From Marsupella aquatica (Eukaryota > Plantae > Marchantiophyta): 64,000 bases of DNA. Below, piece after piece: positions 1 through 64,000 of the stretch. The DNA lies in assembly GCA_973895155.1 (NCBI GenBank), contig OZ316892.1:8796148-8860147 (forward strand), written 5' to 3'. The translations under genes and the position numbers were made by a program. The notes beneath the pieces were generated by a model. The model saw only the letters and a list, made by a program, of their open reading frames with translations, made no database searches and had not been told where the DNA came from. Numbering within the stretch: the stretch's first letter is position 1; each line of letters begins with the position of its first letter.

Positions 1-2305
1 TGTAATTCATCGGCAGAGTAGTTCCGGCACCAAATAGTCCAGGTCGGAGAGACCCAGGTTGCATAAGCACAACACTTGTTAACGCAAAGGTTCTTTTTTG
101 GGACGGTTCATTGAAACTTTTGAAGGCCAGCAGCAAATGGATACATTTTTCAAAAGTGACCACCACAAGGAGCAGGACCATCGTGAACGAATTGAGCAAG
201 AGCGATGAGTAGACGACGCAGGACGATGGCATACCTTCACCATGATCATCAGCTGACATCACAATAAACACATATTTGGTTAACGCCACCAGTGTCATTG
301 TCCAGAAGATGATACTAAATATGCCCAAATAGTCCGTTTCACTTGGAGAATCAACCAATTGAATGGTTGGATACACGTATAACGGAGAAGTTCCAAGATC
401 ACCGAAGACAACTCCCAAACTTTGATAAGCCAACACTAAGGTACCCCACGTCCCGTGCTCCTGCATGCCAAGATAACGTCGTCTGAGTTTATCCGAGCAG
501 CATTCAAGAATGTTTCATTCTTGCCTAGTCAAGATCTCTTTGGACCTTCCGGACGGCTTATCTATCAATCTAAGCAAAGTAGCCGATAGACAGAAGACGT
601 GGGTTTTGGTGTACGATTCCACGTAAACCAAGGGGTGCTAATACCGATTCCAGGACAACTTGCTCTTCTGCAGTATTGAAATTGAATTCGAAGCATCTTG
701 ATTGCAGAAACTTTCTAGTTTCATAAACCAAACTGTCTCCTTGCCTCTTATACACTTCCTCGGCTCCAAACACCGAAAGGTCGATGCGTATGACAGCAGC
801 TAAACATGTTAATATACCTTCGTCCAGCGAGGTCGCCATTACTGTGTGCCTCACGACATCAATATTATGAAGAGAACTAAAAGATGGGTCATGGGGTTCA
901 TGCTGACGGTCCAGAATAGACGAGACGATTGGTAACACCCACGAAAAGAATTGCGTTCAGTTCCATCTCAAGGCGCTCAATTCATCCTGACTCTACTTCC
1001 ATCATTTAAAGTCATTAACGAGTCAAACTTCGGGGGCTAAAGTACTCTCGACTCGGATGAACCTCCCTGCTGGTCAATGAAAGGTCCACCTGCCTGCCTT
1101 TCTCGATTCGTGGACTAGACTTTTCATTCTCTATCCGTCCTACCGGTTAATAGACAAGAGGAAGCAGGACGGAGGTGCTAGAAACTCGTGGGATAGTTAC
1201 GAAGGCCAAGAACTACTGACATCGGCTTATTCTTCTTCCATAGCTGTACATTCAATGACAGATCTTGGGCAGTATGCAATTGGATCCTGTGAAGTTAAAA
1301 AATTCTAATCTTTGGAGGATACCTCGACTTCGATTTCGAGCTTTGTGGCACTTAGCGAGGCTTCTGTCAGTCATTTAAGTCTAGCCACCGATGAATCGCC
1401 CATAGGCAACGAACAAGTCGTAATCGCGCAAAGACGGAAGTCCGGTTTCGTTTTCCACGCCACGACCCCGATGACGCTTTTAAACTTTAATGTCACAAAA
1501 TTGCGCTCAGAATTTGTCTCAATACAGGAGGCTCCAGGTAAAAACGAGGAATGTAAAGCGGAACCAACGGAACTATGCGTGCAATAGACCCAAGTGATCA
1601 TGAACTAAAAGGCAAGGTACCTTTAAAGGCTTCGGATCCTTCTCGGGATCCTTTCATTTGGAACAAAAAAGATTCTCCAGAAAGTGGAGGAATAGTAGGT
1701 AACGAAGAGACGAAGTGAACTAATTCATACCACAGAAGAGTAATCTATGCAAGGCCGTAAAGTTCTGTATGTTCCGGAACTACTGTAAGAGGCTAACAGG
1801 TCGCTGCCTTGAACATTTAAGCGAGCCGAAAACAGGAGAAGGTACGAGTTCCAGTTATTCAGTTTGCCAAGTAGGCAGGTCGAGTGACTCGTCCAGCCAG
1901 TCGTTGTATCGTTTGCATATCAAGGAAGGTTTACGACGTAAAGGACTTGAGTGGGTACCACAATTAATTACTTGAAATCAACTATGCCCCTACCTGTTAT
2001 TGTAAGCCGAGAGCTTGAAATCGAATTACAAATGTGTTCGGGATTTGAAATAAATTACTAACCTCCGGTTGTCGTCTGAAGCCCTTCAAATTGGTATTGA
2101 ACAACTGATTTGACCATTCTCGCCTCAACCGTCGGTGGGGAATCTCATCTGCGCCATTGACCTCGTCTGGCGCAGCGTCCGAAATCGATCCTCTAGCAGA
2201 ACAGGCATTGGGATCGCCTCTTGCGGATAATTCAATTCCATGCTGTCCATTCACTCGAGGTTCCTCGTCCAATCCCGATTCAACGTCACTACTTCTGGTT
2301 GTCAT
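1..2305 (-). CDS. KUP/HAK/KT potassium transporter, 5' part (runs off window start); probable exons 2305-2063, 460-234 and a possibly degenerate exon near 92-1
   Basis: Reverse strand 460-234 translates [32 protein letters not shown]...IFWTMTLVALTKYVFIVMSADDHGEG (KUP signature) with AG/GT boundaries. A phase-0 donor at 2062 after ORF 1997..2389 matches the phase-0 acceptor at 461. The next exon (TFAL..) looks frameshifted. Exon 1 assignment is inferred. Confidence 0.8.
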
Positions 2306-5300
2306 CGTGACTGATACGTGAGGCTCCTCGGTTTCTGCGTGAAGGGACGTAGCTAAGTTAATACAAGCAATGTAGCGCAAGGCCACCAATAAGATCTCGA
2401 AAGAATTGGAACTAGCATCTCTAAGTCAGCACCTCGTGAGAGCAGGAAAAGAATTCCGGGACCCTCAAAGCCAGCTCGCGATATGCGAGTGAGTCAAGTC
2501 ACAAGCGAGACAAAAAGATTGTTGACTAATTTTAATCCAGAGCAGCGGAACTGGCTAACTAAATTACTCCTCAACGACACGATTAAACAAACGTACAGCA
2601 ATGATGAAATTATTACGAAACTAGACGAGCCCAAGAACAAACAAATGACAGATTTGAGATCGCAAAGCAGCGAAGACCAGCACCTAATTCCGCTCCCAAC
2701 TATCGTCCACCAGTACCACTGCCGATTCTTATTAACATTTCGTAGCAGAGTGGTACAGATACACACGATTCAAAGTATCGACGAATGCTATGCAGTCGGA
2801 TGAATGCGAAAAGCGCACGCAGCACGCGGTAGGCCTCTACGAAGCGATTCAAACGGAAACAAAGAAAATACTGCGATAATCGCTGCATTGCACATCGAGG
2901 ACCACAACTCGATACGAACACAACCGTGGCAGCCTACCTAATCTGCTCCAGTTCTATAGGGAGACGGCATATCTAGTTCATTGTATATGTATGAATAAAT
3001 AATCTAAAAAAATGTAGGTTCGCAGAGACGTGTAAACCAGCCCTTCTGTGGGGACCATACCTGATACGACGGGGACTGATGCTCCCGGAGACGACTAGGT
3101 GCTCATTTTATACTCCGCAGACCACATCGGTCCACTATGGGAAGTCTTCTTCAACCCTCCTTTGTTCAGAAACGGTCAACCTTTCGCAAAGGCTACCGCA
3201 TCTCTTCCAGCTGAGACGATTTTTGACATGCTCTCACAAACCACACTCTTTACAGAACACTTCACAGAATCAAAGGGAAGTCGAAGTCCGTGAATTCGAA
3301 CGCCAGAGCTCACCTCAGTAAGAAACTGTTCACTCGAGATATCCGCACTGACCGAACGAACGGACAAAGCTCACTAACTGCATACAGCCCCTCGCTGAAA
3401 CCCACAGCCGCTGAGTTTCTCACACAAGCCTACCATCTTACTGGTGGTTCAAAGAAGCACACCAACGCCTCTCCTCCAATCTCCGCAGAAACGTAAGGCA
3501 ATTAAACAAAGCAAAAAGACAAAAAGTCTTCATGTCTCAGTCATACATAGAAAAATTAAAACAAGCACTGAAGAATTAACAACAAAGGGCAGTCGTTGTT
3601 TCACAGTTTGACGACGAAACGCAAGACGGCCATGAGACCATCGGTCTCCCAACCAAAGTCAGCAGCCAGCAACCCATTATTAAACAATCCCCGTCGAGTC
3701 CTTCGCCATAATTACTCGCGAGCTCTGGACTCCGAAATTCCTCTGAGCTCGACGTATCACTGCGCTTTGAGCCGAGAAAACGTAAGGAGCTCACTTTCCG
3801 ACATCGCCATTTATATAGCAGCAGCAGTTGAGAGTGTAGCGAGATACGGTACTGGCCTACTGGGTTTTGACAGGTGTAGGAGTCTCGTAAAGTGAGGGGG
3901 CGACTGGCGGAGAAAGGAGGGAGCCATGGGACCCACCTCACTCGCTACCGGGGCACGCAGCACATCGATGGCCAGTATCCATCTACGGAGGTGAGACGTT
4001 CTACAATGACCGTTGATTTACTGAAAGGCCTGACGGCTCCTGATAAGTCGAGTCAGACGGATGCGCGATCGGTCTGCCGTGCTTGACGGACGCGGCTTCA
4101 TAATAATGGGAATAGAGTAGATATGTGGAATATATGTGAAATAATATAATACGGGGCTATAAATGTATATGTACTTCACGCTACATTATTCTGTTTTTCT
4201 TGTCTTTTCTTTAGAGGACGTATACAATTTGCTTTTACGTAAAACCTGAGATTGAAAATGACGTACTATTAGAGGTAGGTTGGACAATCCGTATGATACC
4301 GACATTCAAAAGTGCTTTTTTTTGGTAAAGGGAGAATTGCCTTTGAACAAGTTGCACAACTAGTTTTTACTTTTTTAATAACTCTTATAACTATCACGAA
4401 TATTGTGGCCCAGAACACGTTTGAGCTGGGTTAGTCAGAGGACCGATCACAGGAGCAGAATCTTGAGTGTCACAGTCAGGGCAGGGATTATTTTGCTTTT
4501 GTTTATAATGGGCTTTGATTATTCCATCTACTCTTGAACCCTGATTACCCGTTCCTAGAATGTAAAGGGAGAGACTAGTAAAACATTTGGATGCTATTTC
4601 TTTTTCATTTTTGGCCCAAAAATGATTCCAAATATTTTTTCTGCACATATTATTCTACAAAATACAGTTTACAATACTAAGAAAGTGCATTTGCAACAGT
4701 TCAGCTACCAAACCTCTTTGGTCACATGCTCTTTGGTCACGGGCCTGATAAAGTTTGTCCCAATTAATAATTTTTGGGTTGCACTTGCTTTCAGTTTTGC
4801 CGCCTTAGAGTCATGTGACTTCACTGTAGACATGTTTGCAGCAAAATTTAAACTGCATTCCCTGAGAAAGGTATTCCAGATAGCAAGTAACACTAGAGCC
4901 AAGGAGTAGCTCCTGTTAATGCATTTTAAAATAATTTGTATACACATCCACATGTATATCTGGTGTGCTTTGATCTGGTTGTGTCCATCCTGTGTGATTT
5001 GATCCGCTATGTTGACAACTTTAGATGTTATTTGAGCATTGTTTTCTATATAATTCTATTAATCAATACAAATGATATCACAAAAGCCTAATCATATATT
5101 AGACTTGACAAAACCAAATGAAAAGTTTGCCTTCGTTTGTTAAATGTTTTTGTTTAGTTCAGAATCATCCAAACTCTATGCCTGACCACCTATGTTTGGT
5201 GTCAAATAGAATCTTGTTTTCTTGAGTTGTTACAAACTGCTTGGAAAGTCTTTCCAATGAACCTAATATAGTCACATTTCCTTGAGAATTGAGAGACCTT

Positions 5301-6364
5301 CAAATTTCAAATATGTCTGCTTGTATTTATTGTAAAAAGGCTTGGATGAGTTTTTGGCAAACGTGGAGGCCTTCCGCTAAACTATTGAATATTTCCAATT
5401 TAATCCAAACTACCCTAGAACTTACCAACGGTAGTGATTTTGTACCCACCTGCAATAATATGTCTAACATGTTTACTCAACATTCCTACGCCCTATAACA
5501 AGAGTATTTTAAAAATAAAATTTCAAACCTAGATTCTCTGCATGATCATAGTCAGTGTGTTTATTTTTGCTAGATTCCATCTCCACAAAAATCCTTTGCC
5601 ACTTTTGGCAAAAATTTGTTACTATTTTGATGGCTCATTAGCCAGTGTTTCACCTAACCCCAGGCCCCATTAGCCAAAATCTAACGGTCAGCCTTAAATC
5701 TAGGGAGATCTGACGGTGAGGAAAATAATTGAATCGGGAATCTTCTGAGCATCTTCTCCCTCACACACTTTACATTCGCCACTCTGGCTAAAAAGTGAAA
5801 TCCTTAAAAAAAATACGCTGGTCATGGTTGGTTCTTGCCTTGCTATTCAATGTAATTGCTTGAACCTGAGTGGCAACGCTATATTGCAGAGCTCATTGCC
5901 TCGTTTGCCATTTGTCGGACTGGAGATGGAGTGTGAGGGCTGGACCACCCTTACCCAAGATTGCCTACTAGTACAAAGGAACAAAATGGAAATTTGGGGA
6001 CCATATTTACGGACCCCCATGAGAGGTCTCTTGCAAATTCCCTGCCACGAGGTTGCACCACATCACCACAACCAGCCACAAACAGGAATTCTACTTTTAA
6101 CAATAACAAACATGCACAATCCTGTTTGTGGCAAAAGCAACATAATTTTTGGGGCGCCATGCCATAAATATTGAACGTAAAAAAACCAAAATACAAAGGG
6201 AAATATGTCATTTAGTAAAATAAAGTTAACATTTTTATGTTTGTCAAAGATATATCAGTGTTTTATATCAAAATGCTTGTATTTTTTAATTGTTTGCAAG
6301 CTTGAAAAAACCAACCAATAGAAATGTACATAGTTAAAACCCCTTTGGCTTCACATTGTAAAAC

Positions 6365-6860
6365 TAAATAATCAATCTCCTTAGTACTTGATAAAATTGT
6401 CAATGTTTGATTCATTGGAAAGATCAAGATTTAGAAACTAGTGACCTCTTTAATATTGTCTTGATAAATTCTCTCAATGTCACACTCATTGGAAAGCTAA
6501 AGTAAAATTAAAAACTCATCATCTCCTTAGTACTTGACAAAATCTATCAAATAATGTTAGGTTCATTGGAAAGCTAGAGAAATTCAGATACTCATGATCT
6601 CTCTAAGTCTTGACGAATAATCTCAATGTCACACATTAGAAAGAGAGAGAGATTGAAAACCTCATGATCTCTTTAGTATCGTGACAAAATCTGACGTAAA
6701 ATTTGTTAATGTCGGACTCAATGTTGGAAAGCTAAAAGAATTCATGGACTCATGGTCAATATTTCTTATACTCACACTCATTGGAAAGGCAAAGAAATTC
6801 AAAAACTCATTTGGAACTTGACAAAATTTGTCAATCTGAGGCTCATTGGAAACCCTTTCT
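6365..6860. repeat. Degenerate tandem array, ~70-80 bp unit
   Basis: Recurring motifs ATCTC(C/T)TTAGTACTTGA(C/T)AAAAT and CTCATTGGAAAG(C/G)TA, about 6-7 copies. Confidence 0.65.
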
Positions 6861-9091
6861 CGATTAAGAGATATCACAATCTCATCACCGTCACAAACTT
6901 AGCTGTTAAAAATTGATTTCTTTGATTACGTCGCCATCCCTTGTCCACAATGCTTGCTTCCCAGCTTGAATTGTTCGCATTCCTCTAGTCTTCAACTGAA
7001 GCTCACTCTGAACACAGGTTGACACTAAATGCAACCTCTATGTCAAAGAAACAATCGTTGGTCTCTCTCTCACACCATAGCTTTCTTAAATAAAACAACT
7101 ACAAATCGTTCATGTGAAGTGATGACTCGTTTGTTTTGTGTGTTCTTCCCATCGAATCGACAAGCGCTCTTTTGCCAATAGCTAAGTGTTATCCTCCAGT
7201 TTGTCTTGTGGCAGTAATGCTCAATGTAACTCACAAATGATCAATCATGAATGATAAAAACACGATTTCTCCAATGTGTAAGCAAAATCCGTCAGAAAAC
7301 TTAATTCCTCCATATTCAACCTTTCGTTGATAAATCTCCTCTATCTTTTGAGCATTTTCTTTTGTACGAGCACACACCAAGACCATCGGGAGACTCAAAA
7401 CCGTAGATTACCGCCTTGTTAAAAATTGATTTCACTTCATCAAACACACATTCCTTGGATGAACATGGGGGTCCACAGATTAATTGTCAGATTCCTTATT
7501 GATTTGAGACCCTGGTTGCCACAGTCATCAATCACTTCTCTGTAAGTCTCTGAAAATCTGACGATATGGATTACTGTATGCATGATCAGGTTAGTGCATG
7601 CCCTGGGCAATAACTTAATATTTTCATTTTTCAAATGATAGCGAAACTAGATAAAGAATACATCTCATTTGAAGCAATATAAGTATACAATGATTGATAT
7701 ATTTCATAATGCTTTAGAATATGCTTAACATGTGCATTGTAAAAAATCTCCAAAGTTTCATAACCATACATACAAGTTTTGTCTTGGTTATTGAAATTTC
7801 AATAACTACTGCATATATCTTTTGTGCTAGAGACAACTCATTACACCCTAACATTCCTCCCAACTTCATGAGTGGCCCACTAGAAAAACAATACTCTTGC
7901 TTCAAGTGGAGCGGGGTTTCAAGACAGACCCAGGTCTTTTCCTCGCTGTATGCTTGGGTCATTTACATATTGTAATGGGTGCAGTGACATTGATGAGTAC
8001 ATTATTTATGAAGCTGAAGTGGAGTTGTAAAGATTCATTTTCTCATTCATAAATATTTAAAAGCTAAAGGGGAATAAATTTTTGATGCTACTATACAACC
8101 CACATTTCATATTTTGTCTTGCTCTAACTTTTTGCTGTGTATTTTTATTGCAATGTGGCTTAACAAGGTGCATCATTAATTGCTCTGGGATGAGCTAACC
8201 TTGCTATAAGGGGAGTTCTTACAGGTTTTTCTAGCCAGCTGTTTTTTAATTCGATGACATCATGCTCACAAAGGGTATGACATCATGGAAGGGTATGACA
8301 TCATGGAATATTATCATACAAATCAGACTCTACTACATATGCACTTTACATCTTGCTTGGGATTTCTAAACAAACTAGCCCCAACTAGAGTACAATAAAA
8401 GTGTCAACAAAGTATATTCTCTATTCACATTTAATGAAATGATGAAAGTTGCAAGGGGCTTGGGAAAGCTTTCTAGCTATGGACACACCCTAGAGACTCT
8501 TTTTACACCAGTTCAACTACACTCCTCCACTCATTTCTCCACGGAATCCAGTTTTCTCAATTGCATTAGCTTGCTCTTGTTGAGGCGCATCAAATAGATA
8601 TCAAACACGCCACAAACGGAATCGTATCGACTTACTTATAGTCACATTAGGTTTCGATGTTTTTCTGTATTTTTTCTGCAACTTTCACCTTCCTTTCGAC
8701 TGTCATATCTTGGTTCATCTTTCACGGATTCCGCATTTCTCAAGTGTTTTGGATTGCTCTTCTCTATGAGCTTCAAATTGATCCCACGAGCAGTCCAATT
8801 GGACTCATATTGCCCTGATTGGACCTTGATTTGATTTCTCATTTTTTCTTCAATTTCACACGTACTCTCTCTCAATTAGGTTTCCTCCCCAATTTGAGGT
8901 GACGGTTTCCCTTGAACCACACCTGCCATTATAAAAGCCTCATTCCATGTCTCACTACTCACCATAAAAGGTGTAACACTCACACCTTTTGTGGAGTACT
9001 TGCCAAAAAAAAAGTTTTGCAGTCAGCACCTTTTGTGGAGCTCAAAACCCATTTCTGAACTTGTGGTCTTTACAATGAGAGCTACGGGTAA

Positions 9092-9449
9092 TGTCATGCC
9101 GAGGGACAGTGTCTCTTATGCACATCGACATGTCCCTTGCCTGCCCGCTAGGTATGTAGTTAGGGCTAGTGTACTACCTGAGTTAGCGACATGTTCTTGT
9201 AGCAAGTCTGGGCCGTTGTTGAAGCAAATGTGCTTGTTAGTGTGACGCCAGGACTTTGCTTGCTTAGGGCATGTCTTTCTTTGTGGGTTTTCAGTTCTTC
9301 TTGAATCACTGTTGACAGAGCTCAGACAGTGCTCGTCGGTTCCGTACACGGGATTCACACAGTGATTCGTTAGATACTCCCGGCTGATCTTGGCATCCCG
9401 CCGGTTTTTGATTCGATTTCAGTACGATTGTTTCTCTTACGCCTTTTAT
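9092..9449 (+). repeat. Direct repeat A1 (358 bp)
   Basis: Matches 18250-18607 with about 3 transitions by eye. Confidence 0.95.
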
Positions 9450-9461
9450 TCAAGAAGAACT
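9448..9461 (+). promoter_or_regulatory. Putative self-priming primer-binding site (Tf1/sushi-like)
   Basis: ATTCAAGAAGAACT is the exact reverse complement of AGTTCTTCTTGAAT at 9293-9306 inside repeat A and lies at the 3' edge of A1. Confidence 0.7.
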
Positions 9462-9929
9462 CTGTCGCCGGGTTAGCGGTGAAGGGAAGAAGATCGGAGA
9501 CGCTGTGCTTCTCAATTGCTCGAGACAGTTGACGCTTTTCCGCTGATGCCGGTGCAATTTCTATGGAAAAACATTGAGAGATGGGGTGGAAGTTATGGCT
9601 TTTGTGTATACACTTAAGTATATACACTTAAGTCAAACAGGCCCCCCCCCTCACTCTTTTCCTTCGCGCTTTGCTTTCAGGGTTTTCCATTTCCTGGCCA
9701 CAGTTGCCATCCTGCATCGGCTGCCGTGCGACAACCTCCGCATTGCCTCGGCCACCGTGCGACTGCTTCTCGACTACATAGGGCCTCGCGCCCGTTTTCT
9801 TTTCGCCCTTTGCTGCCATTTTTTGCCTTCGTCGCCTCGCCACTCCTTTCGCATTGGTGTGCAGGCTGTGCATAGGGCATCGTGCCTTTGCCTCGCCCAT
9901 TTTCCTTCCTTCTTTTCCTTACCGTTATC

Positions 9930-10385
9930 AGCAATTAAAGCACTTAGATGAGGGGGAAGTGAGCGCAAGGAAAGGAGAGGGCACGAGGCCCACCAGGAAG
10001 CATTAAAGCAGGAGAGGAGGGGGAGCGAGTGTGCAAGGAGAGGGCACGAGGCCCTATGCTGCAATTAAAGGAGGGGAGGGGAGCGAGTGTGCCAGGATAG
10101 GGCACAAGCCCCTATGTTGCATTAAAAGGAGGGGGAAGGGGAGTTCACATACGACTCCATTCTTTGGGAGTCCCCCTACAGGGCACGGAGCCCACTGTCA
10201 GCATTAAAGAAGGGGGGGAGGGAGAGTACATCGACTCCCTTCTGTGGGGAATACTGTCACCAGGGCACGAGGCCCAATTTCATTAAGGAGGGGAGGGGGA
10301 GCTCGTAGCTTCCCTTTGGAAGCTCTTAAGGTGGGACACGAAGCCCTATGGAGGGCTCATGCCATTAAGAGGGCCCGGTTTGGCC
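9930..10385 (+). repeat. G/purine-rich degenerate tandem repeat (~60-80 bp unit, ~7 copies) in the retroelement 5' UTR
   Basis: Units begin GCA(A)TTAAAG at ~9931, 10000, 10061, 10119, 10201, 10281 and 10361, followed by GAGGGGGA...GGGCACGAGGCCC. Confidence 0.75.
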
Positions 10386-10936
10386 CGGTTTCTTTCGCCT
10401 CGCCCCCTTTCCGCCTTGTAATCCGCCTCTCTCTTTTCTTTTCGGCAGTCGTCTTTCCTTCCGCCTCGCAATGACTTGCATAGGGCCTCCGCAGGCTGCC
10501 TGTGCATAGGGCGCCGTGCCCTGAGTGTGTTTACACACTCGGCCGATTCCCTTGTGCCGATTTTGCTGCCAACGCGCACCCGGTCTCTTTTCCATCGTGC
10601 TTGCTAGTTCCCGGGTCCACATTGGGCCCGATGTATACACTTAACCGGGCCCCATGTTTATACATTTGAAAGGGCCCATGTATACACTTAAGGGGGCCCC
10701 AGGTTTACGTTTTTAAGGGCCCATTTTTCCGGGTCAATCTGGCAAGCACAACACCGGTACAATTGGAGTTTTTAAGGGTCTTTTCTTTGCCGACGGTTTT
10801 CTATGTGTTTACACATTCGACACATTTCTGCCTCACATCGTTTGTTTCCTTTGTGGGTTTTATTTCCTAGCCTTGGGGCTGCCATTTCTTTTTCTTGTCA
10901 GTTTCTTTCCCATTGGCACCCAGGTGAGCATGCAGC

Positions 10937-12512
10937 ATGTCAGCCGACAAGCCAGGAGGTAGCAGCACATCGCCACCGACACCCAGGTACCATTTACGGA
11001 GTGATCCACGACCATTGGTGCCAATTTCATTGGAGTCTCGGCAATTTCGACGACGTCCACAGACAGTAGCAACACCCACACCACACAATCCTTCTGCTCC
11101 ATTTGGCGGTCGCTTCACCACTACTCCCAAGCCTGCTATCACTTCATTGCCATTTACCCCTTCTGCATCCGTGGTTGTTCTTGCTTCACCGACATACAGC
11201 ATGGACGCCAGCCACTCATCTGGCCGCATTGAACGCTTCAGCGGGCGGCCAGGCACTGTTTCTTTGCGTGAGTTCAAATCCACTTTCTACACTGTCGTTT
11301 GCCCATGCTGCTGCTCCTGCCACTTCCCCTCCTACTCCAGTTCCCACCACTGCACCAGTTACTCCCACTCTCTTGGCACAGGCTACATCAGGCATTTCTC
11401 CCACCGTTGATTCTCCTGCCTTTGCTGATCCAGTGGCTGAGTTTTTCCAGGTTCTTGAATTGGAATTCCCCATCAAGAGTGCTGACAAAATCATGCAGTT
11501 GGCCACCTTTGTGAGGCAACGCGATGAAACCTTGAAGATGATGTATTGCTGGCTTCTCAAGCTGAAGAAGGACACCCAGAGCATCACTGACCTGGAAGCT
11601 GCTCATCGCTATCTTCGCGCATTGGAGGGCACACCAGCTCTCCGTTCGCAAGTATTGCAACAAGTATTCTCAGAGTTTGGAGACAGCTACACCCTACTCA
11701 ATGTCTATGACACTGCTGAGAAACTTGAGTTGGCCCATGCACATTATGAGGCCAGTATTGCACATCCACCGCGATCCAGGTACCAGGCTGCTGCCCCTAC
11801 ACTGGCCACCCCTTCCCGTGTGCCACAGTATGGTTCCAAGACCAAGCCAGCCCATGCTGCTTTCATGCTGCCATCTTGCAACTACTATGGTAATCCCAAT
11901 CACAAGGCTAATGACTGTGATATTGTTGCAGAGGACCTGTCTTGTGATTTTTGCGGAAAAGTGGGTCACTTGGAGGCAGTTTGTTTTGCCAAATTCCTAG
12001 AGAGGAAGCAGCTACGACAGCAGGCCCCTCCTCCTGCTCCTGCTTCCACTCCCCCACCAGCTAGGAGGGCTCCTACAGTAACAACTGCTCCTCCTTCCAG
12101 TGGCAAAGCATCCAGTGCCAACAAACCGCCCAAGCAGCAACAGAAGCAACCAGCTCAGAAGGAGGCTCACAACGCACAGGCAACTCAACTCCAGTCTCTG
12201 ACTCATGAGGTTGAGTCCCTACGTGCCCAACTTGCCAACATCAAAGGCAAGTCAACTGCCTCTGCTGGTCCTTCTCAACCAGCTGGTCACGTGCAACCCA
12301 TCCTTGGCCCAGGCACCACTGACAGTTCAGCACCTCTACCCCGCTCTTTCTATGGCTTGCCATTTGATGCTCATATGGGTGAGTGTGTGTTGTACTCTGC
12401 TCCACAGCCTGGCCTTACAGCAGAATTTTCAGATTCATTCTGCCCTTCCTATTTTGCTTACCAGCAGGCCAGTGCTGCCTCCCGTATTTCTCCCACGCGC
12501 CGCATTGTATAG
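10937..12512 (+). pseudogene. Gag of the Gypsy element (frameshift/deletion near 11300)
   Basis: IERFSGRPGTVSLREFK (ORF 10937). Two zinc knuckles in ORF 11103..12512: CNYYGNPNHKANDC (degenerate) and CDFCGKVGHLEAVC. Confidence 0.75.
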
Positions 12513-13149
12513 GCTGATGGTCTTGCTGCTGGTCCTCTAACTAGAGCCAGGGGAGCTCGGGCTGTCATGCCCCAATCCTTTCAGCCACTCACACTTGCTG
12601 AAGAGCGCACCTTGTTGGCGAGGGGGGAGGGAGCTGCAGCTACATCCATTCCACCACCAGGTGCTGCTGACATTTCACAGGGAGTTGTTTCTCCTGAGCT
12701 ACTTGAGCATTTCACCTCCGGTATGGCACAAAGGATTCTTACAACTCCACTTTTTAGTTGCCATGATTTACAGTTGGATGCTAGAGCTGTCATCAGAGCG
12801 CTAGAGGGCTCACTGCATTCTTCATCAGCCCCTGTGACACCGGTTTTTGAGGTCCAATCTCATGTACATACTGGATCTTCTTCTTCTCCATTACATGCTT
12901 CCACTGGTTTGGCTATCCCAGTACCAATTTCCAGTGGTAGAGATGACAGTATTGCTGCAGATTGTGTGACCAGAGCTACACTGGATTCTGGTCATGCTGC
13001 TCCATCTTTCCTGACTATGCTGTTGAATGGAAAGACCGTGGACACTAACTCCCTTCACAAGGTACCTCATCATTTGCCAAAAGTGGTGCCTAGCGACAGG
13101 ACTTCAGTTTCCACCACCATTGCCATTGTTGACAACAGGAATTCAGCAA

Positions 13150-13480
13150 TCAAGTTGGAGGGTCACACTCCTCAGGTGGTCATGCTAGACACAAGCGCTC
13201 AACCAGTGATATTGGGCATTCAGTTTGCCAAGAAGATGGGACTGTTGACTGATCATTTACAGCAATCCAGGTGGCACATTCGGATTGCTAGTGGCACTGT
13301 GGAGGATGTGCTGGGTGAGAGTTCTACTTTACTCACTCTCACTTTTAATGGAGGTACAGATCAGGAACTGCATTTCCCAGTCAGATGTTTGGTTACCAAT
13401 GCCACTACGTATGATGTGCTCATTGGCCAGGAGGCTTTGTTCCCACCAGGTTTTACCATTGACAACGAGCATGCATACTA
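13150..13480 (+). pseudogene. Retroviral-type aspartic protease domain
   Basis: VMLDTSAQP (DTG/DSG motif, altered to DTS), flap IRIASG and YDVLIGQE in ORF 12567..13769. Confidence 0.75.
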
Positions 13481-13829
13481 CAGAGTTGATTGGCATACGG
13501 ATGGCTCACACTTGGGATACATTCCACTTGATATGCATGGTGCCCATACCCCTATGGCTCACCACTGTGTGTTGAAAGTAGTGCACATAGCTACCTATGT
13601 CAACCACCCATTGCAGGATTGGATTGAGGAGGATGATGATGAGGTGGCTACTGCACATGCTGCAGCACTTTCCAGCAACGTGGATCATCAACCAGAGGTG
13701 GTGCAACGGCTCCAAGCAGCCCATGGACCTTTGGTGGCTGCATTGCACAAATTTGAGGACCTTGGGTAGCACAATGGACAACCAATAGCCCCAATCTTGA
13801 GCGCACCAGTTACATGGACTCCTCCTTCA

Positions 13830-14780
13830 GATGGCCTTACATTGCTTGAGCTTTTTGGTGGCATTTCTACAGGCCTGGAAGCTCTCCTAAAGTCTGGCAT
13901 GGTGGTGAAGCAGTACATCTATGTGGATATTGATCCAGGTGCAAGGCAAGTGGCTGAATCCCGTCTGCTGGAAGTTTCAGAGCGATTTCCCCAGCAGTTT
14001 CCACATAGTGCATGGACGTCTGCATTTTCTTTCTTTCCTCTAGATATCCAGCTTGTCCAGCACCGGCACTTAACCCTTCTTAGCTCCCTTGATTTGATCA
14101 TAGCTGGTTGGGAATGCCAAGGGTTTTCAGCTGCTGGTCACGGTGCTGGACTGCATGATTCTCGTTCTGGCCTTTTCACAGCATTGGTTTAGATTCTCAC
14201 CTGGGCTCAATCCCTTTATCCTGCTGTTGGTTATATCATTGAGAATACTCCATCTCAGTTTGACCAGCGTCCACAGGTCAAAGAGGATTTCAGTGTGGTC
14301 CAGCACTACTTGGGACCACCCCTTCTCATTGATGCAGTGCACTGTGGTTCTTATGCACATCGTCTTCGTAACTTTTGGACTAACCTTGCACCACCTTCCT
14401 TGCTGGAGATGGCTCTTCACCACACATCCAGGGACACTAACCTCACAGTGGACCAGATTTTGGATCCTGACAATTCTTGCCAACCAGTTACACGGCAAGA
14501 GCCAGCACCTTGGTATCCAGCCAATACCATTGGACAACCCCGTGCTGCTTGGCCTACATTTGTGTCCTTTCCAGGTGCACATGCTTTTCAGGGTGATGGT
14601 CCTGGTCTGGTTTATCGACATTCTACCGGTACATGGGATGAACCTAGTCCTGAGGAGAGAGAACGGGCTATGGGCTTCCAACCCGGTACTACAGGTCACA
14701 CCAAAATCACTAGGCTGGCCAGGAATGCTTTACTTGGCAGGGTAATGGATCTCAATGCTCTCACTTGGCTTCTGGTCACT
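13830..14780 (+). pseudogene. C5 cytosine DNA methyltransferase domain within the Pol polyprotein (one in-frame TAG at 14190)
   Basis: Motifs in canonical order: I LELFGGISTG; II YVDID; III LDI; IV IIAGWECQGFSAAG (Cys 14115); V DSRSGLF; VI YIIENTP (14241, read through the stop); VIII AHRLRNFWTN; IX ERERAMGF; X LLGRVMD. Confidence 0.88.
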
Positions 14781-15149
14781 TGCATCCTTTTTCAGATGTA
14801 CATTCCTCCAGCATTAGGAGCTCCAGCCCTACCACTCCACAGTGCTACTGCATGGCATCCAGACCAGGTGCACTTACCTCTGTCCAACACTCACCACTTC
14901 AGTCCAAGTGTTGGGGGGGAGGAGGTCCCTTGTAATGCGGCTGACATTATTTCTGAGTTTCATGGTGTGGACCACTTCAGATCAGTAGGTACAACAGGCC
15001 TTGGAGAGGCCTCATCACCTTATCAGCAGCATGCTAGCAGCTTGGACAGTGGAGAGGCTGGCACTTCTGGCTCTTCAAGCACGAGTACATCAGGTCCTAT
15101 TCCTAGTGTTGCCAACTACACATTTATCATGGGCAACCACCTGAGTAAA

Positions 15150-16480
15150 AGACAGAAGGACCAGCTGCTGAATTTGCTCCTCAAGCATGAGAATGTGTTT
15201 GCTTTCTCTATGAAGGACTTGGGTAAGTGCAAGACTATGCAGTTCTCCATTGAGTTGGCTGATGAAACACCTATCTTCAGGCGGAGACACCGTTTGAGTA
15301 AGCATGAGTGGCAGCTGGTGGATGAGAGGTGCCAAGAGCTCTATGAAGCTGGTCTTATTCAGCCATCTACATCAGATTTTGCAGCAGCTACAGTGATGCC
15401 AGCAAAGAAGGATTCCAGTGGATTGTGGACAGAGAAGCGCATGTGTGGGGACTACAGGCCATTGAACCTGGTCACACCCCAGGACAGGTACCCCATGCCG
15501 CGGCCAGAGGAGCTATTTGACAGTATTGGAGACTCAGACATCTTCACTCTTGTGGATCTAAGGCAAGGCTTCAACCAGATTTTGTTGCTTGCAAAGGATC
15601 GCAAGAAAACAGCTTTCCATGGTAGTAACCAACTATGGGAGTGGTTGGTGATGCCATTTGGCTTGAAGAATGCGCCCATATTCTTTCAAAGAGTCATGGA
15701 CCAGGTTCTTCAAGGTGCTGAGTTTCTGAAATGCTACATTGATGATGTGTTGGTCCACAGCAAAGGATTTGACCAGCATCTACTTGACCTTGAGGAGCTA
15801 TTCATGAGGCTTAAGAAGGTGAACCTAAAGATACACCCCAAGAAGTGTGAATTTGCTGTTAGATCAGTAGTATATCTTGGGCATCGCATTCTTCCAAATG
15901 GAACCATGGCTCACTGGGCCAAGGTGGTATCCATCTTCGAAATGCCCACTCCTACCAATGTTCACACTTTGAGGAGTTTTATTGGGTTGTGCAATTACTA
16001 CCGGATCTACATCAAAGATTTCAGTACCATTGCACACCCATTGTATGCTTTGTTGAAAAAGAATGTGACTTGGACATGGAGTACAGATGCTGAGGCAGCA
16101 TTTGCACACAGATTGGAGTGCCCTTGGGATTGGTGCCATTTTGGGCCAGCATGATGAGGAAGGTAAAGAGTACGTCATTGCCTATGCATCCAGGAGCAAC
16201 AATCAGGCAGAGAGTCATTATTCTTCTTATGAGGGTGAATGCCTTGCTGTTGTGTGGGCTGTCATACATTACAGGCCCTACCTCTATGGGACCAGGTTTG
16301 TTCTCTACACCGACCACCAGCCCTTGAAGTGGTTGATGACCAACGACAAGCTTACTGGCAAGCTTGCTCGTTGGGCGCTCATACTCAGGAGTATGATTTT
16401 GAGGTAATTCATAGGCCTGGTGTGACACATCAAAATGCTGACACTATGTCCCGCAGCCCTTTGATTGCCTCTGATGATTC
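15150..16480 (+). pseudogene. Gypsy reverse transcriptase + RNase H (deletion near 16105, frameshift near 16387)
   Basis: KRMCGDYRPLN, DLRQGFNQI, VMPFGLKNAP, YIDD (15735-15746), YLGH; RNase H HTDWS..GIGAIL, YEGECLAVVWA, YTDHQPL, NADTMSR. Confidence 0.95.
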
Positions 16481-16550
16481 TTCAGATGCATGGCAGGATT
16501 TTGACTAGGTTTCCATCCTGCCTACATTTCATGCATCTACCTATCTTGCT

Positions 16551-17830
16551 TTGCTGCCATGCTACGTTGTTGACCAACCTGTGGTAGACATATGGGAGGA
16601 CAACAACACTCTGAGATTTTTGCAGCATGGGGAGTACCCCATACATGTTATTGCTGCCCAAAGAGACCGAATTCAGCAAAGGTCCAAGCGTTACTTGTGG
16701 AAGGGAGATCATCTCGTGCGCTGCTTGCCAGACAGGGAAGTGGTGGTTCCACCCATTCATGAGAGGGTTGGCCTGATCCGTAAGGTACATTCTGAGCTTG
16801 GTCATTTTGGCGTTAAGAGGACTTACAGCCTCTTGGTCCCTCATTATCATTGGAGAGGCATGCATGGCCAGGTTCGAGATGTTATTGCCCGGTGTGAACA
16901 GTGTGATAGGGTGAGGACTTCTTTCACATCTCGGCAACCCACACTTCATCCACTCCCTATTCAGGGCATGTTTTATCGCTGGTCATGTGATTTGGCTGGA
17001 GAATTACCCCTCACGTCTCGGGGTAATCTCTACATCATGATCATGATAGAGCATTTCTCCAAGTGGATAGAACTTGTGGCATTGCCAGATAAGACCTCCC
17101 GTAGCACCAGCCAAGCATTCCTGCAACAAGTTCTCAGCCGCTTTGGAGCTTGTGCAGAATGTCTCACTGACCAGGGCTCAGAGTTTAGAGGAGAGTTCCA
17201 GGAGCTGCTTGATCAGGCCCTCATTGATCATCGCCGGACATCATGAGATCACCCACAGGCAGATGGCTTGGCAGAGCGCATGGTTCAGACATGCAAGAAG
17301 GGCCTCCGGAAGATCTGCCTCACCAAAAACAAGGAGGATTGGGACCTGGCCTTACCCTACATTGCCATGGGGTATAGGATGTCCAGACATGCATCACTGT
17401 CTAACTTTTCTCCCTACTTGTTGTTTGGTCGTCACCCAATTCCACCTTCTGCTATTGCTGCTCACATGTTTCAGGTGGTGGACTTGGATTCAGTTGTGAC
17501 TTGGTTTGATGTGATCTTTGAGAGGGCTGCCCTATTCAGGAGGGTTATGCCCATGGCCATGGAGAATTTGGCCATTGCACAGCACAGGGACACACTGCGT
17601 TATGCACACACACGAGGGGGCACTTTTCAGCCCAAGGTCAGGAAGTTTGATGTGGGAGATTTTGTGTACTTGCAGCGGCAAGCTAACGACACCCTGGACA
17701 CCTCTACCAGTCGTACTATTCTCAGGGTTAAAGCTATTTGACCGTTTGGAGTGCTAGAGTTACAAGGGGCAGATGGGCGCACAATTGCTGACAATGCCAA
17801 GAATTGCGCCCCTTGTCATCTGCCTAACCT
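16551..17830 (+). pseudogene. DDE integrase (in-frame stops at 17244 and 17739)
   Basis: HHCC zinc motif HSELGHFG...CEQC; catalytic residues in WSCDLAG, LTDQGSEF and GLAERMV. Confidence 0.92.
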
Positions 17831-17879
17831 AGATCCCACCATTGTGACTTCTACTTGGATTCCACCTGTGGACTACCCT

Positions 17880-18032
17880 TGCAAGGTGTGTTTGCGAATT
17901 GATGATGCTGACCAGATGCTGCTGTGTGACAATTGCAATGGAGGGTACCATCTTTTTTGCCTTTGGCCTGAACTTACCCAGGTGCCAGAAGGGTTATGGT
18001 TTTGCCCTTCTTGTGCTCCACGTGCTACCTGA
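17880..18032 (+). other. PHD finger at the integrase C-terminus
   Basis: C4HC3 pattern CKVC...LLCDNCNGGYHLFCL...WFCPSC, same reading frame as the integrase, followed by the terminal stop. Confidence 0.9.
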
Positions 18033-18071
18033 ATTTTCTTCAGCCCTCCTTTTGGCTGTGGTCTGGGGGGG

Positions 18072-18247
18072 ATACAGAGGTTTACACCTCCACTACGTAC
18101 ATACCACTTCATTTGCTTTTTCTTGGCACTTATGAATGTGATTGGACTTTTTCTATGCATGTTGGTTGCTAGCAGCTTGCACATATGCCTTGTCGGTGAC
18201 TTGTATGTTTTCGATACACTATGGCTACGACACTATATGTCATGACA
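18072..18247 (+). repeat. Direct repeat B1 (176 bp), preceded by a G7 PPT-like tract (18065-18071)
   Basis: Matches 18608-18783 with about 4 transitions; ends in CA. Confidence 0.95.
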
Positions 18248-18249
18248 GC

Positions 18250-18607
18250 TGTCATGCCGAGGGACAGTGCCTCTTATGCACATCGACATGTCCCTCGCCT
18301 GCCCGCTAGGTATGTAGTTAGGGCTAGTGTACTACCTGAGTTAGCGACATGTTCTTGTAGCAAGTCTGGGCCGTTGTTGAAGCAAATGTGCTTGTTAGTG
18401 TGACGCCAGGACTTTGCTTGCTTAGGGCATGTCTTTCTTTGTGGGTTTTCAGTTCTTCTTGAATCACTGTTGACAGAGCTCAGACAGTGCTCGTCGGTTC
18501 CGTACACGGGATTCACACAGTGATTCGTTAGATGCTCCCGGCTGATCTTGGCATCCCGCCGGTTTTTGATTCGATTTCAGTACGATTGTTTCTCTTACGC
18601 CTTTTAT
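18250..18607 (+). repeat. Direct repeat A2 (358 bp)
   Basis: Copy of 9092-9449; begins TG. Confidence 0.95.
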
Positions 18608-18783
18608 ATACAGAGGTTTACACCTCCACTACGTACATACCACTTCATTTGCTTTTTCTTGGCACTTGTGAATGTGATTGGACTTTTTCTATGCATGTTG
18701 GTTGCTAGCAGCTTGCACATATGCCTTGCCGGTGACTTGTATGTTTTCGATACACTATGGCTACGATACTATATGTCACGACA
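18608..18783 (+). repeat. Direct repeat B2 (176 bp)
   Basis: Copy of 18072-18247; ends CA, followed by TSD GTAA. Confidence 0.95.
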
Positions 18784-20116
18784 GTAACCCGTAGCCCTTT
18801 ATAGGGGCAGGTGTGGTTTGATCAGCTTTGGAGCATTCTTGTATCCGATTGGTGGTTGTCTTTCTTCTTCACCTCTGGCAGGGTGGCTTTTTGCCAAGTT
18901 TCGTGGACCAGATTGCATTCCACCATCTTTGGGAGCTGAAGCAGCATGCTCAAATCAGCAGGCGGTTTTTACTCGCACCAAATCCTCCACGGCCACATCA
19001 ACAAGTGCTTCAGCTTTGTCCCCTACTGTGCCTGCACGGGCTCAACAGTTTCCTAGGCTCGCGGTGGCGCCGTTTCTCGGATTGATGCGGTGGGCTCTCT
19101 CCATAGCCTTCCCTTTCTTTTCACATGTCTTGGTTGGGCCTTTTGTTACTTCTTGATGCGCTTTTGCTTTTAGTGGGTTGCGGCCTGTCATGTCTACGTT
19201 GAGAGTGTTGGCGCGGGGCAAACGCCAAGCCTCACCACACACTTCTCCCCCCTCCTCCCCCCCGCCTTGTGGTCGCCTTCGTGTTTGCTCTTCTTCACTG
19301 GATCTCTCTCATCTTCGTGATGACCCCATGCCCGATGCTCTACTAGTCCCCCCAGTCTACTGCCCATCCCATCGTCGCCCGGGCTCCTCTCCCCACCCCC
19401 CAGCATCATCCTCCGGCCTCATCATCCACGTCTGTTCCACCCCCACCTCCTGTCCAGTCTTTCCCAGCTCCCTCCCCAGACGAGCGTCCCCTACATACTT
19501 GCCCTGATTGTGGATGGGTTGGCATCTCCCTCCCTCATCATCGCGGGCGGGGCCGGTGCCAACGTCGCCAACACGCACAATCCGAGCCTCAGCCCCCTCT
19601 TGACCCTGTTAGCTTTGCCCTCCCTTCTTGAAGGGCTTCTGAGCAGGCATGGAGTTGGGTTCGCACTCTAGACCCCCTTCCAGCCTACCATCCAGGGTAC
19701 ATTAGATCTCGCCTCTATAACCACATCCCACTAGCGTTGCGCCCTTTAGTTTGGTCATCCTTGTTGTAACTCTTGCAACTTATCTTGGTGCACTATAGAG
19801 GTCTCTTATTGGTCTTTACTCATGCTTTTCCGCAGTGGACTCTTACCCTCCCTTGTCATGGTGGTTGCGTGGGTCACCATGAGACTGCCTTTCGTATCCA
19901 TCGTTTTCTGTAGGGAGATTGGGAACAGCTCCAGGAAGAGTACTTTCTTAGAGCCCGTTCCTTTACCGCCCGAGCTTTGTCTGACCCAACTTGCCACTCT
20001 TGTTAGATATTGCTCTAGTCTTGTGACTCATGAGCTAACTATAGTTAGGCTAACTCAGGTTAGGACTTAGCTAATGTTAGCGGTAGTGCTGTTGTGTATA
20101 TAGCCAAGGCTGATGC

Positions 20117-20448
20117 TGTTGAACTAAGACGTCATTCGCAACGACCATACAACCATGACTCATTCCATGCACACGTAGTCGACACAATCTCTACGTGGTT
20201 CACCTCTTCTCCAAGGCTACGTCCACACGAACACTCAAGCTTTACTTCAAGAGTAGACGAACACACATGCTCTCTCTCTTCCTCCTATTGTTCTGTTACA
20301 ATGAGTAAGCACCACCCACCAGCGGCTTACACTAGCCCTGGTATATACAAGGTCACACACGACTAATCTAACCTCAGCTAAGATCCTAACTGTGGTTAGC
20401 CTAAGTGCCGTAACCTATGAGTCACAAGACTAAGAGCAATCCTTAACA
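20117..20448 (-). mobile_element. Solo LTR of a related Copia family inserted in reverse orientation into the 5' LTR
   Basis: TG...CA ends and TSD GATGC at 20112-20116 and 20449-20453. Absent from the 3' LTR (681 vs 344 bp = 332+5). Its reverse complement aligns with the host LTR. Confidence 0.9.
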
Positions 20449-22188
20449 GATGCCAGACCCTGGTGGAACTTAGGCTCATTGTTACAGAGCTAGTTGAGAG
20501 ATAGGGAGAGCTTGTGCTGTGGATGCTTGGTATGGCCGGTCGGTCTAGAGTGCAGTAAAGCTCTTGTGTGTTCCCGTGGACGTAGCCTCATGTGGAGGTG
20601 AACCACGTATCTTTCTGTGTCGACTATTGCGCGTTGGATGGTTCATGGGCTTGCCGTTGCGAATGTCGTCTATGCTCAACATGTGGTATCAGAGCATGCC
20701 TGGGAGGTGACGAGCTTTTTTCGTGACAGGTTTTTCCAACGTTCATTGTCGATGGTAATTCAGAGTTTCGTCGCATGAAACTTGATTGTGTGTGGCTGAG
20801 CGGATAGGTTAGTGAGAGGGCATTCTAACTGTGGTTAGAGCTCGCTGATGGTATTCGTGGTGCGGAGGAATTGAAGTTTGCGTCGTTCAGGGTTTATTCA
20901 TGTTTGACGGTATTTTGGGGGAGAAACCAGAGATCATTTCTTCAACGGTGTGAGCTGTGCGGTGTGCGGGGCGTCGCATGTGATAGTTCAAGTTGAAGGT
21001 TGGAGCGTGCTGGTCATTTTGGTATCTAGTTTGCTGACGTTTGCGAAACGAGTGTGTCGTGACGAGTGAAGGAGGCGTTCTGGTTTTTTGACAAGCTATG
21101 GTGCTTGTTTTTCCCTGAACCGGATTACTCGTCGTAACGCTTGACTCGGAGGAAGAAACGCGAAGTGCTGAGGCTCAACGGAGAGATCGTGGCGAGACGG
21201 TCGTTTTGAGTCCGGGATTGGCACTTGGCGCGGAGTGAAGGCGACGCAACAGAAGTTCTTTCTCTGGTGGAGCTTCAAACATGCCGGTGCAATTCGGAAA
21301 CATTTTCATGTCGGCGGTCATCACTTTTCTCATTGGAAACCAAAGCGGAGGTGGCTTAGGTTTGTAACACGGCCTTTGTGTCATTTTGGGCACATTTTTA
21401 AAGTTAGTTTAGGGCATTTTTTGCCCCAATACGGCCCCAATACCCAACAAACCAGGTTCGCCATACGCCCCGGCGCGCACACCGGCCTCCCACACCCCTT
21501 TAAGCGCGAAAACGTGCTTTTTTGGGCCCAAATACGGCCAAAAACGCCCATATACGGCCCAAAAACGCGAGAATATGCGCGTTTTGACCCCTTTAAACCC
21601 GTTTTTTCACGTTTTTTGCTGTTTATACGCGATTCTGGCCGCAAATACGTGCGCCTTTGCCAGGGGCTTTAAGACCCCTTTAGAGTGTTTTTTTTCAATT
21701 TTTTTTCTGTCCTCCTCCTCATTGGTTGTGCCTCATCCCGGGCCCTATGACCCTCCGTTTTAACCGCTCCAACAGGGGGAACGGCCCCCTGTGAGCCCTG
21801 GTGGACTGTGCGGGAATATTCCCAAAAAAACAGAGAGCTGTTTTTCGGCCGTCACACAAAGATTCCGTCCGCCGCACAGTAACTTTTTTGGTTCTTTTTT
21901 GGTGAGGACGTTGCCACTGGAGTTAGCAACGCGGCGCACCGATCACATCGCGATTCTGACAACAGGTTGTACTTGGTATTTCGGTTATTCTCCGAGGTGG
22001 TCAAAACGGGGGAGTTTCCCAAGGTTTTACCCACCCCGACCGAAATTTGAATAACTTTTCCGTCGAATTTCGATTTTGATTTCGGATTTCAGTATTGGAC
22101 TCCTAGCTTCGTGGGCTTCGCGGCGGTGTTGAGTTTTGAGTTTTATGAGAAGTTTCAAAAAAAGACGTTTTTTTCGTGATTGTTTCAT

Positions 22189-25100
22189 ATGAGTGACTCG
22201 GAGGATACTGGAAGAATTGGCGTTGGTGGAGCTTCAGGATCGCGACGGTCAGACAGAGAGTCTGAGGAGGAGCTGCTACCATTTGAGGAGGAACTTATAA
22301 CACCGGTACGATCACCGGTGCGACATGCAGTGGAGGAAGCTGTGTTACTACCAGAGCTGTCGGTAGTAGGGAAGAAGAGGGAGATGGCTAGATTTGGAGG
22401 AGTGAAGTTTGAGGTGGAGAAGTACGATGGTCGTACTGATTACTTGCTCTGGGAGAAGCAAGTGAAGGGTGTTCTACGGGCCATGGGCTTAGCTCATCTG
22501 CTTTCATCGCGAGAGCAGTATGATGGAGAGGAGGAGATTTTAGTGAAGCAATGGAGACAGGAGCAGGTGATTGTTGTCAATGCAATGATGCTATATCTCA
22601 AGCCGCACATCATCAAGCAGCTGGATGATTATGCGGATTGCGCATCACTGTTCAAGGCTCTAAGAGAGAAGTATTACCGGGAAGATGCGTCAGACCGGCT
22701 ATACAAGAAGTCTCTCTTGATGAGCCTCAGGCTCAAGGAAGGGAGCAAGATGCAGGATCACCTGGATGAGTTTGACAGTCTAGCGGTTGATCTGTCAAAC
22801 TTGGGAAAAGGAGTTGAAGATGAGGATAAGGCCTTGCTTCTGCTAAGCTCCTTACCGCCGTCATATCAGGGCTTGAAACAGGTGCTCTTGTACAGAGATC
22901 TGAAGTCCATTTCGTATAATGAGGTGGTAAGCTCTTTACTATCTGATGATGCTCAGAAGAAGCTGGGTCAATCACAGACAACATCTTTTTCTAGCACTGC
23001 GCTCAATATGAACAGGGGAAGAGCAACGCAGCGCACGAATGGGCAGAACAGGTTTAGATCTACATCACGGAGGACATCTAAATCCAGAGGAAAATCACAA
23101 GAGAGGAAGCCTCTTGCATGTTGGAATTGTGGCAAGCCAGGCCACATGAAAAGGGATTGTCGAGTAAAGGTCCCTACTGCCTCTGCTAACGTAGCATCGA
23201 GCTCGCATGAGGTAGATTTACTCGATGATGATGACATATTGTGATGTCAAGGTTATGCTCTCAACGTAGTGTCAAATCCAGGTAGTGATGACTGGATTCT
23301 AGATAGTGCATGTACTTTTCATATTTGCTCTAGAAGAGATTGTTTCAGTTCTTACACGGTTTCCAACGGGTCAGTGTTGATGGGAAATGGAATCCCATGT
23401 CAAGTTGTTGGACTTGGATCTGTAAGATTTCAGATGTTTGATGGTGCTGTGAGAACATTGAGGAATGTGAGACATATTTCCAGCATGATGAAAAATCTCA
23501 TTTCACTTGGAGTTTTAGAGGCAAATGGCCATCAGTGGAGTTCTGCTAATGGTGTCCTTCAGGTTTCAACTGGTACTAAAGTTGTATTGAAGGGAAAGAG
23601 ACATTGCAATCTATACGTTATGGAGGGCAGTGTAGTCTATGATGAAGCCAATGTAACCTTATCTCATGAGGAGACGGCCCGGCTATGGCACTTTCGTTTG
23701 GGCCACATGAGTGAAAAAGGTTTGGTTATTCTTCAGAAGAAAGGATTATTTTCTAATTTGCAATCTTGTAAGTTGGAATTTTGTGAGCACTGTGTGCACA
23801 GGAAACGCTTCGGAGTTGGAACTCACACCAGCAAGGAGGTACTTGAGTATGTACATAGTGATGTGTGGGGTCCCGCCCCTACTCCCTCACATTCTGGACG
23901 GTTATACTATGTCACGTTCATTGACGATTACTCAAGGTATGTGTGGATATACTTTCTACACAATAAGTCTGATGTTTTTGCCACTTTTAAGGAGTGGAAA
24001 GCCCAAGTTGAAAATCAGACTGGTAATAAGGTGAGATATCTTCGATAGGATAACGGCGGTGAATACAGTTCCGGTGAATTTGGAACGTATTGTAAGGAGC
24101 AGGGGATTACCCGCCATCTCACAACAAGCTATACTCCTCAGCAGAATGGTGTTTCTGAGAGACTCAACAGAACACTATTGGAGCGCTCGAGGAGTACGTT
24201 AAGTCAATCATGCTTACCACATGAGTTTTGGGCTGAAGCTGTCAACATTGCAGCTTATTTGGTAAATTTTACTCCATCCAGTTCTATTGGATTCAAGACG
24301 CCATTTGAAATGAGGTACGGGCGTCCAGCAGATTACTCACATCTGAGGATTTTTGGATGTGATGCTTATGTGCTTACACCTTCCCAGCTTCGATCCAAGC
24401 TAGAGTCCAAGTCGAAGAAGTGCATTTTCCTTGGTTATCAGAAAGGTGTGAAGGGTTATAGGTTATGGGATCCAGTAACCTGTAAGCTAATTGTCAGTAG
24501 AGATGTGTCCTTTAATGAATCCAGATCATCAAAGGAGGGGGAGAGTTCTCAGGACTCCCATACTGACAAGGGGAAATCTCCCATCCCGGACCGGGTTGAG
24601 GGGGAGATTAGTCATGATGCAGTTCATGACAGGAGAGATGGAGAAGCTCTGGGCTTGGAGCTGGTTCCTGTGATGGAACAAGAGGAGCAAATTGTTGCTG
24701 GGGTACCTCAAATTCAACCAGCAGCAGCAACAGATCAGCCTGAGTCATCTACTAGAAGAACTTCCAGTCGTTCTACTAAAGCTCCTACCAGGTATGGTCA
24801 ATGGGCAGACTCATCTAAGCTAGATGATATTGACATTGCACCTGATGAAGATGATATGGCTTTGATCTTGGAAGAAGGAGAGCCTTCTTCGTATAGTGAG
24901 GCTTGTGCTTCAGAGCAGAAGCATGAGTGGAATGCAACAATGCAGAGGGAGTTGCAATCTTTGAGTGACAACAAGACATGGGAGCTGGTGGAGCTTCCAA
25001 GAGGTCAACAAGTGGTGGACAGCAAGTGGATTTACAAGTTGAAGGACAGTCCTTCAGAGGGTGGAGATAAGATCTACAAGGCAAGGCTTGTTGCCAAGGG

Positions 25101-26427
25101 GTTCACTCAGGAGAAAGGAGTGGATTACAATGAGGTCTTTTCACCGGTGGCTAAGTATTCCACAATTCGGATCTTGTGTCAGCTTGTTGTGTTTTTTAAT
25201 CTGGTGATGGATCAGATGGATGTTGTTACTGCTTTTCTCTATGGCAACTTGGAAGAGATGATCTTCATGAGACAGTCACTAGGCTTTATGAAGAAGGGCC
25301 AAGAGAACTTAGTTTGCAGATTGCTCAAATCCTTGTATGGATTGAAGCAGTCTCCCAGACAGTGGAATAAGCGGTTTGATGATTTCATGCTTGCTCAAGG
25401 TTTTACAAGGATGGTGTATGATCCTTGTATGTATACGAAATCAGTCAAGAATGATGTATTTGGTTTCATCATTCTAGTGATCTATGTGGATGACATGCTA
25501 ATTGTGGCTAAAGATCAATCTGAGGTTGACAGTCTCAAGGCGAAATTGAGCGCTGAATTCAGGATGAAGGATCTTGGTAAGGCCAAGAGGATCTTAGGGA
25601 TGGAGATTTTTAGGAACTCTGAGACTGGACAGTTGTGCTTGAGTCAAGGCCAGTATGCGAGGAAAGTACTTGTACGATTCAACATGGAGAACTGTAAGCC
25701 AGTGAGTATTCCTTTAGCTTCACATTTCAAGTTATCATCGGCTTTCTCTCCTACAGATGCTGTGGAGAAAGGTCTGATGGCTAAGATTCCTTATGAGAAG
25801 GCAGTAGGCAGTCTGATGTATTTGATGACTTGTACTAGGCCTGACTTGGCCCTAGCGATGGGCAAGGTTAGCAGATTCATGTCAAATCCAGGGAAGGTAC
25901 ATTGGGAAGCTGTGAAATGGATTCTCAGGTATGTGAAGGGAACACAGGACTATGGATTACTATTTGATAACAGATCAAATAGAACGTTAGTTGGCTATGT
26001 AGATTCTGACTATGAAGGCTGTTTGGATACAAGGAGATCTATAGCTGGGTTTGTATACACTCTTGGAGAGGATGTATCAGTTGGAAATCCACCTTGCAGA
26101 AGTGCATATCTCAGTCTACTACAGAAGCAGAGTATGTTGCAGCAGCAAAAGCAGCAAAGGAAGCAATTTGGTTGGACAAGTTGATCGCGAAGATGGGTTT
26201 AGAGCATGGAAAAATGACTCTAAACTATGAGTGCTCTTCACTTGGCTGCTAACCAGGTGATGGATAGCAGGGTGAAGCACATTGATATCAGGTACCATTT
26301 TATCACGCAAGCAGTGTCTGATAAAACTTTTGAGCTAGACAAGATTGATGGAAAGCTCAATCCCGCTAATGCCTTTACCAAAGTGATTCCTTTGGAGAGT
26401 TTCTCAAGACACCGTGCTACTTTGTAG
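22189..26427 (+). pseudogene. Copia gag-pol (stops at 23242 and 24046; frameshift near 26068)
   Basis: EKYDG..DYLLW; CWNCGKPGHMKRDC; WILDSAC; LWHFRLGH; VHSDVWGP; YKARLVAKG; YVDDML; HIDIRYHF. Confidence 0.93.
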
Positions 26428-28692
26428 GTTTTGCAGTTATAGTGCAAGTAGAGTTATTTAGCAATGTGTGACTATTTGTATATGGATTACTCATTCTTGT
26501 TTGGCTACGGCTTAGTTCTAGTTAACCCTTAGTTAATCCTTGTGGTTTTTAGGGGGAGACCTGGTTTGGTGATTGTCTAGAACTTCCCGCTGAGGATTCC
26601 ATATGATAGCATTTAGTTCATTCCCCAAGACAAGAGTCAAGGGGGAGTTTGTTAGATATTGCTCTAGTCTTGTGACTCATGAGCTAACTACAGTTAGGCT
26701 AACTCAGGTTAGGACTTAGCTAATGTTAGCGGTAGTGCTGTTGTGTATATAGCCAGGGCTGATGCCAGACCCTGGTGGAACTTAGGCTCATTGTTATGGA
26801 GCTAGTTGAGAGATAGGGAGAGCTTGTGCTGTGGATGCTTGGTATGGCCGGTCGGCCTAGAGTGCAGTAAAACTCTTGTGTGTTCCCGTGGACGTAGCCT
26901 CATGTGGAGGTGAACCACGTATCTCTCTGTGTCGACTATTGTGCGTTGGATGGTTCATGGGCTTGCCGTTGCGAATGTCGTCTATGCTCAACAACTCTCA
27001 TCCCCCAGAGCATAGACGCCTTCGCCGCTCTTGTCATTTAGTCCAGGCTGGTGAATATCGTCGTGCTGTCCAGGCCCTTTCTCCCACCACACCCGCCCCT
27101 CCTGGTGAGGTCACCTTCTCGGCCCTTCAGGATCTCCATCCGCAGCCATATGATCAGCTGCCTTTGTTTGTGGAGGATTTTGAGCTTGAGGAGGATCTTC
27201 AGTTTAGTAGGGACCACTTCACCTATGTCTTCCTCCATTCCCCGCGTTGTGCGGCTGGTGGCCCCTCTGGCTATGTCTTTGAGCATTTTTGTGATTTATT
27301 CTCCCCTGAGGATCCCCAATCTGGTTTTCCAGTTTTCTTTTCCTTTTGCCAGTGTCTTGCAGCCGGCCGTTTACCTCCTCCCGTCTCTCAACTTTTGAGT
27401 GCTTCTCGTTTATTGGCCATGGCTAAGTCCTCACCGGGTGTTCGGCCCATCGCTATTGGAGAGGTTTTTTTTCGTCTTGTGTCTCTCACACTTTCATTGC
27501 AATATCGCTCTGCACTTTCAGATCATCTTTCTCCACATCAGTTTGCAGTGGGCATTCCTGGCGGTTATGAGACAGTTATTGTGGGTATTCGTGCTACCTT
27601 GGACTTCCACCCTGATTGGGTTGTCCTCCAGGTTGATGTCTCTAACGCTTTCAACACAGTTTCTCTGGCAGTCATTTTTCGTGCTTTGAGGGCGGCGGAT
27701 CCAGACATCCAGTCCCTTATCCCCTTTGTCCATTGTTTTTATAGACTCGAGGCCTCGCTCTTCTATAGTCATCACACGTCTACAGTATTGTATACCACTC
27801 TTTCTTCTACAGAAGGTACACGTCAGGGTGACCCTTTGGGTGGGCCTCTTTTTGCCATTGGTCCCCCTGCCACGGTTATTTCTGCCCTCGCCACTCTTTC
27901 CACCCATTTGACGGGCCTCGGTTTACAGGTTCAGCCTATGAAGAGTCGTGCCTGGAGTCCAGCTGGGTTACCCTCTGAACTTGTGCTTCCCCCTGGATTC
28001 TTACGTCCAACCTACGGCCTTCGGGTCCTTGGCTCCCAGTCGGTACCGGCTTCTTTTGCTCATCTTTCATCGCTGACGCTCTACAGGCAGCCTTGGAAAG
28101 AAGTTGCTAGAACATAAACCAAGACTCCACAAGGAAGAAATCGATGACACAAACTTAAGTCGTTGGGCCGGAGCGAGCGAAGGTGCCAAAACACAAACCC
28201 AAAGTCGATGACCCAAAGTTTATCGGGCCAAAGCGCGTGACAAAATGATAGAGTATTGGTTTATGTTCTACCAAACTTGGGCTGGAGCGGGCAACAACAT
28301 AGGGGACTGGGACAGGCAGTGTACGGAACCCCGAGAAAGTGGGGAACATTAACTTGACCTAGATTTAAGATTTAACTCGGGATGTAAATATATAGGGTTG
28401 AGACGCCCTATTACATCCCACTTGGGACCTCTCCCTCTCGGTTCGGGGCTATTTTCTGCTCGGTTTTGGTCCTCGTTTTCTGCTCATTTCTGCACATTTC
28501 CGCACATTTTTCCCGGCTCGTTTTGGTGCCTCTGGTGCTCGTTTTCTGCTCTGTTTTGGTGCTCGGTTGAGACTCGTGCTCGTGCTCGGCTGTGCTCTCA
28601 GATTTTTGGGCTCTTGGGTGTCTCGCCACGGAGAAGGTTGTCGATGGTTCTTCTTCTGTTCTGAAATTGAGCGGCCGAGGCTGGCTTCTGAG

Positions 28693-30073
28693 ATGGGTCG
28701 CTGGCCGGCAGGCGGAATGACAGGGTGGGGATTTTTTTTGATGGTGGTGGTGGTGACGGGCTTCATCAGTCGTCTGGTCACAGTGTGGATTGTGACTGGC
28801 TACCCATTGCCACCGTCAGCGGATGGGAAGAAGAAGCAGCGCTCTCTCAAGACCTTGATTGTACTTGGATCTGGTAACAGTCCTAAGCTCTGCAAGTGCT
28901 GCCACTTGAATCAGCCGTTGTCTTTTCCAGAGTTCTAAGTTCCAATGCCATTTGTCATGCAGGAGGTCACACTGCAGAAATTCTAAATGTTGTCAGAGCT
29001 TTTAATTTCGAGAGATATCAACCACGGTGCTACATTGCAGCTGTGACGGACAATCACAGTTTGTCTAAAGCTCAAAGGGTTGAAGAGGCCGCTGCATCTA
29101 AGAAGGTAGCTTTTCTCTGTGGTTGACCACTCTTGTCGGCTCAAATCACCTCAGTTAGGTCCCCGTTCGAAACTCGTTTGAATATTTATTGTCTCTAAGC
29201 AGTGCAGTACTTGGCGTGGGGGCATTCTTGAAACTTTTAGTTTGCAATATTTTGAAGTACAGATTTAACTAGGTTTGGGGCTAGTGCTGATTTTGGCAGA
29301 ATGGGTGGAGATCCAGGATGGATACGAGGGATATCAGCAGCCTACTTACTATCGGATCTATCGGAGCAGAGAAGTTGGTCAATCCTATTTGACGTCAATT
29401 GGGACTACTTTAATGGCCATGGCCCATGCATTCTGGCTTGTACTCCGCATCAGGCCTGATGTGGTGAGTGATATCGCAGGAACAGAACTTGTTGTTGATG
29501 CATTTTTTGTATGGATGGTTTGCTGGAGAGCTGGAACCTCTTGTTCTCGTTAGTGAGTGATTCTCTGACATTGAACTCCTGGTTGTATGGGCGTAGATTT
29601 TATGCAATGGGCCAGGAACGTGTCTACCGATTTGCATTGCTGGGTTCTTCCTGAAGGTCCGCTGTTCAAATCTCTTTGTAATGTAGTCATCATGCTCGCG
29701 AAGGATAGCTGTGAGGTTGAGTCTATTTAAGTATGAAGATTGTTTGCAACACTTCTTAGGAATGTGGATTTGCTGAAAGAATTATTGTATATTAGGATTG
29801 AAGAAAATTCACTCACGACATTTAGCTGCCTACTCGAAATACTGCCATATTTCAGAGAAGCGATAAACTTAAGGGTGATCGTGGTCGTCATGGCAGGTCG
29901 TGGGCGTGAAGTGGGTGGTGATGGTCTACATAGAAAGTATAGCCAGAGTTCAAAAGTTGTCTTTAACTGGCCTGCTCTTCTACAGACTACATCTTATGGA
30001 CAAGTTCATTGTGCAATGGCCCAAACTACAGGAAACTTTCCCTCAGACAGAATATCTGGGCCAATTAATGTGA
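28693..30073 (+). CDS. ALG14: UDP-N-acetylglucosamine transferase subunit ALG14 (5 exons: ~28693-28873, 28963-29105, ~29316-29463, 29597-29656, 29896-30073)
   Basis: KTLIVLGSGGHTAE, IYRSREVGQSY, ILCNGPGTCLPIC, YIESIARVQKLSLTG, FIVQWP; GT-AG introns. Start ATG (28693 vs 28717) and the exon-3 acceptor are uncertain. Confidence 0.92.
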
Positions 30074-32747
30074 ATGTCAGTGCAGCTGTGGATCAACGTA
30101 GCATTCAGATGCAGTCATTTTCTGCAATTTGCTGCTTTTCAATTGTGTAACCCACGGATATATGGTGTTGAGAGTTATGAGCCGAGTTTGATGAGGAGGA
30201 AGGACTCGAATTTGGACACAACGTTATCTTGCTCTTCCGAAGAGTACAGAAGCGTGATGACACTGACGAGATAACCTAAATCCACGATCCTCAATAGCAT
30301 ATTTCTTATATTTCCAGAATGTCTGCTAACATGGTTGATCCCAACGATATCCTAAACCCCGATGTTTTCACTCGTAGTGTTAGTGAAGGGTTCAGAAGCA
30401 AAGGGTAAATTTTTGAGATGAGGATAGTCTGTTGAGGTAAGCTTGGTGTATACAGGGCATGTGCAACACACAGGATATAGCCATCCTGGAGGGCAAGGCT
30501 TTCATGTTAATAGAGAATTACTTGCAGAATTCATTTCCTGATTTGTCTCTGTTAAGAGTACACTATGTTTTCATCCCATTCTTACGAAGGGTTCCAGGAC
30601 CCTACGTTTCGAAAAATGCAAGATTTTGCCGATTGCAATATATAATACTATTGCAAAAGCCAACCCTTTGCTGCGAGGTGCAGTACCAATATCTTTTCCT
30701 ACGATGAATGTCCGTTACTTCCAGTTGAGGACTGTGTTCAACTGCTCCAAAGATTTGACAATGTTAGAGACCATTGAGTAGTGCAGTTGCCAGTATAACT
30801 CATATCTTCGAAAAAACTTCCAGAATGATGATAGTTCCTAGCCATCACGGCGGTCCAGATTTTTGGAGTTCACATTACACTTCGCGTGCAGGTGATAAAA
30901 AAGTCACTTGTGAACTATTTTCGTCGTCTGGCAATTATTGCTTCAAAAGCTGGTGTATTTTTTTCTATCTCTTCCAGTAATTCATCATGCCTCACTTATA
31001 TCTTCATCATCCTGCCCCAATCACAATTTACATTAGGAGCATCCTCCCCTTTTCGGGTCCTCTTAAGCTTTGGCATTCGTGCTACACCTTTGAAAGAAGT
31101 GCTCCTCACAAAACGCCAGCAACTTCCGCCAATCCGCAGGAGACGTCTTCTCTAGCATGAGCACTTCACTCAACATGTCACAAACTCGATCCTGCAATAG
31201 CTCCACATTTCCAATGCTTGCCTCTACACCAAATTTCCGTCCTCTCGAATTAATGCGTGATGGCAAGAGAGGCTACTGCTCTTCCTTGCCACAAAGTCTT
31301 CCCCAAAGCAATCGGGCCTGGAGACTGCAGCGATTGCATGCTCTTCCTTGCCACAAAGAGTTCCTCAAATCAATCGGACCTGGAGACTGCAGCGATGGCA
31401 CGCTGCTTCGGGTCTGGGTACTTCATATCGCGCTTTGATATGATCTGATTTAATCGGTAGCATATTTTGCAATATGTAAGCAACACCAAAACCTTCCAAA
31501 GCCCAAACTTCCATTTCTCCAGACAGCTTCTGCAGTTTCTGAGAAGGCTGCAATCTCAAGGACAGGCTTGGTACGGAAATCTCCATTGTTGGAATGCGCG
31601 GCAACAATATCCATGAGGGCGTTCTCCTGGCCAGTGACATGCCTTACATCGCAAGTTTGAGCAGTGTTGCTAGCCTTGTGTCGAACAGACCTCCAAGTAC
31701 TCTGAAACCTCCACCTGAGAAAGTATCAAAAGTTCCTAAATGCTATTTGAATATAAATTGCTAGATAAACCTTCCCTGTTAACTCCCGGTACTCCCGGTA
31801 ACGGAATGCAGGTCCCAACTCGAGACAAAACCTGAAGTCCAGCACTTTTCTGCTTTGTAGAATTGACCAAAAATCAACGGCGTTGTCTTCACTTGCGGCT
31901 ATCAGTTCAACACCGTGAATTTGCTATCAGTTAAACACCGTGAACTTGAACGTAAGTACACAGAGGATGCTTACGGAAGGTCTCATGTGGTGAGTCCCGG
32001 GAGATAGGAATTCAAGTAATGGATTACTACCAGCTGGAAAGGAAAGCAGCTGCAATCCCACATCCAGGTCCGTTCATACTTGTAACACATTGCCAATTTT
32101 CGAAACGGAAATTCCACATGCATACCAACAATGCCTCTGGTGGAACAAGAGTTCTCACACCTAACGTAGCTGCAGTAGTACCGTCGCAACCAGGGATTCG
32201 AATTCCCGTTCAAGCCTCAAGCCTCAGGATCATCAGAGTCCCTCTGGTTTCAAAGCACCCCACGGCTCCATAGGGCGTCTCAAACCTGGCCGATCCAGTG
32301 TTTTCGGGGTGTCCTAGACTGAAAAGTTTGTCCGAAACTAGTGTCGGGACGGTCGGGACGGGAAGTAGGGGCAGGGGGTTATTTGCTTGGACCGGTCTCG
32401 GACGACCCAAATGCGGGTTAATTGCGCCTCAACTCGACGCTTGTTAGCAAGTTACGATTACCCCAGCCGAAGTTCAATATCACGTCAGAGGATATTCTTC
32501 AGTTCTTCTTGCTTGTCTTCTTAAACCCTGCTCCGAACTAGACCCACACCTTGCTGGGCGAGGATTTCTTATACTCCCCTCTCTTCTCCGTTTCTTCTCC
32601 TAGTCTCTAATCTATGCTCTCGCACCCGCTCCTTCCTGTGGGATCTTCAATCCGCTTTTGTTTTCTCGCACAAGCCTAAGACCGAGCAGTGATTGAATTG
32701 TTTCTCCGTGGAGCTTTTCTCTGGGCTGTGGGTCGGTTGATCGATCG

Positions 32748-34203
32748 ATGGGATCCATCAAGCAGTCTTCCTCTTCGCCCTCAAAGGAGCCTCTCTCAAA
32801 TAAGGATCTTCTTCAGCTGGAGAGCAAATCGACTGTGCTAGGTGTGGCTTTCATGGAATTCCTGTCCGTTCCTCAGCACATGCGTCTCCTACGAATGCCG
32901 GCAGTTTGTGATTTGATTATTCGTCTGGTAGGGCTCTATGAGCTGCATTCTTGACAGATTTCCTGCCGTAATTGAGGCATTCGGGTGTTGAATGTTGTCC
33001 CCCAGAAAAACGGTTGCTGGTGTGCACGAATGGAGAAGACATTTCCAGAAGGGAGCCACCGGTGATCACCTCAATGCCAGAAAGCAGCGGTAGGGTTTCT
33101 GTCCAACCCGAAGGGAAATTACTTCGTGGGGTATGAATTGTCGGCAGGATATAAACTCTGCCGGAAATGGTCTCTTGTTCTAAAGCATTTCCAGAAATTG
33201 ACAACTGATGTTTACATGTGAGGAGAATTTGTTGTGTTCTTGTTTTCTGTTAGCTTGTAGAGAGAGTTATTAAATTCTGAAGACTTGTAATGCTGCAGTG
33301 CTGGAAAGGATAAAGTCCTTTCTTCCGGCTATGGATCAGGCGAATCGCAAGCTTTTTTCAGACATCGAGGTCAGTAGGATAGCCACGTTTTCATTAGTAG
33401 TTTGAGATGTTTAGAGAGCTCACGAAATTGCAATTGAACTTTAAGCATAGCTGGCAATAGTGCTGGGGGCAAGTGTTGTGTGTCTATCTCAGTTTTTTAC
33501 TCCTGGAACTCAGCCATGCCTTATAGCACGTACATAGGCACCAGGTAATTTAATGAGAATATTTTCATGCAGGAGAGAGGAACAGAGGAGTTCAACATCG
33601 AGTCTGTAAGTGATTCAGAAGCGCGCTATGTGGAAATGGTGAGTTGTTCTTTGAATCTGTGTATGCACTAAGTCTTATCATGCGGGATAGGTCAAATTTG
33701 TATTGCTTTCGTACATACAGTAGTTTGCTTTCGGATTCCAGAACTATCCAAACCTTTGCTCCAAAGTATGTGGTTGACACCGGGAGAAGGGGATAAGTGG
33801 AATTGGATGTGACTTCTTATCGTTCTGTTGAATCAAAGGGTGGTGTTCCAATGATTTAGTTATCTGTCATCCACAATTATTTTTTCCTTTCTTCAGAATC
33901 CTGATCAGTTGTGATCAACTGGACCTTGCCTTAGGAGTTACGGAGCTGAACACCCGAGAGGCTTTAGCAGCAGCAGAGTTAGCAGCCAGTGGTCAAGTCC
34001 TGAAGGTGGACGATTCTGCAGCTTCTTCTGACAACAATTCTGATAGTGGTACTGACGAAGAGGATAACATCAGTAAGAATGACGTCAACGGATTGTTAGT
34101 CCTAAGGAGGGCTGGAGAAAATCGGCTAGTATTTGGTTCTAACCACCAGGAATGCCAAAACGATGAGTCTCAGACCAAACGGAAAAAGATTGAGCTGTTA
34201 TAA
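32748..34203 (+). CDS. NOP chaperone 1 / DUF4598 (C12orf45-like) protein, ~5 exons
   Basis: Exons translate VLERIKSFLPAMDQANRKL, FNIESVSDSEARYVEM, DLALGVTEL and an acidic tail ending KKIELL, the pattern I recognise for this family. Confidence 0.7.
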
Positions 34204-34904
34204 ATATTCAAATAGAAAATGATTTATTAAATAGTCCATAAGTCAAATTGTTTGCCTTTCTGAAAGCAGGGAACCGATTTGAGTTGTCACATCAGTGTAA
34301 CTCATTTGTTTGCCTTTTCGAAAGAACGGAACCAATATCGTTACCTAAATCAAATCCATGGCTAAAACTCAGTATTTTAACGTGATTTCAGGGGTTCGTG
34401 CTTTTGTTCAGTTCTCACTATCTGTCTGGAATTTCAGCCGTGATTGAATTTGGATTGGCCCTGTTAACTCGGCATGTGATGCCTCTTGATTCCCTGATGT
34501 AAGACAATGTGAATTTCTTAATTAATCAAGTGTATGGGGAAGTTTTCTTGGATTGTAATATTTGGCCCTATTGATAGTCTGTCTAGCTTTCCAATTTCAT
34601 GTGTAATTCTTCTGGATTAACAATTTTAGAGCTACCAAATACTTTGAACTTGTTCTGTTATTCGTCGTATAGGGACCCCGATAGCTTGGCAGGTTGGCCC
34701 GAAAATGCTTTTATTTGTTTCATAATCGCAGCTTATGCATGTCTGTTGTTGACAAACCTGCTACGATTTGCTCATCAGTCAGGTTTGAGCCTTCTGGGAG
34801 TATGCATATCGCGCAGGTATTTGCTGCCTAGATTCTGTAACAAAACTCGTGTACCCCATTTTAATTCTGGTCTAAGAGACCAATCAAGAGACTTTACACG
34901 TTGG

Positions 34905-35340
34905 AACGACAGGGGTCATGAAAGTGATCAATTCAACAAGATGACGACAGCAGGATATATTTTGGGTTGCAGACTGGTTTGCCCAGCTCAACAACCAGAT
35001 GGGCGGGGATTTTAAAAAACATCAAAATGTGGGGGAGTTTATGATCGAGATCTGGAAGGCAGTTGGCATGGACATGAACAGGGTTGAGTTTGCCTGAACT
35101 TCCGAAGAAATCAACAAGAGCGCGGCAGAGTATTGGCCTCCTTGTAATGGGCAGCAATAAACTTCCTCGGATCAAGAGGTGTGCTAAATTTCCTTTTTCT
35201 TTCTATCCGTCATGGTTCTGAAATGATTCCTATTCCACACTGTGCTTTGCCTGGACAACAATGCATACTTGGAATAGTATTCTAGTCCTAACTTCGGCAT
35301 AATTATGTCCACAGGTGCTCGCAAAATATGGGAAAAACTG
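34905..35340 (+). pseudogene. Cytosolic tyrosyl-tRNA synthetase fragment
   Basis: QGVMK, ADWFAQLNNQMGGD, MIEIWKAVGMD, *TSEEINK...YWP, NKLPRIKR|CSQNMG, with stops, frameshifts and a retained intron. Confidence 0.8.
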
Positions 35341-36616
35341 ATAAAGAATGATATAATATAATCATGATAGAATACAGGACTGATAATAAAGTAAAGAGCG
35401 TTATAATAGAGTAAAACCTGATAAAGAACATTACTATCCCAGAAACCAGCTCAAAACAAAAAAACCATTAAAAAACACGCTGCAGCGGTCTATTAGTCTA
35501 TAGTACCAAACTAGTGTACTTTATTACAGAGAAACGGACGCGACAGAAGACGGGAAACACAGAGGTTGTGGGGGATACGCAGGGGTTGCGGGAGCTGCAG
35601 GGGCCCCATCGAGTCTTCAGTTCCTTTACTAACGAGACGCGTGAAGATGCTCTTACTCTTTGGCAGTAGCTTGTTCATCGATGTTTCGTGCTCCTCTGCT
35701 TTCCACCGACAATGCCGATCTGAGCGTCGAGCCTGGACTGCGAGTCCTCCGCGACCTTGCCTTCAAAATGATACCTGAAATAGCAAACGCTGTGCCTCCT
35801 TCGGTGATACCTGAATCGAGTTGTTCCACTCTGTCATTGCCTTGTTCTCATCGATGTGACGGTCGTTGAAAGCTGAATGCAAGGACCTCGACCTCGTCAT
35901 GTTTTCATTGGGTGCATCGACTCTCTATCGAAGTTGATTTTAAGTTCATGGACATTTTTCGCGTCATTTTCAGTCTTGAAAAGAGGATGCCAGAGTTGGT
36001 TGGAGAGGGAGCATTCGGTGCAATTATATCTTACGGAAAGTGTTATTGCCCGAATCACTGCCTGGAAGACTGCCAATTTGAGGATTATATTTCGTGGCAT
36101 CTTCGAATCACTGTGGTCAAGCGAACAACGTGAATCGATGCGTGATTTTCTATAGAATTAAATTACTGCGGCAGGTCTGCTTTGTGCTATTTTCCCTATC
36201 CTTCGAATCGCCCGGACAGTGGTATTCCCTGTCTCACACCTCTTCGTGTTCCTGTTGCAATTTGAACAGATCTAATGTGCCTTGAGATGTTTACCACTAC
36301 GTACGAGCCGATCATCCCGAAGGAATGAGTTCGACATCGGTGGTTGTAACCGTATTGTTTCTTATGGCCCGGACAAGGTTCAATGTCACAAATCTGTGAC
36401 TGACCTTTAGGTTTGCCATTCTTGCAAGAGGCCTCAGTCTCCTGAATCATGGACGAGTCGCATGTGTCGTCTGAATTGTGAGAACTGAACACTCTTTTGA
36501 AAATCTTGGTAGCCATCAGCTAAAAGACTGATATGACGCGGTTTCACAGTTGCGCTTCGGTTTGGAAGTAAGACCGTGTTTCCCTTCGTTTAGAACGGAT
36601 GTAAGAGTACAATCCT

Positions 36617-39600
36617 ATGGCGGAAGAACATGAATTCCAGGAAATCCACATATCACATCACCCTGAAGAGTTAACAGATCATGCTAAGCAAAGTATCCCA
36701 CGAAACGTCAACGACTTGATACAGTATTCTGAAGGAGATTCGGCAAACCGTTCCCCAAACCCTGACCTGGAGCATTCTTCTACGGTATCCAGAAATCATT
36801 CCCCTAGCGAGCCCTCACATCAGCCAGCCTTCCAGAGGCCACACGCTTCACCAGAGGAATCCCTTTCAGAGCGGGCCTTTCCGAGTCATTCCCTGCACCA
36901 CTCCCTTGACAAATCCCCACAGCATTTTTCTGAAGCTCACCGGCAACAGTTTCCTTCCTCAGATAACATTCCGCAATACTCCTCTGTCAATTTCAAAACA
37001 TCTACTTCACATGGCGTGCACGACGAAACGAGAGGGGACAGGCAATGGTCTGTACGGAACTCCATATCTCACTTGTTCAACGTGACCACTGCTGCCTTGG
37101 ATTCTGTTTTGCCTTCACCGCCACTGGAGATACCTCCTTCAGATGCCACTCTCGACTCTCAGGGGTCACGCAGGTACGCCCTCGATGTCTTCATGAAGGT
37201 AGGGAGCACAGAACTACAATAGTTATCTCCATGTTGAGGCTTCGTCAGATCATGCAAACGTAGATTTCAGGTTTTAACACACTGTTAACTAAGCTAAATT
37301 TTCAAACCTCATCTTGGTAACATAGTCCTCAAAACAGAGTACGCTGATGAAACCACTGCAGCAGCACACAAGTGTACTGCTTGATAACGTGCACGTCTCC
37401 GTGTTTCGAAAGATCGCAATACTCTTTTATATCGCGCCTTCAGAAAAATGACTGCACCTTATATAATTATCTTGCTGATTCGGTCACGAAAGAGACAGAA
37501 AGAAACATGACATTCGTTAATGACTGAAATCCCCAGCAAACGAGTAAACCAGCTTCGGACTTTAACCAAGTAACACAAATATAACAAGTTTTAGGTTTGA
37601 AGTACCTTTGTAAGACCCCTCTGCAGCAGCCCTCTAACGTGGTTTATTTCCTGATTTCTGGATTTGCCAGAGTCCAAGTAGCATTTGCTGGTGGCCATGA
37701 CGAGAGCAACCTTTCTACCGCATCTATGAATGTTGCCCTCCACGATTCTGCAGTATTCAAATCGAGAGCACTGTCGGCCAGATTTTTTGAATCACCTGTT
37801 AACCCTCCTAGAACGGTAAAGGCCAATTGCAATCCCACTGCCACATATGCTCAAATATAATTTTTGATTTGAATTGAGATAGGATGTAAAGTGCTGATAA
37901 ACTCATCTCCAAACCACGAAGTTGATCCAATCAGTCCATGTCCGTATCAATGCTTGAATTCCGGAAGCTTTCCTAGTTTCACACGCCATGTCCATTCCCA
38001 AGGTCGGAATGTTCGTAGAAAATGGCACTAAGTGAGTCTGTTCAAAGTAAGACAAGGTTTCTTCCCTGGGCCCTTCATTGTTTCAGAAAAATGAAATTCG
38101 GAGCTCTCGATAAAATCCTCGAAATGCATCGCTCAAACTAATTCGGGGTGTCGAACTTGGTGATCTAGTGTTGTATCTCAACAGTAGATAGTAAGTGTAA
38201 GGGGTTGACGATGTGCCCGTTGCAGGACTACACATTGAGGGAGTTGTTTTTTATCGCATACCAAACCCTCGGAGTAGTTTACGGTGACCTCGGCACATCC
38301 CCTTTATATGTATATCCTACTATTAACGTCACGAACCCCACCGAAGTGGACTTTTTGGGTATCTTAAGCCTCATCTTTTGGACCCTGACACTGATTGGTG
38401 TCGTGAAGTACTCCTTGATTGTTCTCCAAGCTGATGACCAAGGTGAAGGTGAGAAACAGACCCTTCGAAACTTACTTATTATTTCGGAGTTTAATTTGAC
38501 GGTAATGCGCAACTCGTGAGATCCTAGGGGACAAAGAGAATTCCATGAGCCCAAGACCTGAAAATCAATCCACTCTTATTATTGAAGTAGGCGTCCATCA
38601 TAAACAGTCCGCCATAGTTCAACATTTGTCGATGCGTACCAGTCCAGAGTCCTTCAGATATGAGGGCATTTCAGAGAGCCACATAATGGAAACGTACTCC
38701 ACATGCAACGCTCTGCATCGTGGCTATGCTAGTTAGATCTGGCCGAATCAGCTGTTCCACTGGATATAGTTGCAATTATCTATTTGGAGAATTCTGAAAG
38801 ACAAATTGAAGTTAATAATGTATACTTGCTCCAGTCATAACGATAAGTATGTTTCGAAGCACATTTTGGCATGCATATGGCGAAGCATTGAGACAAGAGC
38901 CTTTCGAAGAGAGAGACTGATCCACAACGAATCCTGATTCAAATCAATAAGGGCCAATCAGAAGCGAGGAGAGAAATTTCCAGAAATGTGAACTTATGCG
39001 CACGAGCTGGTTTGTCGCTAAGCATGTTCAATGCCAATATAACCAAAATTGTCTGATGTAAAATTCTCAGGAGGCACCTTTGCTTTGTATTCGTTACTGT
39101 GCCAGCATGCCAATATTGGCCAGCACCAAGGAGAAGAAAGCCCGGTTCACGATGTCGAAGGAAGAAGGCTTTCACACATGTTTAAATTGGAGGAGCGGCC
39201 GAACTATAGTCGAACCAGAGAGTTCCTAGAAAATAACAGAATGGCACAACAGATCTTACTTTTTTTTGTCATGATGGGCACTTGCATGCTGATTGGCGAC
39301 GGAATACTCACACCAGCAATTTCTGGTACTGTATAATTTTCTTAGAGACAACTGTAGCTAAAGTCAGTACGATTAAAGTGCATGAAATTTGGAAAGTAAA
39401 TGTTGTTTGGGACGGCCTATACGATCCACCCTGAGCTTTGGAAGTCCGGACCGTCAAGTATTGTGCACATAATCCAAAATTTAATTCCTGGAGCATCTGT
39501 ATTAAATCTCTAAAATACTATGCCTAATGATACTGTATCCAAATACAACCTAGGTTTTGTAGTTATGAGAGAGACAAGCGACTTAATTTAATTTACATCT

Positions 39601-42600
39601 CCCTACTTTAACATGCAGTTATTTCTGCTATCGAAGGCATTCAAACAGCAGCGCCCAACATGAGCAGAGGTAAGCCACACTGGCTCTTGCCTTTCATGTT
39701 GTATGCAAGGACTTTTAGATGGCAGTAACACCGAGTCACTGTAGAACACAAAAACAAGATGTTATAAAGCATGAGGCTTCGGAGAAGCAGACAGAAAGTA
39801 GTCTTGTCTTCAGAGCTAAGCGTCCTGGAAATTCTTTTTCCACGCTGCTATTGTATAACACAATGCATAGCCCTTCTGAGACAGAGTCCTAGACCAATAG
39901 AGACACTGAGAACTTTGTACACAGTGCCATCGTCACAATAATGAGAACAGAAATTAACGACGTTGCTTTGGAATCCGTTCAATTGTACAAGATAGAACTA
40001 TGGGGGAAACGATAGGAACCTGGGAGGATAAATTTCAAGAGAAATATTCTGAATACCCGGAAGCAAAGTCGACAAGTCAAGTAAAAACTACTGATTTTTG
40101 TTCGATGTTTGATGCAGCCATTATTGTAATCATATCTGCAATCATTCTGATTCTATTATTCCTTTTACAAAGATTTGGAACAGACCGAGTGAGCTTGTTC
40201 TTTTCTCCAGTCATGACTGCATGGTTCATAACAACCCCAGCGGTGGGAATCTACAACATTGCGGTCCATTATCCTAAGGTTTTCAAGGCATTTTCACCAG
40301 CTTACATTGTGCACGTCTTCAGAGCTAAGGGCAAAGAGGCATGGCTGATGCTGGGTGGTACAGTGCTATGCATCACAGGTCAGCAGAGCTACTACAGTCC
40401 AGTTCCATATCGTCACACCTGTTTGTTTGTGGGTAACATCTTGGAAACGGTTTCATCTGGAAAAGAGTCGTTGAGTTAGCATTCTGGGTGGGTCGGGATA
40501 ACCAGTATCAGTTGGCATACTGCGGATGTCTTTCAAGGCATTCTAAAGTGAGCCGACTAAAACATATCAGTAACCACTGTTTCAAACAGGAGCCGAGGCA
40601 ATGTATGCGGACATGGGCCACTTCAACAAACATTCAATCCGAGTGAGTACGTTCTAACAATCCTCTTAAGAACAATTTCCTCCAAAGATGAGTGATAGAC
40701 AGTCTTATCCCAACAATTAAGATCTATCGGATATACACAAAACTGTCAGTATGGTTTGTTACTAGTATGGGAAAGGGTAAACCAGAGTATATCATCATGT
40801 TCTGATGGCAAGAATTCATGGAACATATTGAATTATAAAGCTGAAGTAGTACCAATTTGGGCAAGGAACAGAAAGCAAACAGACGTAAGTCTGGGGAGGG
40901 AAGTAAATGCAGCAAATGCTAAGAACCAAATGGACCGAAGAGAACGATGCGTATAGTAACAAACGAAGAAGGTAATTTTCGATTTTTAAATATTGACGGC
41001 TTGAATGAGCGTTATCTCGAACGGCAGTTGAAAGGAACACACTGAACATGTTGATGAGGTCACGTCATGTGATTGACCAGCCTTTTCTCCTTGCAGATAG
41101 CCTTTTGTCTGATGGTGTACCCGTCAGTTCTTCTCACATACGCTGGACAAACAGCTTACCTTATAAGACATCCTGAGGACCATAGTCAAGGCTTCTTCAA
41201 AATGATACCAAAGAGAGTCTTCTGGCCTATGTTCATAATTTCAACCTTTGCGGCTGTAGTTGCAAGCCAATCGCTGATCTCTGCTACGTTCTCTGTAATC
41301 AAGCAGTCAGTTGCTTTGGAGTATTTTCCTCGAGTCAAGTTGGTGCGTACATCAGAAGACAAGGAAGGGCAGATTTACTCGCCTGAAGTCAACTATATTC
41401 TTATGGTCTTGTGTCTTGCAGTTACCTTCGGCTTTCGCAGCTCAGCAACTATTGGTAACGCCTTTGGTAAGTTCTGGAATGTCTCTGACTCTTCTCTTTA
41501 AATTGAATTGTAGAGTCCATGAAGGGAAACCCCTCAGTAAGGTACAGAACATTCCAAATGGCAAGCTTTCGGACAAACTTTCGAGAAAATCCACAGAGCG
41601 GGTTCAATCAATGAAGTAGCCAACAATTACAATTTTACACCAGCTTTCATATTATCTCGAATGTATTGCTCAGGACAGTGGAAGTATCGTAAACTTTAAG
41701 ACACCCATTCTCGAGTCTGTAAATCGTTTCTGCCCTGCCCCATGGCCACTTTTTAGTAATACAATGTCTAGCGCGGCTGCAAATCATCACTATGCCGCAG
41801 ATGTTACAAATGTTATGATACCTGTTAAGCCATTCCCACATCATCCTAGTATCTGCATCCGGACTGACTCAATTGTATTAATTTTGACTACTGATTCTGA
41901 ATATCTACCTTGACAAATGGCAATGTCTGGAAGTATTGCAGGTGTTGCTGTTATGTTCGTCATGCTGATCACAACTTGCTTGATGTCCCTGGGGATGTTG
42001 GTCATCTGGGGATGCCGAATTCTGGTTGTCCTCTGCTTTTTCCTCCTGTTCTTCTGTGTAGAAGGTGTCTACATCAGCTCAGTGGTGACCAAGGTACCAC
42101 AAGGTGGCTGGCTGCCATTTGTAGTCGCTCTGGTGGTGACCCTGATCATGTTCTCCTGGCACATGGGTTGCCAGGCCAAGTACCGGTATGAAATGAGAAA
42201 TCAGATTACAAACCGGACCTTCGATAGTTTACTACGTGACATGGGTAGTGTGCGAGTGCCAGGCGTATGCTTTTTTTACACAGACTTGATGGGAGGGGTA
42301 CCCCCAATTGTACAGCACTATATCAGCAATGTCCGCTCCTTGCACCGTGTGCTAGTTTTCACAACTGTGCGTTTCCTCCCTGTAAAGACTGTCCTGCCCT
42401 CCGAACGCTTTCTTGTGGGCCGGGCAGGATTTGATGGAGTGTATCGATGTGTTGCCCGATATGGTTACAGGGATGTGATGAAAATTCAGAACAATGAGTT
42501 CCTAGATCAGTTTGTTGAAACTCTGAAAGAGTACATAGAGTCCCCAAAAGACTCCTCTAGATCTGGAAGGAAAGTCAGATTGACAAATGACGAGGAGTTT

Positions 42601-42834
42601 CCCAAGATTTCCGTGGCTGATGAAGTTTCTATGCTCCAGCATGCAAGAGAGGACGGTGCTGTGTATGTCATGGGGAGGGTGGACATTAGGGTCAGTAAGA
42701 CCACCAAGTTTATTACGCGTATCATTGTGGGTAAGTTCTACAGATTTCTTAATGCTAACTGCAGATCAGAGGTGTCAACTATGGATATTCCCTACGACAA
42801 TTACCTAGAGATTGGCCTATTGTACGACATTTGA
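36617..42834 (+). CDS. KUP/HAK/KT potassium transporter (8 exons: ~36617-37198, 38226-38448, 39071-39325, 39619-39669, 40118-40378, 40590-40642, 41097-41467, 41942-42834)
   Basis: [80 protein letters not shown]; GT-AG boundaries. Exon 1 less certain. Confidence 0.93.
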
Positions 42835-44640
42835 AGTCAGTAAATCCTTGCACTACAATGCGTAAGGTGGGTTGGCCCCACCACAACCAGATGGAACTGG
42901 ACACACATCTTGGTTAGCTGTAGTCAGAAAGATTTTTGGATTAAAGTTGCATCGGGACACAAATACTTCTTAGGTCTTCCTAACTACACTTCCTTCATCG
43001 TTTCAGAGCCCCGTGCTGAGCATGATTGTGAATTGAAATAGTGGTGCTGTTACAGGTACAGGTCTATTATATCCATCTGGTTACGGTGCACTTAATATGG
43101 ATTTCTCCTCTAGTACGTGAAAAGCAATCTTCTAAAACATGTCTCATCTATAAACCCTCTTTCTTGTGTAAGATTGTTTCACGCTTGAAGACAAATAGCT
43201 ACCACTTCATTCATGACAGTTTTATATCAAAGGTTTGTTATTTTACTAGACTGTAGAATAGAAAGCGGTCATCACCATCCTCCTTTCAGAGTTCGTCGTC
43301 CAGTTTTGAAGTAGGTGAGGGGGACGACACTCACCTACTCGCGCCCTTCTCGCTGTGCCCTTCTCGCTGTGCCCGAAACCTGATCTGAGAGATTTCCTGA
43401 ATCCTGTTCTGCGAGCAAGCCTTAGGCATATTCCAGAAAGCCGCATCCATGTAAAAGAAATCTGTAGTCAGGAGGGGTCGTTGCAATGCAAGGAAATAAC
43501 AGGCATATTCCAGAAAGCCGCATGCATGTAAAAGTAGTCTAATCAGGAGGGGTCGTTGCAATGCAAGTAAATAACTGACAAGTCTGTACCCTCCATCCAA
43601 TACCTTAGAAAACCTCTTTACTTTGATTTGGCATCATTTGGCATGATTTGACAGTCACTAACCACTGGAAAGTATTCATATAATATTGTTATGGACACTC
43701 CCATTTCGCGAGCTGACAATGTCTCAGCATATAGATCTTTATAAGCAACGGATAGGAAAGATTCTTATACCCAATGCATATTCAGTTCTCCTGAATCGTC
43801 CCACCACTCGATTTTTCTTATACGATCCATGGCACAATAATATTCCACTGCAGGAACGAACCTGCTCGGCATGTCCCAAATTTACGATGGTGTAGTATAT
43901 TCCTACATAGGCCTAGTGTCACGACGCTCGTCGATTTTGCCGCCTACCAAAATTTAGACGTCGTTGCACGATAATTCTTACCCGTTAAGGCAAACGATCC
44001 ACGACTCCTTCGAATTGCTGTCGCAGCTGGCCCCAATTCATTTCCTTTAACTGGCTTGCGAGGACATGTACATGTGTAAGACCCCGTGTGAAAGATTGCA
44101 TCTTATTAGATGGGATCGTTGACACAAGTACGTCCTTAGATACTCATCCTCACAGACATCAAGTACACGATTCACCTCGAGCAACAATCGTCTTTGCAAA
44201 ATCAGGCACACTAGATTCCCACATAACATGAAAATGATACTCGGATTTACGGCTATGGCAAAACACGCTCCCATGACAAAATATCAAGGCCGGGGGTTTT
44301 TCCAGGCCAAACTCATTCCCAAAAAAAATGATATGCTCCCGACAACATCCTTCGCATTTGTTCGATCTAACTGGATCTTCGAGTATGTTGGGAACTGCAC
44401 TATATCGGCCTAGTGTTATATATCAATCTGCCATGCTAGACCCTGAATTAAAGAACCACCATCTTGATCAATTCGGATGATCGAGTCGGTGTTCTCCTCA
44501 GACATCAATCAATCAGAAAGATGGCTATCAAAATATACCCAATTCTTACCATACAGAACTCTAGTTACGAACATCGAAGCAAAGTACCAGAAGGCCCCAC
44601 GGGCCCAAAACTCTGGCAGACAAAATGGAAGAACCGTTAT

Positions 44641-46037
44641 CTACTCGTAAAGCCATTTCTCGGTGTCCTTCTTGTAAGAGAAGAGCTCCTCTGGCTTGAA
44701 CCAAAGCTTGATCTCGGCCGCAGCTGTCTCTGGTCCATCGCTGCCGTGGACAATGTTCCTGAAATCAGCCCCCCAAAGTAATCCGTCAGACGACGACGAC
44801 ACTATCACTTCTACTTCGTGAGCTGGAAACCTAAACACAAACCTCCACTTACAGCTTGTTAAGCTCACGAGAATCGTCCTCTATTTCAGATGACAACCGC
44901 AATTACTTATATTTCACAATATTACGCTCAGAAAGAGTCAAGGGAGGAGACATCACTACTTTAGCCTTCTCAGCCGGTACTGTGGGAACTGCGTTACTAA
45001 GGGATTAGAAACGCGGTCAAGGACATTGATTGCTTTTGCATTCACATATACAGCGGAGGAGTAGTCAGGCGTCCGTCCAATCAAGCTCTCACCTTCCGGT
45101 TTGGATGGCATAGTCTCCTCGGATGGTACCGGGCTCAGATAATAGAGGGTTAGTAACACCGATAATCTTCCTTCCGTACTTGATTACACCCTCACCTTCC
45201 CAAACCTGCACAATCAGCCAATAACTAAGACATTGCTGGAACAGAGGATTCTCAGGAGCCATACACCAGTCGGGAAGCCTAAGAGCAGAAGAGATTATAA
45301 AAATGAAACAGAGTCCAACCAAAGACAGGACGAACCTCTCCCCCCAACCTGTACAAATCACACGAGATAATTCACAGTGCAAACTAATCTATAAACAGAG
45401 CTCGACCTGCAGAAGGGATATAAAAGTAAAACAGCGTCCGATAGAAACACTCTACGACAGACCTCCCCCCTCCCCCCTCCCCCTAACCTCTACAATTCAC
45501 ACAAGATATATCATTCACAGTGCAAACTTTTCTTCAAATTGAGAGCTCGCCCTCGCTGCCAATCCTCCTCTTACAAATCACCAAATCCTACTGTGCAGCT
45601 ACGGCCAGCCTCAAACAATCGGGGACAGTAGTATGGTGCTGGAAAGAAACCATTTTGGCGGGTTCCACTCACCATCGCAAAGACTGGGCCAGAGCTGAGA
45701 AAGTCAGTCAGGCCATTGAAGAAAGGCTTCGCTTTAAGGTCATCGTAGTGCTTGGCGGCAAACTCCTTGGTGGGATGCACCATCTTGGCACCTACCAGCT
45801 TGAACCCCTTCCTCTCATATCGAGAGATGATGTCCGCAATCTGTGCAGATCGAGCGTAAGTACAGAATGAGTCACTCCGACGACGTCCGCCCAAATCGGT
45901 AAGTAAGACAACAGAAACTACCAGGAGAGACACTTAACTACGAATGGATGAGCGAACAAAGAAGGTAGCACGGAGAAGTACAGTACCAGGCCTCTCTGGA
46001 TGCCGTCGGGCTTGATGGCGATGAAAGTACGCTCCAT
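44641..46037 (-). CDS. NDPK: Nucleoside diphosphate kinase, NDPK3-type catalytic domain (exons ~46037-45987, 45840-45673, 45207-45095, 44759-44641)
   Basis: [51 protein letters not shown] (catalytic His). Upstream exon ends at donor 46923. Confidence 0.93.
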
Positions 46038-47281
46038 CTGTGGAGACGAAATGGTGAGCTTTTCCATTGTTCAGGTCGTGCAAAGAGATCACTGCGACAA
46101 AGTTCAGTCTCTCCCCGTGACTCTTCCGTCCAAATGAGGCAGGGATATGATAAAAATACACTCAACCCTTTGCATAATATTGTAAACAGTCTAATGTCTA
46201 ATGCTATGCGACTTTATCTCTTCACGTGATAGATCGAATGTAATAGTGAAAAAATAACATTCAGGAAGAGACTCTAAATGAGATTCAATGGTTAATATTC
46301 ATCACTTCGAAATGTAGATCAAACCCGGCCATTGTGACATCCTTCTCGTACTGTAAGGGTCTATCACAAAACTCGACTCAGACGAAGGAAATAGGATGAC
46401 TTGTGACAGATCTCTAAGGATAACCGTTCATAAACGCCATTGATAAAAGAGACGCTAAACATGAGGCCAAAAGACTCGCAAGAGACAACAGGGCGATCGG
46501 CAAAGAGGGCAGAGGAAAAGCGGAAAGTCCAGGATCCGTCTCTCGAAAGATAACAACATCTCCACAAGAGAGACATCATGAACCCTAAACGAGAAATGTA
46601 AGGCGGGCTGATGTGTACTCAAAACAAGCATTGCAAGAATCATCCCTCACATCTCCAAATAGAAGCCATTCTCTTGACTCAGGAGAGATCACGAACCGTA
46701 CATGTAAAAAATCGGCCGTCGAACAATCCAAACAAGAATGGAGTGCCAAATCCTCTACAGTTAGAACTCGGACTCTAAAGAGCTCACAGCGACGCGTGAA
46801 CGAGGCCGCGGTCCAGTCCACGCAGCCACTGAACCATATCCGTAATAAGAAGCACGTCACGAGAGCCAGCAGACCCCGGAGAAAAGCACAACAGCACGAT
46901 CAATGGAGAGAAGTTCCACACACCTTCTTGTTGTTGTTGTTTTCGTTGTACGAAGCGCTAAAAATCGGTAGTCGGCGCAGAGATGCAACAATTTCGATGA
47001 CGGCGAAGAGCAGGAGACCAGCACACGACGTTGAGCACTGATGAGGATTGTAAACCGGGTGAGTTTTTCCGCCTTTGTGCAGTGTGATATATAGTGAGTG
47101 CGCGGAGCGATGGTCGACGAGAAAAGAGGCTTTTAACGACAGGGCTGTCGAGGAGAAAAGCGATTTGGCAAATCCCAAAGAGACGGAACGACAGGTCACC
47201 AAGAAGTGTTGCTTTACACTACTACAACAAAAGAAAAGAGGGAGCGGGTAAGATACGGGAGATGCAGCAAAGCGGGAGAGA

Positions 47282-47370
47282 AAGTTAGCGGCCCCGCTAC
47301 TTTGTCCACGCATTAAGTTAGCGGCCCCGCTACTTTGTGCACGCATTAAGTTAGCGGCTCCGCTACTTTG
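47282..47370. repeat. 33-bp tandem repeat, ~2.7 copies
   Basis: AAGTTAGCGGCCCCGCTACTTTGTCCACGCATT repeated; each unit has a TAGCGG/CCGCTA hairpin. Confidence 0.9.
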
Positions 47371-47799
47371 GGCTCTGCGGTTGCGGTTGGTCAAATAGAA
47401 CGTGGATAACATAGTAGCCAATAATAGGACTTCTCAAATATTATTGGAAAGAAAAAAAAAATCATCTCACAGGTCTCCTGCAATGCACTCAGGCGGCTCG
47501 CCGAGACTGGGTATAGCCGGGCAGTGATATTTTTTGGCTCTTAGATTTGAGAGGGGTCATCGCAGTGTGTGAAAATTGAAAGGTGAGTCAATGAACATAC
47601 TAAAAGTGGGTCCTCCGTCCTAGCGGTCGGCCCTCAGTTTCAGTCATGACTCCCAGGTGTGACTGGTCGGGCCTCACATTCGATGCCCAACTAGTCGTTC
47701 CCGCTGCCCAGGGTCATAACACTCTCAAACAAGGTCACGTACAAAAATTCATTGTATTTGAGATGCCCTAATATAGAGCGGCAAACACTTTTACTTAGC

Positions 47800-48930
47800 G
47801 GCTCAGCAAGTTCGGACTATGCTGCTGTTGTTGTTGTCTGTCCAATAGAGAGTGTACAACCTAGCCAAAATAGAGCAGCTACCCATTATGTTGACGACGT
47901 GGTTGTTTGGGCTCTTTTGCTGATGTTGGACTCTATTGCTCCTGTTGTTGTCTGTCCAACATAACGTGGACAACCTAGCAAATATAGAGTGGATAGTTCC
48001 ACATTAAGTTAGTTGCTTGGCTAGTTTGGACTTTGTTGTTGTTGTTGTATGCCAAACAGAACATGGGCAACCTAGCCAAGATAGAGCGGCTACGCATTAT
48101 GTTAGCAACTTGGCTAGTTAATTTAAACTCTGCTGTTGTTGTTGGTTGTTGAACAAAACTTGGACAACCTGGCCAATGTAGAGCAACTACAAAACCCGGG
48201 GGGTCACTATATGGAGGGCCATGCATCATGTGCAAAGGTTTCAATTGGGTCATTTGTGACCACCTGGAGGGGGTCACTATATGGAGGGTCATGCATCATG
48301 TGCAAAGGTTTCAATTGGGTCATTTGTGACCACCCAGGGGGGGGTCACTATATGGAGGGTCATGCATCATGTGCAAAGGTTTCAATTGGGTCATTTGTGA
48401 CCACCCTAAGTCACTTTATGTAAAGATGTGTAGTGTCAATCACATGATACACATGTATTTTGTAATTAAACAACCTTTTATTTCCATTGGGCAACTTAAT
48501 AAGTCTTGTGCCAAAACCACTTAAATGGCCCTATACTTTGTCACACATGATATGCCAGTTCTGTGGAAGTGACCCCTTGAGCTGCTAAAAATTGTGGCCA
48601 AGGCACTACATTAGCAGCTTGGCTGGTCTAGACTCCTATATTGCTATTAAGAATGTGGACAGCTGGTCTGGACTCCTTTGTTGCTATTAAGAATGTGGAC
48701 AGATTGGCCAATATAGGCTAATACAGATCATAACTGGCAATCCATTAAGTTAGAGGGCTTGGCTAGTTTGACCCTACTGCTACCATTGTGGTCTATTGAA
48801 AAGGATGTGGACAACCTAGTCAATGTAGAGCAACTACTAAAGATTGCGGCCAATCCATTATATTTGCAGTTCAACTAGTTTGGACATTACTACTGTTGTT
48901 GTATGTTGAGCAGAACAAGGACAACCTTGC
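47800..48930. repeat. Degenerate ~110-bp repeats with an embedded ~70-bp x3 tandem array (48198-48406)
   Basis: GTTGTTG..CCAA..GGACAACCTAGCCAA motif recurs; GGGGTCACTATATGGAGGGTCATGCATCATGTGCAAAGGTTTCAATTGGGTCATTTGTGACCACC occurs 3 times. Confidence 0.75.
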
Positions 48931-50164
48931 CAGTGTTTGTCATTTGTCCATTTACAAAACGAGCATTGGGTAAAAAAATGTAAACATGTAAAAAAAAATT
49001 GCACCGTTCAATTGAAAAAATGAGCCCTTCCTGAACCCTGTGCCTGCCCTCCCTTGCGTGCATGCCTGGCGCAGGGCTGAACTTGGCTGCCGTCCCTTGT
49101 CCTGCCTTAGTCGTCATAGGGCATGGGGCCAGGTAATTAAAGCTCTTGAGAGATGCTCTGCATATTCTGTCCTTGCCAAGTGTAGCATGCATTTGCCCCC
49201 TCACCCCCAAGCTCACACTTTGTACAAGAGTGTCTTTAAAGTGTACATTCAAAAAGAATTGGATTTTTGCCTTGAGACAGTTGCTCACGATTCAGTGTTT
49301 GCTGTTTCCTCTCTCTGTTCTTTAAGGCTGAGTTAGCCCTCATATTTGCGGTTTAGATTTGTTATAGTGTGGGTGACATGTTGTTACGTTCCACTTTAGT
49401 TCCTGGTTTTATCCTTCTCCTCGGGAGTTAGCCCTCGTCTGATCTTCGGGTGATTGTTTGGTCCTTGATATTTTTCTGATCTGACCTTTTTACTCCATGT
49501 TTTATTGGATTTTACTTTTCTCATGAATAAAGAGTTCCTTTCAAGATTAAAACAAAATCAATTTGTTTCATTTGGGGCAGCTCTGGGCAGCTTGGGTAAA
49601 CATTTCAAATAAGAGAGTGTTTGAGTGGACCTGAGGGTGCGATAAAGATACACTTTATGAAAGGCTAGGAGGAACTCACGGTTTTTCCAGATTTTGTTGG
49701 ACGATAGTATACTTTTGGCAGGATAGGGTATTATAGATTTTGATGATCTCTTTTAAGCAACAACTTTTTTTGTTCACAATATCTTTAATTTACACAATGA
49801 CTGTACCTATTCCGTAAAGATATCTTCATATTTTGTGCAACAATATCTTTGCATAAAGGTCTCATAATTTTCATAACATGTTTTGCACATGGACATTTTT
49901 TTATTGTGGGTGGGGGGAGAGGCAGCCTAAGAGAAAGGGTGAGAGGAGGCCATGAGGGGGAGGGGGCATGCCTCGGTTGCCATCACCTAGTTATCTTACT
50001 TTCTCCATCTATCATCACTTTTGCAACAACATCTTTTTGATAATCATGGACACCTTCTATGCAACATCTTATCTGCAAGGCATAGGTATTGAACACGATC
50101 ACAACAACTGTATGGTCGGGATCACACATAACATGTGTCAACAACTGCATTGCAAAGCCTATAT

Positions 50165-50572
50165 TTTCTTGCCTCACCTTGACATATTTTTCTCTCCTCA
50201 ACACCTTTTCCTTACTTTGATGTTTTTTTCTCATCTCGCCTTCTTTTTCTCACCTTAAAATCTTTATCTCACCACGACATTTTTTTCACCCTGGACATTT
50301 TTTCTTTCCTCAACATCTTTACCTCACCTCAACTTACATCGTTTTCTCATCTTGACATCTTTTCTCTCCTTGATATCTTTCCTCATCTTGACATCTTTTT
50401 CTCACCTTGATATCTTTTCTCACCTTGACTTATTTTCCTCTCCTTGACATCATTTTCACTCCTTGAGATCTTTTCTCACCTCGACATATTTTCCTCACCT
50501 TGACATCTTTTCTCACCTTGAGATCCTATCTTTTTCTCACCTCAACTCATTTTTCTCACCTCAACATCTTTT
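50165..50572. repeat. Low-complexity minisatellite, ~19-20 bp unit
   Basis: TT(C/T)CTCACCTTGACATCTTT repeated about 15-20 times with variation. Confidence 0.8.
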
Positions 50573-52007
50573 GTGCAATGCACAGGCATTGGGCTAGTAT
50601 GATTATGATTCTACAAATTGGGTAGTCATATAGTAAACAAGTACCCATTTCCACTTCAACAATTGGGCACAACTATTCTGGCATTTTCTCAGGGATTGAA
50701 TGGCAAGAACCCCACTAATTTGAAAAATTACAACACCTTCATGGCACAAACCTTCATTGTCTTGCCATGCACAAAGAGAAGTTGTCACAAATGTTCAATT
50801 TGCATAGAAAATTACATGTTGTCAAGGATAATCATATACATGACAACAAGATATTCAATTTCCTTCAAGTTGTCTGAATGGACAGTATGAGATTGGGGCA
50901 TTCCGTAGAAACTAAGCACCTTGCAACATGTCCTCTAAGCTTTTCCTTGGAGATGCTGCATTGGGGTGTCTCAAAGTTCCAAAGTAGACAACTGTTATGG
51001 GTTACACGACACATCCTCATTGTAGCAAGGTGATAAAGAGATAAATGACTATTTACTCCTTAACAACTCGATTTCGTTCCGGTTAGGAGTGGATAAGATC
51101 GAAAAGACCTAATTAACACGATTTGAGAAGTTTACACCAACATTCTTAGGTTGGAGAGATTTCTAATGATCTCCTTAACATAAGTGTTTAATCACAAACT
51201 CAAGTGGGTAATCCTTAGGATTCACAGTGCAATAATAAAGACTAGAATTAACAAAGATTGAAACTAGAGAGAGAGTAGATAGGAGTTTTCAAAGTGCAAG
51301 GGAATTGAATTTCTGACCATCACCACTCCTTCAATAAGGATTATGGCCTAATTTAAGATTCAGAAATCAACATTTTCTATGCTTTTTGATTTCTCGTAGC
51401 AACTCTTCTCAATCTCTTGAATTTAGAAGACAACAATGTAAATCAACCCGGGACACTTTTCTGGTTTTGCTTAAGACGGTACTAGGATACTCGAATTGGT
51501 TTACTTCTCCTACAATCCTTAAGATTGTTTGTTTGAGTTTTGTATAAATGTCAATTTCCTCTTTGGTGAATCTTCCAAATGTATTGATCACAAATCTCAT
51601 TGATCTTTCAATATCATTAAGGCACACTCTAGCATACATTGAACATTTCACAACAACTCAAGGGTTGCTAAAACTTCTTCCTTTTACTCAACCATGGTAA
51701 AGAGAAGGGAAGAAAGACATAGATTTCTCCAAAATCAAAATGGGGAAATCAAATGCATCTCTCTCCTCCGGGTTGACTTTGGGTTCTCCTCCTTTTGTAC
51801 TAAAAGTGGAGATTATGAAAAGACATGCCTTTTCAAAACCCAAGTCTAAAGAAGTATGTAATTAAAAGTAAACTATCCTAGTCAAAAATAGAGTAGAGAC
51901 TACAATGGATCTATCAACAAAATGCTGGAGTCTACTTACTCATATACTAGTCTACATAGCCATTTCTAGGTCTAAACTAATGTGGCTCTAACTCTCTAAA
52001 TATAGTT

Positions 52008-53840
52008 CTATTCAAGTCCTATCTTCTGGGAAGGATTCTCCTCAGGGTTGGCCATAGCAAGGGGTTCTGGCCGAAGGTAAACTCCCTGCTGGCCAGTGGT
52101 AAAAGGAATGGACGGGTCAATATCCATGTTCTCCTGATGGGCACTTGGGTCATGAGAATAGGTGTAAGAATGAGAGTGGAAGTGTGTACTGGGAGTGGGG
52201 AAACCAGGAGGGTTGAGGGGTGATGAGGGGCCAGTGGAATAGACTCCTTCATGAGGACTAGGAGAGAAAGATCTGGTAGTAAAGGGAGGAATCTCAGTAT
52301 TAGCTAATAGCTCCTCAGTAGTCAAGTCACTCATCTCCCTTAAGGCTTCACAGGTCTTTGAGAGGCCTGTAAGTGCATCATCCACCTTGGTACTCACATC
52401 TACCACTAAATGGTTAATCTTGGAGAAAAGGATGGGTGTGGTGTTCTTGGCCAAATACTCATCATAAATTTGGGCCTTAAGAAGATCCAGAGAAGCTATC
52501 TTAGTCAAAGGCTCAATCAGATCCAAAGATTGAGTGATACTGAGTTGGAGAGTATGCTCAAGCTCATTCTTCTTCTTACTCCTTTCCAACTGCTGTTTGA
52601 GTTCAGATACCTTCTTCTTGAGGAACTCATTCTCCTTCTCCAACTTCTTCTTATCTGTGGCATCACTCATGGTGGAGATCTTCTCAAGAATCTGCCCTGG
52701 TTTCACTTCTAGCTTCTGCGAAATGTCGGTGACGACCTTCTCCATCACAGTGGTCTTCCTCTTCACCTTCTGGAACGTGGCTGAGATGATCTGGAAATCA
52801 GCTAGGGTGTCTTGGGAGGCATGGCTGGGTGCATCCAGAAATTCAGCTGGGTCGACGAAGGCCGGGTCGGAAAAGTCCGGGTCGAGGTTCCGGGCAGCAG
52901 ACCGGGTCTTTCGAGGATTTGTCTCTGCTGGCTCCTCATCCTCACTGTCATCAGAGGTGGCCTGGGTGATATCTGGATCTGTCTCTCCATACTTGATAAA
53001 GTTGTACTTGGCCAATAGTAATTTCTTCTCCTCTCTGAACAAAACTCCTTCAAAGCTATATAGATGTCCCAGGTAGCAGGAGAGGGGAGTAGGACTCTTG
53101 TTGGATAGGTTCTGTACCAACTTCCTTATCAAATCAAAGATAAGCTTAGCCCAGTTGACTTTTCTTTCTCCCTTGTAAGCAGCAACAATGGTAGAGCCAA
53201 CTCCAACAGTAACTCTTCTTGGCTTCTCAGGGTATAGCAGGGGTAGCAAAAAATTGAAGACTCGTCTCAGATCAGGATCCAAACACTTAGAAACATTGAA
53301 CCCGTCCTTACTGTTGATGGCTCCTTTGAAGTAAGGAAGGATTAGATTGACAGCTCTTCCCACTGGACCTTCTCCTTCATCTTCCAATACAAAAGCTCCT
53401 GCAATCATCATCTGAGTCCATCGCTCAGGTCGGCCTCTGGAGGTATCCTTAAACTCAGCCGGACACTCCTTGGATCGGATCTCTCTGATCATATCTTCGC
53501 TCTGATAACTCCAGGGTAGCTCCATCAGAGACTCACAGCCCATCCTGAGCAAAGACTCCCTCAATTTGACCTTCTCAGCTTCACTGTCCGGAATAGCTGG
53601 CCTCAGAATTTTCATGGCAATAGGGACCTCCTTTCTCTTCGATCGTCTCACAGGGGCTTTAACTGGAGTAGGTGCAGGTGATGTTGAGGTTGAATGCCCC
53701 TTAGAGACGTTAGAAGTGGACATTCCGGCTGGATCCGTCCCTTGCTCCATAGGACTTATCAAAGCAGCAAATGGATTCCCAATAAATGGCCTGCCTCCTC
53801 GTCGACGAGCTCTACAATGCTGCGACTTCAGAATGGTCAA
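52008..53840 (-). CDS. Intronless 610-codon ORF of unknown function with a coiled coil; probably a transposon-associated accessory ORF
   Basis: Uninterrupted 1.8-kb frame in gene-poor repetitive DNA. Heptad region KKKLEKENEFLKKKVSELKQQLE, acidic linker and Pro/Ser-rich tail. No catalytic motif recognised. Confidence 0.55.
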   Translation of the reverse strand: MTILKSQHCRARRRGGRPFIGNPFAALISPMEQGTDPAGMSTSNVSKGHSTSTSPAPTPVKAPVRRSKRKEVPIAMKILRPAIPDSEAEKVKLRESLLRMGCESLMELPWSYQSEDMIREIRSKECPAEFKDTSRGRPERWTQMMIAGAFVLEDEGEGPVGRAVNLILPYFKGAINSKDGFNVSKCLDPDLRRVFNFLLPLLYPEKPRRVTVGVGSTIVAAYKGERKVNWAKLIFDLIRKLVQNLSNKSPTPLSCYLGHLYSFEGVLFREEKKLLLAKYNFIKYGETDPDITQATSDDSEDEEPAETNPRKTRSAARNLDPDFSDPAFVDPAEFLDAPSHASQDTLADFQIISATFQKVKRKTTVMEKVVTDISQKLEVKPGQILEKISTMSDATDKKKLEKENEFLKKKVSELKQQLERSKKKNELEHTLQLSITQSLDLIEPLTKIASLDLLKAQIYDEYLAKNTTPILFSKINHLVVDVSTKVDDALTGLSKTCEALREMSDLTTEELLANTEIPPFTTRSFSPSPHEGVYSTGPSSPLNPPGFPTPSTHFHSHSYTYSHDPSAHQENMDIDPSIPFTTGQQGVYLRPEPLAMANPEENPSQKIGLE

Positions 53841-56800
53841 TCGCTTCGGTGTCGACCAATGGTAGAAATGTCCGGGTCGACCTGGCTACGGCGTTTCTGA
53901 TCAACTGACAAGTGCTTCTGGAAACGTTGATCAAGATCCCGTCAATCAGAATTCAGGTGCATCGAACGTGGGGCAAAGATAGACTCAAACGGGCCTGCAA
54001 TGTGGATGTCCGGATCGACCTGGCCTTCCTTGTCATCACCGATGTATGCACGATCAGAATCTCAAACTTCCTGCCTTCACTCCCAGCGGCGGAGTAGGCA
54101 TTCCTCTCACAACGATTCAGTCAGTACCCTCATATCCAGGCTCTCATCAAGAAATTCAAGATTGGTCCTATAATCCGGACCCAAGATCCTCTACCAAAAG
54201 GGTAGAGCCTCCTCACTCTACTGCTTTAACAGCCTAATGCGCTCGGGAACTCAAAACCTACTAAGTTCGGCTTTGAGAGGTGTGAGAGGCCGGATCGACT
54301 CTCCTTCCTTATATCCGGATTCTGCTGTGGTCGTGCTTGTGTTTGACTTATGGTTTTAAAAACTTTGGCAATGGACAGCTGTTGTTGAGTAGAGTCTCGG
54401 TATAAGCTTTATATCTCATTCCAGGCTTATAACAAAAAGTTTCGGGTCGATCCTCCTTCTCTAATATCAATCCGGGTTGACCTCAGATGGGCTTGAAAGT
54501 CTCATAACACTTCAAAGTAGTCTTCAGGTCCCTCTTTAGCCTCATTTGAGATCTTAAACTTAAAAATTCAAAAATTTATGGCTAGTTAACCCTTCCTTCA
54601 TAAACATCCTTATCTCACACTCATGGACTTTGAAAATACTGTTCTCTAACTTTTTCTTCTTAATAGACATCCATAATGCATGACCATGAAGGAACTTCAC
54701 AAACTGGGTACAAAAAAAATCAAAAACCACAAAAGAATTCACCTCACCCCAAGAATAGTTCTGGTCAGATGACATGTCCAGAACCTGTTTGCCATATTGC
54801 TATTATAACAAGCCCCGAAGATGTAAGACTTAGTTAGTTCCCATACATGCAGTGAAACACATTGCACTTGAAGCAAGGAAAATTTGGACACTCTGCTTTG
54901 GAGTTCACATGAAAAGCCATGAAGGAGTCAATCAACATCACTCCTTCACGTAGTATTCTTCAAGAATGAGGCTACAAGAATTTGGGGATGCCCTAGAGGA
55001 GGAGTCTTGGTGAGTCCTTGGACCATGGGAAGTTCTTCTATTGGTTGTCAAGACATGATATGGTTCTTGGAATGTTCATTTGTTTGTGGAGGTTCTTGTC
55101 TAAGTCTCCATAGTCCAGTAGTTTGTTGGCGTTACAAGGACAGGCAATGCTTTACATACAATCCCACCAAAAGAAGACTCATCTCAAAGTGAGGGGCTAG
55201 ATACTTCAAAGTCTAGAATGTACCCTAAGGAGTGAAGAGGTAGCTGGAAAGAGAGAGTAGAGGCTTGGACTGCAGTGAGGCATTGAAAACTTAAGAGAGC
55301 CTTGGAGGACTGAGTTGAAACTTCAATCGGACAAAGAAGACATGCAGTCCACTCGATATCCCAAGCAAGGACATATCTCTGCTGTAAGGAGCTTTACCAT
55401 TCTCCAATTCAATCAGCAAATGATCCATAGACAAAGCAATAAAAAGCAAGATAATTGTCAAAAGTCAATATGAACAGAAATCTTTCAAATTTAATGCACT
55501 TGACCTGTTTGCTCTCCTAAGACCTAACATAACTTGCTTAGATGAAGAGCTTCTAGGAGGCATTCCTGTTGGGCTAAAACTCGTTGATTGAATAGGTTTG
55601 GAGAAAGAGACGGGTTTTGAACGAAAGAAGAGCTCACTTCTGACTTGCTAACTGTAATCTAAGATTCTCGGAGTCCTTTGATTGTTTCATGGAGAATACT
55701 CATCAGGGCCCTTGATTACTAATCAATATACTTGAATGTATTGAAACAAAAATGTAGGTGCCATTAAAGGAATGCAAGCTAAAGAACAAGTACAAAAATA
55801 TCAAATCGACCATTAACAGGTCAGATGTGGAAACAAATGTGGTTTGAAAGTTGATCATGTTTTGCGCATGTTGGATTTTCTGCCATGGATTGTTAACTGG
55901 CTTGATCTTTCTTTGACTTCTCGCTTCTAGAGTCTTGCTTAGCATATAAGGATGTGTGCTTTGATATATTCAATGATTCCGAGCATTCTTTGATTGAAGT
56001 TCATAAATTAGGTCATTCCAATGACCAGGGAGGATATAGTAAATGCATATGAAACAGCTGCGCTTTAAATAGTTTGAAATGTAGCAATATGAAGCTAATT
56101 GATGATTACTTTTGGGATCCCAAATCTATATAATTTTGCAGTGGCTTGAGCGTATTGAGGGTGACCGATAAGTTTGCTGAAACCAAAGCTAGTATCCTTT
56201 GATTCCCATAAACATGTAGTGGATATCTTGTACAACAATTAGATCCCAGCAGCCAGGTGAAACAATTTTAAGTTGTGTTTCTACTTTCATTGGGCAGTGA
56301 ACAAGGAAATTTGAATTCTTTAAATTGTTACTTACACATATTATGTTCTTGAGAGTTTCTAGTGTTACATCTTCCTAAAGTCTGTCTACTACAAAACTTG
56401 AGCTCTCTAAGCTCGTCAAGAACAAACCTATTTTTTTCTTTTAGTGTACTCTGTTATCGTTATCATTGGATTCATGCGATGAAAGTAGTCAGTCAATCCA
56501 TTTCCATGAAGGAGGATTTAGCTCGGATAATTATGCACATGCTCAACATTAACCTCATAGGCCCTTGAAACAGCAAACACAATTATTTACAAGCATAAAA
56601 TTGGAGATCAGACTGACTATAGAATTGGGCTTCTGTCATTTATCTTGCTCAGCCTTTTCTTTAGCCAACGAGTCGATGGTAGATTTCTTTTAGGTCAACA
56701 AGTTAATTACCAAAGACAGACTTACAGTGTGTTTTGGTCAAACTGATGTTGCAACTCCTTCAGGTCTTTGTCCATTTAAGTACATCAGTCGGCGAATTTC

Positions 56801-58399
56801 TTGAGTCCTTGACTTGAGTTCTCAAGATGCTCGATTCAAAAAGGAGGAATTCTTCAGGCGAATGAAACCTGCCCTTCTGATCAAAATTGTGGAAGAGGTA
56901 ATTATGTAATTATGAATGAAAATGGCCAAAATTATAAACTGGCACCTAGAGATTAGGATTCTAGGAATTTCAATTTGGAGCTTTTTGTAGAAGTCAAGTT
57001 GGATATTAGATCAAGAGGCAAGGTGCAAACAGAAAACAAAGCAAGGTGTAGCTGAGGAAAAACTTATTGATTTGAAATAATTGATTGTGACTCTTTGTGC
57101 AGAGTGAAGTAGAAGTCTTGCTTCTTGATTTGAGAGACACCGAAGAGTATCAAATATGCCATATCAAAGGCGGTAGGAGTAGCACTCGACATCATTGCTT
57201 AAATCCTTGTGCTCAATGGACATACCTTTGTGGTGTTTTTTAATGAACTAGCTTGCAAAAAAATATTCTTGTACATAACTTGTTGTTTTTGTCCTTTTGA
57301 TGGCAAGTAGTATATTTAAGTTCAATACTAGAAACATGATATGACTGTCATTCATTAATCAAGTCAGATTAACTAATCAGTTTTCAGAAATGAGTAAACT
57401 CTATTCCATGTTCAGCTTTCAAAATTCCTACTAATTCACTTTTGTAAGAGATTGCAATGCCGAAGCAAACTGCACCAATCTTCTCGCCGACGATTAATTC
57501 ACTTTATCTTTTCAATTTATTCTCAGACTTTACACAGTTCATCAATAATTGGAATGTTGGAGATGACCATAACAACTGGTTGTTTTAGCTCTCTACTGAT
57601 GTATGTATTGTCTGCAGCACTCTCATATCCAGCAGTTAATTTGAAGAAGTCAGTGAATTATTTCTCTGCAGACATTCTAAGCTTTGTATGCAACATTCCT
57701 CTCGATCTCCTGTTGTTGCTCACTTGATTATTTTTCTTGACATAGATTGCTTAGGTAATAGTTTGAGATTCCTTGAGATACATAGAATACTTTGGTCATA
57801 TACTAGGATTTATTTTGATGGTATAGAGATCACTAAAAAATGACAGAAAGTGACTAAGATTTTTGGGTTGCTATGTTGAGAGTTTAAATGACACAATTAC
57901 TAACCTCATAAACATCAAAGTGGTATCATGAGAATAGATGTCAAATTATACCAAGAGCACATACCTCTATATATCTAAAGGCGGATGATGCAGTGGAAAT
58001 AGATCCATATCCATACTTTATGCTCTTTGAAAAATTTTCATGTTTTGCCAAGGGCTTGATAGACTGCAACAAAGTCATGTATTGTGTTTACATTGCAGAT
58101 CAACAAGGAACCTGAACGGATCATTGTGATTTACGATGATGATGAATATGCCATGGCGGTTAGTTCCTACTCATTCTAGCTTTTTGGCTTTTTGGTCTTC
58201 CCGGGTTTCTTTTGGTTTGGTTTCCCATCTTTATTGCGTTTCTTGCCTTTGGGTCCTGTTTTCCCTCTATGGCGCTTTTTGTTCTTTGCCAGTGTTATAC
58301 ATATATATAATCTATCAAAAACAATAGTCATGTACCTCCAAAGTTTGGTTTATCAAAACAGAACTTTGATTCCAGCTTTTGTTAACACAGGAAGTTCAC

Positions 58400-60500
58400 C
58401 ATCTAAACTCTTTTATCCTCTGAAATACTTACCTCTTCGTTTGAAATGTATTCTTGTTCATCACATGAACAGAAAATAAATTTATAACAACTGGTATAGT
58501 ATTGGGCGACCTTTGAGAGTAGAGTAGAGCAGTCACAAAACTCCGTGTCCAGATAGGAGTACATCTAGGCTCCAATACTTTGGGATGGATATACAATCAT
58601 TTTGGGGTCAAAGGAATCTTTAAAAATTAAGCTTTTTGAAGTGGAACTATGCCCAAGTCAGCCTACATGTTTGCTTAGTAAAAGAGGGAGGGCTGTACAT
58701 TTAGAAAAAATGGAATTGCCTTATCTTGTATCGCTATGTGGAAAAGCTTAGTGCTGATCCCTTTAGTCTGTTTCACATTTTTCCAGAGTGCAGGAAATTT
58801 ATTTTTTGAGAAAGGCGTTGACAACATCTTTGTCCTCCATGGAGGTAATGTTAATTAAATCACGTCCAACTATTGTGGTTTATTTGTTAAAGAGTTTTAC
58901 TCATCCTAGAGATACCCCATGTTAAGATTCTTAGAATGTGTGTGGGGGACAAAATGTCAACTTTGTGTGTGTGCTTTATAGCATAACGCTCTCCATAGCA
59001 GTCCTCATTAAAGACTCAGTCTATGGTTTCATGGTTTAGTTTACATTCCTCTTCCCAACTTTGCTTGACTATGTCAGTTTTCTACCAAGACATGACTTGA
59101 GACACCATTTTGACCATTATTTTTGTGCTCCAACCCCAATTCGGATGATTGGTTTACATGTTGCCCATGGTGTATGTTAGTCAGATCTGTTTTGAGTATT
59201 TGGACGTGGTTTGCAAGTGTGATCTACTGTAGAAAGGGAGATTTCTTGCTTCATCCTGATCCCACCCAAAGGTTTTGAACAATGATAGTTTGTCATTCAG
59301 AATTACAGCAAGTTAAATGTCCCCTAAGTGGATCACCCGTAGTTCAATCTCCTCCAGGAATGAATCAGACTTCTAGGGGAGACTGTTTGAAAATTTATTT
59401 TAATGTTATTTGTATCTCTGCTTAAGAATGATTTTTTCTTGGATGAAAAACCTGTCCATAAACGCTGTTAATTTAGGGGAATTTTATTGTACGTATAAGA
59501 AATCAGATCCATTTCCAAATGACTATGAATGTTGTCATGGCATTTTTTGTACAATTTAGATGTTGTTGTGGCTATAACCACCCCCCTTTCTCTCAAAAAA
59601 CATCAAGAAAACAGAAAACAAAAAGAGAGCAAAGAGTTTGATGAAATGTATATAGTTTCAAGTTATTTGGAATCTTTCTAAAACTGATCGTTCATCTCAT
59701 GCTGCCTTCTTGGGATCACTAAGCAGGTTTGAAAGAGGTTGTCAGCAGGTATCCTTACATGGTTGAAGGACAATACCCCAAGCCTCTTGCTCCCCTTAGG
59801 CCCATTTGTAATACAAGTGTTGGAAGGAGTGTGAAAAGTTCAAAATCATCAACTCCTAATTGGATTCAGAAAAACAAGGACTTGTGTAGTGTGCTGTCCA
59901 CTCCAGCAAGCAAAGGAGACAAACCAGCAAAGCCAAGGCCAGGTTGGGGATTTCCAAGTAGTGGTCCACTGAGTGTATCTTACTCCGACACGAGCAGCAG
60001 CCAACGAGGCTTCTCTCCTATCAAAAGGTGACTAGGAAGTTTCCATAATCTAAATTTTTCTATTGGATTTGGAAGTAAGCTCGTTCCTATATCCGTGGAA
60101 AACAAATCTATTCCGAGGGAGATGACAGTGTTGTTAGTGCTAGTTTTGTACTATAGGAACTCTTGCCTCACAAATGGAAAGGCACTTATTGACTTTCATG
60201 TTGTAGTGAAGTTAATCATAGATAGCAATGAGATATCCTTAGGAGGCCTCTCAAGAGTGATGCCATCAACCTCCAGGCACGTCACAAATTCTAACTCTGG
60301 CTCACTAATAGCAACTTGGAACTTAGAGAATACTTATCTATAGCTCAATTGTTGGCCACTTTGATATCTTGAATGTAATTATAGCACTTGGCTACTGTAG
60401 GTTCTCACCAAATTGTGAAAAGGTTACATTTCAATTTTCTAGGCAAGAACCGCAGATACATTATAGTGTGGTGTGCTTCTGATAATCAATTTCACATACC
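58400..60500 (-). mobile_element. Possible highly decayed L1-type LINE fragment
   Basis: Reverse-strand remnants resembling GDFN (~59320) and D.STKLFH (~58745); no intact frame. Confidence 0.3.
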
Positions 60501-60983
60501 CTCCAGTCTAGAAACATTTTTTTATGACATAGAATGGTGAAAATCTCTATTTAGGCTTAGAACCTTGAAGCCCCAAAGTAGTTTACGGATTCATCTAGTC
60601 TAGACTTATTATTCATATGGATCTACTTAGATTTTACTCTTATGTACATAAGCCATTGTGAAACTTATTCTGCATTGCTCTAGTGTACAATGAAAGTTAA
60701 TACAATGGTGGATTATAACACAGGTCTCGTGAGCTTTGGGCAACTTGTATGTACTCAGAAGCCAGTGTTCATTGAGCTCAAGCTAACAAACGAGGCCGAG
60801 GCACTTATGGCACTAGCTATGGGGCCTGCCCGGGAGACAGTATAGTGGGACCTAGCTACAGGTCCCCTGCAATGCTTTGGTCTGCACACCCAAACATTAT
60901 AGCCCAACGTTTTTTCCCAATGGAGGCAAGCAGTCCTCCAATCCACAGCCATATAGGCTACTTCAACTATATATTTCAAATGG

Positions 60984-61392
60984 CCATGATATGAAAGGCA
61001 CCCAATTGGGAGACATGATCCCACAGGCCAAAGACCCAATTGTAATTGCTTTTGATTGAACTTGTCCACAGCGAGTGCCCAAAAACAAAAGGCACCCTAC
61101 TGGGGGACATGATCCCACAAGCAAAAGACCATGATATGAAAGGCACCCAATTGGGAGACATGATCCCACAGGCCAAAGACCCAATTGTAATTGCTTTTGA
61201 TTGAACTTCTCCACAGCGACTGCACAAAAACAAAAGGCACCCTACTGGGGGACATGATCCCACAAGCAAAAGACCCGATTGCAATTGCTTCGAGTGCCAA
61301 AAAACAAAATGATCCCACAAGCAAAAGACCCAATTGCAATTGCTGCAAGTGCCAAAAAACCAAAGACACCCAGCTGGGAGACATGACCCCAC
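60984..61392. repeat. Compound tandem repeat (~145-bp duplication with GACATGATCCCACA..AAAGACCCAATTG subunits)
   Basis: Directly visible repeats; a separate ~70-bp duplication lies at 61555-61700. Confidence 0.85.
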
Positions 61393-62478
61393 GGAGAGTG
61401 CAGAGTCACCTTTTCCTCAGAAAGGCAGGATGGTTCATGAAGGTCTTAAAGTCCCTTCACAACCCTGGGCGCAAAGGTGATGAAACAGCTCCCTGAACTC
61501 TCCAATAGGGAGTGTCAAAGCAGACCATAACTGAGTTCCGGCCAAGGACACACAGTGCTCTTCCGACCAAGACAAAGTCGTTGGAGCCTATCTAAATACG
61601 AGCCCCATAAGGATGGTACGTCCAAAAGTGCTCTTCCGACCAAGACAAAAACATTACAGCCTACCTAAATACGAGCCCCATAAGATGGTACATCCAAAAG
61701 GTCTGAGCCATAAGACGTTGCTTGGGGCAGTGCTATGACACACCCTAAGGGCACCTTCAGAAACTTGGACTTGCGGGCACCAAACCACCTCACAGAACTC
61801 CCCTATGGCTGGGGTGGTTGGGTCAGCTGGTGGAAGTGCTCTTACTAGACTGAAAACAAACTCACACCCGGTGAAGGACAGTAAAATCTAAGAGTCTGCA
61901 AGGAATTACGTGACACGGAAGGGCCGATAGACATGATTTGGCACTACGGACGCAATAGGTATGATGCCGTGAAGGATACTAGTTTTGGGTACACGTCGCT
62001 CGCTGTTCCTACATTTCCCAAAGACTTTCTTAGCCTACGTCTGAACTCAGTCTTTCATTGGGAAGTTCATAAGAGGTTTAAAAACAATGTTGGGACTAAG
62101 ATCCCCAACTGATGGCAAACTGGCAATGGTGGGCACCAGGAGAGACTTTTGAGATAGAATCTCGTAAAGATCAATAATTGAAGTTTCAACTTGAGACAAA
62201 CAGCAGGAGCACAATAGCGAGAACGAAGCAATACGGTGACGGTGCATCTTTCGTTAAAACGATAGAGTGGAAGGTGATTCCCAATGAATTTGTGTGGAAG
62301 ATAAATTTTCTCTCCTTTTATTGTCTCTTCGACATTTTGGTTTAAGAACCGCAGGAGAAAGAGGGAATGCCAATTAGTTGGATCCCTCAAAATTCGAGAT
62401 TAAAAATAGGCATTCAAAGTACCAGAAAGCTTGCACAAGCCCAAAAATCTGGTACATGGGAAGGCAGAAACAAGGTCT

Positions 62479-64000
62479 CTACTCGTATAACCATTTATCT
62501 GTCTCCTTCTTGTAGGTGAAGAGTTCCTCTGGCTTGAACCAAAGGTTGATCTCAGCCACTGCCGTCTCTGGTCCATCACTCCCGTGAATGATGTTTCTGG
62601 ATCAAGTCAACCAAAACACATCGGCGTCACACTTGAAACACAAACAGTCAATGCCACAAGGAATAGGATATAACAGGATTGGGAGGGTTGTGGAAGTAGA
62701 ACTGAAACACATCCTGATTGAGAATGGCAGACAATCTTGAAATCAAATGTACCTTCCCACAGAGACAGCATAATCTCCTCGGATAGTTCCAGGCTCAGAT
62801 GCTAGGGGGTCAGTAGCTCCGATGAATTTACGTCCATACTTGATAACACCTTGGCCTTCCCAAACCTACAACAGGTGATGAGACTGCAGTTATTATTAGG
62901 ATGGAATAAGAGCTCTAACTGCGATGCAATCAGTCACAATCTGACTAAAGACCATAATCTGATCTTCACGATAATTAGCTGACAACATTGCAGACTGACA
63001 TGCTTCTATTTCAATTATTGGTGTCTTGCTTCAGGCATCCAACCAAATGTTGGCATAAACTTGCGAATTACTAAAAGATTAATTGAAAGTCATTAGTGAT
63101 CTTTAATTCCAATTGAATACAGCCAGACAGCGTAGGACCTAATGCGGACGTCACTCTAAGCAGAGCCAAATCTGTAAGCAGTGAGAAGGAAAGTATAAAA
63201 AACATTAGATATCACTCACCATGGCAATAACGGGGCCAGAGCTGAGAAAGTCTGTCAGCCCATTGAAAAACGGACGTGCCTTCAGGTCATCGTAGTGCTT
63301 CTCTGCAAACTCCTTGGTGGGATGCACTAGCTTGATCCCGACTAGCTTGTACCCTTTCTTTTCAAATCGTCCAATGATATCGGCAATCTGTAAGAACCCA
63401 AATCCATTAATTTACGAATCTGATTTCAATCGAGACACCCGTCGGACAGAGAAACAGGAGGAAAATTTTCTATTTCGATGGAGGATTATTACCAGGCTCC
63501 GTTGAACACCATCAGGCTTGATTGCAATAAATGTGCGCTCAAGCTGCACAACAACGAAGAATCGACATCAGAAAATTATCCTTCTACACTTTCCAGAAAA
63601 TTGAGCTCTCAATTTCCAAAGAAAATTATGTCCAACGATGTCGACGCAAAGAATGGACAAAGGCAGATGGCTGGTTACCTCAGCCGCCTCAAGTTGCTGG
63701 TCCTGAACAGCCCAAACTGCGGATGACACACAAATACCAGTCAGACGTTTCTCCTGCGGTCAATCTTCCATCTTGTCTGAGGAGAATAGAGGACACAGCG
63801 CATGATACACACTGATTTAGTGTCACTAACTGACTCTTTGCATTGGGACACAGAATTTTGAATCTGCTACGCAAAATTTTAAAATGTGAGCGTACCGGCG
63901 GCGGGCAGAAAGGCAGATGCAGCAAACAGGTTTCCGTAGCTCTGGTTGGCTCCAGCTTTGCCCGATGAGAGCACTGCAGGAACTGCTTTGCTGTACCGTG
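62479..64000 (-). CDS. NDPK3: Mitochondrial/plastid-type nucleoside diphosphate kinase 3 (5' end beyond the window)
   Basis: Exons translate ...AASAFLPAA|[13 protein letters not shown]|[17 protein letters not shown]|[15 protein letters not shown]...SSGPVIAM|VWEGQG...PGTIRGD|[12 protein letters not shown]...KWLYE*; the presequence exons are typical of NDPK3. Confidence 0.92.

Follow-up and report, generated by a model that had tools for sequence, protein, structure and literature searches.

A DNMT3-like methyltransferase domain and split direct repeats in a Ty3/Gypsy-type retroelement of the liverwort Marsupella aquatica

The DNA analysed here is a single stretch of 64,000 nucleotides from the liverwort Marsupella aquatica (referred to below as the window), which contains a retroelement with an embedded DNA methyltransferase. 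On balance, we consider it somewhat more probable than not that the element represents an old green-plant family of the Ty3/Gypsy type in a copy that is now dead, that the family's DNMT3-like enzyme likely methylates new cDNA at CG, and that the ends, arranged as A-body-B-A-B, likely arise when a two-LTR circle is opened by the integrase at a palindrome within the LTR. We regard it as almost certain that the methyltransferase is genuine and that its family is one already known, though barely studied. The end anatomy is the new part.

The polyprotein and its methyltransferase

Four stop-to-stop open reading frames (11070–12512, 12513–13769, 13770–14192 and 14193–16154) lie in the same frame, with one TAG codon between each and the next (12510, 13767 and 14190). 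The read-through protein has 1,694 residues, along which Pfam places the protease first, then PF00145, then reverse transcriptase (RT). Other frames continue beyond the RT with RNase H, an HHCC-DDE integrase and a PHD finger. The order protease, RT, RNase H, integrase, with a DDE integrase present, is that of Ty3/Gypsy elements. The coding features are:

11201..12029, + strand: gag, broken by a frame change near 11300; 64–69% identical to relatives P0002, P0028 and P0029
13149..13439, + strand: aspartyl protease; PF13975 (residues 694–790) at E 3.3e-4, below the cut-off; 73–75% identical to relatives
13815..14807, + strand: DNMT3-like C5 cytosine methyltransferase domain, interrupted by the TAG at 14190, catalytic Cys codon at 14115 (Pfam, structure-sequence search, AlphaFold model, Foldseek, alignment of 161 relatives)
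15429..15890, + strand: reverse transcriptase core; PF00078, E 4.7e-28
16099..16389, + strand: RNase H, frame-shifted; PF17917, E 4.3e-36
16752..17741, + strand: DDE integrase; PF17921 and PF00665; HHCC finger, D (WSCDL), D (TDQG), E (GLAER); two TGA stops
17880..18014, + strand: C-terminal PHD finger; PF00628, E 3.6e-12

The first-pass annotation had described open reading frames in one frame split only by single TAG codons. The three TAGs are there, but the one at 14190 sits inside the methyltransferase, and the copy also has further stops beyond that domain (16506, 17244 and 17739) and frame changes near 11300, 16105 and 16385. The true start of gag, near 11201, lies in a frame differing from that of the open reading frame 11070–12512. 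With one TAG inside the methyltransferase, three later stops and the frame changes, the window copy is a pseudogene. The repeats at its ends differ at only 7 of 534 bases, all of them transitions, yet the copy is dead; the element is therefore probably young and was likely copied from an already broken template.

Relatives P0002, P0028 and P0029 read through all three TAG positions with aligned residues. Identity to P0028 is 76% in the methyltransferase, 75% in the protease and 83% at the start of the RT, compared with 45–62% in the spacers, and in P0028, P0033 and P0059 the methyltransferase lies in the same open reading frame as RT and RNase H. The earlier suggestion that the methyltransferase was part of the polyprotein is thus borne out by relatives that are open across the stops and by a domain better conserved than the spacers. 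The domain is present in 161 aligned relatives, and the comparisons indicate that it is an integral, conserved part of a land-plant retroelement polyprotein.

A search of the stop-repaired protein (stops read as X), which the first-pass annotation had proposed, gave a match to PF00145 (DNA_methylase) with 25.3 bits against a Pfam cut-off of 22. In a sequence search against solved structures, which returned 43 matches at E up to 1, the nearest to the domain (13815–14807) were DNMT3A chains (E 2.5e-6), with HhaI at only 0.05. An AlphaFold model based on a 33-row alignment has a mean pLDDT of 95.2, and its Foldseek matches agree on a DNMT3 fold: DNMT3A, B or C accounts for 32 of 32 among the matches listed, the best with E 7e-19 and TM 0.73. 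The label "DNMT3-like" rests on the solved-structure and Foldseek searches, host DNMT3 being absent from our trees. The motifs follow in the canonical order I, IV (GWECQ), VI (ENT), VIII (HRLR), IX and X, located between protease and RT as had been proposed; they are unpermuted, and the domain is intronless and within one frame. Identification as a CMT, DRM or MET1 enzyme was ruled out by the DNMT3 matches and the unpermuted motifs. Rfam gave no match within window positions 8000–21000.

The catalytic Cys and the motif VI Glu, reported as retained in the first-pass annotation and indeed present here, are found in 161 of 161 relatives aligned over more than 270 residues, a set picked by likeness to the query and hence biased; the two motif VIII Arg residues are kept in 160 and 159 of the 161. 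Motif IV had been noted as an atypical oddity, a view that does not hold among these relatives, where GWECQ occurs in 64 and GWPCQ in 48. Proline is replaced by glutamate in 89 of the 161 and is also missing in the window copy. By this alignment, GWECQ is the family's commonest motif IV and not a sign of decay.

Other parts of the window hold features of their own. A KUP/HAK potassium transporter gene occupies 36600–42834, and its exon at 41914–42831 is 63–64% identical to Marchantia proteins, 51% to Physcomitrium and Riccia, and 45% to Sphagnum, figures that by themselves make a liverwort host likely. At 20449–26993 there is a copia-type element with 233-bp repeats 97% alike and an TGGTATCAGAGC primer site; a pair of 117-bp repeats encloses it. 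A fragment at 26861–28117, non-LTR-like by eye, matches RT only weakly (PF00078 E 5.6e-5, under the cut-off). A 625-codon open frame on the minus strand (52008–53885), CG-poor (observed/expected 0.34) and with no Pfam match, is likely an accessory gene of another element. Arrays of 18–145-bp repeats are found at 47823–48932, 50151–50572 and 60977–61684.

Relatives in the green lineage

A representative protein search gave 267 clusters at E up to 1e-30. Both methyltransferase and RT matches occur in 76 proteins; the methyltransferase precedes the RT in 7, as in the window, and follows RNase H in the other 69. Named members with the first layout are Klebsormidium nitens and Closterium, and with the second Tetradesmus and Hariotina (the chlorophyte branch). 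The two layouts separate in the methyltransferase trees and in an RT tree made of family members only, with no reference RTs (5 versus 25 rows, support 99). The K. nitens protein GAQ93235.1, with protease followed by methyltransferase, appears to fall in the same clade as the window element. The window and K. nitens retroelement methyltransferases group together with 99% SH-aLRT against 10 prokaryote or phage rows, in a tree with no host DNMT3 or SymbioDIRS rows and a long K. nitens branch. Among the 120 closest domain-size matches listed, Calypogeia fissa is named twice and Sphagnum compactum and S. magellanicum once each, and the Calypogeia and Sphagnum matches share a clade with the window at 100/100 support (14 of 34 rows of the methyltransferase tree). 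The public gene models P0305 (S. magellanicum) and P0247 (C. fissa) are pieces of the element annotated as host proteins.

By these comparisons the element belongs with KnitGypsy-Dnmt3 of Klebsormidium and has relatives in Calypogeia, Sphagnum, Closterium and chlorophytes. A separate land-plant capture of the methyltransferase was rejected, as the window and Klebsormidium elements form one family. Bacterial contamination was likewise rejected: the element has the KUP gene and plant retroelements as neighbours, is flanked by a target duplication, and has relatives on chromosome-size contigs.

The first-pass annotation was correct that methyltransferase-carrying retrotransposons have been published for charophytes and dinoflagellates (PMC5890265). 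In that study KnitGypsy-Dnmt3 was taken to have been acquired within the lineage of K. nitens (de Mendoza et al. 2018, PMC5890265), and later papers, in their accessible text, merely cite it for "streptophytes" (PMC12344493; 10.64898/2026.05.21.726589). It resembles the window element in its intronless DNMT3-like domain within a Gypsy-type Pol and in its DIRS-like A1...B-A2-B repeats; unlike KnitGypsy-Dnmt3, the window element has a land-plant host, and its family extends to chlorophytes, in a branch where the methyltransferase comes after RNase H. The accessible part of that description does not name a PHD finger, a target duplication, a priming site or an integration route (PMC5890265). EpiLTRs and DAM-LTRs are, like the window element, of Ty3 type with captured DNA methyltransferases and a chromatin reader; they differ in their DNMT4-related or adenine enzymes and chromodomains, and the preprint sets them apart from "streptophytes (Gypsy-DNMT3)" (10.64898/2026.05.21.726589, accessible text). 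Our search of the accessible literature found no report of the family in land plants, although the supplement of PMC5890265 may list more hosts, and no account of its priming or integration route.

In four public sequencing runs, contigs cover 30 of 30 bins of the element, with 791 to 10,835 contigs per run and identities from more than 99% to less than 90%; this coverage and spread indicate a large family in several related organisms. A metagenome scan, with a pattern that also catches general Dcm genes, yielded family members at 2 of 79 loci (L001 and L002). L001 has an open RT-RH-DNMT-IN-PHD frame, and its methyltransferase is only 38% identical to that of the window. A viral collection contributed 80 loci of distant Dcm-type genes, gave nothing when searched with the integrase and had the family motif in 0 of 24 loci, and among prokaryote genomes 1 of 53 stretches matched, over 29 residues at 1e-4. 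The top ESM Atlas cluster is a Streptophyta DNA_methylase cluster, which we take as a lead only.

Chlorophyte-type members (L001 6900–7483; P0005 residues about 2650–2799) carry an extra C-terminal domain behind the PHD finger with a DP-x-x-G/S motif and no Pfam match at 0.01. In P0005 it also has a TRPP motif, and the two motifs together are, we presume, reminiscent of amino-methyltransferases.

Split repeats, priming signals and a possible route of integration

The element spans 9092–18783, starts with TG, ends with CA and is flanked on both sides by GTAA. Its plan is A1-body-B1-GC-A2-B2 (A-body-B-A-B), with no pair of complete terminal LTRs, and the earlier description as an ordinary LTR element is accordingly not supported. 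The features of the ends are:

9088..9091, unstranded: left 4-bp target-site duplication GTAA; empty-site contigs in public runs have one 4-bp copy
9092..9449, + strand: repeat A1, 358 bp, TG start, left element end; 3 differences from A2
9293..9306, + strand: predicted self-primer (5' end of RNA), exact complement of 9448–9461
9314..9320, + strand: 7-nt arm, possible second duplex of a Tf1-type pretzel, complementary to 9460–9466
9448..9466, + strand: predicted primer-binding site adjoining the end of A1; no TGG, so not of tRNA type
18065..18071, + strand: G7 tract adjoining B1, predicted polypurine tract (from position only, function inferred)
18072..18247, + strand: repeat B1, 176 bp, CA end; 4 differences from B2
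18241..18256, unstranded: internal palindrome at B1|A2, centre CA-GC-TG, predicted integrase cut site; 15 bases from 18244 identical in L001 9309–9323
18250..18607, + strand: repeat A2 (repeat comparison)
18608..18783, + strand: repeat B2, CA end, right element end; joins A2 with no base lost or added
18784..18787, unstranded: right target-site duplication GTAA (sequence)

The anatomy is read from one whole copy with both ends, which would be compatible with a one-off accident (recombination, a nested insertion or an assembly error) in an ordinary LTR element. We consider such an accident highly improbable. A clean target duplication surrounds exactly A-body-B-A-B, empty-site joints occur in all four public runs (with the exact joint in 7, 2 and 9 contigs of X1, X2 and X4), and a second insertion in these runs starts exactly at the TG of A; moreover, the same plan is published for Klebsormidium, and the junction is common to L001. 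The palindrome with a CAGCTG centre, pointed out in the first-pass annotation, is real, and its 16 bp read CATGACAGCTGTCATG. In L001, GACAGCTGTCATGCC lies 1.8 kb behind the open reading frame and is the same 15 bases as the window junction. The 15-mer occurs in L001 only, in 1 of 159 loci, and a 10-mer match was reached by 3 of 200 shuffles, the match having been spotted by eye before the counting. When L001, which is without its 5' end, was compared with itself, neither an A/B repeat pair nor a second B nor a target duplication was seen.

Ngaro and PAT are split-repeat retrotransposons with a tyrosine recombinase and A-body-B-A-B repeats. The window element shares the repeats with them but differs in its DDE integrase, protease, TG...CA ends and target duplication. 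No tyrosine recombinase was found among the Pfam matches or open reading frames, nor any recombinase family in the 9 + 8 element proteins scanned; rve and HHCC were found. The legend of Fig. 4c of PMC5890265 likewise gives KnitGypsy-Dnmt3 repeats of DIRS type and domains of Gypsy type, and SymbioDIRS-Dnmt3, another split-repeat retrotransposon of the tyrosine-recombinase kind, carries a Dnmt3 active on CG (PMC5890265).

The end of repeat A and the start of repeat B coincide with candidate priming signals. The 14-nt self-priming match was equalled in 0 of 10,000 shuffles and 0 of 8,951 window pieces, and the RNA predicted to start at 9293 folds with this 14-nt pair closing the fold. In all LTR elements the primer site and the purine tract set the borders of the copied LTR; as the match abuts the end of A and the G-tract adjoins the start of B, the LTR that is copied would likely be B+A. 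The Tf1 primer has a length of 11, and a primer of 11 bases beginning at 9294 would reach exactly to the A border. Priming by a tRNA was ruled out, there being no TGG behind A1. In the Tf1 plan, the RNA primes itself by pairing its 5' end with a complementary site that directly follows the 5' repeat (10.1101/2022.12.06.519325). Tf1/sushi elements thus resemble the window element in this complementarity, in having no tRNA site and in one flanking duplex (10.1101/2022.12.06.519325). Two of the three duplexes of the Tf1-type pretzel were found, the second (7 bp) being reached by 77 of 20,000 shuffles; the third was looked for and not found in the window element. As far as the accessible Tf1 account goes (10.1101/2022.12.06.519325), there are two further differences: Tf1-type LTRs are terminal and end with CA at the primer site, whereas repeat A ends with AT there and the CA/TG ends fall inside the predicted U3, and Tf1/sushi elements have a chromodomain in contrast to the PHD finger.

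These signals also bear on the possibility that the element is copied as Ngaro and DIRS elements are, with RNA running from A1 into B2 and template switching from one split repeat to another restoring the ends; both the fold-back match and the G-tract would then be vestigial, and the integrase would still cut a circle at the palindrome. Such copying would fit the repeat plan, which is that of split-repeat DIRS elements, and would explain the exact A|B joint without end joining, but it predicts neither a 14-nt fold-back at the exact end of A1 nor a G-tract at the exact start of B1, and the Pol is of Ty3 type with a DDE integrase and a target duplication. We regard it as rather unlikely.

The reading that we prefer, the opening of a two-LTR circle in place of the linear-copy ends that related elements use, would proceed as follows. 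A single polyprotein (gag-PR-DNMT-RT-RH-IN-PHD), as it exists in intact relatives, would be made. The RNA would start near 9293 in A1, fold onto 9448–9461 and prime itself in the manner of Tf1, and the minus strand would jump to A2. Plus-strand synthesis from the G-tract would give a linear cDNA, BA-body-BA, with AT...AT ends lacking att sites, and blunt joining of these ends would produce the exact A2|B2 joint. The integrase would then cut each strand of CA-GC-TG after CA, in staggered fashion, leaving 3'-CA ends with 2-base overhangs, the normal processed state. Insertion of such ends would give the TG...CA termini and 4-bp duplication that the product has. Opening at the upstream palindrome would yield A-body-B-A-B, the sole form that would keep a duplicated R for another round. 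Host blunt joining is usually imprecise, and to that extent the exact, blunt A2|B2 joint speaks against the circle model. The foamy-virus integrase cleaves a palindrome at two-LTR junctions (PMC1180852), which resembles our model in that a cut in a circle palindrome gives processed ends; in foamy virus the palindrome is formed by the two joined LTRs and the outcome is a linear LTR provirus, whereas the window palindrome is inside the repeat and the product would be permuted.

The target site (window 9081–9091 and 18784–18795) lies within a high-copy repeat, at the midpoint of a palindrome (GCTACGGG-TAA-CCCGTAGC), and in two runs another copy of the element lies 35 bases from the target site on the opposite strand; a target preference is possible. 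The 5' untranslated region (9488–10863), which has short G-rich repeats, is far more thinly covered by the four runs than other parts of the element and is perhaps subfamily-specific.

Role of the methyltransferase and significance of the family

The coding region is depleted of CG (observed/expected 0.26) and not of CWG (1.60); the CG ratio is 0.40 in the neighbouring copia element and 0.62 in the rest of the window. The first-pass annotation had suggested methylation of nascent cDNA or of the att palindrome with its CHG site (CAGCTG). Action on nascent cDNA appears plausible; CHG as the likely target is unsupported in view of the DNMT3-like domain and of the CG and CWG ratios. Most likely, the enzyme would act on new cDNA at CG, a role favoured by the DNMT3-like domain, by the CG methylation that DNMT3-type domains of Symbiodinium elements carry out in yeast (PMC5890265), and by the CG depletion of the coding region, which host methylation alone could also produce. 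Released beside the RT in the particle, the methyltransferase would write 5mC on the cDNA, likely at CG, and the cDNA might then resemble host DNA or enter chromatin already marked.

The enzyme might instead act mainly on the att palindrome, marking CG or CAG by the cut site; the mark would direct the integrase to one of two palindromes, or protect the palindromes inside integrated copies from being cut. An uncut palindrome is kept in every integrated copy, a CG stands just before CA in B2 and L001 where B1 has TG, and methylase and palindrome co-occur in both branches with DNA examined. These are two elements only, CWG is not depleted, and the Symbiodinium-element domains show no preference beyond CG (PMC5890265); we think this role unlikely. 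We give about the same low weight to a domain that binds DNA or SAM and methylates little or nothing, or that damps the element's own expression to the benefit of the host, as raised in the discussion of PMC5890265. In its favour, the Klebsormidium domain gave no methylation in yeast, a result that its authors call inconclusive (PMC5890265), and the motif IV proline is often replaced by glutamate, as noted above; against it, the Cys, Glu and both Arg residues are kept in 159–161 of the 161 relatives, and human DNMT3B failed in the same yeast assay (PMC5890265).

Returning to cDNA methylation and circle opening, we extend them tentatively, and with a little less than even confidence, to a green-lineage-wide Ty3-type superfamily in which the att sites have moved to mid-U3 and which would integrate only by DDE-integrase cleavage of a two-LTR circle, giving permuted proviruses. 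The att palindrome would be conserved from bryophytes to chlorophyte-type members, and the built-in DNMT3 would mark cDNA and perhaps att.

What had been published as a capture within the Klebsormidium lineage now looks like part of an old family, present in liverworts and peat mosses and with an extensive branch in chlorophytes. The family can be studied in land plants, and it will inflate DNMT3 counts in bryophyte annotations. In our view the end anatomy matters more than the capture of the methyltransferase. Elements of the A-body-B-A-B plan would escape finders of LTR pairs. LTR-element circles are generally regarded as dead ends, and the only case made for integration from circles, to our knowledge, is that of a side route in retroviruses. 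If the model is true, here is a family whose every insertion resembles an opened circle, which would make the question of circle integration testable, and circle opening would explain the puzzle, posed by a single figure legend (PMC5890265), of Gypsy domains combined with DIRS repeats.
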